Assembly (NCBI GenBank): GCA_965213995.1
Contig: OZ243929.1
Location: 899,324-963,323 of the forward strand
Origin: Gammaproteobacteria bacterium
GTDB lineage: Bacteria > Pseudomonadota > Gammaproteobacteria > Steroidobacterales > Foliamicaceae
Reading direction: 5' to 3'
DNA length: 64,000 nt
Part shown: positions 1 to 64,000 of the stretch, in pieces
How the letters are laid out: each line of letters opens with the position of its first letter
Position numbering within the stretch: position 1 is the stretch's first letter
The notes under the pieces: model-generated
What the model was told of the DNA's origin: nothing
The model's input: the letters and a program-made list of their open reading frames with translations, nothing else
Database searches by the model: none
Translations under genes and position numbers: made by a program

Positions 1-431
1 AAACTTGGATATCGGCAAAACCCAGGTTCCGCAAGGAGTCCCCGGACGAGGCAGACCCACCCAGCCATAGCGATGACAAACTATGATTCTGCTGTACATC
101 CTGAATCAGCCAAGTCAGTAGAGAAGCAGTAAATCTCTGTGCCGCAACCTCCACATCCTCAGTCAGGCGGGAACTTTCGCCCTGCCGGTCGTGGACCGCG
201 GAAACATTCGCTGCGGCCTGTCGGGCGGCAGTCACCAAGAGCATAGGCACCGTAGCAGCGGCGTCGCGCTGCGACGGTTCCAGTTCCGCAATTCTTAGGC
301 ACAGCTCTGCGGGCAATCCGTAGTAGCCGCCTTCGCGGCCCAAAACCTGTAGCGCTATAAGATCAAGAAAACGTCGGTTGATTTCGTATATCTCATTGAG
401 CCTTTTACCCTCTCCGCGCGCTTCGTCCATA
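1..431 (-). CDS. partial CDS (5' part, continues past left edge); hypothetical protein with FlhD-like N-terminus
   Basis: Own minus-strand translation; absent from the ORF track because no stop lies in the window. ATG at 431-429 preceded by GAGGAGGAGGGCT. Reads MDEARGEGKRLNEIYEINRRFLDLIALQVLGREGGYYGLPAELCLRIAELEPSQRDAAATVPMLLV... and stays open to base 1. The IYxIN..FL.L and LG..E....L..Q spacing resembles the FlhD N-terminus. Weak similarity, and the ORF is longer than FlhD. Confidence 0.4.
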
Positions 432-641
432 GCCCTCCTCCTCACATTGAGCCGCGCACTCCTGCCCTCCCTATATGCTGACAGGATGTCAATCCGACCG
501 AATCCGTACCACCGCATGGTGGCCGTCACGGGCCGGCTGCTATTGAGACAGCCTGCGGGATGCGGATCAACCCCAAAAAGGCGGTAAAAACACCCAATTT
601 TCGGTTGCATTTTCGATCCAGACTCGTTACATATTTACAAC

Positions 642-1211
642 ATGCGGATAACGCAAAGCCGTTACGCAGGGGAGTTGAACCGATTCGAACTCGCGATGCG
701 AATGCTGCGCCTGCAAGCGCGCACCGGCACTATCGCCCGTTATACAGGGCTGTCGAACGACCGGATACGCAAGGCTTACGCCAACTATGTGCTTGAGCAT
801 GGCCACAACAAGTTGCCGCGGCGCAAGCGCGGGCGGCCGCCGAGCCGAATCGGCCAATTCCTAAGCACGCCGCAAAGGATTTGCGAATCCACAGTTCTGG
901 CGGCGCTCTTCATGCATGCCGGGCTGCTCGCCCGCGACGAGTTGTCACGATGCCATGTTCCCCGGAATCTGACCCGGCTGATGATGGGGCTACGCCTTTG
1001 CGACGCCTACGACATGTACCGGACGCTGATTCCGCAGGGACATATCAACCTGGAGGTGGCTGCCATGCTGCTGCGGGCGATCGGCGAGACCCAGGACTTG
1101 ATCATTACCTTTTGCGGCGCCTGCCAAGCGGTTTACGTGCAGGATGCTTACGCGCTCGATTACGGTCGCGGGCCATGCTGCGACTGGATGCCCCGGGGCG
1201 CGCAGTGCTGA
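642..1211 (+). CDS. FlhC-like transcriptional activator (SetC/BisC-type)
   Basis: ORF track, ATG start. LAMRMLRLQARTGTIARYTGLSNDRIRKAY...RGRPP...CDAYDMY...FCGAC...PCC parallels FlhC (LAMELITLGAR..LSRGRLIKLY..KG..P, AYRLY, CxxC plus a second Cys pair). Confidence 0.55.
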   Translation: MRITQSRYAGELNRFELAMRMLRLQARTGTIARYTGLSNDRIRKAYANYVLEHGHNKLPRRKRGRPPSRIGQFLSTPQRICESTVLAALFMHAGLLARDELSRCHVPRNLTRLMMGLRLCDAYDMYRTLIPQGHINLEVAAMLLRAIGETQDLIITFCGACQAVYVQDAYALDYGRGPCCDWMPRGAQC

Positions 1212-1253
1212 TCGAATAGGCGGAACGTTCAGCGACGAACCGCCGCGGTCGAT

Positions 1254-2120
1254 TCAGGCTTCCCTTGCGGCCGCCGCCAGCTCGGCGACAAAGGCATCGA
1301 ACGTTCGCAGCGGATGACCGACCGCCTCCTCGGAAGCCGCCACCGCCGCCGCGTCCGCCGCCGGCGCGTTCCTCTGCATGGAAAGAAGCATTTTCTTCAG
1401 CGATTCCAGCAGCCACGGAGCGATAAAGGCCTTGATCGGCTCAGCCCATTTCTCGACATCGTCGCCGCCGTAGCGGACTTCGCGCCCGAAATAACGGGCA
1501 TACACCTCAGCCGCGCCTGGACCGCTGATGGTGTCCGGCCCGCATAGCTCGTATTCAGCGCCGGCATGCCCGTCCTCAGTGAGCGCGCGAACGGCGCAAT
1601 CGGCGATATCGCGGGTATCGACGCGGTTCGTGCCGATCGAGCCGATGGGCATGGGATAGATGCCGTATTCGCGCACCGCCTGCACAACGGAGAGGTCGGT
1701 CTGATTGAAGTAGCCGGGACGCAAAATGGTGTATTCGCAGCCGCTTTCACGGATCGCTTGCTCAATGGGCAGCTTGCTGCGGCTGTGGGGAATGGGAGGC
1801 TCCTGATCGGGCGCCTGCACCGATAGGAAAACGATCCGCCGGACGCCGGCCGTCCGCGCCGCGCTCACCGCATTGAGCCCGCGCGCGGTCTCGGTTTCAC
1901 CGTTGGCGGTAATCAGAAAAAGTCGATCGATACCGTCAAACGCCGCATCCAAGCCGGCGCCGGTCTCCAGATCCGCGATGGCACCGCTTGCACCCTGGGG
2001 AAGAGCGGAGAATTTCTCCTCCGAGCGACTAAGGGCACGTACCGAATGCCCTTGCGCAATGAGAGCGGAAACAGTGGGGCGGCCAACATTTCCGGTGGCC
2101 CCGGCAACAACGATCGGCAT
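1254..2120 (-). CDS. NmrA-family NAD(P)-binding oxidoreductase (atypical SDR)
   Basis: ORF 1254..2288 trimmed to the internal ATG (cat at 2118-2120). N-terminus MPIVVAGATGNVGRPTVSALIAQGHSVRALSR is a Rossmann GxxGxxG typical of NmrA-like proteins. Confidence 0.75.
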   Translation of the reverse strand: MPIVVAGATGNVGRPTVSALIAQGHSVRALSRSEEKFSALPQGASGAIADLETGAGLDAAFDGIDRLFLITANGETETARGLNAVSAARTAGVRRIVFLSVQAPDQEPPIPHSRSKLPIEQAIRESGCEYTILRPGYFNQTDLSVVQAVREYGIYPMPIGSIGTNRVDTRDIADCAVRALTEDGHAGAEYELCGPDTISGPGAAEVYARYFGREVRYGGDDVEKWAEPIKAFIAPWLLESLKKMLLSMQRNAPAADAAAVAASEEAVGHPLRTFDAFVAELAAAAREA

Positions 2121-2294
2121 ATGCGGTAATCCCTTGTTCTCAAATATCCGGCAGTACATGTTATACGAGCGGCCCCGCCGGCAGTTTCCCTGCATCTGTG
2201 GATGCAGCAGGCCGGGCAAGCGCCTTACTTCCGCTTCCTTTATGCTGTGGCTGATTTGTGCGGCGCAGAGCCGCCGGGGTAGAATCAAGCGGCC

Positions 2295-2591
2295 ATGACT
2301 GATGACCCCAACGCAATGCCTGCAGCCCGGCCATTCGAGATCGTTACTCTGGAACAGACCGAATCGCCCGACGGCTCGGAAGCGGATGACTGGTATCGCT
2401 ACGAACTAACCCAGGGCACTACCACCATCACCGGCTACAAGCAGGGCGAGGCTGAAGAAGTGCGCGAAGAGGTCGCCAGCCTGGTTTCGCGCCTCAACGA
2501 ACGCCGCGCCGGCAAAACCAGCCGGGTTCACCTCACGCGCATCGGGCGCAAAAGCCAGCAGCGCGCGCAGGCTCCGGCGGGCAGCAACTGA
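2295..2591 (+). CDS. hypothetical small protein
   Basis: 98-aa ORF in an otherwise empty intergenic slot with no competing ORF of better quality. No recognisable motif. Confidence 0.4.
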   Translation: MTDDPNAMPAARPFEIVTLEQTESPDGSEADDWYRYELTQGTTTITGYKQGEAEEVREEVASLVSRLNERRAGKTSRVHLTRIGRKSQQRAQAPAGSN

Positions 2592-2653
2592 CGCGGCGCC
2601 AGCACACACGGCGCGCCGGTTCAGTGCGACCGAATAATCGTGGACGCGGATCA

Positions 2654-3592
2654 ATGAGCATCGATGTGCTAGTCAGCGAAGTGGGGCCGCGCGACGGCCT
2701 GCAAAGCCTCAAAGCCATCATGCCCACCGAGGCCAAGAAGGCTTGGATCAAGGCGGAGGCCGAAGCAGGCGTGCCGGAAATCGAGGTGGGTTCCTTCGTG
2801 CCGCCCAAGCTGCTGCCGCAAATGGCCGACTGCGAGGAGCTGGTGCGTTACGCCGCCGCCATTCCCGGCTTGCAGGTCACCACGTTGGCGCCGAACCTGA
2901 AGGGCGTGGAGCGGGCGGTCGCCGCAGGCACGCACAAGGTCAGCATTCCTGTTTCCGCCAGCGAAACGCACAGCCGGTCAAACGTCCGCAAGGATCACGC
3001 CGAAATGCTGGAGGAAGTCCGGCGCATCACCGAGATGCTGGATGAGCTTGCCGAGGAGCGACGGCCCGTATTCGAGGCTGGCATCGCCACTGCGTTCGGC
3101 TGCACCATGGAAGGGCCGGTGCCCGAAAGCAAGGTGCTGGAACTGGCCCATGCGCTGGTGGAGGCGGGCTGCAAGGAAGTGGGGCTGTCCGACACCACCG
3201 GCTACGCTAATCCTGCCCAGATCCGGCGCTTGGTGCGCCTGGTTCGCTCTGAGATCGGCGAGGAGAAGCTCACCGGAGTGCATCTGCACAACACCCGCGG
3301 CTTGGGATTGGCCAACGCCGTGGCGGCGCTGGAGGAAGGCATCACCACCCTGGACAGCTCGCTAGGCGGCATTGGCGGCTGCCCCTTCGCCCCCGGCGCC
3401 AGCGGCAATATCGTGACCGAAGACTTGGTATTCATGCTGGAATCCATGGGGCTGAACACCGGCATCGACCTTAACCGGCTGCTGAAGGTGCGCGATGTGG
3501 TCGCCGCCGCGCTCCCGACCGCCGAAATGTACGGCTTCACCCCTGAAGCCGGACTGCCTCTAGGATTCCATCCCGGCTGGGGCACTGCCTAG
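2654..3592 (+). CDS. hydroxymethylglutaryl-CoA lyase (HMGL-like aldolase)
   Basis: ORF 2624..3592 trimmed to ATG 2654. Motifs EVGPRDGLQ, HLHNTRGLGLAN and GGCPFAPGASGN are typical of the HMG-CoA lyase family. Confidence 0.85.
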   Translation: MSIDVLVSEVGPRDGLQSLKAIMPTEAKKAWIKAEAEAGVPEIEVGSFVPPKLLPQMADCEELVRYAAAIPGLQVTTLAPNLKGVERAVAAGTHKVSIPVSASETHSRSNVRKDHAEMLEEVRRITEMLDELAEERRPVFEAGIATAFGCTMEGPVPESKVLELAHALVEAGCKEVGLSDTTGYANPAQIRRLVRLVRSEIGEEKLTGVHLHNTRGLGLANAVAALEEGITTLDSSLGGIGGCPFAPGASGNIVTEDLVFMLESMGLNTGIDLNRLLKVRDVVAAALPTAEMYGFTPEAGLPLGFHPGWGTA

Positions 3593-3610
3593 CCCGCATA
3601 TTGCACCAAG
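3589..3610 (+). repeat. 22-nt recurring motif CTAGCCCGCATATTGCACCAAG (copy a)
   Basis: Exact sequence read in the window. Its TAG (3590-3592) is the stop codon of the preceding gene. Other copies at 14711, 12035 (variant) and 34299 (reverse complement). Confidence 0.8.
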
Positions 3611-3629
3611 CTGCTTGCTAATCCTCCGG

Positions 3630-3750
3630 CCGCTTCGCCGTCCCGCTTCCCCGGAGATGCCAACAAGCACATCCCTGTGGGCTCCGCGGCGGCATCCATG
3701 CCGCCGAGGCTCCGGGGAAGCGGGACGGCGGAGCGGCCTTTAGCAGGCGC
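3630..3750. repeat. nested-hairpin intergenic repeat, copy 1
   Basis: Arms CCGCTTCGCCGTCCCGCTTCCCCGGAG (3630-3656) and CTCCGGGGAAGCGGGACGGCGGAGCGG (3710-3736) are complementary with 1 mismatch. 53-nt loop containing CATCCATGCC. Right flank CCTTTAGCAGGCGC. Confidence 0.85.
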
Positions 3751-3826
3751 AATCTCCCAAGGCCGCGACGACCCAGCCAAGTGGTCCGGGTAGACGGCCC
3801 GAGCAGGCGCAATCCCAAGCAGCCCC

Positions 3827-3959
3827 CCAGCTAAAGCCCTGTTCTTGCCCCTGCCTCGCGGGAGCGTCTGGGGCAGGATGCCCCAGCCGAGCCCCATGGA
3901 CGGGGTCATGCGTCTCCCGCGAGGCAGGGGCAAGAACAGGGCGAGGAGAACCCAAGGGC
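3827..3959. repeat. nested-hairpin intergenic repeat, copy 2
   Basis: Flank CCAGCTAAAGCC. Arm CTGTTCTTGCCCCTGCCTCGCGGGAG (3839-3864) is perfectly complementary to CTCCCGCGAGGCAGGGGCAAGAACAG (3914-3939). 49-nt loop with sub-hairpin CTGGGGCA-GGA-TGCCCCAG and CCATGG. Confidence 0.9.
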
Positions 3960-3967
3960 CCGCTGGC

Positions 3968-5443
3968 TCAGGGGAGTTCGGTTGAGCCCATCAGGTAGCG
4001 GTCGATTTCGCGGGCGGCTTCGCGGCCTTCGTTGATGGCGTTCACGATCAGCGACTGGCCGCGCCGGCAGTCGCCGGCGGCGAACACGTTTTCCGCGCTG
4101 GTGCGGTATGCGCCGTATTCGGCGCGGTAGTTGCCGCGAGCGTCGTAGGCCAAGCCCAATGCGTCGGAAACAGCATGTTCGGGGCGCAGAAAACCCATGG
4201 CCAACAACACCAGGCCAGCCGTCCATTCCCGCTCGCTGCCCGGCACGTTTTGGAACTTGCCGTCTTTCAATTCCACATCGACGGTGCGGATCCCCGCAAC
4301 CCGGCCCCCGGTTCCGTTGCCGCCGCACGCCACGAACTCCGTTGACGAAATCAGGTAAACGCGCGGATCCTTGCCGAACCGGGCCGCGGATTCCTGATGG
4401 CCGTATTCGGTGCGGAAAATCACCGGCCAAGTGGGCCAAGGATTATGCGGCGCGCGCGTCGCCGGCGGCTGCGGGAGCAGTTCGAAATTAACCAGGCTCT
4501 TGCAGCCGTGGCGAAGCGCCGTGCCGATGCAGTCGGTGCCGGTGTCGCCGCCGCCGATCACGATCACGTCCTTGTCTTTTGCGGAAATATAGTTGCCGTC
4601 GGCGAGATCGGAATCGAGCAGGCTGCGGGTATTCCGGGTCAGAAAATCCATCGCGTAATGCACGCCGTCGAGATCGCGCCCCGGTATGGGCAGGTCGCGC
4701 GGAACGGTCGCCCCGGTGGCCAGAAGCACGGCATCGTATTCCTTTGCCAGTTCGCGCGCGTCGATGGAGCCGCCGCTGCCGTCGCCGACCGGCGCGTTCA
4801 CGCGAAATTCCACGCCCTCCTCGCGCATCAGGCTCAAGCGCCGCTCGACGATTTCCACCTTGTCGAGCTTCATGTTGGGGATGCCGTACATTAAAAGGCC
4901 GCCGATGCGGTCGGCGCGCTCATGGATCACCGCCATGTGGCCGGCCCGGTTCAACTGTTGCGCTGCGGCCAGTCCGGCGGGGCCGGAGCCGATCACCGCA
5001 ACGCGCCGTCCGGTGCGGCGGGAAGGCGGCTCCGCGACGATCCAGCCCTCCTCGAAGCCCCGGTCGGCGATCGCCATCTCGATATCCTTGATGGTGACCG
5101 CGGGATCGGTGATGCCCAGCACGCAGGCGCCTTCGCAGGGCGCCGGGCATACCCGGCCGGTGAATTCGGGAAAGTTATTGGTCTTATGCAGGCGGGCGAG
5201 CGCTTCCCGCCACTGGTTCCGGTAGATGAGGTCGTTCCATTCCGGGATCAGGTTATGGATCGGGCAGCCGTCGTGCGACTGGCAAAACGGCACCCCGCAA
5301 TCCATGCAGCGCGCGCCCTGTTTGGCGAGCCGGCCGGCATCGGGTTCGGTGTAGATCTCCTTGAAGTCACGCAAACGCGCGTTGGCGTCGCGATACGGCG
5401 CCGCCGCGCGCGCATACTCCATGAACCCCGTGGCCTTGCCCAT
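3968..5443 (-). CDS. gltD: glutamate synthase (NADPH) small subunit
   Basis: ORF track, ATG start. [10 protein letters not shown] Fe-S motif, [10 protein letters not shown] and GGGDTGTDC nucleotide-binding motifs. Lies immediately downstream of gltB. Confidence 0.95.
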
Positions 5444-5454
5444 CGCGCTTGCGC

Positions 5455-10065
<4,611 letters not shown>

Positions 10066-10354
10066 CTAGCCGATCCTCAAACCGAGCGCCGCGCCACCCC
10101 GTTCCGGGCCGGCCGCGCTGCCGCCCCGTGACACGCCGTCAAAATAAGCGTTCGCTTGCTAAGCCTTGGTGCAAGCGCTTCTTGAGCGCTGGCGCAGCCC
10201 TCGCTGCGCGCCTGCGACCGATCCGCCGCAGGTGGCCTGAAATGCAAGCAAACCGGCGCTTCGCACAGAAGCGCCAGCGGCCTAGTCTTACAAAATCCAG
10301 CGGATAAATCAAATTCGGACCCTTAGATACCAGCAACGCCATGATCGAAACACT

Positions 10355-10681
10355 ATGAACAACAAAGCCGTACACTCGAATCCCAACATCATGCACGGCA
10401 CTCCGGTGTTTATCGGCATCCGGGTGCCGGCTCCCGGCCTTTGGGATTATTTGGAAGCAGGATGCAGTTTGGACGAGTACTTGGATCAGTTTCCTACAGT
10501 CAAACGTGAACAAGCCATGTGGCTAATTCAGCAGGCCAGCCAATCCGAGGACGGCCGTCATGGCGAATCCGCGCTTTGGAAGGACGGGCGCGCCGCGCAT
10601 GCCAGCAAGGCATCCACATCGACGGCCCGCTCGATGCCGTCGGCCCATGCGTCCAGCGCCGCCTCCACGGCGGCTCCATAG
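10355..10681 (+). CDS. DUF433-family (antitoxin-like) protein; C-terminus probably read-through
   Basis: N-terminal 65 aa (NPNIMHGTPVFIGIRVPAPGLWDYLEAGCSLDEYLDQFPTVKREQAMWLI) look like DUF433. The ORF then continues 124 nt antisense into the 3' end of cobQ. Sits in a local low-GC patch. Confidence 0.5.
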   Translation: MNNKAVHSNPNIMHGTPVFIGIRVPAPGLWDYLEAGCSLDEYLDQFPTVKREQAMWLIQQASQSEDGRHGESALWKDGRAAHASKASTSTARSMPSAHASSAASTAAP

Positions 10682-12054
10682 TCCAGGCTCGACTGCCCGG
10701 ACGCGCCTGCGCGCTGTAGCCAAGCGCGTCGGAACCCGTCCTGCGCGAACATGCCGTGAACATAGCTGCCTTCGATCAGGCCATCGGCGGAGCGCGCCCC
10801 GTCCGCCCGTCCGCCGAGGTCGAACATGGGTCGCTCGCAGTCCCCGCCGGTGGTTCGGCCAACGTGGATCTCGTAGCCGGTGACGGGCAGCCCGGTGCGC
10901 GCGCAGCGCCCTTCAACCGGACGCACGGCCTTGGGTCCCGACATTTCGGTGCGCACATCCAGCAGGCCCAGCCCAGGTTCCCGGCCTGCCCGGCCATCAA
11001 CGCCTTGCGCGTCCTCGATCCGCGAGCCGAGCATCTGGTAGCCGCCGCACAGCCCCAGCACCCGCCCGCCCGTGCGGGCGTGGGCGAGGATGTCATGGTT
11101 CCAGCCTTGGGCGCGCAGGAATTGCAAGTCGCCCAGCGTGGACTTGGTGCCGAACAGGATTGCCACATCGGCATCCCGGGGCAGGGGCCGTCCGGGCGGT
11201 ATCCAGCGAAAATCGATGCCCGGTTCCAGCCGCAGCGGATCCGCATCGTCGAAATTGGCCAAGCGGGACAGCATCGGCGCGACGATCCGAAGCTCGCCGC
11301 CCGGATGGCGGCGGCCGCCGTCGATCGCCACGGCATCCTCGGCCGGCAGAGCCGCCGCGCAGGCGAGCCAGGGAACCACGCCGAAGGAACGCCATCCGGT
11401 ATGCGCTTCAATAGCCGCCAAGCCGTTGTCGAACAACGAGGGATCGCCCCGGAACTTGTTGATCACAAAGCCCCGGACCATCGCCGCGTCCGGCGGCGCC
11501 AGCACGGCCTGCGTGCCGACGAGACTGGCGATCACGCCGCCCTTGTCGATATCGCCGACCAGGCACACAGGGACCCCGGCTCGCCGGGCGAATCCCATGT
11601 TGGCGATATCGCCGTCGCGCAGGTTGACCTCGGCGGGGCTGCCGGCGCCTTCCACAACGATCAGTTCGTAAGCGCCCATGAGCCGCTCGAAGCTCGCGAG
11701 CACCGTGTCCATGCGGGCGCCGCGCCGCGCCATGTAATCGGCGGCCTCCATGCTGCCGACCACCTTGCCCCGCACGATCACTTGCGCCCGCCGGTCCGTT
11801 TCCGGCTTCAGCAGAACCGGATTGAAATCGACTTCAGGCTCCAAGCCGGCAGCCTTGGCCTGCAACGCCTGGGCGCGACCGATCTCGCCGCCGACGCAGG
11901 CCGCCGCGTTGTTCGACATATTCTGGGGCTTGAACGGCGCCACCTTGATCCCGCGCCGGCGGGCGATGCGGCACAGCGCCGCAACGATGAGGGACTTGCC
12001 CGCATCGGATCCGGTGCCTTGCACCATCAAGGCTCTAGCCCGCATATTCGCCAA
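10558..12054 (-). CDS. cobQ: cobyric acid synthase
   Basis: GTGSDAGKS P-loop-like N-terminus and glutamine amidotransferase domain GLCGGYQMLG. The track start at 12054 is TTG. An in-frame ATG at 12045 (MRARALMVQG) is an alternative start. Confidence 0.9.
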   Translation of the reverse strand: MANMRARALMVQGTGSDAGKSLIVAALCRIARRRGIKVAPFKPQNMSNNAAACVGGEIGRAQALQAKAAGLEPEVDFNPVLLKPETDRRAQVIVRGKVVGSMEAADYMARRGARMDTVLASFERLMGAYELIVVEGAGSPAEVNLRDGDIANMGFARRAGVPVCLVGDIDKGGVIASLVGTQAVLAPPDAAMVRGFVINKFRGDPSLFDNGLAAIEAHTGWRSFGVVPWLACAAALPAEDAVAIDGGRRHPGGELRIVAPMLSRLANFDDADPLRLEPGIDFRWIPPGRPLPRDADVAILFGTKSTLGDLQFLRAQGWNHDILAHARTGGRVLGLCGGYQMLGSRIEDAQGVDGRAGREPGLGLLDVRTEMSGPKAVRPVEGRCARTGLPVTGYEIHVGRTTGGDCERPMFDLGGRADGARSADGLIEGSYVHGMFAQDGFRRAWLQRAGASGQSSLDYGAAVEAALDAWADGIERAVDVDALLACAARPSFQSADSP

Positions 12055-12056
12055 GG
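12035..12056 (+). repeat. 22-nt motif variant CTAGCCCGCATATTCGCCAAGG (copy b)
   Basis: Shares the first 14 nt exactly with the motif at 3589 and 14711. Spans the cobQ ATG (12045-12043) on the opposite strand. Confidence 0.6.
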
Positions 12057-12090
12057 AGCCGTCGGGGAGGGATGCCGGCCGGGGGGCTGG

Positions 12091-12891
12091 TCATAGCGGG
12101 CCTTCCATCTCCACGCGATCGCCTTCGACGCGGCCGCGAACCGCGTAAATCTCCGCGAGCCGGGACGCGCTCAGCGTCTCGGCGGGCGGGCCGTCGGCAA
12201 CGATGCGGCCGCCTTTCATCCAGATAAGCCGGTCCGCGTAGCGCCGGGCAAGCGCCACGTCATGAAGCACGGCCAGCGCGCCGCCGCCCTGATCCACGAA
12301 GTCGCGGATCAGGTCCATGACCCGGAACTGGTGGTGCGGGTCGAGTTCCGCGACCGGCTCATCAGCGATCAGCAAGGGCGCTTCGGCGGCGAACGCGCGG
12401 GCGCAATGCACTCGGGCCAGCTCGCCTCCGGACAGCGTCGCAGTGGAGCGACCGGCCAGCCGTTCGAGATCGCAAGCGGCCAGCGCGCGTTCCACGCCCT
12501 GCCGGTCGGCGCCCCGCAAACGGCCGAGCGCAGCGCCATGGGAAAATCGGCCGAGGGCGACCACGTCCCGAACCGGGTTCGACCAGGCCAGGGGGCGATT
12601 CTGCGGCAGGTAGGCCAGCCGCCGCGCCCGGTGCCTGGGGGGCATGCGGGCGGTGTCCTGTCCGTCGATCCGGGCCCAGCCCGACACCCGCGGCATCAGG
12701 CCGATAGCGCCCCTGAGCAGGCTGGTCTTGCCCGCGCCGTTGGGGCCGAGCAGAGCGACCAGTTCGCCGGGACGCAAGCGGAACGTGGCGCCTTGGACCA
12801 GCGTTGCGCCGACGGCGGCCAAGGTCAGCCCCCGCGCGCAAAGCCCCCGCGCGGAACTCCGCCAGTCCCCTCCGGCGGGCGGCTCAGTCAT
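12091..12891 (-). CDS. btuD: ABC transporter ATP-binding protein (FecE/BtuD type)
   Basis: Walker A GPNGAGKTSLL, signature LSGGELARV, Walker B LLIADEP. Lies in the operon with the FecCD permease and the btuB/btuF-like genes behind a B12 riboswitch. Confidence 0.8.
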   Translation of the reverse strand: MTEPPAGGDWRSSARGLCARGLTLAAVGATLVQGATFRLRPGELVALLGPNGAGKTSLLRGAIGLMPRVSGWARIDGQDTARMPPRHRARRLAYLPQNRPLAWSNPVRDVVALGRFSHGAALGRLRGADRQGVERALAACDLERLAGRSTATLSGGELARVHCARAFAAEAPLLIADEPVAELDPHHQFRVMDLIRDFVDQGGGALAVLHDVALARRYADRLIWMKGGRIVADGPPAETLSASRLAEIYAVRGRVEGDRVEMEGPL

Positions 12892-13882
12892 GGACGCTGC
12901 GCCGCCGCATGGCGATCCAAATAAAAGCCGGAGCGCCGACCAAAGCCGCCACCACGCCCAGCTTGAGTTCGTTGGCGGCGGGCATCAGCCGCACGCCGAT
13001 ATCCGCCAGCACGAGGATCAATCCCGCCAGCAGGGCCGACGGAAGCAGCGACCGCGCCGGGTCGTGATCCACCATGGGCCGCACGATGTGCGGCGCGACA
13101 ATGCCCACGAAGCCGATCACGCCGGCCAGCGCCACCGCCGCGCCGGTGGCCAAACCCGCGCCAACAACGATGGCCAGCCGCTGGCGGCGCAGGTTCAGCC
13201 CTACGCCGCTGGCGGCCTCTTCCCCCAGCGTCAGGGCCGACAGGCCGCGGCGGGAGGCAAACAGGACGCCAAGCCCCGCGATCATAAACGGCGCGGCGAA
13301 CCCCAAGTCCTGCAAGCTCCGGTTGGCGACCGAGCCCAGCATCCAATTAATCATGTCCGCCAAGTAGAAAGGGTTCGGGGCCAAGTTCATCATTAGGTTC
13401 ATGGCAGCGGCGGCAAAACTGGAAAGACCCACGCCAATGAGGATCAGCGTAACCACCGAAGTGGTCCGCAGCGCCGCCAAGGCGATCAGCCCGGTGCCTG
13501 CGAGCGCGCCCATGATCGCGGCTGCGGGCATGGCCCAGGCGCTGATCGCGGCGAAGCCGTAGTACAAAGCGCCGGTCGCTCCCAAGGAGGCCATCGCGGA
13601 AATGCCGAGCACGCCGGGTCCCGCCAGCGGATTGCGAAGCAGTCCTTGCAGCGCGGCGCCGCTGGCGCCGAGGGCCGCGCCCACGGCGAAGGCGGCGAGC
13701 GCGCGGGGCAAGCGGATATGCAGCACCACCAGCCGGTCGCCTTGATCGCCGCCGAGCGCCAGCGCGGCCAGAACCCGCTCCGCCCCCATGGGCGTTGAAC
13801 CCAGCAGGCAGGCGGCGAACAACGCCGCCGCGCAGGCGAGGATCAGCGCCGCGAACGCAATCCGCATGATCCGGCGCCGCAT
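12884..13882 (-). CDS. btuC: FecCD-family ABC permease (cobalamin/siderophore type)
   Basis: Polytopic membrane ORF 12884..13936. Start trimmed to the in-frame Met MRRRIMRIAFAALIL just downstream of the btuF stop; the start is uncertain. Overlaps btuD by 8 nt. Confidence 0.8.
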   Translation of the reverse strand: MRRRIMRIAFAALILACAAALFAACLLGSTPMGAERVLAALALGGDQGDRLVVLHIRLPRALAAFAVGAALGASGAALQGLLRNPLAGPGVLGISAMASLGATGALYYGFAAISAWAMPAAAIMGALAGTGLIALAALRTTSVVTLILIGVGLSSFAAAAMNLMMNLAPNPFYLADMINWMLGSVANRSLQDLGFAAPFMIAGLGVLFASRRGLSALTLGEEAASGVGLNLRRQRLAIVVGAGLATGAAVALAGVIGFVGIVAPHIVRPMVDHDPARSLLPSALLAGLILVLADIGVRLMPAANELKLGVVAALVGAPAFIWIAMRRRSVHD

Positions 13883-13895
13883 CGGCTGCACTGGC

Positions 13896-14768
13896 TCAAC
13901 GCGCGGACGCGGCGGCGGCCAGCGCTTCCACGGCATCCGTCAGGAACCAAGCCCCGCAGGCGGTCCAAGCGCCATCTATCGGGATCAATTCGCCGCCTTG
14001 AAGCTGGGCCTTGGCCAGCGGATGGCGCATCGGGCTCCAAGCATGCGGATAATCGGACCGGCTGTCGAAGAAGGCCGGAATCATGAAATCCGGCTGCTCA
14101 TAGACCAGCCGCTCCAGCGGGATCGGCCGCCAGCCCGGTCGGGTCTGGAAATTCTCCAAGCCCGCCGCCGCGATGATCTCGTGGACCAAGGAACCCGGCC
14201 CGGAGGTCACGCCCCCAGGCGTCATGTAAAGCCCGTCAACCCCCGGCGCAGGGGCAGGCAGGGCCGCCAAGCGGTCCTGCATTTCCGCCACGACGGCCCG
14301 CCCCCGTTGCGCCGACCCGAGGACCCGCGCCGTTTCCAGAACCATCTCGGCGACGGTTTCGATATCTTCGGCCCAGGACACATGCTGCACCGGCACCCCG
14401 GCGCGCCGGAGCATCGCCGCCGCCCCGGGCCCGCCGCCGTAGGCGCGCACGACGAGGTCCGGCTTGAGAATAATGACATCCTCGGCAACCGGGCGCACCG
14501 AGGGTAGCCCCTCCGCCTGGGCGCGCATATAGGAAAATTCGCGCCCCGCATCCGGCGACAGGGCCACAATGCGATCCCTTTCGACGAACTTGAGCACATA
14601 CTGGTCGGCGCAAAAGTCGAGGCTGACGATGCGCTGGGGGCGCCGCTCCCCGGAATGCGGCTCCCGCGAATCCGCCCCGCATCCGGCAAGCATCGCCGCC
14701 AGCGCGACCGCTAGCCCGCATATTGCACCAAGCCGCTTGTTGCCTTCCCGATTTTGCCGATTAGTCAA
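13896..14768 (-). CDS. btuF: periplasmic substrate-binding lipoprotein (BtuF-like, Peripla_BP_2)
   Basis: RIVSLDFCADQYVL...DLVVRAYGGG is typical of class III binding proteins. The track ORF (to 15014) overlaps btuB, so I propose a TTG start at 14768-14766. That gives TNRQNREGNKRLGAICGLAVALAAMLAGC with lipobox LAGC. The start is inferred. Confidence 0.7.
   Translation of the reverse strand: MTNRQNREGNKRLGAICGLAVALAAMLAGCGADSREPHSGERRPQRIVSLDFCADQYVLKFVERDRIVALSPDAGREFSYMRAQAEGLPSVRPVAEDVIILKPDLVVRAYGGGPGAAAMLRRAGVPVQHVSWAEDIETVAEMVLETARVLGSAQRGRAVVAEMQDRLAALPAPAPGVDGLYMTPGGVTSGPGSLVHEIIAAAGLENFQTRPGWRPIPLERLVYEQPDFMIPAFFDSRSDYPHAWSPMRHPLAKAQLQGGELIPIDGAWTACGAWFLTDAVEALAAAASAR
14711..14732 (+). 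repeat. 22-nt recurring motif CTAGCCCGCATATTGCACCAAG (copy c)
   Basis: Identical to copy a. Lies inside the btuF signal-peptide codons (KRLGAICGLA) on the opposite strand. Confidence 0.8.
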
Positions 14769-14835
14769 TAGCTTGTGCCCGAATTGCCCGCTTTCCGCCT
14801 GATGCGAAAAGCGCGGGACGGGTTTGCGGCGCGCA

Positions 14836-16686
14836 TCAGTATTGCCACCGCGCGCCCAGCGAGACCGACCGACCGGGCGTTCCGTAGCCGAGGACTTGCT
14901 GGTAATGGGTGTCGAACAGGTTCTCAATGCGCCCGTATATTTCCAAACGCTCGGAAATCTCGTAACGCGCGTTGATGTCGAGGCGCGTCCAAGCATCGAG
15001 CTCGACACCCCCACGGTCCGGCTCCGCGCCGTTGTAGCGCAGCAGCAGGGCGCCTGAGAAGGCGCCCTGCGGATCGAAGTCCAGCAACAGGTCGCCGGAG
15101 TGCTTCGGCAGGCGAATCAAGGGATTGCCGTTGCCTTCCTTGGCCTCAATCCAAGCATAGTCCGCGCGCGCCTCCACATGCTCGTTGAGCGCCCAGCTTG
15201 CCGACACTTCGATGCCTTCGGATTCGACTTCGGCGATATTCCCATAGCCGCCGGCGCTGAAGGAGAAATTGATCAGATCCTCGGTGTATTGGCGAAACAG
15301 CGTGATGCCGACTTGGACGCGCCCCGCGGCCGGCTTCCAATCGAGACCCGCCTCCATGCCGTCGGAACGTTCCGGCCGCAGCGCTTCGTTGGCTGCCGTA
15401 GCGCCGCAGCAGAAGTAAGTCGATTGGAAGATGGTGGGCGCCTTGAAGCCCTGCCCCCAGCTGCCCCGCAGCGTAACCGCAGGGGAGGGCCGATACGAGG
15501 CGGCGAACCGGGCCGTGGTTTCCGACCCGAAGCGGTCGTGATCGTCGGAGCGCACGCCGCCGGTAAGCGTGAGCGGGTCGAAAGGCCTGAATTCGTAGAG
15601 AGCGAACAGTCCGCTGAGCACGCTGCGGTCCATTCTCGCCACCGATCTCTCGCGTTCGGCGCCAGCGGCCAAGGTATTGCGCGGATCGATATGCAATGTG
15701 CCCTGGTAGCGGAGGAGCGTGCGCTCGCCTGCGGAATCGAAGCTGGGGGAGCCGTCGCTCAAGTTCCGGCGATCGATCTCGGCGCGGCCCGCCAGCAGGC
15801 GGTTATCCAGCCGCCCGCCGAACAGCGGCACTTTCAGGGCCACATGCGCCGATCGCTCCATCGTCTCGCTGACTTCATCGCCGTCGCCGACGCTGCCCTG
15901 CGCGCCGGATCGAAAGCTGTCGAAATCCGCCCGCGCGTCGTTCCACAGAATGCTGCTGTCGATGCGCGCCCCGCCCGGCAGATTGAGCCCGGCATTTGCC
16001 GACAGGGCCAAGGAATCGAAGCCGTCTTTCTCCGTATTGCCGTTGCGCTCGTCGGCTTTGGAAATGCCTTCGGTCGTGAATTGCGTGGCGGCGAGCCTGA
16101 AATCCCCGGCATCGCCGCCATGGCTGATGGAGCCGCCGCCCCGAAAGGCATCGAACGAACCCGCCTCGCCGAAAAGGCTTCCCGCCAATCCCCCGCCCGG
16201 CCGCTTGGTGACGATGGACACCACGCCGCCAATGGCATCCGTGCCCCAAAGCGTCGATTGCGGCCCGCTGAGTATCTCGATCCGCTCGATATGCGCGGCA
16301 TCCAAGCGGGCGAAATTGAAACCGCCGCCGGGCGACGAAGCATCGTTGACGGCCACGCCGTCGATCAAAACCAGCGTCTGAGCGCTGGAAGCGCCGCGGA
16401 TGCGCACCGAGGCGACGCCGCCGAAGGCGCCGTTCTGGTTGATGGTCACGCCCGGCGTAGTGGCGATCGCATCGACCGCGTGGCTGAAGCCGAGCTCCTC
16501 CAGCTTGGCGGCATCAAGAACCCGTACCGTCGAGCCGGCCTCCGCGATTGTTTGCTCAATCCGCGTGCCGGTCACGACGATGGTGTCGATCGGGGCCTCG
16601 TCGTCGCCGCCGCCCAGCGTTTGAGCCTGTGCAACCGTGAACAGAAGTGTTTGGGCAGCCAATCCTGCAATCCAGAAAGCGCGCAT
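14836..16686 (-). CDS. btuB: TonB-dependent outer-membrane receptor (vitamin B12 transporter type)
   Basis: Signal peptide, TonB box/plug (DTIVVTGTR), long beta-barrel, terminal aromatic ...GARWQY. Directly downstream of a cobalamin riboswitch. Confidence 0.9.
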   Translation of the reverse strand: MRAFWIAGLAAQTLLFTVAQAQTLGGGDDEAPIDTIVVTGTRIEQTIAEAGSTVRVLDAAKLEELGFSHAVDAIATTPGVTINQNGAFGGVASVRIRGASSAQTLVLIDGVAVNDASSPGGGFNFARLDAAHIERIEILSGPQSTLWGTDAIGGVVSIVTKRPGGGLAGSLFGEAGSFDAFRGGGSISHGGDAGDFRLAATQFTTEGISKADERNGNTEKDGFDSLALSANAGLNLPGGARIDSSILWNDARADFDSFRSGAQGSVGDGDEVSETMERSAHVALKVPLFGGRLDNRLLAGRAEIDRRNLSDGSPSFDSAGERTLLRYQGTLHIDPRNTLAAGAERERSVARMDRSVLSGLFALYEFRPFDPLTLTGGVRSDDHDRFGSETTARFAASYRPSPAVTLRGSWGQGFKAPTIFQSTYFCCGATAANEALRPERSDGMEAGLDWKPAAGRVQVGITLFRQYTEDLINFSFSAGGYGNIAEVESEGIEVSASWALNEHVEARADYAWIEAKEGNGNPLIRLPKHSGDLLLDFDPQGAFSGALLLRYNGAEPDRGGVELDAWTRLDINARYEISERLEIYGRIENLFDTHYQQVLGYGTPGRSVSLGARWQY

Positions 16687-16854
16687 CGTTTATCTCCTCC
16701 CGCGCCCGGCGGGCGCACCGAATGACAAGTCCGGCCCCAACGACTGCAAGCGCCCTCGGGGCTTACCGCATGTCGTTACCAAGGAGAAGGGACATCGGAG
16801 ACTGCCCCGATGCTCGCTCCCGTCCGAAGGCAATGTCCCGACCGACGGACGAAC

Positions 16855-17030
16855 GACGCGATGGCAGGTCTCCTGGCTCGCCGATCAACGCTTTTTGGCC
16901 GCCTTCCCGGAGATATTCCCCAGTGGCATACGGGCCGCAAGCTTCCGGCTCACAGTTGCGGGTACAGCCTCGGATTCACACCGAGTTCCCTATTGGCCAC
17001 CTTGCGCAGGCGGCACCATCTGCCCCGCAT
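16855..17030 (-). promoter_or_regulatory. cobalamin (AdoCbl) riboswitch aptamer in the btuB leader
   Basis: The minus strand reads GGTGCC..AATAGGGAA..GGTGTGAATCC..CCCGCAACTGTGAGCC..GCCACTGGG..CGGGAAGGC..GAGCCAGGAGACCTGCCAT. The last block matches the B12-box consensus AGYCMGGAGACCKGCC. An expression platform follows, then SD GGAGGAG 6 nt before the btuB ATG. Confidence 0.85.
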
Positions 17031-17083
17031 AGTAGCGACCCCATCAGGAAAGTGTCAAGGCGCTGGCCGGGTTCACCACAGCC

Positions 17084-17120
17084 GAACCCGGCCAGTCTCA
17101 CATGTGTCTGAACCCGCACA
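17084..17120 (+). mobile_element. solo IS terminal inverted repeat (IRL-type)
   Basis: GAACCCGGCCAGTCTCACATGTGTCTGAACCCGCACA. Its last 20 nt are identical to 40644-40663, and it is the reverse complement of the IS ends at 36742 and 45644. No transposase is adjacent. Confidence 0.55.
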
Positions 17121-17174
17121 CACCGACTTTATTGGGGTATAGTAGAAAAAACAGCTTTGGAAGGAGAAACCAAC

Positions 17175-17480
17175 ATGAAGCGCAAAGCACCGGAACACAA
17201 ACTCCAGCCTGCCCCCCCCCCCCCCCCGAATCCAAGGCTTGGGCGCGCCCCTCAATCCCCTAACTTAACCTCCGGTCAACGCAAGGCACACCCGGAGGAC
17301 GGGACAAGCCTTACGAAATCGAGCCTTCCTACCCGCCATTGTCATAAAACCAGCCCGACCAGTCCCGGGAAACGGCCTTGGAGCGCTCCCACCGTGGTTG
17401 AGCTTGAGATGTTGGCCGCAGTCACGGCGAGTGGAAAATATGTTTATGACAAGGAGAATAGCTTCTATCGTCCTTCCTGA
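17175..17480 (+). CDS. hypothetical Pro-rich basic protein containing a C16 tract
   Basis: AAGGAG 8 nt upstream of ATG 17175. The C16 run (17212-17227) encodes APPPPP. Only the present tract length keeps a long frame; the other two frames stop within about 45 nt. No recognisable domain, so coding status is uncertain. Confidence 0.35.
   Translation: MKRKAPEHKLQPAPPPPPNPRLGRAPQSPNLTSGQRKAHPEDGTSLTKSSLPTRHCHKTSPTSPGKRPWSAPTVVELEMLAAVTASGKYVYDKENSFYRPS
17212..17227 (+). repeat. homopolymeric C16 tract
   Basis: Counted directly: 9 C at 17212-17220 plus 7 C at 17221-17227. Confidence 0.95.
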
Positions 17481-17579
17481 TTCCTAGCTAGGGTGCGGGG
17501 AGGGCTTCTCCGGGTCGGATCCAAGCCATAGCGCCTCATTGACCACGGCTTTCATGCCCTTGCAGGCGCGGCTCCCGGA

Positions 17580-17831
17580 TCAGAAATCGATGCCGCGCAG
17601 CGCCTTGATCCCCGCTCGGAACGGATGCTTGACGGCCCGCATCTCGCTGACCAAGTCCGCGTATTCGCACAGCCCCGGCTTGGCGCTGCGGCCCGTGAGG
17701 ATCACGCTGGTTCGCGCCGACCGCGCCTCGAGGCCTTCTATGACCGAGGCTTCCGACAAATACCCGTAGCGCAGGGCGATATTGATTTCGTCCAGCACAA
17801 CAAGGTCGTAAGCGACGCGCCGCCTAGCCAA
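17580..17831 (-). pseudogene. cobO: cob(I)yrinic acid a,c-diamide adenosyltransferase, 3' fragment only
   Basis: YDLVVLDEINIALRYGYL...VILTGRSAKPGLCEYADLVSEMRAVKHPFRAGIKALRGIDF matches the last 78 or so residues of CobO/BtuR (about 196 aa). The P-loop N-terminal 120 codons are absent, and an in-frame stop lies immediately upstream. Confidence 0.8.
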
Positions 17832-17869
17832 GCAGCGCTCGCAAGCGCCGATAGGCAGTCGGCATCAAA

Positions 17870-18262
17870 CTATGCGCTTAACACCTCAATTTCCGCGCAG
17901 CTTTGCAATTTCTTGTCGCTTGTGACCAAAGTGAGGCCGAGCACCTTGGCCGAAGCGGCGATGAACCGGTCGGCGGGGTCCTGATTCGCCACAGCGATGC
18001 TTCTGCTGCTTATGGCAATTTCCATGGAAATTGGAACCTCAATAACCGGACTATTCCGCAAAGCCTTGGCGAGCCAGGATTCCGCACGGGTCGCAAGCTC
18101 GATCCTGCCCTTTTCCGCAAGCAACAATACCTCCCAGCAGCTGATCGATGATAGGTGGAGGATGGCATCTTCCGAGGCCAATGCCTTTAGCGTGTTCTCT
18201 TGAATGCGATCCGGCGCAATCAGGCTCCAAATCCATACATGCGTATCAAGCAGCAGATTCAT
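17870..18262 (-). CDS. vapC: PIN-domain toxin, VapC family
   Basis: N-terminal LLLDTHVWIW acidic motif and C-terminal LVTSD. About 130 aa, directly downstream of a Phd/YefM-type antitoxin. Confidence 0.85.
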   Translation of the reverse strand: MNLLLDTHVWIWSLIAPDRIQENTLKALASEDAILHLSSISCWEVLLLAEKGRIELATRAESWLAKALRNSPVIEVPISMEIAISSRSIAVANQDPADRFIAASAKVLGLTLVTSDKKLQSCAEIEVLSA

Positions 18263-18306
18263 GTCTCAATGGATTGATCCGATATTCACCTATCGCGGCT
18301 GCAAAA

Positions 18307-18543
18307 TCAACGCAGAGCTTCCCAATCCTCCAAATCGCCGGTCGGCTCGACAATATCGCCCGGAATCCGGCCCGTGCCTTTCATGCTCCCGATCCAGCCC
18401 GAACCCGCCGGCTTGGGGGGAGGCACGACCCGGGCGACAGGCTTGCCATAGCGGGTGACGAGCACGGGGGTGCCTGTTTCGGAAACCTGCGCTAGGACTG
18501 CGAGGCACTTGGCTTTGAATTGAGAGACGTTGATCTGATTCAT
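18307..18543 (-). CDS. Phd/YefM-family antitoxin
   Basis: ORF 18307..18594 trimmed to ATG (cat 18541-18543). MNQINVSQFKAKCLAVLAQVSETGTPVLVTRYGKPVARVVP is typical of the prevent-host-death family. Confidence 0.8.
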   Translation of the reverse strand: MNQINVSQFKAKCLAVLAQVSETGTPVLVTRYGKPVARVVPPPKPAGSGWIGSMKGTGRIPGDIVEPTGDLEDWEALR

Positions 18544-18638
18544 GCCGACGACGCTAGCATGGTCCACATAAGCAGTCAACACGCATGTTGGCAACTACAG
18601 GGAGCACATAAAGCGTCCGGTCGTATCGTCCGGCGGAA

Positions 18639-18959
18639 TCAGGCAATCAGGCGCGAGTTGATCAGGCGATTGAGGCTGATGCCCTCCTCCGCCGCCTTGA
18701 TCGCAAGCTCGCGATGAGTCGCAGGCGGAATGCGCACAACGAATTTTCCGCTGTAGGCACGCTCGGACAGCGGCTCCGGCGGAGGTTCGCCTGTGGTTTT
18801 CATGTCGGCCAGCACTCCGCCAACCAGTTTACGAATACCCGCCAGCGCCTCGGCAGGGGTAGTAGCGACCCAGCTCAGCGAGGGAAACTCCGCGCAAAGC
18901 CCAATATGCTCTCCATCCTCGGCGGACCAAGTAATTCGATAGGTGTAGTAGTCAGTCAC
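18639..18959 (-). CDS. hicB: HicB-family antitoxin with C-terminal RHH
   Basis: N-terminal HicB fold signature (YRITWSAEDGEHIGLCAEFPSL) and C-terminal RHH-like THRELAIKAAEEGISLNRLI. Overlaps the hicA-like gene by 8 nt. Confidence 0.8.
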   Translation of the reverse strand: MTDYYTYRITWSAEDGEHIGLCAEFPSLSWVATTPAEALAGIRKLVGGVLADMKTTGEPPPEPLSERAYSGKFVVRIPPATHRELAIKAAEEGISLNRLINSRLIA

Positions 18960-19188
18960 GTTGATCCTCCATTTTTTCGATCGCCTTGAGGACTTGGCGA
19001 ACCTGATAGGCCTTGGCCATTCCGCCCCGACTTTGTATATTCACTCTCGGGTCCCCCGGCCACGGCATCCGATATACCCGATGGCTGGTTCCCGACCGCC
19101 GTGGCGCACCGAAATAGGCATCGCATATCCTGCAAAGATCACGGAAACGCACTCCGCCCGGGTTGCGCCGCAGCGAGTCGATATCCAT
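18952..19188 (-). CDS. hicA: HicA-like mRNA interferase toxin
   Basis: 78 aa. GTSHRVYRMPWPGDPRVNIQ and AKAYQVRQVLKAIE resemble the HicA GSHHIF..P...V and C-terminal helix. Sits upstream of hicB in the usual order. Confidence 0.65.
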   Translation of the reverse strand: MDIDSLRRNPGGVRFRDLCRICDAYFGAPRRSGTSHRVYRMPWPGDPRVNIQSRGGMAKAYQVRQVLKAIEKMEDQRD

Positions 19189-19439
19189 ATTCGCCTCCTA
19201 GCGTGTGGCTATGATACCACTATCGATACTAAAGCCTCGGTGCAAACGCCCCGGGCAGTTTGGATGCCGCGGCAACCGCCAAAGAGATCGGTCCAACAGG
19301 CCGACACCGGCCGCCGACAGGGATGGAGCCCGCAATGTGCTGAAGTTTGAGCCAGCTCGAGGCGGACGCAAAGCCAAGAGATAGACTGGCGGGTGTGAGA
19401 TTATTAGGGCAAGCAACGCGGTTAACGCAGGAGGACAAA

Positions 19440-19730
19440 ATGGCTGAATTGCTCTCTTCGGAGGCGGTGGCGGAGCGGCTTGGCGACCTGCCGGGCTGGG
19501 CTCTGGAAGGCGGCAAGCTGCACCGGTCGTTCCGTTTCGCGGATTTCCGGCGCGCCTTCGCCTTCATGGCCGGCGCGGCGCTGGCCGCCGAGCGCCTCAA
19601 CCACCACCCCGAGTGGTTCAACGTGTGGTCGAAGGTGGACGTGCATCTGAGCACGCACGAGGCCGGCGGCATCACCGATCTCGATTTCCGGCTGGCGCAA
19701 GCCATGAACGAACTGGCCGACGCGCTATGA
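19440..19730 (+). CDS. phhB: pterin-4-alpha-carbinolamine dehydratase
   Basis: ORF 19347..19730 trimmed to ATG 19440 (AGGAGGA 6 nt upstream). FRFADFRRAFAFM...NHHPEW...THEAGGIT is the PCD signature. Confidence 0.9.
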   Translation: MAELLSSEAVAERLGDLPGWALEGGKLHRSFRFADFRRAFAFMAGAALAAERLNHHPEWFNVWSKVDVHLSTHEAGGITDLDFRLAQAMNELADAL

Positions 19731-19809
19731 GGGCCATTGACGAACGCGGGGCGGGACCGGCGTTTAACTCACATTCCGAAACATCTGGCGGCTGCGGAGC
19801 GGGCGGGCG

Positions 19810-20832
19810 ATGAAGAGCGCGAATCCCGTCACGCTCACCGGAATCACCACTACCGGCACGCCCCACCTAGGCAACTACGTGGGCGCCATCCGTCCGGCGG
19901 TGGAGGCGAGCCGCAGCGCGCCCGCCGACAGCAGCTTCTTCTTTTTGGCCGATCTTCACGCCCTGGTCAAGAACCGCAACCCCGACAAAGTGGCGCGCTC
20001 CAGCCTGGAGGTGGCCGCCGCTTGGCTGGCGGCGGGCCTGGATACCGAAAACGCCGTGTTCTACCGGCAGTCGGATATTCCCGAAATCCCGGAGTTCACC
20101 TGGATACTCGCCACGCTCACGGCCAAGGGACTGATGAACCGCTCGCACGCCTACAAGGCCGCCAACGACGCCAACCGCGAGGCCGGCGTGGCCGACCTGG
20201 ACCGCGGAGTGACGATGGGGCTTTACTGCTATCCCATTCTGATGGCCGCCGATATCCTCATCTTCAAAGCCAACCGGGTGCCGGTGGGCAAGGACCAGCG
20301 CCAGCATGTGGAAATGGCCCGCGATATCGCCCAGCGCTTCAACCATCACTACGGCGAACTGCTGACCGTGCCGGAAGCGGATATCGACGAGCATCGCGCG
20401 GTGCTGCTGGGGCCGGACGGCCGCAAAATGTCCAAAAGCTATGGCAATGTGGTGCCGCTGTTCTGCCCGGCGAAACAATTGCGAAAATACATTATGCGGG
20501 TGCGGACCAACTCGCAGGCGCCCGGCGAACCCAAGGATCCGGATGACAGCTTGCTGTTCGATATGTACCGCTCGGTGGCGAGCCCGGAGGAAACCGCCGC
20601 CATGCGCGAACGCTACGCGGGCGGCATCGGCTGGGCGGAAATGAAAAACGAGCTTTACGAATACCTTGACGCGCTGCTGGCGCCGGGACGCGAAACATAC
20701 GAGCGCCTGATCGCCAGCCCGGGCGATGTGGAGGCCGAACTCAAGCGCGGCGCCGAGCGGGCACACAGCGTCAGCGAGCCGCTGCTTGGCGAAATCCGCG
20801 CCGCCGTGGGCTTGCGGACGCTCGGCGTATGA
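19810..20832 (+). CDS. trpS: tryptophan--tRNA ligase
   Basis: Class I signatures TGTPHLGNYVG and KMSKS; about 340 aa. Confidence 0.95.
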   Translation: MKSANPVTLTGITTTGTPHLGNYVGAIRPAVEASRSAPADSSFFFLADLHALVKNRNPDKVARSSLEVAAAWLAAGLDTENAVFYRQSDIPEIPEFTWILATLTAKGLMNRSHAYKAANDANREAGVADLDRGVTMGLYCYPILMAADILIFKANRVPVGKDQRQHVEMARDIAQRFNHHYGELLTVPEADIDEHRAVLLGPDGRKMSKSYGNVVPLFCPAKQLRKYIMRVRTNSQAPGEPKDPDDSLLFDMYRSVASPEETAAMRERYAGGIGWAEMKNELYEYLDALLAPGRETYERLIASPGDVEAELKRGAERAHSVSEPLLGEIRAAVGLRTLGV

Positions 20833-20978
20833 GGCGGCCGAACCGTCGAAACACGCGCTAGCGGTCCGGCACGAATCCATTGTGCCGCCCATGCGTCCGC
20901 GATATTTATGCAGCCGGGCGTGTGCGGGCACGCAACATTGATTAAGATACGCAACCCACAAACTCAAGGAGATTTTCC

Positions 20979-21770
20979 ATGCGCGCGCTTCAACTATTTC
21001 CCGGATTTCTGGCTGCCACCTTGCTGGCCGCCGCATGCCAGCAAAGCGGAGAGGCCGCCGCCGAGGCGGCGGAGCCTGCCGAGGAGCCCAAGCCGCTGGT
21101 GCTGGTGGCCGGGGCCACAGGCGGCACCGGTTCGCTGGTGGTTGCCGAGTTGCTGAGGCAAGGGTATCCGGTGCGCGCCTTTGTGCGGGACGCCGCCAAG
21201 GCGTTGGAACGGCTGGGGCCCGAAGTGGAAGCCGTGACCGGCGATCTCAAAGACGTTGCCAGCATCGCCGCGGCGCTTGACGGCGTGGGAGCGGTTATCA
21301 ATGCTGCCGGCGCAGGCGCGGGCGGCGGCGAGGACAACACGCCGGAGAAGGTCGATTACGAGGGCGCGCGCAACCTGGCAGAGGCGGCGCATGCGGCGGG
21401 AGCGAGCCAGTATGTGCTGGTGTCGTCGCGCGGCGTCACCGACGACGACCACTACCTCAACCGCATGTTCAACAACGTGCTGAAGTGGAAGCTCAAGGGC
21501 GAGGAAGCCGTTGCGGCAAGCGGGATCGACTACACCATCGTGCGTCCCGGCGGCCTCGGCGATGGCGAGGGCGGCGGCCAGACGATCGTATTCGAGCAGG
21601 GCGATAACCGCTCCGAGGGCATTTTCATCAACCGCGCCGATGTGGCGCGGGTTTGCGTGGCCGCGCTGCGGCACACCGCCGCCCGCAATAAAGTTTTCGA
21701 AATCCATGCCGCGGACGGCGAGCCGCAAGCGGATTTCGGGCCCGATTTCGAGGCGCTCAGCGGTTCCTGA
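20979..21770 (+). CDS. NAD(P)-binding atypical SDR with lipoprotein-like signal
   Basis: AAGGAG RBS and signal MRALQLFPGFLAATLLAAAC. Rossmann motif LVAGATGGTGSLVV. Confidence 0.75.
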   Translation: MRALQLFPGFLAATLLAAACQQSGEAAAEAAEPAEEPKPLVLVAGATGGTGSLVVAELLRQGYPVRAFVRDAAKALERLGPEVEAVTGDLKDVASIAAALDGVGAVINAAGAGAGGGEDNTPEKVDYEGARNLAEAAHAAGASQYVLVSSRGVTDDDHYLNRMFNNVLKWKLKGEEAVAASGIDYTIVRPGGLGDGEGGGQTIVFEQGDNRSEGIFINRADVARVCVAALRHTAARNKVFEIHAADGEPQADFGPDFEALSGS

Positions 21771-21800
21771 CCTCCGGGCGGCAGGCAGCAACACCGCAGG

Positions 21801-22814
21801 ATGCCGGGTGCCGCTCCAGTGCAGGCGGCCACAACAACCGTTGTCTGCGGCTCGCTCGCCTACGACAACATCATGGTGTTCAACGGGCGTTTCAGCGAAC
21901 ATATCCTCCCCGACAAGGTAGATCTTCTCAACGTGGCCTTCGAGGTGCCGCAGTTGCGCCGGGAGTTTGGCGGCTGCGCCGGAAATATTGCCTACAACCT
22001 CTCGCTGCTGGGCGAAAAACCGCTGATCCTGGCCAGCGCAGGAAGCGATTTCGGCGGCTACCGCCGCCGCATTGAGGAATGGGGCCTGGACACGTCGCTG
22101 ATCAGCGAGCTGCCCGACCAGCTGACCGCGCAGGCCTACATCATCACCGACCTTAACGATAACCAGATCACGGCCTTTCATCCGGGAGCCATGAACCACG
22201 CCCATCGCCAAAGGCTGCCGGCCGGCGGCGGCGCGGCAATTGGGCTTATCTCGCCGGACGGGCATCAGGCCATGCTGGAGCACTCCCGGCAAATGCACGC
22301 GGCCGGCCTGCCCTTCCTTTTCGATCCCGGGCAGGGGCTGCCCACATTCAGCCGCGACGAGCTGCACGAGTGCGTGCGAATGTCGAGCTGGGTGGCGGTC
22401 AACAGCTACGAGGCGGAACTGCTGCTGCGCAATAGCGGCTGGAGCCACGATGCCTTATGCAGCGAAACCGGCGCCTTCATCGTGACCGACGGCGCCGAGG
22501 GCGCGCGAATCCATCACTCCGGGACCTGCGAATATATTCCGGCGGCCAAGGCGCGGAAAGCGGCCGATCCCACGGGCTGCGGCGATGCCTTCCGGGCCGG
22601 TCTCGCCTACGGTATTGCGCGCGGCTGGAACTGGCGCGACACAGGACGGCTAGCGGCCCTGCTGGGGGCCATTAAGGCCGAAAGCGCCGGCACCCAGAAC
22701 CATCGCTTCGAACGCGTCCGGCTTGAGGCGAAATTCAAGGAGAACTACGGCTATGAGATTGACCTTGGCGGCGGCATTGATGCTGCTTTGCCTGAGCCTC
22801 AAGGCCCAGGATAA
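21801..22814 (+). CDS. PfkB-family carbohydrate/nucleoside kinase
   Basis: VVCGSLAYDNIMVF..., GGCAGNIAYNL, and a C-terminal DPTGCGDAFRAG anion-hole motif of the ribokinase/PfkB family. Confidence 0.75.
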   Translation: MPGAAPVQAATTTVVCGSLAYDNIMVFNGRFSEHILPDKVDLLNVAFEVPQLRREFGGCAGNIAYNLSLLGEKPLILASAGSDFGGYRRRIEEWGLDTSLISELPDQLTAQAYIITDLNDNQITAFHPGAMNHAHRQRLPAGGGAAIGLISPDGHQAMLEHSRQMHAAGLPFLFDPGQGLPTFSRDELHECVRMSSWVAVNSYEAELLLRNSGWSHDALCSETGAFIVTDGAEGARIHHSGTCEYIPAAKARKAADPTGCGDAFRAGLAYGIARGWNWRDTGRLAALLGAIKAESAGTQNHRFERVRLEAKFKENYGYEIDLGGGIDAALPEPQGPG

Positions 22815-25551
22815 CGAAGCCGCCTGGCGCGAAACGCTCGAACGGATCCGCCCGTCGGTGGTATCGCTGCGCGTCAACAAGACGCGCCCCTTCGACACCG
22901 AATCGAATAAGCTGCTGGACGGCACCGGCTTTGTGGTGGACGCGGAACGGGGCATCATCCTCACCAACCGCCATATTGTGTCCACCGGCCCGGTTCGCGG
23001 CGAGGCGCTGTTCGCCAACCAGGAGGAAATCGAGCTTGAGCGCGTCTACGCCGATCCCGTGCATGACTTCGGCTTCTTCCGCTACAACCCGGCCAGCCTG
23101 CGCTACATCCGGCCCGAAGGCCTGGAGCTTGCGCCGGAAGCGGCGCGGCTTGGGCTCGAGATACGGGTGGTGGGAAACGACGCAGGCGAGCGGTTCTCGA
23201 TTCTGGCCGGCACCATCGCGCGGCTGGACCGCGCTGCGCCCGACTACGGCTTCGGCCGCTACAACGATTTCAACACCTTCTACATCCAGGCGGCATCCGG
23301 CACCTCGGGCGGGTCGTCAGGCAGCCCGGTCATCGATATCCAAGGCCGCGCCGTGGCGCTGAACGCCGGTGGCCAGGTGCGCGCCGCCAGCAGCTATTTC
23401 CTGCCTCTGGACCGCGTGCAGCGGGCGCTGGAGCTGATCCGGGAGGGCCAGCCGGTACCGCGCGGGGGGCTGCTGACCACCTTCGAGCAACTGCCCTACG
23501 ACGAGCTGCGCCGGCTAGGCCTTGACGAAGCGTCGGAGGCCCGCGCGCGCAACGCTTTTCCGGACAGCGCCGGACTGCTGGTCGTGCGTTCCACGCTGAA
23601 GGGAACGGCCGCCGCGGCGCAACTGAAGTCCGGCGATATTCTGCTGCAGGTCGGGGCCGAGCGCTTTCCCGACTTCGTTCGCTTGGAAGGCGTGCTCGAC
23701 GAGCAGGCGGGCGATGCGGCCACGCTGATTATCGAGCGCCAAGGAACCATGCATGAGGTGCTTGTTGAAGTCAGCGATCTGCACCAGGTCACGCCGGCCG
23801 AATACATCTCGTTCGGCGGCGCCTTCATGCATCAGACCTCTTACCAGCAGGCCCGGCACTTCAATGTTCCTCTCAACACCATCTACGTGGCCCATCCGGG
23901 CTACATGCTGGGCTTGGCCGCAATCAAGAATGGCTCCATCATCCGGGAAATCAACGGTCGGCCGCTGGAAAACCTCGACGACGCGGAGCGGGCGCTGGCC
24001 GAACTCGGCCATGAGGATGTCGCGCAAATCCGCTTCAGCACGCCGCGCAACCCAAGATCCAACCAGTTGCGGAGCGTCCGCACGGGCCGGAGGTGGTTCG
24101 CGGCGGAACGCTGCCGGCCGAGCCTATCGAGCGACGAGTGGTCGTGCCGGGAACTGGCGCCGGCGCCGGCGGCGCAAGCCGCCGAGGCGCGCATCACCCA
24201 GCCACGCCAGTTCGGCGATCCAAGGCTGCGGCGGATCGCGCCTTCGCTAGTGCATGTGCAGTACGACATGCCGTACATCGTTTCCGCAGTGAACGGCCAG
24301 CACTACTATGGCGGCGGGCTGATCGTGGATGCCGGGCGCGGGTGGGTGGCGGTGGACCGCAATACGGCGCCGGAAACCATCGGCGACGCGGTGCTCACGT
24401 TCAACGGCACGCTGGAGGTCACGGCGGAACTGGCCTATATCCATCCGGTGCATAATCTCGCCGTGCTGAAATATGATCCGGCCTTGCTCGGCGCCACGCC
24501 GCTGAAATCCGCGTCATTCGCGCCGCGCCTGCCCAAGACCGGCGAAGAGGTTTTTCTGGCCGGCTTCCGTCCCGACCTGGAACCTGTCATCCGCTCCTAT
24601 GAAGCGGGCGAACTCAAGCTCATTGATCTCGAACCGTCCAACTTTGGCGCTTTCCGCGAATCCAACTTGGAAATCCTCGAGATCGACAACGCCGATGAGC
24701 AGATTTCCGGCGTGCTGCTCGATTCAAGGGGCCGGGTAAGCGCCTTGTGGAGCAGTTTCGCCACTGGTTCCGGCAAGCGCGCGCAGGAAATTGCGGGCGG
24801 CATTCCTGCGGAGAACATCGAAGTGATGCTGGATCATCTGCGTCGCGAGGCAGACTGGCGATCGCTAGAAGTGCTGTGGCAGCGCACACCATTGAGCGTG
24901 GCGCTTAGACGCGGCCTGCCGGAAAACTGGCGCGAGCGGATCGAGGCGCATGACCGCGAGCGGCGGCAGGTGCTGAGCGTGTCGCGAACCGTTGCCGGCA
25001 CACCTGCGGCGGCGGCGATGCAGCCCGGCGATATCCTGCTCACGATCAACGGCAGCCTCGCCACCCGGCCACGGCAAGTGGAGCGCGCGGTCGCAGGGCG
25101 GACCGAGGCCGAGGTGGTTGTGTGGAGAAATGGCAAGGAAGTTGAGCTGGCCTTCGATACGGTGGACCTAGGCTGGGGGGGAGTGCGCGAGGTGCTGTTT
25201 TGGGCCGGCGCGCTGGTGCAGGACCCGCAGCGCGGAATGGCCGCGCAAATGGCGATTCCGCCGCAAGGCGTCACCATTCAGCACTACACCTACGGTTCCC
25301 CGGCCCACCGCTACCTGCTGCCGGCCCGGTTTTTTCAGATTACCAGCGTGAACGGAATGCCCACAGGCAGCCTAGCGGAATTCTCCGGAATGCTGAGACG
25401 CTCCGGCGGCCAGCGGATCATGCGCGTTGAGGGCATCACGGGCACCGGCGCAACCAAGGTCGCCACCGTCAAGCTGGATCCCGGCTACTGGCCCAGTTCA
25501 CGCCTGCTCCACACGGACAGCGGCTGGCAACGTCTGCCCCTCGCGGAATAG
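22753..25551 (+). CDS. large secreted trypsin-like serine protease with PDZ domains (Nma111/HtrA-like)
   Basis: ORF 22723 (TTG) trimmed to ATG 22753, giving signal peptide MRLTLAAALMLLCLSLKA. Catalytic motifs TNRHIV and GTSGGSSGSPVID. Long C-terminal duplicated protease-like/PDZ region. Confidence 0.8.
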   Translation: MRLTLAAALMLLCLSLKAQDNEAAWRETLERIRPSVVSLRVNKTRPFDTESNKLLDGTGFVVDAERGIILTNRHIVSTGPVRGEALFANQEEIELERVYADPVHDFGFFRYNPASLRYIRPEGLELAPEAARLGLEIRVVGNDAGERFSILAGTIARLDRAAPDYGFGRYNDFNTFYIQAASGTSGGSSGSPVIDIQGRAVALNAGGQVRAASSYFLPLDRVQRALELIREGQPVPRGGLLTTFEQLPYDELRRLGLDEASEARARNAFPDSAGLLVVRSTLKGTAAAAQLKSGDILLQVGAERFPDFVRLEGVLDEQAGDAATLIIERQGTMHEVLVEVSDLHQVTPAEYISFGGAFMHQTSYQQARHFNVPLNTIYVAHPGYMLGLAAIKNGSIIREINGRPLENLDDAERALAELGHEDVAQIRFSTPRNPRSNQLRSVRTGRRWFAAERCRPSLSSDEWSCRELAPAPAAQAAEARITQPRQFGDPRLRRIAPSLVHVQYDMPYIVSAVNGQHYYGGGLIVDAGRGWVAVDRNTAPETIGDAVLTFNGTLEVTAELAYIHPVHNLAVLKYDPALLGATPLKSASFAPRLPKTGEEVFLAGFRPDLEPVIRSYEAGELKLIDLEPSNFGAFRESNLEILEIDNADEQISGVLLDSRGRVSALWSSFATGSGKRAQEIAGGIPAENIEVMLDHLRREADWRSLEVLWQRTPLSVALRRGLPENWRERIEAHDRERRQVLSVSRTVAGTPAAAAMQPGDILLTINGSLATRPRQVERAVAGRTEAEVVVWRNGKEVELAFDTVDLGWGGVREVLFWAGALVQDPQRGMAAQMAIPPQGVTIQHYTYGSPAHRYLLPARFFQITSVNGMPTGSLAEFSGMLRRSGGQRIMRVEGITGTGATKVATVKLDPGYWPSSRLLHTDSGWQRLPLAE

Positions 25552-25567
25552 CCTGCCCTCCAACCGA

Positions 25568-25691
25568 GGAGGGCGCTTCGATTCGCCCTCTGCTTGCTCC
25601 CTTCCTCCGGGAGACGCATAAATACATCCATGTAGCTTGCTCCGGCATCCCTGCCTCCGATACTCCCGGAGGAAGGGAGCAAGCAGAGGGC
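25568..25691. repeat. nested-hairpin intergenic repeat, copy 3
   Basis: Flank GGAGGGCGCTTCGATTC. Arm GCCCTCTGCTTGCTCCCTTCCTCCGGGAG (25585-25613) is perfectly complementary to CTCCCGGAGGAAGGGAGCAAGCAGAGGGC (25663-25691). 49-nt loop. Confidence 0.9.
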
Positions 25692-25717
25692 TTGCGGGAT
25701 GCCGACCCTCTTAGGGT

Positions 25718-25850
25718 CCGCGCCAGCCGAAGCCTTTTTGCGCGCTTGCCTCTCGCGGGAGACGCCATCCTTGGCTCGGTTCCGCCATCCATGGCTCCAA
25801 CGCTCCCGCGAGAGGCAAGCGCGCAAAAAGGCGAACCCGAAGCGACCTCC
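25718..25850. repeat. nested-hairpin intergenic repeat, copy 4 (loop in 'flip' orientation)
   Basis: Flank CCGCGCCAGCCGAAGCC. Arm CTTTTTGCGCGCTTGCCTCTCGCGGGAG is perfectly complementary to CTCCCGCGAGAGGCAAGCGCGCAAAAAG. Loop ACGCCATCCTTGGCTCGGTTCCGCCATCCATGGCTCCAACG. Right flank GCGAACCCGAAGCGACCTCC. Confidence 0.9.
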
Positions 25851-25891
25851 GCAGGGACTAAGTGCGGAATCGGAGCGGTGCGGGCGGCGGG

Positions 25892-27115
25892 TTAGCGCAT
25901 GGCGCGGGCGGCAAGCTGGCGCTTTAGGGGAGGGAGGCGATCGACGGCGGCCATGCCGAGGGCGGCGATCGGAGCGGCGGGGCCGCTGAAGGCCGCGTTG
26001 ATGGCGTGTACGCCGAACGACATCTCGTGGCCGTAGCGGGTACGTTCGCGGGCGAAGCGGGCCAGCGCGCGGGCATCGCCGATCATCGTTTTGCCTTGCT
26101 CGGCGCATACGCGGGCGAGCGCATCCGCATCGCCTATCCCCAGATTAAGGCCCTGGCCGGCCAGCGGATGCACAACCCGCGCGGCCTCGCCCACCAGAGC
26201 GTAACGCTCGCCGCACATCCGCGCCGCGACACCGCGGCGCAAGGGAAACGAAACGACCGGCGTGGCCGGAACCAGCCTACCCGCCACCGAAGCGCTGGCC
26301 TCGTTCAGCGCCTTGCCAAGGGCCCTCTCGTCGAGGCCGCGCAGCGACTCGGCGAGGGCGTTGGGCATGCTCCACACGATGCTCCAGCGCATCGCGCCCA
26401 GCGGAAGCAGCGCCAGCGTTCCGCCCTCCGCAAACCGCTGCCAGGCAGTGTCCCCGCCGGATTGATCCGATTCGGCTTCAAATACCAGAGCGCGCTGGCC
26501 ATAGCCCCGTGAATCGAAGCCGATGCCCAGCAACTGTCTGAAGCTGGAATCGCCGCCGTCGGCGCCTACCACAAGCTCGGCGGCTATTTCGCTGCCGTCC
26601 TGAAGCTTCAACAGCCCGTGTTCCGCCGTGATTTCCAGTGATTCGAAGGCGGCGCCGGAACGCAGATGGACTCCCGGGCATTCCTCGGCCAGCTCCCAGA
26701 GCGCGCGGCGCACGGGGCCCTCGTAAGCAACGCAACCCAAGGCGGATACGCCCAGTTCAGCTGCATCGAAGGTAATCGAGTTTCCGGGCGCCGGAGGGCC
26801 GTCTCCGCGCCAGACCACCATCCGGGAGAACGCATGCCCTTCCGGAACCAGCGGCGTTGCGCCTTCGCTGAAGGCGGCGGCATCCCCCCTGCCGGAAGAA
26901 GCGGCGCCGTTATGCCGAAGCCCGCATTCAGCCAGCACCTCCGCCACGCCGGGCGAAAGGGTCAGCGCGCGTTGCGGCGCCCTGCCGCCTGATCTCCCCG
27001 GCACGGAGCGCTCCGCCAACGCAACCTCCCATCCGCAGCGGCGGTTGAGCAGCAGCGCGCAGGCCAATCCCACGATGCCGCCGCCGGCCACCGCAGCCGG
27101 CAATCTTTCCCTCAC
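25892..27115 (-). CDS. UbiH/UbiF/VisC/COQ6-family FAD-dependent hydroxylase (ubiI/visC position)
   Basis: ORF 25892..27364 trimmed to GTG 27115-27113, which overlaps the ubiH stop in GTGA. N-terminus VRERLPAAVAGGGIVGLACALLL is an FAD GxGxxG motif. Gene order pepP-ubiH-this gene. Confidence 0.8.
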   Translation of the reverse strand: MRERLPAAVAGGGIVGLACALLLNRRCGWEVALAERSVPGRSGGRAPQRALTLSPGVAEVLAECGLRHNGAASSGRGDAAAFSEGATPLVPEGHAFSRMVVWRGDGPPAPGNSITFDAAELGVSALGCVAYEGPVRRALWELAEECPGVHLRSGAAFESLEITAEHGLLKLQDGSEIAAELVVGADGGDSSFRQLLGIGFDSRGYGQRALVFEAESDQSGGDTAWQRFAEGGTLALLPLGAMRWSIVWSMPNALAESLRGLDERALGKALNEASASVAGRLVPATPVVSFPLRRGVAARMCGERYALVGEAARVVHPLAGQGLNLGIGDADALARVCAEQGKTMIGDARALARFARERTRYGHEMSFGVHAINAAFSGPAAPIAALGMAAVDRLPPLKRQLAARAMR

Positions 27116-28422
27116 AACGGCAAGCCGCGCGCCATGCGGGACATCCGCCCGCCCTGCCCCAGCGCGAAACGCGCCAGCAGCGGCTTGGCTTGCGGGGCCA
27201 GATCGAAGGCCTGTAAGGCCAGGCCACGCAAAGGGCGCAGCAACGAGCGGCGGCTCAGCCGTGCCAGCGTATCGGTGAATCGGACCACATTGGCCTGGTC
27301 GCGGCGCCGCCAGCTGGCGTAGCGGGACAGCAGCTCGGCATCGCCAGGATCGGGCGGGGGGCATCGTTGCGCGCCAAGGTCCGGCGGTCCTTGTTGCGCG
27401 GCAAGCGTTTCGGTCAGCGCGGCAATATCCCGCAGGGCCAAGTTGAATCCCTGGGCAGCCAGCGGATGCATGCTGTTGGCTGCGGCGCCCACCAGCACGG
27501 CGCGCGGCGCCGTCACGCGGGCAGCGCGGCTCAGCGCCAGCGGATAGGCGGCGCGGCGCCCCACGCGCACGAATTCGCCGGCCCGGTAGCCCACGAGTTC
27601 CTGCAAGCGCGCCAGCAAATCGGCGTCTTCCATGGCCTTGAGGGCAGCGGCTTCGTCGCGGCTGGACACGATCACGAACCCGTAGCGATTCCCGCCCGCC
27701 GGAATCAGCGCCAGCGGCCCCTGAGCCGTAAAGCGCTCCCAGGCGGTGCGGGGCCTGACCAGCTTGCGGACCTGCACCAGTCCGGTAACCGCCATCTGCG
27801 CGTAGTCGGTCTGCTGCGCGGGAATCCCGAAGGCATCGCGCAAGGGCGAACGCGCGCCTTCCGCCACGGCAAGCAGCCGCGCCTTCACGGTTCGGATCGT
27901 TCCGCTCCGGCCGGTTCCGGCCTCGCCGCCATCGCTGTTTGCGCCGCCAGCCTTTGCTTTGCGCTCGCGCGCAACCGCGCTGTCTTCAATGCGGGCGGCA
28001 ACCGAACCGGAGCCGGTCTCCACGGACCGCACCCGCGCCGGACAAAAGATTTCGATGTTTTCAAGCTCGCGCAGCTTCTCCCAAAGCGCCTTTCCGAGCA
28101 CCCGGTTGCGAACCACGCAGCCCAAGTTGTCCAGCCCTTCCGCTTGGGCTTCGATGCGCGCCGCGCCGAAGCAGCCGCGCTCGGAAATCTCCACCGCGCC
28201 GATCGGGCAGGCCGCCTCGTCCAGCCGCGGCCAGACATCGAGCCGCTTGAGAATGCGGACTCCCGTGCGGGCGATGGCGCTGGTCCGGTCATCCAAACTG
28301 GGCTGCCCCGGGTCCCCTGGCGCAACGGCCTCCGCCACGGCCACCTTCAATCCCTGTCCCGCCAAGGCCACCGCGAGGCTGGCGCCTGTAAGACCTCCGC
28401 CGGCCACTAGGACATCGCGCAT
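27112..28422 (-). CDS. ubiH: 2-octaprenyl-6-methoxyphenol hydroxylase
   Basis: Track ORF 27112..29478 trimmed to ATG 28422-28420 (MRDVLVAGGGLTGASLAVALA). The upstream part of that ORF is antisense or out of frame to pepP. Shares 1 nt with the pepP stop codon. Confidence 0.85.
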   Translation of the reverse strand: MRDVLVAGGGLTGASLAVALAGQGLKVAVAEAVAPGDPGQPSLDDRTSAIARTGVRILKRLDVWPRLDEAACPIGAVEISERGCFGAARIEAQAEGLDNLGCVVRNRVLGKALWEKLRELENIEIFCPARVRSVETGSGSVAARIEDSAVARERKAKAGGANSDGGEAGTGRSGTIRTVKARLLAVAEGARSPLRDAFGIPAQQTDYAQMAVTGLVQVRKLVRPRTAWERFTAQGPLALIPAGGNRYGFVIVSSRDEAAALKAMEDADLLARLQELVGYRAGEFVRVGRRAAYPLALSRAARVTAPRAVLVGAAANSMHPLAAQGFNLALRDIAALTETLAAQQGPPDLGAQRCPPPDPGDAELLSRYASWRRRDQANVVRFTDTLARLSRRSLLRPLRGLALQAFDLAPQAKPLLARFALGQGGRMSRMARGLPL

Positions 28423-29732
28423 CAGAGCGATCCGACCAGCGCCTCGACTTGTTCCGGGTCCTTGGGCAGCGCATCCGTGAGCACCTCGTGCCCGGATGGC
28501 GTCACCGCCACATCGTCCTCGATCCGAATGCCGATCCCGCGGAACGCCGCAGGCGCTTTGTCGTTGTCCGGCGCAATGTAGATGCCGGGTTCGACCGTGC
28601 AGCACATGCCGGGCTCCAGCGCCCGCGGCTTGCCGTGGGCTTCGTAGTCGCCCACATCGTGAACGTCCATGCCCAGCCAGTGCGAGGTGCGGTGCATGAA
28701 GAACTCGCGGCAGGCCCCGTCGCGCACCAGCTTGGCGAGCCCGCCCTCGAGCAGGCCGATGCGCTTCAGGCCCTTGGTGATGACATCGATCGCGGCGTGA
28801 TGCGGATCGAGAATGGAGACGCCCGGCTCGATGGCGCCGATGGCCGCCTGCTGCGCTTGAAGCACGATTTCGTACACAGCGCGCTGCTCGGCGGAATAGC
28901 GCCCGCCCACCGGCCAGGTGCGGGTAATGTCGGAGGCGTAGCCTTCGAGCTCGCAGCCCGCATCCACCAAAAGCAGGTCGCCGTCCGCCATCCGCGCGTT
29001 GTTGTCGGTATAGTGCAGCACGCAGGCATTGGCCCCGGAGGCCACGATGGAAGGATACGATTCGGGCGCGCCGCCCTGCTTGAACCGGTAGATCAGCTCC
29101 GCCTCGATTTCGTATTCGTGCATGCCCGGGCGGGTGCGGCCCATCGCTTGCTTGTGCGCCTCCACGGCCAGCGCCGCCGACCGGCGCATGCAATCGAGTT
29201 CCGCTTCGCCCTTGCACAAACGCATTTCGTGCAGGTAGTAGTCCAGCGCGGCGATTTGCACAGGCGCCTTGGTGCGCTCCTTGGCCCGCTCGCGAAGGCG
29301 CTTGAGCCATCCGCCCAAGCGCGCCTCGAATTGCGGGTGGCGGCCGAGGTCGTAGCGCACCGTGTCCACGCCTTGCAGCAAGTCCGGCATGATCTCGTCG
29401 AGTTTTTCCACGGGATAGGCGGAATCGGCGCCGAATGCCGCCATCGCGCCCTCGGGACCGGCGCGCTTGCCGTCCCACAGCTCGCGAACGGGATCGCGTT
29501 CGCGGCAGAACAGCACGAAGGGCCCCTCGGGTCGGCCGGGCAGCAGCACGGCGACCGCTTGCGGCTCGGCAAACCCGGTGAGATAAAGCAGATTGGTGTC
29601 CGGGCGGTAGGGATAATCCACATCCCTGCTGCGGGTGCGCTCCGGGCTGGCCGGCACAATGGCGGCGCAGCCGGGTCCGAGCGCTTCGATCAGTTCGCCG
29701 CGGCGCCGGACGAATTCTTCAGGCGTGAGCAT
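28422..29732 (-). CDS. pepP: Xaa-Pro aminopeptidase
   Basis: N-terminal AMP_N region (YPYRPDTNLLYLTGF) and M24 metal ligands (DAGCE..., HWLGMDVHDVG, EPGIY, RIEDD). Confidence 0.9.
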   Translation of the reverse strand: MLTPEEFVRRRGELIEALGPGCAAIVPASPERTRSRDVDYPYRPDTNLLYLTGFAEPQAVAVLLPGRPEGPFVLFCRERDPVRELWDGKRAGPEGAMAAFGADSAYPVEKLDEIMPDLLQGVDTVRYDLGRHPQFEARLGGWLKRLRERAKERTKAPVQIAALDYYLHEMRLCKGEAELDCMRRSAALAVEAHKQAMGRTRPGMHEYEIEAELIYRFKQGGAPESYPSIVASGANACVLHYTDNNARMADGDLLLVDAGCELEGYASDITRTWPVGGRYSAEQRAVYEIVLQAQQAAIGAIEPGVSILDPHHAAIDVITKGLKRIGLLEGGLAKLVRDGACREFFMHRTSHWLGMDVHDVGDYEAHGKPRALEPGMCCTVEPGIYIAPDNDKAPAAFRGIGIRIEDDVAVTPSGHEVLTDALPKDPEQVEALVGSL

Positions 29733-29822
29733 GCCGAGATTTTAGCCGGTCGGCCGGTTCCCATACGACAAAAAACACCATTGAACGAGAATTGCCGGCC
29801 TTCCGTGCTATATTCGCGCTCC

Positions 29823-30047
29823 ATGACACAGGAACACAACCTGCACGAAGAGATTGAGTTGCTGTCCGAGCGGGTCGATGAACTGCTCGAAGCCAACGAT
29901 CAACTGCGCCGTGAGAACGCAGCGCTGCTCGACCAATGCGAGAAATTGCAAAGCGAGCGCTCGCGGCTGTTCAACACACGGGAGGAAGCGCGTCAGCAGG
30001 TCGCCGAGATGGTTCAGCGGCTGCGCAGCATGGAACGCAGCGTGTGA
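29823..30047 (+). CDS. small coiled-coil protein (ZapB-like/TIGR02449-type) upstream of zapA
   Basis: ATG 29823 inside the spurious 532-aa antisense ORF. The 74-aa heptad-rich sequence is EIELLSERVDELLEANDQLRRENAALLDQCEKLQSERSRL. Same position as in the Pseudomonas-type zapA locus. Confidence 0.6.
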   Translation: MTQEHNLHEEIELLSERVDELLEANDQLRRENAALLDQCEKLQSERSRLFNTREEARQQVAEMVQRLRSMERSV

Positions 30048-30379
30048 CCGGCGAGTTCGAGACTGTGAAGCTCAGAATTCTGGGCGAGAACCACACTATC
30101 GCTTGCGAACCTGAAGACCGCGAACTTCTGAAAAACGCCGCGCCGCTCCTCGACGAGCATATCGAAGCCGTGCAGCAGCAGGATCCCCTGCTCGATACCG
30201 CCAGCGTTTTCATGCTGGCCGGCCTGAAGCTGGCCGCCACCCTGCTGCAGTCGCAACGAGCGGCGGAGCGCGGCAACACGGAAACGCTCGACAGCGTGCG
30301 CAGCGTCCGGCGGCGCGTGGAGCGGCGCTTGGAAAAAGGAGCGGCCGCCGAGGGCGCCAAAGTCCAGGCGGCAGGCTGA
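30044..30379 (+). CDS. zapA: cell division protein ZapA
   Basis: GTG 30044 overlaps the upstream stop (GTGTGA). VKLRILGENHTIACEPEDRELLKNAAPLLDEHIEAV...MLAGLKLA is typical of ZapA. Confidence 0.8.
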   Translation: MTGEFETVKLRILGENHTIACEPEDRELLKNAAPLLDEHIEAVQQQDPLLDTASVFMLAGLKLAATLLQSQRAAERGNTETLDSVRSVRRRVERRLEKGAAAEGAKVQAAG

Positions 30380-30494
30380 ATCGGCCCGAAAAGAGGGGTT
30401 GCCCGCCGGAAAAGAGGCGCCCGAACCGGAGCCAGCGCATCCCCGCCGGGAATATCCGCGGCGCGCCCTCGACACAAGACCACGAAGCCGCAAT

Positions 30495-31076
30495 ATGCCC
30501 ATTGATGACCTGCGCTCCGCCCTGCGCAAGGCGCGCGAAAACTTAAGCGGCGCCCAGCGCGAAGAAGCCGCCGGACGCTGCGCGCGACGCGCCCGCGCCC
30601 TGCCGGCGCTCCGGCGCGCGCGGTGCATCGCGGCGTATATGGCCCATCGCGGCGAAATATCCTGCGGGCCGATTATCGAATGGGCGCTGGAACGCGGCGC
30701 CAGCGTGCTGCTGCCCGTGGTCGCAGGAAAGCGCATGCGCTTCACCCCATGTCATCCCGGCGAGACGCTGAGGCCGAACCGATGGGGAATTCTCGAGCCC
30801 GAGTGGCAGCCCCGGCGCTGGGTCAGCGCGATACGTCCGAGCGTGGTCCTCATGCCGCTGGTGGCCTTCGACTCCGCAGGCAATCGGCTCGGCCAGGGAG
30901 GCGGCTACTACGATCGCGCGTTCGCGTTCCGCAGTGCCGCGAAGAGCTGGCGGCGCCCCCTGCTGGTGGGCCTGGCCTACGAGTTTCAGCAAGTGGGCAA
31001 GCTCAATGCCAAGCCGACCGACGTGCCGCTGGATGCGGTGCTCACCGAACGGCGGATCCACCAGTTCCAGCGCTGA
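30495..31076 (+). CDS. ygfA: 5-formyltetrahydrofolate cyclo-ligase
   Basis: ORF 30399..31076 trimmed to ATG 30495 (MPIDDLRSALRKAR). Motifs GEISCGPIIEWA, LLPVV, PLVAFDSAGNRLGQGGGYYDR. Confidence 0.85.
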   Translation: MPIDDLRSALRKARENLSGAQREEAAGRCARRARALPALRRARCIAAYMAHRGEISCGPIIEWALERGASVLLPVVAGKRMRFTPCHPGETLRPNRWGILEPEWQPRRWVSAIRPSVVLMPLVAFDSAGNRLGQGGGYYDRAFAFRSAAKSWRRPLLVGLAYEFQQVGKLNAKPTDVPLDAVLTERRIHQFQR

Positions 31077-31269
31077 TCCGGATCATGGAGGAAGGCAGGG
31101 AGGAGCCTTCCTGTCCTCGGAGGGCCGGAAGCCTTCGTTGACCCGCGGCGGGGTCAAGCCCTCGCTCCCGGCGGACACTCTCGCTCGGGGAGCAAGCCAT
31201 TGCTCCATATAATGGCGGCATCCGGTTACCCGCGAGGCTGTTTCTCGCCCCCCTTTACGGCAAAGCCGA

Positions 31270-31947
31270 TTGCGATCGAAAAGAACCGATAAAGAAGCAG
31301 CGCTGGCGGCCAAGCGCAACGCCGCGCGGGCCGCGATCGAGCAGATCCGCCACGGCTGCCGCTTGGGCGTGGGCACGGGCAGCACCGCCAACGAGTTCAT
31401 CGCCTTGCTCCCGGAAGTCCGCGACCGGATCACGGTCGTCGCTTCCAGCTCGCAAGCCACCACCGCCCTGCTCAGCGAGCTGGGCTTCGAGGTGTTGCCG
31501 CTCAGCGAATGCGGAACGCTGGACCTCTACGTGGACGGCGCCGACGAGACCGACGATCACCGCCGCCTCATCAAAGGCGGCGGCGGCGCGCTAACCGGGG
31601 AAAAAATACTCGCGGCCTCCTCGCGGCGGTTCGTCTGCATCGTCGATGAAAACAAGCGGGTGAAGCTGCTCGGCAAATTCCCGCTTCCCGTCGAAGTCAT
31701 TCCTATGGCGCGCTCGTCGGTGGCCCGCAAGCTCGCCGCGATGGGCGGCCAGCCGCAGTACCGCGAGGGCGTGGCCACCGACTACGGCAACGAGATCCTG
31801 GATGTCCGCAATCTCAGGATCCTCGACCCGATGGAGATGGAAACCGAAATCAACCAGATTCCCGGCATCGTGACCGTGGGCCTGTTCGCCCGCCACCGAC
31901 CGGAACTCGTGATCGTGGGCACCGCGCAAGGCGCCTACTCGCTGTAA
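31270..31947 (+). CDS. rpiA: ribose-5-phosphate isomerase A
   Basis: GVGTGSTA, DGADE and KGGGGALTGEK motifs. The start is TTG at 31270 with no nearby ATG, so it is uncertain. Confidence 0.9.
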   Translation: MRSKRTDKEAALAAKRNAARAAIEQIRHGCRLGVGTGSTANEFIALLPEVRDRITVVASSSQATTALLSELGFEVLPLSECGTLDLYVDGADETDDHRRLIKGGGGALTGEKILAASSRRFVCIVDENKRVKLLGKFPLPVEVIPMARSSVARKLAAMGGQPQYREGVATDYGNEILDVRNLRILDPMEMETEINQIPGIVTVGLFARHRPELVIVGTAQGAYSL

Positions 31948-31950
31948 GCG

Positions 31951-32236
31951 CCCGCTAAAGCCCTGCGCCTGCCCGCGCCTCGTGGGAGCGTCTGGGGCAG
32001 GGCGAGCATCGGGCGCTGCGCACGGCGCAGCGAGGCAAAGCATACCTTTGCCAGATGCGAGCGGGCCGACAGGAGGTCGGCCCCGGGCGTTGCTTTTTCG
32101 ATACTGCGCGGCAGGAATGCCAACAGCAACTTATGGGAAACAGGAGGATGGGTTCTTGACCTATGCAGGTCAAGCTTCAAATAGTCATGCGTCTCCCGCG
32201 AGGCGCGGGCAGGAACAGGGCGAGGAATGGCGGGGG
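31951..32236. repeat. long-form (about 270 bp) member of the hairpin repeat family, MITE-like
   Basis: Same termini as the short form: GCTAAAGCCC, arm CCTGCCCGCGCCTCGTGGGAG / CTCCCGCGAGGCGCGGGCAGG, loop ends CGTCTGGGGCAGG...GTCATGCGT. The interior is about 190 nt with at least 4 internal stem-loops. A near-copy lies in inverse orientation at 49970-50262. Confidence 0.85.
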
Positions 32237-32356
32237 ACAGGCAGAATCCTGCGCGGCCTCCGCGCCCCTCGGCGAAATAGGCGGATTAGCCGCCAAGCCG
32301 CTTCCTTCCGAACATGGCACAATGCTCGCCTCACCCACGGCCAAGGAAATGCGCCC

Positions 32357-33808
32357 ATGCCCGCCGACACCGCTCCGTTCGCCCCCATCCATGTCCGCAA
32401 CCCGCGCAGCGGCAAGCGCGACCACATCATCAAGCCCGCAACCCCCGACGAGGTCGCCTCCGCCGCCGACCGCCTGCGCATGAACCAGCCCGCCTGGCTG
32501 GACCTGGGGCTGGAGAAACGCATCGAGGCGATGAACGAGTTCGCCGATGCCGTGCAGGATAACCGCCAAAAGATTTTCGACGCGCTTTGCGCCGATACGG
32601 GCAGGGTGCTGATCACGCATATCGAGATCGACAACCTGCGCCACATGACCGACCGGATGGCCGGTTTCGCCCGGGAGCTGCTGAAGAAGGAAGCGGCGCG
32701 AAACAGCGCGGTGCCCGCCATCATGGCGCGCACGCAACTGGTCCCCTACCCGCTGGTGGGCATTATCTCGCCCTGGAACTTCCCCTTACTGCTGGGCATG
32801 ATCGACTCGGTGCCGGCGCTGATCGCGGGCAGCGCGATCCTCTACAAGCCCAGCGAAATCACGCCCCGGCACGCGGACCCCGTGCGCGAGTGCTTCGCCC
32901 AGGTTCCGATGCTGGCGGATGTGGTCGATTACGCCATGGGCGGCGGCGCCACCGGCGAGGCCGTGATCGACAATGCGGACGCGGTGTGCTTCACCGGCAG
33001 CGTGCGCACCGGCCGGCTGGTGGCCGAGCGCGCGGCCGGCAACTTCATTCCCGCATTTTTGGAAATGGGCGGCAAGGACCCGGCCATCGTGCTGGAATCG
33101 GCGGATTTGGAACGCACCGCCCAAATCCTGCTGCGCGGCTCGGTGGCGGCCACGGGCCAAGCCTGCCAGTCCGTGGAGCGCATCTACGTGGCCCGGCCGC
33201 TGCATGACGCCTTGGTGGCGCGGCTCGCGGAATTGGCCGCCGACGTCACGCTCAACACGGAAGCGCCCGACAAGGGCCATATCGGCCCGCTGATCTTCGA
33301 GAAGCAGCTCGCGACCATACAGTCGCATATCGACGATGCCGTGGAGAAGGGCGCCACCGTGCATTGCGGCGGCCAGCCCGTCGAGGTGGGCGGCACCTGG
33401 TATCCCGCCACCGTGCTGAGCGGCGTCAACCACACGATGCGCGTTATGACCGACGAGACCTTCGGGCCGGTGCTGCCCGTCATGCCCTTCGACAGCATCG
33501 AGGAGGCCGTGGAACTGGCCAACGATTCGCGCTACGGCCTGAGCGCCAACGTCTTCGCCGGCAGCGAGGAGGAAGGCGTGGAAGTGGGCCGCCGCCTGAA
33601 CGGCGGCGTCGTGAGCGTCAACGAAGCATCGCTATCGGGGAGCGTCCACGAATTCGAGCAGGATCCCTTCAACCTCTCAGGCTTGGGCCGTTCCCGCATG
33701 GGCCCCGCCGGCGTGGAACGCTTCTACCGCCACAAGCTCATCCTCTCGGACCTGTCGCCCGAAGCCCGCGGCATCGATGCCTACGCCGAACCCGCCACCA
33801 ACGCCTGA
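32357..33808 (+). CDS. NAD(P)-dependent aldehyde dehydrogenase family protein
   Basis: ORF 31982..33808 trimmed to ATG 32357; the upstream part reads through the repeat element. Motifs FLEMGGKDP, catalytic GQACQSVERIYV, and ETFGPVLPV. Confidence 0.85.
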   Translation: MPADTAPFAPIHVRNPRSGKRDHIIKPATPDEVASAADRLRMNQPAWLDLGLEKRIEAMNEFADAVQDNRQKIFDALCADTGRVLITHIEIDNLRHMTDRMAGFARELLKKEAARNSAVPAIMARTQLVPYPLVGIISPWNFPLLLGMIDSVPALIAGSAILYKPSEITPRHADPVRECFAQVPMLADVVDYAMGGGATGEAVIDNADAVCFTGSVRTGRLVAERAAGNFIPAFLEMGGKDPAIVLESADLERTAQILLRGSVAATGQACQSVERIYVARPLHDALVARLAELAADVTLNTEAPDKGHIGPLIFEKQLATIQSHIDDAVEKGATVHCGGQPVEVGGTWYPATVLSGVNHTMRVMTDETFGPVLPVMPFDSIEEAVELANDSRYGLSANVFAGSEEEGVEVGRRLNGGVVSVNEASLSGSVHEFEQDPFNLSGLGRSRMGPAGVERFYRHKLILSDLSPEARGIDAYAEPATNA

Positions 33809-33888
33809 TGCGAAACACGCATGCCGCGTTCCCGCTGGTCTTTTGCCCGCTGGCGCGCATAGCCTCGCTGCGCTGTATGCACGGCTAT

Positions 33889-34297
33889 GCCTTCGCCTTC
33901 GCTCGCCCTCGCCCTTTGCTTGCCCCTGGCCTCGCGGGAGACGCATGAACCCATCCATGGGGCTTGGCGGCGGCTGTCCTGCCGCCTTCGCTCGCCCTCG
34001 CCCTTTGCTTGCCCCTGCCTCGCGGGAGACGCATGAACCCATCCATGGGGCTTGGCGGCGGCTGTCCTGCCGCCTTCGCTCGCCCTCGCCCTTTGCTTGC
34101 CCCTGCCTCGCGGGAGACGCATGAACCCATCCATGGGGCTTGGCGGCGGCTGTCCTGCCGCCTTCGCTCGCCCTCGCCCTTTGCTTGCCCCTGCCTCGCG
34201 GGAGACGCATGAACCCATCCATGGGGCTTGGCGGCGGCTGTCCTGCCGCCGACACTCCCGCGAGGCAGGGGCAAGCAAAGGGCTTTAGCTGGCGCGG
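33889..34297. repeat. 88-bp tandem array (4 units) of hairpin-repeat left arm plus loop, closed by one right arm
   Basis: Units start at 33895, 33984, 34072 and 34160. Unit sequence: GCCTTCGCTCGCCCTCGCCCTTTGCTTGCCCCTGCCTCGCGGGAGACGCATGAACCCATCCATGGGGCTTGGCGGCGGCTGTCCTGCC. A single closing arm CTCCCGCGAGGCAGGGGCAAGCAAAGGGC lies at 34255-34283, then flank TTTAGCTGGCGCGG. Confidence 0.95.
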
Positions 34298-34298
34298 A

Positions 34299-34319
34299 TT
34301 GGTGCAATATGCGGGCAAG
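34299..34319 (-). repeat. recurring motif, reverse-complement copy (CTTGCCCGCATATTGCACCAA)
   Basis: The plus strand reads TTGGTGCAATATGCGGGCAAG. Lies between the 88-bp array and tRNA-Pro. Confidence 0.75.
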
Positions 34320-34406
34320 GAAACACAGCAAGCACCGCACGGCAAACTTGCCGCCTGAAATCTACCCGCCGGTGTTATCATGCGCTCCGCTGGCTCGGCA
34401 TGGCGG

Positions 34407-34483
34407 CGGGGTATGGCGCAGTCTGGTAGCGCGTCTGCTTTGGGAGCAGAAGGTCAACGGTTCGAATCCGTTTACCCCGACCA
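34407..34483 (+). tRNA. tRNA-Pro (anticodon TGG)
   Basis: Manual cloverleaf: acceptor CGGGGTA/TACCCCG, D arm GCGC..GCGC, anticodon stem TCTGC/GCAGA with loop TTTGGGA, T arm AACGG-TTCGAAT-CCGTT, encoded ACCA. Confidence 0.9.
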
Positions 34484-34525
34484 CTGCTTCATAAAAGCCG
34501 CCGCTTTCCCGCTTAACCAGTCGAT

Positions 34526-34602
34526 GCGCCTGTAGCTCAACGGGATAGAGCATCGGCCTTCTAAGCCGGTGGTTGCAGGTTCGAGTCCTGCCAGGCGCGC
34601 CA
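34526..34602 (+). tRNA. tRNA-Arg (anticodon TCT)
   Basis: Acceptor GCGCCTG/CAGGCGC, D arm GCTC..GAGC, anticodon loop CTTCTAA, T arm GCAGG-TTCGAGT-CCTGC, encoded GCCA. Confidence 0.9.
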
Positions 34603-34654
34603 TCGGCATCGGCGCAGGCGGTCGGCGAGCCGGGCACAGCGCATAACAAACCGT

Positions 34655-34731
34655 GGTGGGCGTAGCTCAGTTGGTAGAGCCCCAGATTGTGGATCTGGTC
34701 GTCGTGGGTTCGAGTCCCATCGTCCACCCCA
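34655..34731 (+). tRNA. tRNA-His (anticodon GTG) with G-1
   Basis: Extra 5' G, acceptor GTGGGCG/CGTCCAC, anticodon loop TTGTGGA, T arm GTGGG-TTCGAGT-CCCAT, encoded CCCA. Confidence 0.9.
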
Positions 34732-34826
34732 CCCTCCCCCGCATCGAAGGCACCCCCTCCTTGCGGCCCAAAGCTATGGCAATATGGCACCCTCACCGGC
34801 GTGGCGCTCAACGCCACGCCCACACC

Positions 34827-34900
34827 GGGCCGTTAGCTCAACTAGGTAGAGCAGTGGACTCTTAATCCATTGGTTGCGGGTTCGATTCCCTCACGGCCCA
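34827..34900 (+). tRNA. tRNA-Lys (anticodon CTT), no encoded CCA, T-stem C:U mismatch
   Basis: Acceptor GGGCCGT/ACGGCCC, anticodon stem GTGGA/TCCAT with loop CTCTTAA. T arm GCGGG-TTCGATT-CCCTC (CCCGC expected). The discriminator A is followed by CTC, not CCA. Confidence 0.8.
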
Positions 34901-35034
34901 CTCACTTTCTGTAGCCCGTGGTCCTGCTGGAAAAACTAACGCCAAGAAGGACAAGTGATCATTAACGTCGCCATGCTGCACACCGCCTATTGACCTGTGG
35001 ACGCAAGTATTCGGTCTGTGGCTGGTTCGCTCCG

Positions 35035-35487
35035 TTATCGGGCATCGCCCAAGAATGCGCCAATAAGCTGCTTTGCGTAATGAGAAGCGGATCGGCGAAT
35101 TAGCCAACGGCTTGCGAATAGGATCAAAAAGTAAATTGCCGTTAAGGCGAGAAAGACCCAACCCATGGTCGTATCGACGTGCCAGATAAGACCAGCAGCG
35201 CATACAACGGCAGCTATGATGCTTCCTCCCGCCAAGTTTCGAAAGAAGCCGTACTCCCAATTTCTCTGCAACAATAGCGGCGATCCTCCGGCTGCCGCCC
35301 GAATGCGAGCCACTATGTCGCGGACTTGACGACGTGCCGCGATCTCGTCCCTTTCGCACAATTCGGGTGATGGCAGCTTCATGTTGAATTCCGTCTTTAC
35401 TTTTTCCGCAATTGCAACTTCGCATAGTTCGATCTGCCTGCTTGCACTCGCCATCATTTCCCAGTAGGGTTTACAGATTATATCCAT
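35035..35487 (-). CDS. small membrane protein with two C-terminal TM helices
   Basis: ORF 35035..35667 trimmed to ATG 35487 (MDIICKPYWEMM...) so that it does not overlap the divergent XRE gene; Met at 35457 is an alternative. TM segments GGSIIAAVVCAAGLIW and GWVFLALTAIYFLILFA. No recognised domain. Confidence 0.5.
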   Translation of the reverse strand: MDIICKPYWEMMASASRQIELCEVAIAEKVKTEFNMKLPSPELCERDEIAARRQVRDIVARIRAAAGGSPLLLQRNWEYGFFRNLAGGSIIAAVVCAAGLIWHVDTTMGWVFLALTAIYFLILFASRWLIRRSASHYAKQLIGAFLGDAR

Positions 35488-35497
35488 ATTGGATATA
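35479..35497. promoter_or_regulatory. perfect palindrome TATATCCA-TAT-TGGATATA in the divergent promoter region (putative XRE operator)
   Basis: 8-bp arms with a 3-nt spacer, read directly. Lies in the 35-bp gap between the 2TM gene and the XRE-ImmA gene. Confidence 0.45.
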
Positions 35498-35522
35498 TGT
35501 GTAAACTTAGGAGGAGCGAAGG

Positions 35523-36593
35523 ATGTTGGCACAACGACTGCACCGGGCACGGCAGGCGAGTGGCTTTTCGCTGCGGGCGCTGGCGGAGAAAGTTGGGGTT
35601 TCGGCAATGATGATTTCGAAGTACGAACGCGCTCAGTCCGTACCGTCCTCGGAGGTTCTGCTCTCATTGGCTAAAGCGCTCGGCGTTCGTACCGAGTACT
35701 TTTTCCGCACGTCTACAGTCAACCTTGAACGCATTGAACACCGTAATCGGAATGTTTGGAAATTGCCGAAAAGCGCGGAGAAAAAGGTACTCGCCGATGT
35801 AAGTGATCAGCTTGAGCGCTGGTTAGTACTCGACGATGTAATTCCTGCACCTTGGTCGACCCCATTCTCGTTGCCCATGGATATTCCTGAATCAGTGGAT
35901 AACTTGAATACGATCGAATCGATAGCTTCGCTAGTGCGAAATCACTGGGATCTCGGCCTGAATCCCATACCAGATCTTATTGATTCGTTGGAATCGCGCG
36001 GACTCAAGGTGTTCACGACAAAATTTGACGATCCACGATTCGAGGGAATGAGTGCGATGGCCGATGAACATTACATCATCGTTGTCAGCGGCCATTGGTC
36101 CGGTGATCGCCAACGATTTACCTTGGCTCATGAACTCGGCCATATCGTTTTAGACGATCGCCTTACGCAGGAAATTGACAAAGAAGACGCTGCAAATCGT
36201 TTTGCGGGCGCCTTCTTGGCGCCGGAAGAAAAGGTTATGGAAACCTTGGGCGCAAAACGTCGGGCTTTGGAATTCGCCGAACTGTATCTGTTGAAACACG
36301 AATTTGGATTGAGTATGGCCGGGTGGAGTTATCGAGCACTCAATCTGAACATCGTCACAAAAGCATCCCACAAGGCGTTTTGGACTGACTTTGCTGCCAA
36401 AGGGTGGAATGTAGAGGAACCTGGTCAACCATATCCTTCAGAATCGCCTCGATTGTTTCAGCAAACTGTCTATCGCGCACTCAGCGAGGAATTGATTGGT
36501 GAATCCAAGGCTGCGGAACTGCTATCCATAACTGCAAATGAACTCGCCGCTCGACGGCGGATGGAGATCGTTAATGGCGATTCTGGTCGGTGA
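35523..36593 (+). CDS. XRE-family HTH fused to ImmA/IrrE zinc metallopeptidase
   Basis: AGGAGG RBS, ATG start. N-terminal HTH (FSLRALAEKVGVSAMMISKYERAQSVPS) and HEXXH motif in FTLAHELGHIVL (COG2856-type). Confidence 0.85.
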   Translation: MLAQRLHRARQASGFSLRALAEKVGVSAMMISKYERAQSVPSSEVLLSLAKALGVRTEYFFRTSTVNLERIEHRNRNVWKLPKSAEKKVLADVSDQLERWLVLDDVIPAPWSTPFSLPMDIPESVDNLNTIESIASLVRNHWDLGLNPIPDLIDSLESRGLKVFTTKFDDPRFEGMSAMADEHYIIVVSGHWSGDRQRFTLAHELGHIVLDDRLTQEIDKEDAANRFAGAFLAPEEKVMETLGAKRRALEFAELYLLKHEFGLSMAGWSYRALNLNIVTKASHKAFWTDFAAKGWNVEEPGQPYPSESPRLFQQTVYRALSEELIGESKAAELLSITANELAARRRMEIVNGDSGR

Positions 36594-36741
36594 TGCAAAT
36601 ATCTTTATTGACGTCACTGTTTCAAATCTCTCTGAGGCAATGTTCCGTCTTGAAGACACCATCGCCACACCGGATGTTTTGTATCAAGATGAGCTTCTGC
36701 AACACCACCCGGAATTACCAGGCTTAGGGTTGCAAATTAAT
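36574..36741 (+). pseudogene. PIN-like nuclease gene truncated by an IS end
   Basis: MAILVGDANIFIDVTVSNLSEAMFRLEDTIATPDVLYQDEL resembles the N-terminal strand-Asp-helix of PIN-like (DUF3368/DUF4411-type) partners of XRE-ImmA genes. The reading frame runs into the IS inverted repeat at 36742. Confidence 0.5.
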
Positions 36742-37080
36742 TGTGCGGGTTCAGGACATGTGGGACTGGCGGGGTTCAGTTGTCCTTTGCTTGCGAAAGT
36801 ATTCCATCGGGGTCATCAAGTCCAGCGCGCAGTGGGACCGGACATGGTTGTGGAAGCGCTGGTATTCGGCCAATGCGGGCGCGGCGTACTTGGCGGTCTT
36901 TCTCCTCGGCAGAGGTTCCAGAACTCGGTTGTGGAGCTGTCGCTGGCGCGCTCGACGATGCCATTGATCTCGGGGCATTTGGGCGGCAGGACGGCCAGCG
37001 GGAGGCCGAGCGCCTGGCAGGCGCACTTTCGTCCAGTATCTAGAAGCCGTAATCCCCTACTACTGCGACAGAGTAGGCCA
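36742..37080 (-). mobile_element. IS remnant: right inverted repeat plus frameshifted 3' third of a DDE (rve) transposase
   Basis: IR TGTGCGGGTTCAGGACATGTGGGACTGGCGGGGTTCAG at 36742-36779. Minus-strand fragments read LLDTGRKCACQALGLPLAVLPPKCPEINGIVER... and, after a frameshift, YQRFHNHVRSHCALDLMTPMEYFRKQ. These correspond to the DNG..F, P.TNGKVER and YN..RPH.AL...TP motifs of IS3/IS481-type integrase cores. Confidence 0.65.
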
Positions 37081-37296
37081 GCAACTGCGGCGCTAGACCT
37101 CACCTGCTCCCCTAAAGAAAGAACGAAACGAGGGCCTAGCTGAGAGTGCAAATTAGAAAATCCAGTCAAAGACTGCGCCAAGTTTCATCTCGGATCGGAT
37201 AAAACAACCCTCACGCCCGCGTAAGTTTCGCTTTGTTCCCTGTTATGGTTGCGCGGCGGTTAGCGACATCCCGAGGCAAGCGACCACTCACGGACA

Positions 37297-38313
37297 ATGA
37301 GCGAAACAATAGCAGTGCGCGTCGAACCGGGAGAAACGCTCTCGGAGATTGCCATCCGGCACAGCGTCACCGTCGAGCAATTGCAGGAATGGAATCGGAT
37401 CGAAGAAGCGGACTATGTGCAGGCGGGCCAGAGAATCGTCGTCCATAAGGCGGCGGTTGCTCCAGGCTGGAACGAAGCGGCCGCCCCTTGGGATGCATTG
37501 CTGGGAGGAGCGCTCGTTGTAGCGGCACTGTTATTCCTGTTCCGCCGCAAACGCCAAACTCCGACTTCGTCGCCTGATACCGGAGTCCGCCCACCGAAAA
37601 AAGCACCACATCGGCCCGAACCGAAATCCGCTGCGGCATTGCGGAAACCCGCGCCGCCAGCAAACGCCGGCGAGCAACGGGTCCGATCAGTGTTGGCGAG
37701 GCGTTATCGGGACTGGCCGCTGCTTAATGACGTGCTGCTTCCGTCCGGGGGAGGGACGGCACAGATCGATCACATCCTCATCTCGCCCGCCGGCGTGTTC
37801 GTAATCGAGACCAAGGACATGGGCGGTTGGATATTCGCAAGTCCCGGGCAGCAACGGTGGACGCAAACATTGCCGGCGGGCCGTTGGTCCCGCATGATGG
37901 GCATCAAGTCGAGGCGGTTCCCTTTCTACAATCCGCTGCGGCAGAATGAAGGGCACGCGAAGGCCTTGGTCAAACTCGGCATCGTTAATCCTAGGGAGAT
38001 TCGGCCTGTCGCCGTATTCGTGGGCGAGGCCGAGATGAAAACGGAGGAGAAGTTCGCAGGATTCGAGGAGCATGAAGAGAAGGCAAAGCGGTTCCGTAGC
38101 TGGCGAATGCGAGGCGTTGTCTGCATGAGCCTGCGGGAGTTGCGGCGCTACATCGCCTTCTCCGTTCGTGCGCCATCAGGACCAAGCCTGACGCGCGAGA
38201 GGATGGAAGCGATCCGGTCAAAGATAGCAAAAGCTGCCCTGCCCTTGACGGCGGAAACTCACGCCAGACATGTCGAGTTCGCCCGGTCTGCTGAACGAGC
38301 ATCGTGGCAATGA
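37297..38313 (+). CDS. LysM - transmembrane - NERD domain fusion protein
   Basis: LysM: VRVEPGETLSEIAIRHSVTVEQLQEWNRIEEADYVQAGQRIVV. TM: ALLGGALVVAALLFLF followed by RRKRQ. NERD: GEQRVRSVLARRYRDWPLLNDVLLP..TAQIDHILISPAGVFVIETKDMGGWIF. Confidence 0.75.
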   Translation: MSETIAVRVEPGETLSEIAIRHSVTVEQLQEWNRIEEADYVQAGQRIVVHKAAVAPGWNEAAAPWDALLGGALVVAALLFLFRRKRQTPTSSPDTGVRPPKKAPHRPEPKSAAALRKPAPPANAGEQRVRSVLARRYRDWPLLNDVLLPSGGGTAQIDHILISPAGVFVIETKDMGGWIFASPGQQRWTQTLPAGRWSRMMGIKSRRFPFYNPLRQNEGHAKALVKLGIVNPREIRPVAVFVGEAEMKTEEKFAGFEEHEEKAKRFRSWRMRGVVCMSLRELRRYIAFSVRAPSGPSLTRERMEAIRSKIAKAALPLTAETHARHVEFARSAERASWQ

Positions 38314-38495
38314 ACCGCAATATCGCATGTTTGGGCTGGGGGCCTCTCATCTGGGATCCCCCGAGATCACGCACAAGTCAGCCGAAATCGGTCCCGTCAA
38401 GAATGCTCTTTAGGTGGTCGCGCCACGCGGCTTTGCCGTCTTCATCGGAAACTTCCTGCCACAGATGGTTCAGTATCCCTCTGGCGCGCTCCCGG

Positions 38496-39125
38496 TCAGG
38501 CGAAGCCATTGCTGCCGGAAGCCGGATCGAAATTCATCCACAATGATTCCCGCCTGATGCTCTTGGAGGAGTTGCAGATTTTCTCCGGCGCATCCACTCG
38601 GCGCCAATCGCCGAACAGCTCGTCGTAAAGATCGCATCGGTATCCTGAAAGCACCGCCCGACCCTTCACGCTTTGCAGCGCAGCAGCCATGTCGCGGTGG
38701 TCCTGGTCGGTCATTTCATGCCCGTAAGCACTCGAATCCCCTCGGCTGTTATGAACATAAGGAGGATCCAAGTAGAAAAGCGTTTTCGGCGTGTCGTAGC
38801 GTTGGACAACTTCCAAGGCGGGAGCGTTCTCGATCTGCACTCGCTGCAATCTTTGCGCGATTTCCGGCAGCCCTTCAACCGCTCCTAGCCAACGGGAAAC
38901 AGCGCCAGCCATGCCGGCTCTGGAAGTCAGGACGCAGTGAGCCCAACGCCCTTCGCTGCTCGTTTGCGCGAGCCCCGTGCGGGTTTGCCGCGCCCGAACG
39001 TAGAACCGGCGGGCACGCTCAAGAGATGACAGGTTCTCCGATGAGCCGCACGCTTTGACGAGTTCCGCTCTTGAGAACGGCGTCAGCCCGATGCCACGAA
39101 TAAGATCGTCGGGCTGGTCGCGCAA
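38496..39125 (-). pseudogene. D12-class (Dam-like) N6-adenine DNA methyltransferase lacking its N-terminal SAM-binding region
   Basis: Catalytic FYLDPPY motif and a Dam-like C-terminal half. The ORF opens right after an in-frame stop (39135-39137) and begins at a TTG. The usual N-terminal 60-90 residues (KWAGGK...FxGxG) are missing. It abuts the Fic gene stop. Confidence 0.65.
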
Positions 39126-39140
39126 AACGGCAATTCAGGA

Positions 39141-40481
39141 TTAGCCCAGCTTCCGCAGTCGCTCTTCGGTATTTTCCGCCGGACGGAAGATAAATGAGCG
39201 ACCGCGTTTGGTCATTTTCAGCAAACCGAGGTCAGCGAGCTTAAGCAGATCGGTTCGAGCCGTTTGATAGGTTACGTTGTGTGAAGTCCGGTGGCTGCGG
39301 ATCGTATATAGCTGATCGGGCTGCTTTCGCGCGGAAATCAATAGCGCCATCTGTCGGTGGTTAAGAATGGTTGTCAGCGCCGATCCGGCAAGAAGGCGCT
39401 GAACCTCGGAAATTTCTTTTGATTTTCGCGCCAGGTACTTGTGGAGCCGCTCAATCGCGCCAAGAATGACGCGAAGGTTGTAGTCAATGAAATAGGTGGC
39501 GTCATTGTCATCGGTTTCCGAAAAAATATACGACCTCGCGTACTGCGCTGGCGCTTTGCGAATAATGGTCGAGATTGAAAGGCACTCCGCCATCCAGTAC
39601 CCGGCGCGCGCCATGGCCCAGTAGAAAAGAGCGCGAGCGGTCCGCCCGTTGCCGTCAACAAACGGGTGCTCGTAGCCGATCATGAAGTGCAGGAGCACGG
39701 CCTTAATCACAGGATGAATGAACGAGGCGTCGTCCGTATGATTGGCAAAACGGAAAAGGTTATTCAGACGTTCTTCGAGATGGGCGGCATTGGGCGGAAT
39801 ATGCAGCACCTCGTTGTCCCGGCTGTCAATAACAAGCACCTCATCCTCGGCTCGCCTGAACCGGCCCGCAATGCCTGCATCGTTCGTCGTGCCCTCGACG
39901 AGGATGCTCTGCAGCTCCAGCAGCAAGGACATGGACAGATTCTCCCCGCCGAGTTCTCGAAGAAACTCCATGGCGCGGTAATTGTTGGCAATCATCCTTT
40001 CGCTTTTGGTCTGCGGTTCGCGCCCGGTTCGCAGCATCTCCTTGGCGACGCGGCGGGTTGTGGCAGCGCCCTCTAGTTGACTTGAGGTAATCGCTTCTTC
40101 GATCAGCGAGCTCACTAGGTAGCGATTCCGCGATTGCGGATTCACAACGTCAACCGGCAATTCGATACGACCGCTGGCATCGCGATCGATCTGGTGAAGC
40201 ATCCGGTTCAGATACCCTGAGTCGCTGAACGAAAATCGGCATCCGTTCTTGTCAGCAAGCGGAAGCTCGTGTCTTATCGAAGCCCTTGCGAACTTTATTG
40301 CCAGCCACCATTCTTCATTGGATATCCCCTCAGGTGGCTGCATGTGCTTCAGTTTTGACCAATGCGCATATCGGTCATTCGGGATATTCCCCACTCCGGA
40401 TGAGACCAGATTCAGGATTTTCCTTGCCTGCTCATGGGAATCCAAGCCGCTCAGGGAAGGCAGCGGAGAAGGCAGCTTCAT
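39141..40481 (-). CDS. Fic-family protein (AMPylase type) with autoinhibitory helix and C-terminal winged-helix
   Basis: Fic motif HPFVDGNGRTARAL and inhibitory motif SSQLEG. Start placed at ATG 40481; the track start at 40520 is TTG. Confidence 0.88.
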   Translation of the reverse strand: MKLPSPLPSLSGLDSHEQARKILNLVSSGVGNIPNDRYAHWSKLKHMQPPEGISNEEWWLAIKFARASIRHELPLADKNGCRFSFSDSGYLNRMLHQIDRDASGRIELPVDVVNPQSRNRYLVSSLIEEAITSSQLEGAATTRRVAKEMLRTGREPQTKSERMIANNYRAMEFLRELGGENLSMSLLLELQSILVEGTTNDAGIAGRFRRAEDEVLVIDSRDNEVLHIPPNAAHLEERLNNLFRFANHTDDASFIHPVIKAVLLHFMIGYEHPFVDGNGRTARALFYWAMARAGYWMAECLSISTIIRKAPAQYARSYIFSETDDNDATYFIDYNLRVILGAIERLHKYLARKSKEISEVQRLLAGSALTTILNHRQMALLISARKQPDQLYTIRSHRTSHNVTYQTARTDLLKLADLGLLKMTKRGRSFIFRPAENTEERLRKLG

Positions 40482-40525
40482 TGAGAATAAACCTAGACTG
40501 GAAGGCAAGCCAAATATCAATTTTC

Positions 40526-40598
40526 TACTAATTCATATCAAATTAGTAACTCGTGGCGCCCAATGTAAATAAAATACTAATTAATGTCAAATTAGTAT
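40526..40598. promoter_or_regulatory. two operator-like palindromes upstream of Fic gene 1
   Basis: TACTAATT-CATATCA-AATTAGTA (40526-40548) and ATACTAATT-AATGTCA-AATTAGTAT (40574-40598). Both have the same half-site and a 7-nt spacer, in an AT-rich region. Confidence 0.5.
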
Positions 40599-40624
40599 TT
40601 TGATTCAGGCTAGCGCGCTCAGAT

Positions 40625-40663
40625 CAACCCGATCCCAGTCCCGCATGTGTCTGAACCCGCACA
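40625..40663 (+). mobile_element. solo IS terminal inverted repeat (IRL-type)
   Basis: ...CCCAGTCCCGCATGTGTCTGAACCCGCACA. Its last 20 nt are identical to 17101-17120. It is in inverted orientation relative to the IS end at 36742. Confidence 0.55.
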
Positions 40664-40831
40664 TGACTCCACCGGCCGCCAACAATCATGTGATAGTATG
40701 CACACATGATTGCTATCACAAGAGGCGTTGAACATGCTGGCCTTAGGAACTAGCACGGCTTGCCGGAATCGGCGGCTGGGTCGGCCCGTGAAACGCCAAA
40801 CGATAGCAAGACACCACTACTTGGAGGAGTC

Positions 40832-41491
40832 ATGTATATTAAATCCCCCCCCCCCCCTTCAAAAAAACTAGCGCTACTTGCAGCAACCGCACTGCTATCC
40901 GCCACCCAGCTAGCATTAGCAGCACCTGGAGTATCTCTGGGCACAAAGCAAAGCAACATGGGCGGAAGTGAGCTCACCCTTTCATTGACCTGCGGTACGA
41001 AAGGATATCTCGCCACAGGGGTTGGAGAGGACCATGCGACCTATCTGGGGCAGCGACAGCGTAGTGACGGCTCCAACACGACTCCGTTGGAGTCCGGGCT
41101 CGTCAATCTTGCGTCCACGTACTTCTACGTCCGAGGGGTAGGTATCGGAAGAGCATCGGATGACGGTAATTTCTCGCCCCTTCCAGAAAATCATCCCGGG
41201 CGTGCCTGGGGCGCAAAGAGATGGGGAGATTTATGGGGTGCCGTCATGCAGCCTCGTTACGAGGTTGACATTGAGTTGACCGCGACTCCACAGCCGGACC
41301 CTCCGGTGTATTTCGTAACTAACAACACTAGCGGTATTCCAGTCGAGAGCAAGACTGTGATCGTTCAGCGCAGGTATGACACCCCATACGCAGAGCAAAA
41401 CGTGAGCTTGGTGCGTTACTGCGATCTCAATTCCAAAGAAACGATCAGTGTCACCATCAATGGAAGGATCACAGGCAAAAGGCCATTGTGA
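40832..41491 (+). CDS. secreted hypothetical protein with a C13 tract in its signal-peptide codons
   Basis: GGAGGA 4 nt upstream of ATG 40832. MYIKSPPPPSKKLALLAATALLSATQLALA|APG looks like a Sec signal peptide. The mature part has no recognised domain. Confidence 0.6.
   Translation: MYIKSPPPPSKKLALLAATALLSATQLALAAPGVSLGTKQSNMGGSELTLSLTCGTKGYLATGVGEDHATYLGQRQRSDGSNTTPLESGLVNLASTYFYVRGVGIGRASDDGNFSPLPENHPGRAWGAKRWGDLWGAVMQPRYEVDIELTATPQPDPPVYFVTNNTSGIPVESKTVIVQRRYDTPYAEQNVSLVRYCDLNSKETISVTINGRITGKRPL
40845..40857 (+). repeat. homopolymeric C13 tract followed by TTC and A7
   Basis: Counted directly: 6 C at 40845-40850 plus 7 C at 40851-40857. A7 at 40861-40867. Confidence 0.95.
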
Positions 41492-41749
41492 TCCTTGAGA
41501 CGACCGACGGAAGCATGGTGGAGTCATGATCCGTTGCCCTCCTCACCATCCCTGCACTCGCGACGGCGGAGCTATGCGACGACCACTGGTACGACAACCT
41601 CCATCGAAAAATCGAACCCGATAACTAACTCTACGCGGGGATTACCGGAGCAAGGCCTTGGGCCTGTACTCCGACACCATCATGCGCCCGGCTGCGGAAA
41701 TCGAAAAGCATCTGGCGCGGCGGAAGGCGGCGCAGGAAGCGGAAAGCCG

Positions 41750-42679
41750 TTAGGCGCGCTGATCCGACCAGGCGGCCACGATTTCGGCGGCCGGGGCCGA
41801 CCAGATGCCGGCCTGCTCCGAAATATGCTTCAAAGCCGATTCCAAGGCGGCGATGCGATGCGGCTGGCCCATGAGCCAGGGATGGATGGACAGGGCCAGC
41901 AGCCGCCCGTGCCCGGTGGCCTCGGCCTCCGCCAAAAGGTAATCGCAGGCATCCTTCACTTGCTCGGCGTACTCCCATTCCGAGTGCAGATTGCTCTGGA
42001 TAATGAACTGGTCGTCGAGTTCCAGCGATAGAGGCAGCGCAACCAACTCGCCGTGCCGGATGGCGAACGGATAGGGCATATCGTCGTTGATCCAGTCGCC
42101 CATATAGCGCAGTCCGGCCTCGGCGAGCAGATCCGGCGTGTTGTGGCTTTGCGACCGCGCCGGGCTTAGCCAGCCCGTAACGGGTTGATCCACGGCCGCG
42201 CGCAGGGCGCTGAGCGAACGGTCGATCAACTCGCGCTCGTCTTCAATAGCCAGCTCGCCGTGATGCAGGGTGTCCATGTGCCAGGAACTCGCCAGAATCT
42301 CGTTGCCGCGCCGGTTCAGGCGCTCTAGCAACTGCGGGCAACGCTCGGCGATGGCCGCGTTCACGGAAAAAGTAGGCGTGAAGCCCGCATGGTCCAGCGC
42401 TTCGAGGCAGCGGAACAGGCCCACCCGGTTGCCGTAATCGCGCAGCGTGTAGTGGCGCAGGTCCGGGTACGGGGTGCTCATGCCGCCCGGCGGGGGAAAC
42501 GGCTTGCCGCGCTGGTTCAGCGGGAAGAACTGCACCGCCAAGTTGATCCAAAGCGCCAGCCGGGCGCCGTTGGGCCATGCGACCGGAGCGCGGCGCGACA
42601 GCATCGACCACTCGTAGCGGTTGTGGTCCATGCCGTAGCGGCGGCGCTCGTATTTCAGGTAGGCCGGGTCAAGCGCCAT
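41750..42679 (-). CDS. polysaccharide deacetylase-family hydrolase (PuuE/allantoinase-like), paralog 1
   Basis: ORF 41750..42757 trimmed to Met MALDPAYLKYERRRYGMDHNRY. Motifs RDYGNRVG and WHMD... are typical of the divergent NodB-fold family. Confidence 0.75.
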   Translation of the reverse strand: MALDPAYLKYERRRYGMDHNRYEWSMLSRRAPVAWPNGARLALWINLAVQFFPLNQRGKPFPPPGGMSTPYPDLRHYTLRDYGNRVGLFRCLEALDHAGFTPTFSVNAAIAERCPQLLERLNRRGNEILASSWHMDTLHHGELAIEDERELIDRSLSALRAAVDQPVTGWLSPARSQSHNTPDLLAEAGLRYMGDWINDDMPYPFAIRHGELVALPLSLELDDQFIIQSNLHSEWEYAEQVKDACDYLLAEAEATGHGRLLALSIHPWLMGQPHRIAALESALKHISEQAGIWSAPAAEIVAAWSDQRA

Positions 42680-43616
42680 TGCCGCTGGCCTCCGAATCCT
42701 CCCTGCCCCGCTGCGCCGCGGCTTGGTCGTAATAGTGCTCCACGAAGTGCTCGGCAATTTCCCGGGCCGTGGCCACCCACACGTCCGGATGCCCGGTGAT
42801 ATAGGCCAGCGCGTCCTCGAACGCGCGCAGCCGGTGCGGATGCGCCACCTGGTAGGCGTGCAGCGGCACGCACATCACCGTGCCGCCCCGCTCGCCTTCC
42901 CGGCGGAGCCGGTCGAAGGCCTGCTTGATCATGGCACCGTAACGCCTAGGCTCGATGCGGTTGACCACATAGACGATGGTGTCGTTGAGTTCCAGCGAGT
43001 AGGGCACGGAAACGAACGGCTTGCCGGAGCGCACCCGCACCGGCGTGGGCTGGTCGTCGTGGAAAAGATCGCAGGTGTAAAGCCCGCCGGCCTCGCTGAA
43101 CAGGTCGAGCGTGCGCTCGGTATGGGTGAGGGCCGGGGCCAGATAGCCGGAGCACTGCTGCCCCGTGTGCTTGGCGATGGCGCGCACCGAATCCTCAATC
43201 ATGGATCGCTCCTGAGCCTCGTCCATGCCGTACACGTAGCGCGTGTTGTAGATGCCGTGGCTGAAGAATTCCCAATTGCGCTCGCGGCACATGTCGATGA
43301 TCTCGGGATGGTGCTCGCACAACGCCACCGACAGGCTCACCGAGCCGCGCACGCCGTGGCGGTCGAGCACCTCCATCATGCGCGCATGGCCCACCCGGTT
43401 GCCGTAGTCGCGCGTTCCGTAGCCCTGGATATCGGGCGCCGGGCGCGGCCAGGCCTTGCGCTGCGGATTAGGCGGCGGATCCAGTTCGTAGAACTCGATA
43501 TTGGGCGCCACCCAGAAGGCGACCCTGGCGCCGCCCGGCCAGCGGATCGGCAGGCGCTCGTCCCAAGCGCGGTAGTCGTAAAGGGCCGGATCCTCGCGCA
43601 CTGGAAATACCCGCAA
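42669..43616 (-). CDS. polysaccharide deacetylase-family hydrolase, paralog 2
   Basis: Shares RDYGNRVG, HGV..S.S..A and PWL/HPHR-type blocks with paralog 1. The track start is TTG, so the start is uncertain. Confidence 0.75.
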   Translation of the reverse strand: MRVFPVREDPALYDYRAWDERLPIRWPGGARVAFWVAPNIEFYELDPPPNPQRKAWPRPAPDIQGYGTRDYGNRVGHARMMEVLDRHGVRGSVSLSVALCEHHPEIIDMCRERNWEFFSHGIYNTRYVYGMDEAQERSMIEDSVRAIAKHTGQQCSGYLAPALTHTERTLDLFSEAGGLYTCDLFHDDQPTPVRVRSGKPFVSVPYSLELNDTIVYVVNRIEPRRYGAMIKQAFDRLRREGERGGTVMCVPLHAYQVAHPHRLRAFEDALAYITGHPDVWVATAREIAEHFVEHYYDQAAAQRGREDSEASGNGA

Positions 43617-43623
43617 ACCGCCC

Positions 43624-44337
43624 CTAGAAGCCCGCGCCGCGCGCCTGACGGATCGGCTCGCAGCCGGGATGGCTCTTAAGCCAGCTTTCCACTGCGGCGA
43701 AAGGCTCCACGTCCGCGTACTTGAGCATGATGTCGCAAAGGTTGGCGAAATGCGGAATCTCGTGCTTGTCGGCCACGCACTCCTCCGGCACGACGGTCCG
43801 ATAGCCGTGCGAAAGCGAGGCGACCGCCGAGGCGCGCACGCAGCCGGACGTGCTGCCGCCGGTAAGGATCACCGTATCGACCTTGTGCCAAACCAAAAGC
43901 GAGGGAATCAGGCTGTCGTGGAAAACGCTCGCCATGCGCTTGTTGACCACGGCATCGCGGTCGCGATCGACCTCAAGGCGCGGGTCGAGCTCCGCCCGGG
44001 CGCCGCCCTCCTTGATATTCTGGAGCGAATGCTCGGTATTGGTGCGCGTGCCCCAAACGCCGGCATCATCGGCGTTGCCCATGTAGGCCACGTAGGTCCA
44101 GATCACCGGCATGTTCCGGCCGCGCGCCAGCGCCGACAGACGGTTGATATAGTCGATCTGGCCGGGGTCCGTCTGGTAGGCCGTGGGAAAGCGGTCGATA
44201 TCCGTATAGGCGCGCTGCAAATCGATATTGATCAGCGCCGCTTTTTCGCCGAAGCCGAAACGCGCCCGGTTAGGGTTGGACTTGACCTCTTCCCAATACT
44301 GGCGCGGCGTCAGATTGGAGGTTTGCATCTTTGGCAT
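43624..44337 (-). CDS. isochorismatase-family cysteine hydrolase
   Basis: ALINIDLQRAY (Asp), VNKRMASVF (Lys), and TVILTGGSTSGCVRASA (catalytic Cys). Confidence 0.8.
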   Translation of the reverse strand: MPKMQTSNLTPRQYWEEVKSNPNRARFGFGEKAALINIDLQRAYTDIDRFPTAYQTDPGQIDYINRLSALARGRNMPVIWTYVAYMGNADDAGVWGTRTNTEHSLQNIKEGGARAELDPRLEVDRDRDAVVNKRMASVFHDSLIPSLLVWHKVDTVILTGGSTSGCVRASAVASLSHGYRTVVPEECVADKHEIPHFANLCDIMLKYADVEPFAAVESWLKSHPGCEPIRQARGAGF

Positions 44338-44432
44338 CGGCGCACCCGGGCAATGGCATGACGGTCGATAAAGCCCATGTTAATCCATCAACGGCTTGAA
44401 GCCGGCCTCGTCGTTGCCGAACCCGCCGGCAA

Positions 44433-45524
44433 TCAGGGGCCCTCGGACAGGAGCGCCAGCAGCGGCGGGTTGATGTAAAGGTTTTCGCGGCCCGCCTTCA
44501 TCTTCTCCAGAATGGCCTCGTCCGCCAAAGTGTTCAGATAGACGGCGGCCGTCTGGCGCTGTCCTATGCCCGCCCTGACCACATCGTTCACCCGGCAGTA
44601 GGGATTCACGAAGATCAGTTCCACCAGTTCCCGGGAGTAGATTTTCGGCAACTTCCACCGGATTGCGGAGGTTGTCTCGTCGAGAAGCCTGCGGATTGCG
44701 CGGATTTTCTCCGTGGTCCATTCAGCTGTCGTCCTGACGGCTTCCAGCATGAAAAGGATCCATGCCTCCCAATCCTGTCCGGTCGTCACCGCGAGCAGGT
44801 GCCGATAGTAGAGCGCCTTGTTCCTGATGATGTATCGGCTGAGATAGAGAACAGGAATATCAAGCAGATTCTTGTCCACAAGAAAAAGCAGGTTCAACAC
44901 CCGCCCGGTTCGACCATTGCCGTCCGCAAACGGGTGGATCGCCTCGAACTGATAATGCATGACCGCGAGCCGGATCAAGGGATCGATCTCTTCGGCCCCG
45001 TGGATATAGCGTTCCCAATTGGCCAGTTTCGTCCGAATCAAGTCCTCTCCCGCAGGCGGCGTGTAAATCAACTTTTGGGTCGCGTCATTGATCAGGGCCG
45101 TTCCAAGGACTTTGCGAATATCGAGATCGATGCCCTTGATGATTCTGCACACCTCAACGGCCATGGCGGTCGCAGCCGGCCGGTTATTCAGCATCTCGAA
45201 GCCCCTGTGGAGGGCGGTGCGGTAGCGCAGGGCCTCCTTAGTGGCGGGATCCGCCCGGCCTGTCGCATCGTTGGCATGGCGGAACAGCCGGTCAGCCGTC
45301 GTGACGATGTTTTCGATCTCGGAACTCGCTTGGGCTTCAAGCAGCGGGATCGAGTTGATCAGCACGGACTGGTTCGGAATGAGCTTCCCGGAAGCCCGCA
45401 GTTCCGCCAGCGCCGCGCGTGCCGCGATGCAACTGCGGAGAATCGTCTTTGTCTCGGTTTCCGCGGCGGGCGGCAGGTCCGGCAATTCGTTGTATGGACG
45501 CGCAGGGTCGAATGACTGGGGCAT
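44433..45524 (-). CDS. Fic-family protein with Fic_N domain
   Basis: ORF 44433..45596 trimmed to ATG 45524 (MPQSFDPARPYNELPDLPP). Inhibitory motif SSEIEN and Fic motif HPFADGNGRTGRVL. Confidence 0.9.
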   Translation of the reverse strand: MPQSFDPARPYNELPDLPPAAETETKTILRSCIAARAALAELRASGKLIPNQSVLINSIPLLEAQASSEIENIVTTADRLFRHANDATGRADPATKEALRYRTALHRGFEMLNNRPAATAMAVEVCRIIKGIDLDIRKVLGTALINDATQKLIYTPPAGEDLIRTKLANWERYIHGAEEIDPLIRLAVMHYQFEAIHPFADGNGRTGRVLNLLFLVDKNLLDIPVLYLSRYIIRNKALYYRHLLAVTTGQDWEAWILFMLEAVRTTAEWTTEKIRAIRRLLDETTSAIRWKLPKIYSRELVELIFVNPYCRVNDVVRAGIGQRQTAAVYLNTLADEAILEKMKAGRENLYINPPLLALLSEGP

Positions 45525-45562
45525 GTTGTCCTGTATCCCGCTGATGCGGATGGGTCCGCGGA

Positions 45563-45623
45563 ACATGTCGATTTTATCGACATGTCGCTGAAACATGTCG
45601 ATAAAATTGAATTATATCGACAT
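45563..45623. promoter_or_regulatory. two operator-like palindromes upstream of Fic gene 2
   Basis: ACATGTCGAT-TTT-ATCGACATGT (45563-45585, perfect 10-bp arms) and ATGTCGATA-N11-TATCGACAT (45595-45623). Confidence 0.5.
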
Positions 45624-45643
45624 ATCCTAACGCAGCAAGCAGT

Positions 45644-46015
45644 TGTGCGGGTTCACCACATATGGGACTTTTCGAGTTCAGCCGTCCTATGTTTGCGAAG
45701 GTATTCCATCCCTGTCCGGCATCTGGCGGACCACCCGCGAAGCCATCGCCAAGCACTACCTCAACCACCACGCCGCAAAGCGAATAGCCGTTCCGCGCTT
45801 TGCCCAAAGCCGTGCCGTCAGGATGAAGTCTTTCGTCCGACAACCAGCGCTTCTGTCATCCTGTTCCTTAGATTCTCCGCCGCGCCCAAATGGTAGAAAT
45901 GCGAGAAGGTTCTAATCTCATATTCCCGGAAGGATTGATGCAGCCGCTCATTTTTCCTGTACTTGTTTTCAGACCACATCGAATCGCCCGTTCCTCCATG
46001 AAGTGCAACCCTAAG
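45644..46015 (-). mobile_element. second, more degenerate IS remnant of the same family (right IR plus decayed transposase 3' end)
   Basis: IR TGTGCGGGTTCACCACATATGGGAC... at 45644. Minus-strand fragments read SENKYRKNERLHQSFREYE (compare P.TNGKVERF..TLK.E) and MEYLRKHRTAELEKSHMW* (compare MEYFRKQRTTEPRQSHMS* in remnant 1). Confidence 0.55.
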
Positions 46016-46018
46016 GCA

Positions 46019-46657
46019 TTAGGAGAAACTGAAATCTTCGAAGCGCTGTTTCAAAGCTTGTTTGTTAGGCTTTCGCGCCCTGTTTTTCGGCTCACGTAGA
46101 GGTCGGCCGTGATACTTCCCGTAGCCGCTATTGCGGAGTTCCGCTTTGACCACAACCTTGAAGCTGCCCGGATCGATAGTTATTAGGCCGCAGTCGAACA
46201 GCGTGTGAATATCGGCGCGGAGCAGGAGCCCGTTGCTTACGCAGCTCGTGCCTTTATCTGCGTACGGGTGAATATGCGCCGCCTCCAATACATCCTGAAC
46301 CGCGCATTTAGTGATCGCACACTTGTGTTCATAGGCTTCAAGCAATCCTTGCCGAAATGCACTTTGTCCGCGGCGTTGCAGGATCAATGTATTGATCCGT
46401 TCCCATGCCCCCTCGATCGTTTCCAGGTTGCCTGCGTCATCGTCCGCAGCGTCCGGTGAAAGCGGTGACAGACCGCCGAGTGGGCCAAGCACCTCCTGCA
46501 GTTTCTTGCGATTCTCCTCCTTCGGACGGCGAGTCCCACGCTCCCAATGAGAAATCATTCCCGTAGACACGCCAATTTTCTCTGCGAGCTTGGCTTGCGT
46601 AAGACCAATTTCGAGACGACGGCGCTGCATGCTTTTGCCAAGACTGTTATCACTCAT
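46019..46657 (-). CDS. XRE-type HTH fused to HNH_2 endonuclease domain
   Basis: AAGGAG RBS, ATG start. HTH: LTQAKLAEKIGVSTGMISHWERGTRRP. HNH: CAITKCAVQDVLEAAHIHPYADKGTSCVSNGLLLRADIHTLFDCGLITID. Confidence 0.8.
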   Translation of the reverse strand: MSDNSLGKSMQRRRLEIGLTQAKLAEKIGVSTGMISHWERGTRRPKEENRKKLQEVLGPLGGLSPLSPDAADDDAGNLETIEGAWERINTLILQRRGQSAFRQGLLEAYEHKCAITKCAVQDVLEAAHIHPYADKGTSCVSNGLLLRADIHTLFDCGLITIDPGSFKVVVKAELRNSGYGKYHGRPLREPKNRARKPNKQALKQRFEDFSFS

Positions 46658-46739
46658 TGCTGATTTCTCCTTGGATGGCAGATTGAGGTTATCTTGCCCG
46701 TTTGTTGATTGTTCTTAATTGGCGCTACCCCGCCTTCTG

Positions 46740-47549
46740 CTAGCGTGACAGAGCCTTGCTGATTTGCTGGCAGAATTTCTTTCTTTCAGGGGCTTCTGTG
46801 TAGAGCACAGCCTGCTGCAGGTTTGAATGGCTCGTGCCTTCAACCTCGGAGAGCGCGAACCTCTTGCCGCCCGGATTTTCTGGATCGTCCTCGTAAGAGT
46901 AGGACATGAAGATGATGTTGACGGTGCTGTCCCGCACGTCCCGCGTCCGCATGAATTCCGCCTTGGCCCGCACGTATTCGTACAAGACATCCTGCATCAC
47001 CGCGACAATCTTCGTGCCCCAATGATGATGAAAATATCCCTTTCGTATGAGCTGCGTGATGTAGCGCTTATAGACATTGTCGAAGTTAAGCCCGTAGCTT
47101 TTCTTCGTCTCCATCTGCCGCACTTCGCGCATGGCCGAGTAGGCATCCCCCACCGTTCCAGTGATATCAATGGCTTGCAGTTCAACCGATAAGAACTGGC
47201 CTATGCCGCCCTCTTCATCGACATCGGCCACAACGAAATCCACGTTGCCAAAGCCCGTCATCTTTACTTCGCGGGCCACCTTGGGATTCACAGGCGGGTT
47301 TCCGGGCCAGCAATGCTTGACAACATCGCTCAAGAAATCGACTTGATTGAAGCGTTTGGGACACACGCATACCTGCCTGCCCAATTTCCAAATTGAGCAG
47401 ACCGGATAAGGCTCCTTGAGGGAAGTGCTGCGCTTGACGCACTGCGTTCCCAGGAACGGGCACGTGAACGAATGGGCGGACGGATCGAGTCCTGGCTCTG
47501 CGGGCCGACCCAAGACCTCGCAAATGTATTCTCTCGGATCAGACGGCAA
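46740..47549 (-). CDS. type II restriction endonuclease, NotI-like fold
   Basis: The N-terminal Cys cluster FTCPFLGTQCVKRS..PYPVCSIW..VCVCPKRF resembles the NotI Fe-Cys4 motif (CPFL..C..VC..VCP.R). Later blocks LSVELQAIDITG and GLNFDNVYKRYITQL parallel NotI. Overlaps the Dcm gene by 11 nt. The start is TTG and uncertain. Family assignment is from memory, not from a search. Confidence 0.6.
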   Translation of the reverse strand: MPSDPREYICEVLGRPAEPGLDPSAHSFTCPFLGTQCVKRSTSLKEPYPVCSIWKLGRQVCVCPKRFNQVDFLSDVVKHCWPGNPPVNPKVAREVKMTGFGNVDFVVADVDEEGGIGQFLSVELQAIDITGTVGDAYSAMREVRQMETKKSYGLNFDNVYKRYITQLIRKGYFHHHWGTKIVAVMQDVLYEYVRAKAEFMRTRDVRDSTVNIIFMSYSYEDDPENPGGKRFALSEVEGTSHSNLQQAVLYTEAPERKKFCQQISKALSR

Positions 47550-48693
47550 TGGCTAGTTCCAAGTCGGCATCGCCTTGGCGTTCCGGTTCCGCAAGCTGCA
47601 TCGCGCGAAGCATTGCTTGGGCAACGCGCTTTGCGAGAACCGGCGGCACCGCGTTGCCCACTTGAACAAACTGTTCGGTTCTAGGCCCCTGAAATTGAAA
47701 CCGGTCCGGAAAGGATTGCAGCCGTGCCGCTTCGCGCACGGTGAGCACGCGATCCTGTTCGGGGTGGATATACGCGCCCCAATGGATATCGCATTTTGTA
47801 AGCACGGTGCTTGACAGGCCATCGTTGCGGAGCCGGCCGTAACGCTTGGTATGGTCGCAACGGCGCGCCTTTTTCATTCCGGCCGGCAATAGGTCGTGCG
47901 GAATATCGCGCCAGCTGCCTCCCGGCCCAATATGCTTCATCCGCTGCAAATTGATCGGGGCAAGGCGGGGCGCGGCGTGGTTATGGACGACGGTTGAATC
48001 GCCCCGCATCATTGCCTGAAAGCCCGAACGGGCCGGGGCGCGGTAGCTCGCAGGGCCAGCATCTTCGCCGTTCTTGAGTTTCGGCAAATCGCTGATGGCC
48101 TCCCCCACAGTCACAAAGGGCAGAAGGCCGCGCCCATGTGTCGGCTGCGGCCACAACACAGGCAAGCCCAGCCGGTTGCCAACGAAAAATACCCGGCGCC
48201 GCTCTTGCGGCACGCCGTGCTCTTCCGCCCTTAACGTCCGCATATCCACAACGTAGCCCAACTCGGAGAGGCCCGCCAAAATTTTCTTGACCGCCTTGCC
48301 TTTTCCGGCGGAAGTAATCCCGGTGACATTCTCCAGCACCACCCATTTCGGGGCCAATCCCCTAACAATCCGCAGATATTCCTCGAATAGCCTGCTGCGC
48401 TTGTCGTGAAGGCCGCGCTGATGGTTATAAACGCTGAACGCTTGGCAAGGCGGCCCGCCGATCAGGCAGTCCAGCCCCCCTTTTTCCAGACCGGTTGCTT
48501 CAAGGAGATGGTCCGCGCTGATTTCCTCGATGGGTCCCGGCAGGAACCCGGCGGCATCATGCGCCACGCTGAATGTGGCGCCGGCATGCTCGTCGAAATC
48601 GTTGCCGGCCAGAATCGTGAAGCCCGCCTGCTGAAATCCCTCGGAAAGACCTCCTGCTCCGCAGAACAGGTCGATGGCTGTTATTTCCTGCAT
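47539..48693 (-). CDS. dcm: DNA (cytosine-5)-methyltransferase
   Basis: Motif I DLFCGAGGLSEGF, IV GGPPCQAFS, VI VVLENV, IX RLQSFPDRFQF, X VGNAVPP. Confidence 0.92.
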   Translation of the reverse strand: MQEITAIDLFCGAGGLSEGFQQAGFTILAGNDFDEHAGATFSVAHDAAGFLPGPIEEISADHLLEATGLEKGGLDCLIGGPPCQAFSVYNHQRGLHDKRSRLFEEYLRIVRGLAPKWVVLENVTGITSAGKGKAVKKILAGLSELGYVVDMRTLRAEEHGVPQERRRVFFVGNRLGLPVLWPQPTHGRGLLPFVTVGEAISDLPKLKNGEDAGPASYRAPARSGFQAMMRGDSTVVHNHAAPRLAPINLQRMKHIGPGGSWRDIPHDLLPAGMKKARRCDHTKRYGRLRNDGLSSTVLTKCDIHWGAYIHPEQDRVLTVREAARLQSFPDRFQFQGPRTEQFVQVGNAVPPVLAKRVAQAMLRAMQLAEPERQGDADLELAIAV

Positions 48694-48791
48694 TGCCCTA
48701 GCTCCTTGGCTTGATGCGTGGTTGGCATGTTCGCTGCCTTGCTCCGCAACGGTCGGATTGCATTATCCTAAAGCAAAAGCCTTTTCGCGGG

Positions 48792-49919
48792 CTAGCAGTA
48801 GCGGCAGCGGCGGCGGCAATCGGGATTGCGGGCCTGCTTGAACTCGGTGAAGCGCGAGGCCAGCGCGTCGTAGTGGAGCAGCCTGCCCACTAGCGGATCG
48901 CCAATGCCGAGCAGGATCTTGATGGCCTCCGCCGCCTGAAGCAGCCCCACCACGCCCGGCACTATGCCCAGAACGCCGGCCTCGGCGCACGACGGCGCTA
49001 ATTCGGGTGGCGGCGGCTCTGGATGCAGGCAGCGGTAGCAGGGGCCGGGCGCCCCTTCGCGCGACGGCCAGAATACCGTCACCTGCCCCTCGAAACGGAA
49101 TACCGAGCCATGCACGTTGGGCCGACCGTGCTTGACGCAGGCATCGTTGACCAGGTAGCGGGTGGCGAAGTTGTCCGAACCGTCCACCACCACGTCGTGC
49201 CCGGCAAGCACTTCGTCCACGTTGCCGCGGTCCAGCCGCAGCGCATGCTCGACCACCGTCACCGCCGGATTGAGCGCGTTCAGCGCCGCGCGTGCCGAGG
49301 CCGCCTTGGAAAGACCCACGCGCTCGTTGGTATGCAGGATTTGCCGCTGCAAGTTGGTGCGGTCCACTACGTCGTGATCAACAATGCCGAGCGTGCCCAC
49401 GCCGGCGGCCGCCAGATAAAGCGCCGCCGGCGAGCCGAGGCCGCCCGCGCCGATCAGCAGCACCCTGCTTTGCAGCAGCTTGAGCTGTCCGGCTTCCCCC
49501 ACTTCCGGCATCGCCAAGTGCCGCGCGTAGCGCTGGCGCGCATCGGCATCCAGCGCCTTGGGGATATCGAAGGGCAGGCCCTCGTACTTCCATTGATTGA
49601 AGCCGCCGGCAACGGAGCGCACGTCGGCGTATCCCATGCGCTTAAGATCGGCGGCGGCGAACAGCGAGCGGCCGCCGCTGGCGCAGGCCACCAGCACCGT
49701 GCGGTCCAAGTCCGGCACCGCCTCCTCGATGCGGAACTCCAGAAAGCCGCGGTCGATGCGAAGCGCGTTTCGCGGGCTGCCCTGGGCGATTTCGGCGGCA
49801 TCGCGAACATCCACCAGCACCGCGCCATCCCGTTGCAAGGCCAGCGCCCGCCCGGGCGTCACCTCCGGAATGCTTTTTTTGAGTTCGGCCAGCCGCCGTT
49901 CTATCGCTTTCACCGCCAA
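48792..49919 (-). CDS. moeB: ThiF/MoeB-type adenylyltransferase with N-terminal rhodanese domain
   Basis: Rhodanese active-site loop VLVACASGGRS. E1-like LLIGAGGLGSPAALYLAAAG and DRTNLQRQ, with CYRC and a C-terminal Cys cluster. The track start is TTG. Confidence 0.8.
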   Translation of the reverse strand: MAVKAIERRLAELKKSIPEVTPGRALALQRDGAVLVDVRDAAEIAQGSPRNALRIDRGFLEFRIEEAVPDLDRTVLVACASGGRSLFAAADLKRMGYADVRSVAGGFNQWKYEGLPFDIPKALDADARQRYARHLAMPEVGEAGQLKLLQSRVLLIGAGGLGSPAALYLAAAGVGTLGIVDHDVVDRTNLQRQILHTNERVGLSKAASARAALNALNPAVTVVEHALRLDRGNVDEVLAGHDVVVDGSDNFATRYLVNDACVKHGRPNVHGSVFRFEGQVTVFWPSREGAPGPCYRCLHPEPPPPELAPSCAEAGVLGIVPGVVGLLQAAEAIKILLGIGDPLVGRLLHYDALASRFTEFKQARNPDCRRRCRYC

Positions 49920-49969
49920 CCGCCCACCATCCGCAGAACGCGACCCCGATTCTACTATCCGCTTGACTT

Positions 49970-50262
49970 GGGCCGTGCTTCCTCCGCCCTTTCTCCCCCC
50001 TTTCCCGCAGGAGACGCATGACTACTTGAAGCTTGACCTGCATAGGTCAAGAACCCATCCTCCTTCTTCCCGGGAGTTGCTGTTGGCATCCCTGCCGCGC
50101 GGCGGTGCCGGAATCACGCCCGGGGCCGGCCTCCTGTCGGCCCGCTCGCATCTGGCAAAGGCATGCTTTGCCTCGCTGCGCTGCGCACAGCGACCGATGC
50201 TCGCCCTGCCGCCGACACTCCTGCGGGAAAGGAGGGGAGAAAGGGCTCACGACGGCGCTGAC
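49970..50262. repeat. long-form hairpin-repeat element, inverse-orientation copy
   Basis: Arms GCCCTTTCTCCCCCCTTTCCCGCAGGAG (49986-50013) and CTCCTGCGGGAAAGGAGGGGAGAAAGGGC (50218-50246). The interior is the reverse complement of 31989-32192, with a diverged central segment. Confidence 0.85.
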
Positions 50263-50295
50263 CTCCATACGCTGCCGCAGCTCCTCGGACCTGCA

Positions 50296-50360
50296 CTCCC
50301 ATAGCCTGTTCTTGCCCCTTCCTTCCGGGAGTATTGGAGGCAGGATGCCGATCATCAGGG
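50296..50360. repeat. half hairpin-repeat element (left arm plus loop start only)
   Basis: CTGTTCTTGCCCCTTCCTTCCGGGAG followed by TATTGGAGGCAGGATGCCGAT. No matching right arm before the next element begins. Confidence 0.7.
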
Positions 50361-50493
50361 GCCGCGCCAGCCGAAGCCTCTATGCGCGTTTCCCTCTCGC
50401 GGGAGTGTTGGAGCCAGGGATGGCGGAACCAAGCCAGGGATGGCGCCTCCCGCGAGAGGGAAACGCGCATAGAGGCGGAATCGAAGCGCCTCC
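50361..50493. repeat. nested-hairpin intergenic repeat, copy with loop in 'flop' orientation
   Basis: Flank GCCGCGCCAGCCGAAGCC. Arm TCTATGCGCGTTTCCCTCTCGCGGGAG is perfectly complementary to CTCCCGCGAGAGGGAAACGCGCATAGA. Loop TGTTGGAGCCAGGGATGGCGGAACCAAGCCAGGGATGGCGC. Right flank GGCGGAATCGAAGCGCCTCC. Confidence 0.9.
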
Positions 50494-50627
50494 AGCATAA
50501 GTGACAAGTAGTGCGCGCCTATCGGGCCTATGAAAACGGCGGGCCGGGGGGCGGCGGCGCGCCGGCCGCAGGCTGCTACAATTGCGGGTTTTTCACGCAT
50601 ATCCCGATAACCGGGACGGAATATCCT

Positions 50628-52667
50628 ATGACTTATGTGTATGCGGCCATCGCCGCCGGCGTGCTGGCCATTCTTTACGGACTTTTGAGCACCCGCTGGG
50701 TGCTGCGGCGCGATGCCGGCAACGAACGCATGCAGGAAATCGCAGCGGCGGTGCAACTCGGCGCCAAGGCCTATCTCAACCGGCAGTACTCCACGGTGGC
50801 CCTGGCGGGACTGCCGCTCATGCTGCTGCTCGGTTTCGTGCTGGACTGGGCGGTGGCCGGCGGTTTCCTGCTGGGCGCGATATTCTCCGGTGCGGCGGGC
50901 TATATCGGCATGAACGTGTCGGTGCGCGCCAATTCACGCACCGCCCAGGCGGCCCATAACGGCATGAACGCCGCTTTGGCGGTGGCTTTCCGGGGCGGCG
51001 CCATCACCGGCATGCTGGTGGTGGGATTGGCGCTGCTGGGCGTGGCCGGCTACTACCTGCTCCTCGACAGCATGGGACTGGGCGACGGCGACGTGCTGCA
51101 CGCGCTGGTGGGGCTGGCCTTCGGCGGCTCGCTGATCTCGATTTTCGCGCGGCTGGGCGGCGGCATCTTCACCAAGGGCGCGGATGTGGGGGCCGATTTG
51201 GTCGGCAAGGTGGAAGCGGGAATCCCCGAAGACGACCCGCGCAATCCGGCGGTGATCGCCGACAACGTGGGCGATAACGTGGGCGACTGCGCGGGCATGG
51301 CCGCGGATCTGTTCGAGACCTATGCCGTGACCCTGATCGCCACCATGCTGCTCGGTTTCCTCACGGTGCAGGAGGCGCCCGCCACGGCCGTGCTGTATCC
51401 GCTGGCGATCGGCGCGGTGGCGATCGTGGCCTCGATTATCGGAACGTTCGCCGTGCGCGCCGGCAAGAACGGCTCGGTGATGTCCGCTTTGTACAAGGGC
51501 GTGATCGCGGCGGGCGTGCTGGCGGCGCTGGGCATCTGGTTCGTTACCGCCGAGATGTGGGCGGACAGCGGCGCTTATCCGCCCGCCAGCCTGTTCCTGT
51601 CGGCGCTGGTCGGCCTGGTGCTGACCGGCGTGATCATGTTCATCACCGACTACTACACGGGCACCGGGTTCCCGCCGGTTCGCAAGCTGGCGCAGGCCTC
51701 CTCCACCGGCCACGCCACCAATATCATCGCCGGCCTAGGGCTGTCGATGAAGGCCACCGCGCTGCCGGTGCTGGCGGTATGCTTGAGCATCCTCGCGACC
51801 TACCAGCTGGCGGGGCTGTACGGCTTGGCGATCGCCGCCACGGCGATGCTTTCGATGACCGGCATGATCGTGGCGCTGGATGCTTTCGGGCCAATCACCG
51901 ACAACGCCGGAGGGATTGCGGAAATGGCCGAAATGCCGGAGAAAATCCGCAATATCACCGATCCGCTGGATGCCGTTGGCAATACCACCAAGGCGGTCAC
52001 CAAGGGCTACGCGATAGGCTCGGCGGGCTTGGCGGCGCTGGTGCTGTTCGCCGACTACACCCACAATTTGCAGGCGGCGGGCAAGAGCTTCGTGTTCCGG
52101 CTCGACGATCCGGCTGTGATCATCGGCCTGTTCGTGGGCGGCTTGATCCCGTACCTGTTCGGGGCGCTGGCCATGGAGGCCGTGGGACGCGCGGCGGGCA
52201 GCGTGGTGAAGGAGGTGCGGCGGCAGTTCAAGGAGATCGCCGGGATCATGGAAGGCACGGCCAAGCCGGACTACGGGCGCGCTGTGGATCTGCTGACCAA
52301 GGCGGCGATCCGCGAAATGATCGTGCCGTCGCTGCTGCCGGTGCTGGCGCCGGTGGCGCTGGTGCTGGTGATCGGCTGGCTGATGCCCGAAGGCGCGGGC
52401 GCCCGGGCGCTGGGCGGCATGCTGATAGGGTCGATCGTGACCGGGCTGTTCGTGGCCATTTCCATGACCACCGGCGGCGGGGCTTGGGACAACGCCAAGA
52501 AATACGTGGAGGACGGCGCGCTGGGCGGCAAGGGCTCGGAAGCGCACCACGCGGCGGTCACGGGCGACACGGTGGGCGATCCCTACAAGGACACCGCCGG
52601 CCCGGCCATCAATCCGCTGATTAAAATCGTCAATATCGTGGCGCTGCTGATCGCGCCCTTGCTCTGA
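50628..52667 (+). CDS. hppA: H+-translocating (membrane-bound) pyrophosphatase
   Basis: ORF 50511..52667 trimmed to ATG 50628 ([14 protein letters not shown]). Signature [22 protein letters not shown] and a polytopic membrane profile. Confidence 0.93.
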
Positions 52668-52710
52668 TTTGCTGGCTCGGTTTCGCGTTGATTGAAGCGC
52701 CGCGTTTGCG

Positions 52711-52876
52711 GCCCGTCCCCTTTTTCCGGGAGACGCATGCCGCTTTGGGTTCGCCTCTTTGCGCGTTCCCCTCTCGCGGGAGACGCATGAACCCATCCAT
52801 GGGGCTTGGCGGCGGCTGTCCTGCCGCCGACACTCCCGCGAGAGGGGAACGCGCAAACAGGCTTCGGCTGGCGCGG
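52711..52876. repeat. half element plus one complete nested-hairpin repeat
   Basis: Half element: GCCCGTCCCCTTTTTCCGGGAGACGCATGCCGC. Full copy: arm CTCTTTGCGCGTTCCCCTCTCGCGGGAG, loop ACGCATGAACCCATCCATGGGGCTTGGCGGCGGCTGTCCTGCCGCCGACA, arm CTCCCGCGAGAGGGGAACGCGCAAACAG, flank GGCTTCGGCTGGCGCGG. Confidence 0.9.
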
Positions 52877-52946
52877 GCGCAGGCTTTTCTTGGCAGAGGC
52901 GGCAAGAGGGTAGAATCCGCTCGTTCATTTCGGCAGCTCCTCCCCT

Positions 52947-54362
52947 ATGAAAAAGATCATCCTGCTCGCCGCGCTCTCAGCCTTGGCCGGCGCGCCCCTG
53001 CCGGGTTCGGCGGAAAATTTGCTCGAGGTGTACGAACGGGCGCGCATGAACGATCCGCTGCTGCGCGAGGCCGAGGCGCGGCTAATGGCATCCCGGGAAG
53101 TGCGTTCGCAAGCCCGCAGCCTCCTGTTCCCGGAAATCGACGCAAACGGCAGCTACTCGCGCCAAGACAGCCGCGCGGCGCTGCTGTTTTACGCGCCCAC
53201 GCCAACCGGAGCGTTCGCGCCCGTTGTCGATAACAGCACCACCGACGCGAAGTCCACCGGATGGGGAGTCACCTTGCGTCAGAGCGTTTTCGACTGGGCC
53301 GCGATCGTTGCGCTGGGCGCCTCCGGCGATGTGTTGGCGCAGGGCGAGGCGGATTTCGAGGCCGCTTTGCAAGAATCCATGCTGCGCACCGCCCAAGCCT
53401 ATTTCACGGTGCTGGGCGCGCAGGACGAGCTCGCTTCGCAGAGCGCCAACCGCACCGCCATCGCCCGCCAGCTTGAACAAGCGCAGAAGCGTTTCGAGGT
53501 GGGCCTCATCGCGATCACCGACGTGCAGGAGGCGCAGGCCGCGCATGACCAGGCGGTCGCGGCGGAGATCGAGGCCAAGCGGTCGCTGGCCACGGCCGAG
53601 GAGCAGCTGCGCGAAATCGTGGGCGCGCCCATGCCAGCGGCCAGCCTCACCCGGCCCGCCGAAGGCATGCCTTTGCCCCTGCCTTCGCCTAACGTTGAGC
53701 AATCCTGGATCGATACCGCGCTGCAACAAAACCCCAGCCTCGTGTCGGCCCGGCTGGCCGCCTCCATCGCCGAGGCCGAGGTCAGGCTGCGCCGCACCGA
53801 TTACTTCCCCACGCTGGAACTGGTGGCGGATGTGAACGGCAGCAGCGGCGACCGGGAACGGGTCTTCCGCAGCATGGGGGCGGAGTACCGCGACAGTTTC
53901 CGCAGCGAATCGATCAGGCTGCAACTCTCAGTGCCGATTTTCGACGGCTTCAACCGAAATTCCAGAGTTCGCGAAGCCAAGTTCCTGCACCGCGCGTCAA
54001 CCGAGCGCCTTGAAGGCGTGGAGCGGGCGGTGGTGCGCCAAACCCGGGATGCCTTCCTAGGCGTGAGTTCGGAAATTTCCCGCGTGAATGCGCTGCGCCA
54101 AGCGGTGGCCTCCAGCCAAACCGCGCTGCGGGCCACCGAGGCCGGCTATGAAATCGGCACCCGCACCATCGTCGATGTGCTGGACGCGCGGCGCAATCTG
54201 GTGCAGGCCGAAACCAATTACGCGCGCAGCCGCTACGACTTCATCATCAACGTGCTCAATCTCAAGAGCGCCGCCGGCATCATCACGAAGGAGGACCTTG
54301 CCGAAGTCAGCCGCTGGATGGAGCAGAGCGCGCCTTCGGGGCAGGAAGAAGCGGCTCAATAA
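52947..54362 (+). CDS. tolC: TolC-family outer membrane efflux protein
   Basis: Signal peptide MKKIILLAALSALAGAPLPGSA, N-terminal LLEVYERARMNDPLL, and two OEP repeats. Confidence 0.85.
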   Translation: MKKIILLAALSALAGAPLPGSAENLLEVYERARMNDPLLREAEARLMASREVRSQARSLLFPEIDANGSYSRQDSRAALLFYAPTPTGAFAPVVDNSTTDAKSTGWGVTLRQSVFDWAAIVALGASGDVLAQGEADFEAALQESMLRTAQAYFTVLGAQDELASQSANRTAIARQLEQAQKRFEVGLIAITDVQEAQAAHDQAVAAEIEAKRSLATAEEQLREIVGAPMPAASLTRPAEGMPLPLPSPNVEQSWIDTALQQNPSLVSARLAASIAEAEVRLRRTDYFPTLELVADVNGSSGDRERVFRSMGAEYRDSFRSESIRLQLSVPIFDGFNRNSRVREAKFLHRASTERLEGVERAVVRQTRDAFLGVSSEISRVNALRQAVASSQTALRATEAGYEIGTRTIVDVLDARRNLVQAETNYARSRYDFIINVLNLKSAAGIITKEDLAEVSRWMEQSAPSGQEEAAQ

Positions 54363-55623
54363 GGCTTAAGGTCCGATCCAGCACGGCCTGTCCGGCGGCA
54401 ACGCAGGATCTGGCCCCATCGCGGGCGCTGCGCCGGGCCTCCTCGCTCTCAAGCAGACGGGCCGCAACCCCGGCCAGTTCACTGGCATCGCGCACCCTGA
54501 ACAGGGCGCCTGCATCGCCCAGAAGACGCGCGCTTTGAGGCGTGTTGAACAGATGCGGGCCAGCCAGCACCGGCAAGCCGAAGGCGGCAGGCTCCAGCAG
54601 GTTGTGTCCGCCCTTAGGGGCAATGCTGCCGCCCACGAAGGCGAGGTCCGATGCCGCGTAAAAGGCGGTCATCTCGCCTAAGGAATCCAGCAAAAAGACC
54701 TGCGTTTGCGCGTCCGGCGCGCGGTGGCGCGACCGCATCGCAACCCTGAGGCCGCTCTGGCCAAGGTATGCGCGCACCGCCGCGAAACGTTCGCGATGGC
54801 GAGGAGCGAGGATGAGCAGGGCATCGGGACGCTCATTAAGGAAGCGGCGGTGGGCGCGGAGGGCGATCCGCTCCTCCGGCTCATGGGTGCTGGCGGCAAT
54901 CCATACCGGCCGGGCGGCGCCCAAGGCGGCGCGAAGCTCGGCGCCGCGCTCAAGCACGCCTGCCTGAGGACGGTAATGAAACTTCAGATTGCCGCTCACC
55001 CGCACATCGAGGCCATCGCAACCGAGCGCGCGGAAACGCTCGGCATCCTCGTCGGTTTGCGCGCCCACGACGCGGACCGCGCTCAGCGACGCGGCGATAA
55101 GCGGGCGAACTTTGCGGTAGCGGCGATACGAGCGCTCGGTGAGGCGGGCGCTGGCGATCATCAGCGGCACGCCGGCCGAGCGGCAGGCGGCGTAGAGGCC
55201 GGGCCAGATCTCGGTTTCGAGGATCACGCCCAGGGCGGGCCGGACCGCGCGCAAAAAGCGCCGGTTCACGATGCCCAGGTCGAGCGGAAGCAGGCTATGC
55301 GACTGGCCTTCCCGCAAGCCGCGTTGAATAGCCGCCGAGCCGGCAGGAGTGAACGCGGTCAGCAGCAGCGGCAGGTCCGGTCGGCGGCGCTCCAGTTCCC
55401 CGGCCAGTATCGAAAGCGCAGCGACCTCGCCGAGCGAAGCGCCATGCAGCCACACGCCGCCTGCGGGCACAGCGGGCACACGCGCCCCCCAGCGTTCGGA
55501 CAGACATCTGCGCCAGCCCGGATCGCGCACCGAACGCGCCAGCATGTAGCCGCACAAGGCCGGCGCCACGACCCAGGAAAGCGCGCCGTAGGCGCCAAGC
55601 GCCGCTTTGCCGATCAGGGACAT
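54307..55623 (-). CDS. waaA: 3-deoxy-D-manno-octulosonic acid transferase
   Basis: N-terminal membrane anchor, then WLHGASLGEV, typical of KdtA/WaaA. About 438 aa. Its 3' end overlaps tolC convergently by 56 nt. Confidence 0.85.
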   Translation of the reverse strand: MSLIGKAALGAYGALSWVVAPALCGYMLARSVRDPGWRRCLSERWGARVPAVPAGGVWLHGASLGEVAALSILAGELERRRPDLPLLLTAFTPAGSAAIQRGLREGQSHSLLPLDLGIVNRRFLRAVRPALGVILETEIWPGLYAACRSAGVPLMIASARLTERSYRRYRKVRPLIAASLSAVRVVGAQTDEDAERFRALGCDGLDVRVSGNLKFHYRPQAGVLERGAELRAALGAARPVWIAASTHEPEERIALRAHRRFLNERPDALLILAPRHRERFAAVRAYLGQSGLRVAMRSRHRAPDAQTQVFLLDSLGEMTAFYAASDLAFVGGSIAPKGGHNLLEPAAFGLPVLAGPHLFNTPQSARLLGDAGALFRVRDASELAGVAARLLESEEARRSARDGARSCVAAGQAVLDRTLSLIEPLLPAPKARSAPSSG

Positions 55624-55699
55624 CCGCTGTCAGGTTTCACGTCCGGCGCCAGCTCCCGGCGGGAAAGTGCTTGGCGTGTGCAAGCGCGTTCCGGTGGCT

Positions 55700-57172
55700 T
55701 CATTCGCGGGAAATGCGCTTGAGGAGGCCGGAGGTGGACAGGCCGTCGCGGTACGGGAGAATGGCCACGCGCCCGCCTAAGCGCTCCACGGATGCGCCGC
55801 CGGCCACCTCTTCGGGACGGTAATCGCCGCCCTTGGCCAGCACCAGCGGGCCAACCCGGTCGATCAGCCGCTCCGGCGTGTCCTCGCTGAAAGGCACCAC
55901 CCAATCCACGCAGCCCAGCGCGGCGAGCAGCTGCATGCGCTGCCCAAGCGGCACGACCGGCCGGCCCGCGCCCTTGAGCCTGCGGACCGAATCGTCGTCG
56001 TTGACCGCAACCATGAGGCCGTCGCCCAGCGCGCGGGCCTCGGCGAGGCAGGCTGCATGTCCGGCATGGAGCAAATCGAAGCAGCCGTTGGTCATCACCA
56101 GCCGGCGACCGGAATCGCGCTGGCGACGACCGATTTCCTCAGCTTGGGCCGCATCGATAACCGCAGCGGGCGCCCGCGCCGCAGTCTCCTCCAGCGCTTG
56201 CCGGAGATCGGACAAGCCCACAGCCGCCACGCCCACGCGCCTCACGGCCACGCCGGCAGCCACATTGGCCAAATAAGCCATGCGGTCGAGGTCGGCGCCT
56301 ATAGCGAGACCCGCGGCCAGCACGGCAACCACCGTATCGCCGGCGCCGGTCACGTCGAAAACTTCGCGGGCCCGGGCCGGAATATGCTGCGGCGCGCCGT
56401 CGGCCGACGCCAGCAGCAGGCCGCGCTCGCCCAGCGTCACCACCATGCCGCCGATCTCCAGCCGGACGCAAGCCTTTTTCGCCCGGGCGGCCATATCGCC
56501 GGCCGATTCCTCCGAGCCGCCCAAGGCCGCCTCGAACTCGGCGCGGTTGGGCGTCAGCAGGCTGGCGCCGCGGTACTTCCCGAAGTCGCTGGATTTGGGA
56601 TCCACGAGCACCGGCTTGCCTGCGGCGCGGGCGGCGGCGATCAGCGCGGCGGGATCGGCCAGACTGCCCTTGGCGTAGTCGGACAGCACCACAGCGGAAC
56701 AGCCTTCTAGGAGCTCCGGGAATTTTTGCGCCAGACGCGCGGAATCAGCGGCATCGAAAGGCGTTTCGCGGTCCAGCCGAATCACCTGCTGGTTGCGGCT
56801 CAGCACCCGCAGCTTGCGCACGGTGGGCTGCTGCCGCGAACGGATCCATTCCCCGGACACGCCCCTTTCTCGAATTTGCCGCTCCAGCGCCTCGGCCTCG
56901 GGGTCCCGGCCCACAATGCCCAGCAGCGCCACATCCGCGCCCAGGCCCGCCAGATTGCAGGCCACATTGGCGGCGCCGCCCGCGCGCCGCTCGCTGCGCT
57001 CCACGTTCACCACCAGCGCGGGCGCTTCGGGCGATACGCGCCGGGCCGCGCCGTGCCAGTACTCGTCGAGCATCACATCGCCCGCCACCAGCACCCGCAC
57101 CCGGGAGAAATCAGGAATCACGGCATCAGGCCCGCCGCCGGGTCCGCCCGGGCTGGTGGCGGGCGACTGCAC
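55700..57172 (-). CDS. hldE: bifunctional D-beta-D-heptose 7-phosphate kinase / heptose 1-phosphate adenylyltransferase
   Basis: PfkB-like N-domain (VLVAGDVMLDEYWHG, GAGD) and C-terminal cytidylyltransferase TNGCFDLLHAGH. The track start is GTG, so the start is uncertain. Confidence 0.9.
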   Translation of the reverse strand: MQSPATSPGGPGGGPDAVIPDFSRVRVLVAGDVMLDEYWHGAARRVSPEAPALVVNVERSERRAGGAANVACNLAGLGADVALLGIVGRDPEAEALERQIRERGVSGEWIRSRQQPTVRKLRVLSRNQQVIRLDRETPFDAADSARLAQKFPELLEGCSAVVLSDYAKGSLADPAALIAAARAAGKPVLVDPKSSDFGKYRGASLLTPNRAEFEAALGGSEESAGDMAARAKKACVRLEIGGMVVTLGERGLLLASADGAPQHIPARAREVFDVTGAGDTVVAVLAAGLAIGADLDRMAYLANVAAGVAVRRVGVAAVGLSDLRQALEETAARAPAAVIDAAQAEEIGRRQRDSGRRLVMTNGCFDLLHAGHAACLAEARALGDGLMVAVNDDDSVRRLKGAGRPVVPLGQRMQLLAALGCVDWVVPFSEDTPERLIDRVGPLVLAKGGDYRPEEVAGGASVERLGGRVAILPYRDGLSTSGLLKRISRE

Positions 57173-57942
57173 TAGTTACACTTTGAATCGCCGCAATTGA
57201 GGCAGGTCAAGCAGCCGTCCATCATCACGACGGCGGTGGTGTGGCAACGCCCGCAAAGCTGCGCGCCGGCGGGGAAGGGGCTTTTGGCGAAGGCATCCTC
57301 CTGGCGCTGGGCATCCTCGTAATCCTGCCGCTTGGCATCCAGCGCCCGGCGCTCGGCCAAGCTCAGCGAATGTTCGCCGAGGAACCCGATCCGCTCCAGG
57401 TGCTCGCCCACCACGCAGCCCAGCTCGGCGATGATGGAAGGCATGTACACGCCGCCGGGTTGCCAGTAGCCGCCGCGCGGATCGAACACGGCCTTGAGCT
57501 CGTCCACCAGGAAGGCCACATCGCCGCCCTTGCGGAACACGGCGGACATCACCCGGGTCAGCGCCACTATCCACTGGTAGTGGTCGAGATTCTTGGAGTT
57601 GATGAAGATCTCGAACGGGCGGCGGCGCTCGTCGGCCGTGCCTTCGTTTAGCACGATATCGTTGATGGTCACGTACATGGCATGATCCGACACCGGCGTT
57701 TTGACCTTGTAGGTGGTGCCTTCCAGGCGTTCCGGCCGTTCCAGGCCCTCGTGCATGCGCACCACTTTGCCGTCGTCGCTCGCGGGCCGCGAAGGCATCG
57801 CCTTTGGCGGCGCAGGGCTGCGGTCGGCATCGGCGGCGGCAGGGGCGCTTGCCGGGAGGGCTGCGGCCTCAGCCGCAGCAGTCGGCTGCTCCACGCGGTA
57901 GCCCACGATCTTGGCGGCGATTTTCTTGGCGGTTTCAGTCAT
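57172..57942 (-). CDS. nrdJb: class II ribonucleotide reductase, small C-terminal polypeptide (NrdJb)
   Basis: C-terminal Cys cluster CGRCHTTAVVMMDGCLTCLNCGDSKC and the preceding RNR C-terminal region. Directly downstream of nrdJa, as in Pseudomonas-type split NrdJ. Confidence 0.8.
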   Translation of the reverse strand: MTETAKKIAAKIVGYRVEQPTAAAEAAALPASAPAAADADRSPAPPKAMPSRPASDDGKVVRMHEGLERPERLEGTTYKVKTPVSDHAMYVTINDIVLNEGTADERRRPFEIFINSKNLDHYQWIVALTRVMSAVFRKGGDVAFLVDELKAVFDPRGGYWQPGGVYMPSIIAELGCVVGEHLERIGFLGEHSLSLAERRALDAKRQDYEDAQRQEDAFAKSPFPAGAQLCGRCHTTAVVMMDGCLTCLNCGDSKCN

Positions 57943-57973
57943 TGCAAGTAGGGTCCGGTTTCCAGGCGATCAC

Positions 57974-60124
57974 TCAGAATTTGCCGTAGTAGCCCTCCTT
58001 GAGCGCGTCAAAGAGGTTGGCGGCGGTATGCACCTGGCCGTCGTACTCGACTTCCTCGTCGCCGGCGAACCTCGCCTCGCTGCCGTCTTCGAGCTGGAAC
58101 ACGTAGAAGGTGCTCTTCAAGTCCTTCTCCTTCACCAGCACGCCCTGGAAGGCGGCGGGATTGAAGCGGAAGGTGGTGCAGCCCTTCAGCCCGCTTTTCC
58201 ATGCCTTCACGTAAATATCCTTAAAGCGCTCGTACGGATAGTCCGAGGGCACGTTGGCGGTTTTGGAAATGGATGAATCCACCCACTTTTGCGCCGCGCT
58301 CTGGATGGCCACATGCTCCGCGGGCGATACGTCGTCGGCAGTCACGAAATAGTCGGGCAGCGCCTGCCCGCCCTCGCCTTCGGGATTGGCATCGGGATTG
58401 ATCCGCTCGCGGTAGGCCAGCAGCTCATACGAATAAACGGGCACCTTCTCCTTGGTTTTGCGGCCTTCGCGGATCACATTGCGGAAGTAGTGGTGGGCGA
58501 AGCTGGGTTCGATGCCGTTGCTGGCGTTATTGCCCAGCGACAGCGAAATGGTGCCGGTGGGGGCGATCGAGGAATGGTGGGTGAAGCGCGCCCCTTCCGC
58601 GGCAATGGATTCGACCAGCTCGGGATCCTCTCCAGCCACCCGCTGCATATAGCGGCTGTAGCGCGCCATGAGCACCCTGCCCGGCAGCCGGTCCCCGGCC
58701 TTGATGCCGTCTTCGGCCATTTCCGGGCGCTGGCGCAGCATTTGCGGCGTGACCTCGAACTCCTCGCTCATGATCGGCGCCGGCCCCTTCTCGCGCCCCA
58801 GTTCCAGGCCCACCCGCCAGCCGGTGAGCGCGAGCTCGCGCGCCACGCGCTCGGTGAATTCGGTGGATTGCCCGCTGCCGTAGCGGATGCGCAGCATGGC
58901 GAGCGTCGATCCCAGCCCCAAAAAGCCCATGCCGTGGCGGCGCTTGCGCAGGATCTCGCTCACTTGGCTGTCCAAAGGTAGCCCATTGATCTCCACCACG
59001 TTGTCGAGCATGCGCGTGAAAACCGCCACCACCTCGTTGAATTCCTCCCAGTCGAAACAGGCCTCGGCGGTGAAAGGCCGGCGCACGAAGCGGGTTAGAT
59101 TGACCGAGCCCAAAAGGCAGGCCCCGTACGGCGGCAGCGGCTGCTCGCCGCAGGGATTGGTGGCACGGATATTCTCCACGTACCAGTTGTTGTTCATCTC
59201 GTTGACGCGGTCGATGAGAATGAAGCCCGGCTCGGCGAAATCGTAGGTGGAGCGCATGATGAGATCGAACAGCTCGCGAGCTGGCAGCGCTCCGTACACC
59301 TTGCAGGCCACGCGCCCCTCGTCGTCGCTGATGTAGCCCCTCGTGGCGGGCCACTCGCGCCACACCACCCCGCCGGCATCGTTCAGATCGAAGCCGTCCT
59401 CCCCGGCCTCGAGCGGATCCAGCGGGAAGGCCAGCACCCAGTCCTGTCCGGCCTCCACGGCCTGCATGAATTCGTCGGTGATCATCAGCGACAGGTTGAA
59501 CTGCCGCAGCCGCCCGTCCTCGCGCTTGGCGGTGATGAATTCCTTCACGTCGGGATGACCCACGTCGAAGGTGCCCATTTGCGCGCCGCGGCGCCCGCCC
59601 GCCGACGACACCGTAAAGCAGACCTTGTCGTAGATATCCATGAATGACAGCGGACCGGAAGTGTAGGCGCCGGCGCCGGCCACATAGGCGCCGCGCGGGC
59701 GCAGCGTCGAGAACTCGTAGCCGATGCCGCAGCCGGCCTTGAGCGTGAGGCCGGCCTCGTGCGCCATCTCCAGAATGCTGTTCATGGAATCGCCCACGGT
59801 TCCGGACACCGTGCAGTTGATGGTGGAGGTGGCGGGCTTGTGCTCCTGGGCGCCGGCGTTGGAAACGATCCGCCCGGCGGGAACGGCGCCGTGGCTCAGC
59901 GCCCAGAGGAAGGACTCATACCATTTGCCGCGAATCGCCTCGGGTTCCACTTCGGCCAGCGTGCGCGCCACCCGGGCGTAGGTGTCGTGAACCTCTTGGT
60001 CGAGAATATCGCCCTTCTTGGTCTTGAGGCGGTACTTGGAGTCCCAGATATCGAGGGACGCGGGCTGCAAGGAAATTTCCTCTCTTGCTTCGCCTATGCT
60101 GGCCAGCTTGACCGGTTGCCCCAT
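57974..60124 (-). CDS. nrdJa: adenosylcobalamin-dependent (class II) ribonucleotide reductase, large polypeptide (NrdJa)
   Basis: Active-site loop TNPCGEQPLPPYGACLLGS and the RNR barrel blocks. Start moved from TTG 60160 to ATG 60124, which has GGCGAGGGGGG upstream. Confidence 0.9.
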   Translation of the reverse strand: MGQPVKLASIGEAREEISLQPASLDIWDSKYRLKTKKGDILDQEVHDTYARVARTLAEVEPEAIRGKWYESFLWALSHGAVPAGRIVSNAGAQEHKPATSTINCTVSGTVGDSMNSILEMAHEAGLTLKAGCGIGYEFSTLRPRGAYVAGAGAYTSGPLSFMDIYDKVCFTVSSAGGRRGAQMGTFDVGHPDVKEFITAKREDGRLRQFNLSLMITDEFMQAVEAGQDWVLAFPLDPLEAGEDGFDLNDAGGVVWREWPATRGYISDDEGRVACKVYGALPARELFDLIMRSTYDFAEPGFILIDRVNEMNNNWYVENIRATNPCGEQPLPPYGACLLGSVNLTRFVRRPFTAEACFDWEEFNEVVAVFTRMLDNVVEINGLPLDSQVSEILRKRRHGMGFLGLGSTLAMLRIRYGSGQSTEFTERVARELALTGWRVGLELGREKGPAPIMSEEFEVTPQMLRQRPEMAEDGIKAGDRLPGRVLMARYSRYMQRVAGEDPELVESIAAEGARFTHHSSIAPTGTISLSLGNNASNGIEPSFAHHYFRNVIREGRKTKEKVPVYSYELLAYRERINPDANPEGEGGQALPDYFVTADDVSPAEHVAIQSAAQKWVDSSISKTANVPSDYPYERFKDIYVKAWKSGLKGCTTFRFNPAAFQGVLVKEKDLKSTFYVFQLEDGSEARFAGDEEVEYDGQVHTAANLFDALKEGYYGKF

Positions 60125-60492
60125 ACCCCCCTCGCCTTTTGAGGTTTTATTTATTTGCAAAAAAGGGGCGAAAGAAAGACTTAAGCCCTAGATTGCTATT
60201 TCTGCGCCTATTCGCGCAAAAACCGCGCTGTGCTGTTTTAACCCTAATTCCCACCAATTACAACCGCGCCCCAAAGCTCAATGAAATGGCCAAATCCTCA
60301 ACCGCATGGCGGAATCGGGCGGCACAAGATGCGGCGCGGACCGAGCGCCTCTGGATTACAATGAGCGGGTCGGCTGGCCGCGCATGGTGTTGCGGCGCTG
60401 GCTGGCTTTAAGACAGGCAACCCCTTGGGGCGCTCGCGCATCAAGGCAGGAACGCACAGCAAATCTCTTCCAGCATTAACGGGATCAGGCCA

Positions 60493-61893
60493 ATGACACG
60501 CAGAAATCCGATCGCCATGCTCGTCCTCGCGCTCGCTCTTTCCGGCATCGGCGCGCTGCATGGCGGCGCCCGGGCGCAAACCGGCATTGCGAAGCCGCCG
60601 ACCGTCGAGCCCTTCCCCAGCTTGGCGCCGCTGGTCGAGGCCACCCAGCCGGCGGTGGTGAGCATCGCCATCGCCCGGCCCACGCGGAACTTTCGCTCGC
60701 CGTTTCGCGGCGATCCGTTCTTCGAGCGCTTCTTCCCCAACCCGCCGCGCCAGGAGCAGCGCGAGGCGCGGCCGGTGCCGGCGGGCTCGGGCGTGATCGT
60801 GGATGCCGAGCGCGGCTTGGTGCTCACCAACCACCATGTGATCGATAACTCGAACAAGATCGTGGTGACTTTGAGCGACCAGCGCAGCGTGGAGGCCAAG
60901 GTGGTCGGCTCGGACCCCGGCACCGATATCGCCCTGCTGGAGCTCGAGGAGGCGGACAACCTCACGCAAATGCCGCTGGGCGATTCCGAATCGTTGCAGG
61001 TGGGCGACTTCGTGCTGGCGATCGGCAATCCCTTCGGCCTCACGCACACGGTCACTTCGGGCATTGTGAGCGCGCTGGGCCGCACCATCGGCCAGGCGCC
61101 GGGCAGGCAGGGCCGGCCCAGCCCGATTCAGGACTTCATCCAAACCGACGCGTCCATCAATCCCGGCAATTCGGGCGGGGCGCTGGTGAACATGCGCGGC
61201 GAGCTGGTGGGCGTTCCGTCCAATATCCTGTCGCGCTCGGGCGACAACGCCGGCATCGGCTTTGCGATCCCCACCTCCATTGCCAGCGAGATCATGCGCC
61301 AGTTGCTGGATTTCGGCGAGGTCCGCCGCGGCCGCCTGGGCGTGGTGGTGGGCGGCGTGGACCAGGAGCTGGCCGACACCTTGGGGCTTGACGAGGCCTC
61401 CGGCGCCATCGTGCAGGAAGTGGTGCCCGACTCGGCGGCCGAAAAGGCCGGAATCGAGCCCGGCGACGTGATCGTGCGGGTCAACGACAAGAAGATCAAG
61501 ACAAGCAGCGACTTGGTGAATGCCGTGGGCCTGCGCGCAGTCGGCGACGCGGTGACGCTGGAGATCGTGGGCGAGGACGGGCAGTCGAAGGTGGTGGAAG
61601 CGGTGCTGGGCGGCTTGGTGGCCGCCACCGGCACCGATATTCATCCGGCGCTCAGCGGCGCCTCGCTGGCGGATTCGGATGCCGGCGACTATGAGGGCGT
61701 GCTGGTGGAAACCATCGAGGAAGGCAGCACGGCGCAGCGCTCGGGCCTGCGGGCCGACGACATGATCGTGGCCGTTAACCGCACGCGCGTGCGCAATATC
61801 GAGCAGTTCAGGAAAGTGGCGGAAGGGCAGTCGCTCATCGTGCTGAGCATCCGCCGCGGCAACCGCACACTGGTGCTGCCGCTGCGATCCTGA
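60493..61893 (+). CDS. Do/DegQ-family periplasmic serine endoprotease
   Basis: Signal peptide. Catalytic triad motifs TNHHVI, DIALLEL and GNSGGALVN. Two PDZ domains. Confidence 0.9.
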   Translation: MTRRNPIAMLVLALALSGIGALHGGARAQTGIAKPPTVEPFPSLAPLVEATQPAVVSIAIARPTRNFRSPFRGDPFFERFFPNPPRQEQREARPVPAGSGVIVDAERGLVLTNHHVIDNSNKIVVTLSDQRSVEAKVVGSDPGTDIALLELEEADNLTQMPLGDSESLQVGDFVLAIGNPFGLTHTVTSGIVSALGRTIGQAPGRQGRPSPIQDFIQTDASINPGNSGGALVNMRGELVGVPSNILSRSGDNAGIGFAIPTSIASEIMRQLLDFGEVRRGRLGVVVGGVDQELADTLGLDEASGAIVQEVVPDSAAEKAGIEPGDVIVRVNDKKIKTSSDLVNAVGLRAVGDAVTLEIVGEDGQSKVVEAVLGGLVAATGTDIHPALSGASLADSDAGDYEGVLVETIEEGSTAQRSGLRADDMIVAVNRTRVRNIEQFRKVAEGQSLIVLSIRRGNRTLVLPLRS

Positions 61894-61916
61894 GCGGCCC
61901 GCCGGCCTCGAGCGGG

Positions 61917-63131
61917 ATGGACTGCTACTTGGTAGGCGGCGCGGTTCGCGACCGGCTGCTGGGCTTGGAAATCAGCGAGCGCGACTGGGTGGTGGTGGGC
62001 GCCACCGCTGGCCAACTCGAGCGCCAAGGCTACAAGGAGGTGGGGCGCTCGTTTCCCGTATTCCTGCATCCCGAAACCCGCGAGGAATACGCGCTGGCCA
62101 GGCGCGAGACCAAAACCGCGCCCGGCTACCGGGGCTTTAAGGTGGATTTCGGCCCCGAGGTGACGCTGGAGGAGGATCTCGCAAGGCGCGATCTAACGAT
62201 CAATGCGATGGCCGAGGATGCCGAAGGCCATGTGATCGATCCCTATGGCGGACAGCGCGATATCGAGCAAAGAACGCTGCGGCACGTGTCGCCGGCCTTC
62301 CGCGAGGACCCCGTGCGGATCCTGCGCGCGGCGCGCTTTGCCGCGCGCTTTCACGGCCTTGGGTTTAGGCTTGCCCCGGAAACGCTGGCGCTGATGCGCG
62401 CGATGGTGGCCGACGGCGAGGCGGCGGCGCTGGTGCCCGAGCGGGTCTGGCAGGAAACGGCCAGCGCGCTGGCCGAGGACGCGCCGCAGCGCTTTTTCGA
62501 GGTATTGCGCGAGTGCGGGGCGCTGAAGGCGGTTTTCCCGGAGATCGACCGGCTGTGGGGGGTGCCGCAACCGGAGCGCTGGCACCCGGAGATCGACACG
62601 GGCGTGCATGTCATGATGGTGCTGGAGCAGGCGGCGCGCTTCTCGTCGAAGGCGGAAGTGCGGTTCGCGGCGCTGACGCACGATCTGGGCAAGGGAGTCA
62701 CGCCGAGGAAATACTGGCCGCGGCACAGCGGCCATGAAGCGGCCAGCGTGCGCTTGGCGGGCCAGCTATGCGAACGCCTAGGCGCGCCGAAGCGGTTCCG
62801 CGCGCTGGCCGAGCAGGTGGCGCGTTTCCACGGCGTTTGCCATCGCGCGGCGGAACTGCGCCCGGAAACGCTGCTCAAGGTGCTGGAGGCGCTGGGAGCG
62901 TTTCGGGAAGGCGGCATGCTGGAGGATTTCCTGGTCGCCTGCGAAGCCGATTACCGGGGCCGCAAGGGCATGACGGAGCATAAATATCCGGCGGCGGAGG
63001 TGTTCCGCGAGGCTTTCCGCGCCGCCAGCGGAGTATCGGGGGCGGATCTGGCCGCCGAAGGCTACGAGGGCGCCCGCCTAGGCCAAGAGCTTCGACGGCG
63101 GCGCATCGCCGCGATCGCGGGGAGGCTCTAA
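61917..63131 (+). CDS. cca: multifunctional CCA-adding enzyme
   Basis: N-terminal YLVGGAVRDRLLG and RD.TINA nucleotidyltransferase motifs, plus an HD domain (HDLGK). Confidence 0.9.
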   Translation: MDCYLVGGAVRDRLLGLEISERDWVVVGATAGQLERQGYKEVGRSFPVFLHPETREEYALARRETKTAPGYRGFKVDFGPEVTLEEDLARRDLTINAMAEDAEGHVIDPYGGQRDIEQRTLRHVSPAFREDPVRILRAARFAARFHGLGFRLAPETLALMRAMVADGEAAALVPERVWQETASALAEDAPQRFFEVLRECGALKAVFPEIDRLWGVPQPERWHPEIDTGVHVMMVLEQAARFSSKAEVRFAALTHDLGKGVTPRKYWPRHSGHEAASVRLAGQLCERLGAPKRFRALAEQVARFHGVCHRAAELRPETLLKVLEALGAFREGGMLEDFLVACEADYRGRKGMTEHKYPAAEVFREAFRAASGVSGADLAAEGYEGARLGQELRRRRIAAIAGRL

Positions 63132-63141
63132 CCGGTTCCTC

Positions 63142-63200
63142 GGGCTTTGCCTCGTTGCCTCTTGCGCGGAAACGCATGAAGGGGAACAGGACTAAAGCCC
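63142..63200. repeat. degenerate hairpin-repeat fragment
   Basis: GGGCTTTGCCTCGTTGCCTCTTGCGCGGAA-ACGCATGA-...ACTAAAGCCC retains the arm, loop start and flank motifs but has no complementary arm. It is followed by a 28-nt direct repeat TAAAGCCCGCGC(A/G)CGCGTCCGCCGCAA at 63193 and 63252. Confidence 0.5.
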
Positions 63201-63382
63201 GCGCACGCGTCCGCCGCAATGCCGGGGGGCGGCCGCGCCGCCGCCTGCCCTTAAAGCCCGCGCGCGCGTCCGCCGCAAACACGCATCTTTTCATTTGACA
63301 CCGCCCGCCCGGATCGGCTAAAACATGAACTTGGAAGGAGCGCCGCAGGGGCGGTCCAGAAAACTTTTCAAGGAGGATCAAC

Positions 63383-63961
63383 ATGCCGCAGCCCGCATTC
63401 GACACCCACGCGGAAGTAGGGAAACTCAAACAGGCCGGCTGCCCGGAAAAGCAAGCGGAAGCCATGGTGGATCTTGTTAGCCGAGCCCCGGTAAACGCGT
63501 CGATCGCCAGAACGCTGGATCAGATGCAGCACCGCCTCGAATCCATCGAGTCCGCCTTAGCCACCAAGGCCGCCAAGGCCGATCTGGAAGCCTTGCGCGC
63601 CGACATGATCGAACGCATCGAGTCCCTGCGCGGATCCACCCATACCAGCATCGAGGAGCTGCGCGGGTCCACCAAAGCCAGCATCGATGCCCTGCGCGAG
63701 TCCACCAAAGCCAGCATTGAGGAGCTGCGCGGGTCCACCAAAGCCAGCATCGATGCCCTGCGCGGGTCCACCAAAGCCAGCATCGATGCCCTGCGCGAGT
63801 CCACCAAAGCCGACATTGCAGAGCTGCGCGGGTCCACCAAAGCCAGTATTGAGTCCCTGCGCGCGCAAATGGCCCGCATGCTATGGGTTCAGGGATTGGC
63901 GCTGGCTACGCTCATTATCAGTCTGGCCGGCATCATGATCAGTCTGGCTGGCTCAGGATAG
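63383..63961 (+). CDS. DUF1640/CCDC90-like coiled-coil protein with C-terminal membrane anchor and 11-aa tandem repeats
   Basis: AGGAGG RBS, ATG start. N-terminus FDTHAEVGKLKQAGCPEKQAEAMVDLV is typical of DUF1640. C-terminal TM WVQGLALATLIISLAGIMISLAG. Confidence 0.65.
   Translation: MPQPAFDTHAEVGKLKQAGCPEKQAEAMVDLVSRAPVNASIARTLDQMQHRLESIESALATKAAKADLEALRADMIERIESLRGSTHTSIEELRGSTKASIDALRESTKASIEELRGSTKASIDALRGSTKASIDALRESTKADIAELRGSTKASIESLRAQMARMLWVQGLALATLIISLAGIMISLAGSG
63617..63865 (+). repeat. 33-bp in-frame tandem repeat, about 7.5 copies
   Basis: Units start at 63617, 63650, 63683, 63716, 63749, 63782, 63815 and 63848. Consensus ATCGATGCCCTGCGCGGGTCCACCAAAGCCAGC encodes I(D/E)xLR(G/E)STKAS. 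Confidence 0.9.
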
Positions 63962-64000
63962 AAGCGGCGGAACTTGCGCAACTAAAACGGCGGGCGCTCC

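Follow-up and report, generated by a model that had tools for sequence, protein, structure and literature searches.

The phage-defence roles of NERD nucleases are only now emerging, and most membrane-anchored NERD proteins have no assigned role. Envelope-associated defence against nucleic acids is known from Zorya and Kiwa, both of them multi-protein systems, with the MotAB-like ZorAB in the former and KwaA/KwaB in the latter. Among NERD systems, HEC-02 pairs an ABC ATPase sensor with the NERD nuclease HEC-02B, which has a (D/E/Q)xK motif, and its phage defence was shown experimentally (bioRxiv 10.1101/2024.01.29.577857). ZwsA (Zowangsin) is a NERD RNA endonuclease that acts against RNA phages and requires its catalytic residues, including the Lys (bioRxiv 10.64898/2026.04.06.716636). 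SmdA of Staphylococcus aureus combines an N-terminal transmembrane (TM) segment with a large cytoplasmic part that contains a NERD-like domain; its C-terminus is conserved and includes a His of functional importance. SmdA localises to the septum, affects peptidoglycan synthesis and acts in cell division. It is a core protein, conserved within Staphylococcaceae and scored as essential in transposon-mutagenesis studies, and according to its authors it lacks several conserved NERD residues (PMC9040797).

In the 64,000-nucleotide stretch of DNA analysed here (the window), a gene at 37297..38313 on the plus strand encodes a LysM domain, a TM helix and a NERD domain on one polypeptide. Membrane-anchored NERD proteins are already known, and this combination is a new variant. 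The gene is complete, with an ATG start and 338 amino acids plus a stop codon in the list of open reading frames. Pfam finds LysM at residues 8-49 (PF01476, E 1.1e-10, 41.7 bits against a cutoff of 20.9), NERD at residues 123-242 (PF08378, E 3.5e-26, 92.3 bits against a cutoff of 22.1, profile positions 3-111 of 111), and no other domain. An earlier note on this DNA had divided the protein into a LysM motif, a single helix followed by RRKRQ, and a Pro/Lys-rich linker leading to a NERD domain; Pfam and a Kyte-Doolittle scan bear out this three-part layout, with both domains above their Pfam cutoffs, and the translation contains every string quoted in that note (ALLGGALVVAALLFLF, RRKRQ and QIDHILISPAGVFVIETKD).

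Full-length homologues share 48-95% identity with the protein, and at least 120 clusters (90% identity) show full-length coverage and both Pfam domains. Each folded module (LysM, NERD and the C-terminal part) is under purifying selection: against close relatives, dN/dS is 0.23-0.49 for the whole gene and 0.16-0.49 for the folded modules overall (LysM 0.16-0.45, C-terminal extension 0.16-0.49). The tether that precedes NERD evolves near-neutrally (0.46-0.96). This is a real, conserved gene, and a chance open reading frame can be rejected because of the number of full-length clusters and the selection on all three modules. The window copy has 97% nucleotide versus 94% protein identity to the copy at homologue locus L001; we considered whether it is decaying after the loss of its downstream neighbour, and rejected this given the whole-gene dN/dS. 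A promoter and terminator scan at the gene yielded no promoter-like site and three weak terminator-like sites on the minus strand, no more than shuffled sequence gave.

The LysM domain (37318..37443), predicted to be periplasmic, has a beta-alpha-alpha-beta arrangement in its AF2 model (strands 3-8 and 46-51, helices 15-21 and 26-33). In Foldseek, this model aligns to solved LysM domains with target-normalised TM-scores up to 0.74-0.85, and a profile built from the family matches the solved LysM domains of LytE, Ecp6, AtlA and MltD. An acidic spacer (37444..37491, residues 50-65), which ranges from 5 to 31 residues across the family with a median of 16, separates LysM from a single transmembrane helix (37492..37542, residues 66-82). 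This is the sole hydrophobic segment of the protein: the Kyte-Doolittle scan marks it with window starts at 60-68 and a core at 66-82, the same residues that are helical in the AF2 model, and finds no hydrophobic, signal-like N-terminal region in the 338 residues. Exactly one hydrophobic segment is also present in 67 of the 77 homologues compared. Directly after the core comes the positive cluster RRKRQ (37543..37557, residues 83-87), a predicted mark of the cytoplasmic face, and then a Pro/Ala/Lys-rich tether (37558..37662, residues 88-122) with 10 Pro and 7 Lys/Arg in 35 residues, predicted to be disordered (AF2 pLDDT <50). Across the family the tether is 10-103 residues long and 20% Pro.

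Two lines of evidence support a predicted topology with LysM outside and NERD inside, as the earlier note had proposed from the positive-inside rule. The helix flanks of the 77 homologues carry a mean of ~0.17 K/R per 15 residues on the N-side versus 5.1 on the C-side, with ~2.2 D/E per 15 residues on the N-side and a net charge of -6.8 in the N-terminal domain. Independently of this family-wide bias, in one relative a cleavable-type signal peptide precedes an SH3b domain of the wall-binding kind, and between SH3b and NERD lies a TM helix with RRSR after it. A second relative consists of a signal peptide, an unassigned 190-aa ectodomain, a TM segment, NERD and a Zn-ribbon. LysM proteins located in the cytoplasm exist, and the extracytoplasmic position of this LysM is therefore one that we infer. 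Given that topology, the acidic N-terminal LysM would be translocated to the periplasm, making this a single-pass inner-membrane protein, and could there bind peptidoglycan glycan strands.

The NERD domain (37663..38022), predicted to be cytoplasmic, contains a predicted catalytic motif of invariant residues running from D158 (in QIDH) through E171-T-K173 (37768..37815). D158, H159, E171, T172 and K173 are identical in all 77 sequences; D158 ... E171-x-K173 is the (D/E/Q)xK signature cited for NERD and matches the residues that ZwsA cannot do without in its own NERD domain. For residues 117-338, AF2 gives a model with a pLDDT of 86, NERD scoring above 85. A Foldseek search against the PDB returned PD-(D/E)XK nucleases exclusively, as weak matches (E 3e-3 to 0.1), and the top BFVD match for the NERD region was a phage 'Nuclease-related domain protein' (E 7.8e-7, TM 0.53). 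Residues 123-242 are thus modelled as a PD-(D/E)XK-type fold with the full catalytic set, a predicted nuclease. The rest of the protein is a conserved helical C-terminal extension (38023..38310, residues 243-338) with the motif WRMRG at 269-273 and the pair H322/H325; R270, R272, Y285 and H325 are invariant and pLDDT is 74-96, and the structure search gave no informative fold match for this part.

Because D...ExK is invariant and the NERD nucleases HEC-02B and ZwsA are proven in defence, we read the protein as a candidate defence nuclease, which probably has a role against invading DNA. Our specific reading is that it is a stand-alone nuclease against mobile elements, membrane-tethered and docked to the wall, and we put this forward tentatively, at somewhat less than an even chance. 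The flexible Pro-rich tether (10-100 residues) would hold the nuclease, helical extension included, against the membrane on its cytoplasmic side, the entry point of foreign nucleic acid, and LysM would serve for positioning or immobilisation, not necessarily as a signal. LysM may be an anchor only. The short spacer between LysM and the membrane clouds such a simple anchor role, since the mature sacculus may be out of reach.

To place the protein among its relatives, we compared it with short TM-anchored NERD proteins (~200-270 aa) found in Acinetobacter, Limnohabitans, Vibrio and Methylobacter plasmids, and others. These share the NERD core signature TTQIDHIL..VFVIETK..GW.FG...WTQ...F.NP..QN..H, the helix just upstream of NERD and the C-terminal helical extension, their matches reaching query residues 314-336, and are 31-49% identical over the shared part; they differ in having neither LysM nor any other ectodomain and in a far wider spread. 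A sequence search gave 1,795 matches at E<=1e-10, a figure in which multi-LysM proteins are counted too, versus only a handful of LysM-NERD cluster representatives, and the LysM-NERD family is narrow (few 50%-identity clusters). In most members of the wider family there is no ectodomain and the N-terminus is the TM helix itself. By sequence comparison, the LysM-TM-NERD protein is a LysM-bearing offshoot of this widespread family. The earlier note had held that the architecture is not a described defence system. That much stands, as no family of PADLOC-DB 2.0.0 matches the protein at E<=1 and a literature search found no paper combining 'NERD domain' with 'LysM'; the architecture is less exotic than the claim suggested, being a LysM-decorated version of the N-terminal-TM plus NERD family.

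The same note had also proposed an envelope-damage sensor that acts by abortive infection. In such a device LysM would report the loss or change of peptidoglycan contact, caused for example by phage tail lysozymes, across the helix, perhaps through oligomerisation, and NERD would be activated against phage or host nucleic acid. The predicted placement of LysM and NERD on opposite sides of the membrane fits this idea, as do the ectodomains that are interchangeable among relatives (LysM, SH3b, the unassigned 190 aa), a pattern typical of sensor modules, and the position of the gene in a defence island. The gene also has no immunity partner (see below), so its activity must be gated somehow, and Zorya and Kiwa would provide, by analogy, an envelope-coupled precedent. 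LysM could plausibly signal to NERD, but a disordered tether of 10-103 residues that evolves almost neutrally would be a poor conduit for a conformational signal, and because most family members lack an ectodomain, the NERD module works without a periplasmic sensor. We consider the sensor reading rather unlikely.

Full-length homologues come almost entirely from MAGs, many of them traceable to sponge microbiomes and spread over several phyla; their loci are labelled Gamma- and Alphaproteobacteria, Nitrospirales, Nitrospinaceae, Poribacteria and Vicinamibacteraceae. A literature search found no paper mentioning Foliamicus. Copies labelled as different phyla can be separated by a dS of only 0.18, an identical LysM-NERD protein occurs in four contexts flanked by transposases, and one chromosome carries two copies. 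Some genomes are multi-copy, decayed copies also occur, and the distribution across phyla is patchy. LysM-TM-NERD is an accessory gene that moves horizontally among bacteria known for the most part through sponge-associated MAGs.

Such mobility could mean that the gene serves the elements that carry it, as a toxin of the addiction type, as a nuclease for entry exclusion or against competitors, or as a membrane DNA-processing factor in transfer. Besides the multi-copy genomes and the identical copies in differing contexts, this possibility draws on the frequency of integrases, transposases, group II intron RTs and ParA among the flanking genes, and on NERD relatives found on 400 plasmids (on one conjugative Vibrio plasmid the relative adjoins a thermonuclease and an integrase) and in a few phages. 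However, searches of plasmid and phage catalogues found NERD-domain relatives and no full-length LysM-NERD gene, and the gene does not lie within a recognisable conserved element with fixed ends. A single chromosomal site is kept in the window, L002 and L009 at 72-95% protein identity, and no antitoxin-like partner accompanies the gene. We judge a role in service of the carrier elements unlikely.

The sponge origin of so many homologues, across phyla, could instead point to a host-interaction factor of sponge symbionts, whose LysM would bind GlcNAc polymers (chitin, for instance) of the host or the environment, the protein thereby helping the symbiont to persist in the sponge. LysM does also bind chitin, and solved chitin-binding LysM structures are among the matches. 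In a diderm, however, host glycans are out of range for a LysM that sits 5-31 residues away from the inner membrane, its conserved partner domain is a predicted intracellular nuclease, and the restriction to sponge MAGs may only reflect local gene exchange and database sampling. This explanation appears extremely improbable.

In the window, the gene lies in a low-GC island bordered by a tRNA Pro-Arg-His-Lys cluster (34407..34901, plus strand, predicted by ARAGORN); GC content falls from ~66% before the cluster to 55-58% after it. At L002 the NERD gene begins ~350 bp past the same tRNA cluster, and L009 uses the same site. Upstream of the window gene is an RmrA-like gene of Rosmerta type (35523..36593, plus strand) with a helix-turn-helix and an ImmA/IrrE peptidase domain (Pfam HTH_3 and Peptidase_M78), which matches PADLOC RmrA over its full length (E 1.3e-55) and sits in a 2.25-kb segment absent from L002. 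Overlapping the NERD stop codon is a 19-codon remnant of a neighbour gene (38304..38360, plus strand; tblastn 79% identity to the first 19 residues). Its source is a 186-aa protein that is intact at L003, L004, L006, L007, L009 and L082; L001 and L002 share the remnant. Downstream, on the minus strand, follow a truncated D12-class adenine methyltransferase (38496..39125; Pfam MethyltransfD12, profile positions 148-241 of 253 only), the full-length form of which adjoins a SacI-type REase at L081, and a SoFic-like Fic-domain gene (39141..40520; Pfam Fic, PADLOC SoFic, E 3.1e-40), 98% identical in nucleotides to the Fic gene beside the L001 NERD gene. Beyond it are a second SoFic-like gene, a NotI-like REase with a C5 MTase, and an HTH-HNH gene. 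With its RmrA-like gene, two SoFic-like genes and type II R-M, this is a defence island, and the earlier description of the neighbourhood was correct, the NERD gene being surrounded by RmrA-like, Fic and NotI-like R-M genes and the D12 methyltransferase remnant.

We searched for a partner by all-against-all comparison of the neighbour genes at 44 loci. Three neighbours recur in particular clades: PDC-S11/DUF4268 at 7 loci, a 184-aa downstream protein at 6-7, and a 140-aa secreted protein at 11; the window copy has none of them. The DUF4268 protein was rejected as a dedicated partner, being itself the stand-alone PADLOC candidate PDC-S11; the 184-aa protein was rejected because its family has >2,000 matches, including in Mesorhizobium; and the 140-aa protein was rejected because it is found, too, where no NERD gene is close by, namely between dnaK and dnaJ and following an RND pump. 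Since all three occur without the NERD gene, and since the NERD gene is still under selection after decay of its neighbour, LysM-TM-NERD has no obligate partner. Across the 44 loci there is no conserved adjacent antitoxin gene of the type II toxin-antitoxin kind and no recurrent ABC ATPase neighbour, and neither is found beside the window copy. If the tethered nuclease were constitutively active, the lack of an immunity partner would call for some form of self-restraint, a point against the anti-mobile-element reading.

Around most homologues lie R-M, TA, Abi, Fic, TIR, integrase or transposase genes. Among 13 distinct Pfam-annotated contexts, clear defence or TA genes are present in 7, mobile-element genes in 4 more, and little or neither in 2. 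Sponge symbionts are, however, generally rich in R-M and mobile-element genes (PMC8163846), and the argument from guilt by association is therefore weak. Several observations count against the anti-mobile-element reading: the PADLOC non-match, the flanks at L096, which are metabolic genes only, and a crude comparison in which no local excess appeared, with fewer PADLOC families matched near the gene (251, <=3 kb, 150 ORFs) than distally (314, >=6 kb, 147 ORFs), these being family counts only, with the distal one inflated by group II intron RTs.

SmdA counts against it as well, since it acts in cell division and is the only bacterial NERD protein with a membrane anchor to have been studied to date. 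LysM-TM-NERD might likewise have an envelope or division role, its LysM placing the NERD protein at nascent or septal peptidoglycan, where it would connect the nucleoid with division or wall synthesis. Septal peptidoglycan is a common target of LysM domains, and the short spacer would suit nascent glycan strands near the membrane. The two proteins, compared by description only, share an N-terminal TM helix and a cytoplasmic NERD-like domain, and each has a conserved C-terminus. In some Acinetobacter species the short TM-NERD gene stands next to a tRNA cluster of the type found in the window lineage, a hint of ancient synteny. But a division factor like SmdA would be core and vertically inherited, whereas LysM-TM-NERD is an accessory gene of a narrow family, mobile, patchy, multi-copy and sometimes decayed; it lies in a low-GC island and keeps the full catalytic set, of which SmdA lacks several residues. 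A division role therefore seems very unlikely to us.

The wall-binding domain on the far side of the membrane provides a direct handle on why NERD nucleases are membrane-tethered, for which the options are placement where DNA comes in, gating that depends on wall state, and a link to wall synthesis. The LysM-NERD family also looks like a clean case of cross-phylum exchange in sponge microbiomes and would be a useful marker of gene flow there. Were the wall-contact domain to control the nuclease, no simpler immune device linking envelope to cytoplasm would be known. One could go further and imagine the LysM-, SH3b- and other ectodomain-TM-NERD proteins as one-polypeptide transmembrane immune receptors, whose wall domains sense muropeptide release or phage-inflicted harm to peptidoglycan at the site of injection and cluster or activate the nuclease where the genome enters, a single-gene counterpart of Zorya exchanged among sponge-microbiome phyla; this is speculation, and quite unlikely to be right.

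Among described systems, HEC-02 resembles the present protein in having a NERD domain with the (D/E/Q)xK motif, there a defence effector, but is a soluble two-gene system, whereas LysM-TM-NERD has no conserved ATPase neighbour. ZwsA is similarly a stand-alone, single-protein effector with the NERD catalytic residues. Its layout is, however, VHS-DUF647-NERD-S4, with no LysM and no membrane anchor reported, and Pfam finds none of VHS, DUF647 or S4 in the window protein. The MAD6 kinase of the methylation-associated defence system and the PglW-type NERD-kinases have an N-terminal NERD, and NCBIfam NF047741 aligns to residues 117-224, but at 30.1 bits against a cutoff of 460 and over profile positions 6-99 of 612 only, with neither a kinase nor a methylation system here. 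With Zorya and Kiwa the likeness is a functional analogy only: a part in contact with membrane or peptidoglycan is linked to one that acts on nucleic acid on the cytoplasmic side. Unlike those multi-protein systems, whose folds are unrelated to it, LysM-TM-NERD would bring both parts together, through a putative coupling, on one polypeptide.

The LysM-NERD gene at 37297..38313 (+) is an ATG-initiated ORF of 338 amino acids, exactly where an earlier note had claimed a fusion of a LysM motif, a membrane helix and a NERD domain, and every sequence string quoted in that note is found in its translation. A Pfam search places both claimed domains far over the curated thresholds: residues 8-49 match LysM with E 1.1e-10, and residues 123-242 match NERD with E 3.5e-26. 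The described single hydrophobic helix was recovered by a hydropathy scan as one segment (core residues 66-82) followed by RRKRQ, with no signal-peptide-like region in the N-terminus, and the 35 residues after RRKRQ contain 10 Pro and 7 Lys/Arg, as expected of the claimed Pro/Lys-rich linker. AlphaFold2, using a 77-sequence alignment, models LysM confidently (pLDDT about 85), puts the helix at 66-82 and leaves the linker disordered; most 10-residue blocks from residue 121 on reach pLDDT 85-98 in the full-length model, and residues 117-338 modelled separately gave pLDDT 86 and pTM 0.84. In Foldseek searches, the N-terminus matched solved LysM domains (TM-scores up to 0.85), and the cytoplasmic part matched PD-(D/E)XK nucleases exclusively (AF1548, VC1899, Can2/Cdn1, NucS, Bax1, R2 endonuclease, McrC and LmuA), all weakly (E 3e-3 to 0.1). 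Searched against viral models, it matched a phage 'Nuclease-related domain protein' best (E 7.8e-7); a sequence-based search against solved structures returned no match for the NERD part, and the C-terminal helical extension gave no informative match.

This architecture is a conserved gene family and not a chance fusion. A word-indexed protein search with LysM-NERD returned 250 clusters, the best 120 of which, at 48-94% identity, are nearly without exception full-length, with both Pfam domains in 119 of the 120. Across an alignment of 77 family members, invariant positions include G12, L15, A19, L29, N33 and Q45 in the LysM core, D158-H159, E171-T172-K173 and a run of core residues in NERD, and R270, R272, Y285 and H325 in the C-terminal extension. 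Over the complete gene, pairwise dN/dS comes to 0.23-0.49. LysM taken separately gives 0.16-0.45, NERD 0.22-0.32 and the C-terminal part 0.16-0.49, whereas the TM-linker segment reaches 0.46-0.96; selection thus keeps three folded modules and leaves the tether, which ranges from 10 to 103 residues (20% Pro) across the family, almost free to vary.

The same alignment bears on orientation. Lys/Arg average 5.1 in the 15 positions following the helix versus 0.17 in the 15 preceding it, and the net charge of the whole N-terminal part averages -6.8, so that by the positive-inside rule LysM is predicted outside and NERD inside, in agreement with the topology proposed earlier. An acidic, low-charge N-tail of ~65 residues is within the range that can be translocated without a signal peptide. 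Two relatives from an exhaustive 50%-cluster search lend independent support to this predicted topology. One (P0257) starts with a classical signal peptide and continues with a cell-wall-binding domain of the bacterial SH3 type (SH3_3, 24.8 bits, slightly below the Pfam cutoff of 27), a TM helix followed by RRSR and the same NERD module; the other (P0246) combines a signal peptide and an unassigned ectodomain of ~190 residues with a TM helix and NERD, and ends in a Cys-rich, zinc-ribbon-like tail. Different ectodomains thus occur on one ectodomain-TM-NERD layout, which suggests a modular superfamily so far not described as such. The LysM-NERD protein itself is predicted to cross the membrane once; its acidic side bears a canonical glycan-binding domain, and its basic side a PD-(D/E)XK/NERD domain with a complete catalytic set.

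Very few of the 50%-identity cluster representatives in the exhaustive search are full-length LysM-NERD proteins, with 24 matches at E<=1e-30 versus 1,795 at 1e-10, many of the latter NERD-only or multi-LysM, so that LysM-TM-NERD forms a narrow branch sprung from a broad TM-NERD family. The nearest LysM-less relatives (~200-270 aa) carry a membrane helix at the very N-terminus, followed by the same NERD core and C-terminal extension, and are present in Acinetobacter, Limnohabitans, Zobellella, Chlorobium and many others; one homologue locus (L037) holds a LysM-less copy at 49% identity. Proteins similar to these short forms occur on 400 catalogued plasmids and in a few phages, and one such relative on a conjugative Vibrio plasmid has a thermonuclease and an integrase as neighbours. 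Two Acinetobacter species, A. vivianii and A. beijerinckii, have a short TM-NERD gene (~33-40% identity) directly 3' of a tRNA Pro-Arg-His-Pro cluster (L068 9398-9813; L080 8628-9059).

In the window, an island starts directly after a tRNA Pro-Arg-His-Lys cluster (34407-34901), and the tRNA-adjacent position common to Acinetobacter and the window could reflect old synteny or a common integration hot spot. The block after the cluster spans roughly 13 kb, mostly at 55-58% GC versus about 65% in the flanks, and Pfam and PADLOC bear out the claimed Fic and restriction-modification neighbours with two SoFic-like genes and an apparent type II cassette. Ahead of the LysM-NERD gene are an RmrA-like (Rosmerta-type) HTH+ImmA/IrrE gene (35523-36593; PADLOC E 1e-55) and an integrase-core-like IS remnant (36751-37026, -) that is 78% identical to positions 14252-14535 of locus L036. 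An ORF starting downstream at 36538 overlaps the RmrA-like gene; its first ~65 residues (MAILVGDANIFIDV...) are suggestive of a PIN/DUF4411-type partner, and it appears to be cut off by the IS remnant. Between the LysM-NERD gene and the first Fic gene (39141-40520, -; SoFic E 3e-40) lies a truncated D12 methyltransferase. Two adjacent forward-strand ORFs of 243 and 178 aa (40760-41491 and 41495-42031) had no match in Pfam and PADLOC searches, and a higher-GC part of the block, common to locus L009, holds two polysaccharide deacetylases and an isochorismatase. The second Fic gene (44433-45596, -; SoFic E 1e-114) has the full Fic_N / Fic / SoFic-like C-terminal architecture. A HTH-HNH protein (46019-46657, -), a possible controller or nuclease, a NotI-like restriction endonuclease (46740-47549, -) and a C5 cytosine methyltransferase (47539-48693, -) together look like a type II R-M cassette (46019-48693, -).

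Two related loci, L002 and L009, both have the LysM-NERD gene at the same tRNA-adjacent site, and the 2.25 kb RmrA/IS segment (34904-37156) is missing from the syntenic L002. Relative to L001, window 37225-40665 contains the NERD gene, methyltransferase fragment and Fic gene at 96-98% identity in another order, and 38429-38794 has two matching places there, which indicates recent recombination or rearrangement inside the island.

Among 13 distinct contexts (the window plus homologue loci with called genes and Pfam annotation), seven contain clear defence or TA genes, among them SacI-type R-M with Fic; TIR, ResIII, N6/N4 MTase and HipA; EcoRII, Vsr, C5 MTase and Schlafen-AlbA; AbiEii; HigBA; and D12 MTase with PDC-S11 and Fic. 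Four others carry genes of mobile elements, for example for transposases, recombinases, reverse transcriptases or ParA; in another, core genes adjoin nothing of the kind but a transposase fragment, and one is flanked by metabolic genes only. PADLOC matched 251 families in 150 ORFs within 3 kb versus 314 in 147 ORFs 6-10 kb away, and so gave no excess close to the gene by this crude measure, in which only families are counted and intron RTs match dozens of RT models; the link to defence islands is qualitative, not statistical. The gene is mobile and accessory, usually amid defence and mobile-element genes. One identical protein (P0050) occurs in four different contexts (L084-L087), two of them in the same sample, ringed by transposase genes (DDE, IS1595, IS21 and IS3/rve types) and group II intron RTs, and the OZ242260.1 chromosome has two copies (L031 and L033) about 56 kb apart; no delimited transposable unit was apparent. 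Decayed copies, with an in-frame stop in L022 (Nitrospirales) and N- or C-terminal fragments in L036, L039 and L065, fit the turnover that an accessory gene would be expected to show.

In species-representative genomes, all 39 loci (at least 40% identity over most of the NERD part) are in MAGs, labelled as several gammaproteobacterial orders, Rhodospirillales, Rhodobacterales, Nitrospirales, Nitrospinaceae, Poribacteria and Vicinamibacteraceae. The dS between copies labelled as different phyla is only about 0.18, which implies recent transfer, with the proviso that short MAG contigs may be mis-binned. Part of the MAG names are traceable to sponge microbiome studies, and the CAR/RHO bin names would fit a demosponge MAG study. 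SB0677_bin_25 is listed with the sponge-associated Entoporibacteria. That demosponge study, which included Carteriospongia and Rhopaloeides, found R-M and CRISPR genes enriched and lateral transfer between symbionts (PMC8163846); this enrichment fits the LysM-NERD pattern, yet lifts the background rate of such genes.

Neighbour clustering across loci revealed three clade-specific, same-strand neighbours as possible partners. A 385-aa protein, 61 nt ahead of the NERD gene in 7 loci by this clustering (L003-L008, L082 and L091, at about 8780-9940), combines an N-terminal NucS-like PD-(D/E)XK region with a C-terminal DUF4268 and shows a full-length match to the PADLOC single-gene candidate PDC-S11 (E 6e-171); it is fixed upstream in a clade 72-80% identical to the window protein and absent from the window. 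Downstream, a ~184-aa protein is intact in L003, L004, L006, L007, L009 and L082 and internally deleted in L005, and its gene overlaps the NERD stop codon in several of 6-7 loci. It had no match in Pfam and PADLOC, and its N-terminus is suggestive of a ChaC/GGCT-type motif. In 11 loci (L012, L015, L017, L020, L027, L031-L034, L088 and L089), the place 75-88 nt upstream is taken by a ~140-aa secreted protein, which has a clear signal peptide and matched nothing in Pfam or PADLOC; an IS has inserted between the two genes in L012. We rejected all three as obligate partners: PDC-S11 is itself a stand-alone candidate, the ~184-aa family has >2,000 matches, rhizobia (Mesorhizobium) included, and distant ~140-aa homologues lie far from NERD genes, either in the dnaK-dnaJ interval or behind an RND pump. 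In the window, as in L001 and L002, only the first 19 codons of the ~184-aa gene remain (MAMNRNIACLGWGPLIWDP; 38304-38360, +), and the NERD gene is still under purifying selection in all three despite this reduction, which argues that the LysM-NERD protein works alone and would function without a partner.

We tentatively propose, at somewhat less than an even chance, that LysM-NERD is a stand-alone nuclease against invading nucleic acid: the helix would keep the nuclease at the inner face of the membrane, LysM would dock the protein to the cell wall, and the NERD domain would attack the invading nucleic acid. LysM may additionally gate nuclease activity, as the earlier note proposed; relatives with interchangeable ectodomains and the need for some self-restraint of the nuclease speak for gating, but the tether is disordered, length-variable and nearly neutral, and the majority of relatives have no ectodomain at all. 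With a LysM-to-membrane spacer of median 16 residues across the family, one may speculate that what LysM touches is not the mature sacculus but, close to the membrane, nascent strands or soluble fragments. That the protein is a single-polypeptide envelope-damage immune receptor we consider improbable.

The view that this is not a described defence system holds, in that the LysM-NERD protein matches no PADLOC model; among NCBIfam models, it partially matches the NERD part of the MAD6 kinase, far below threshold. Our literature search found no paper pairing LysM with a NERD domain, and public annotations of homologues say nothing more than 'LysM peptidoglycan-binding domain-containing protein' or 'NERD domain-containing protein'. 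Neither membrane-anchored NERD proteins nor NERD nucleases in defence are new. A defence role of NERD proteins has been implied by context and confirmed for HEC-02B (bioRxiv 10.1101/2024.01.29.577857), and ZwsA is a stand-alone NERD RNA endonuclease active against RNA phages, in which the NERD Lys is essential (bioRxiv 10.64898/2026.04.06.716636). SmdA, a TM-NERD protein in staphylococcal division (PMC9040797), lacks several conserved NERD residues, whereas the LysM-NERD protein appears catalytically complete.
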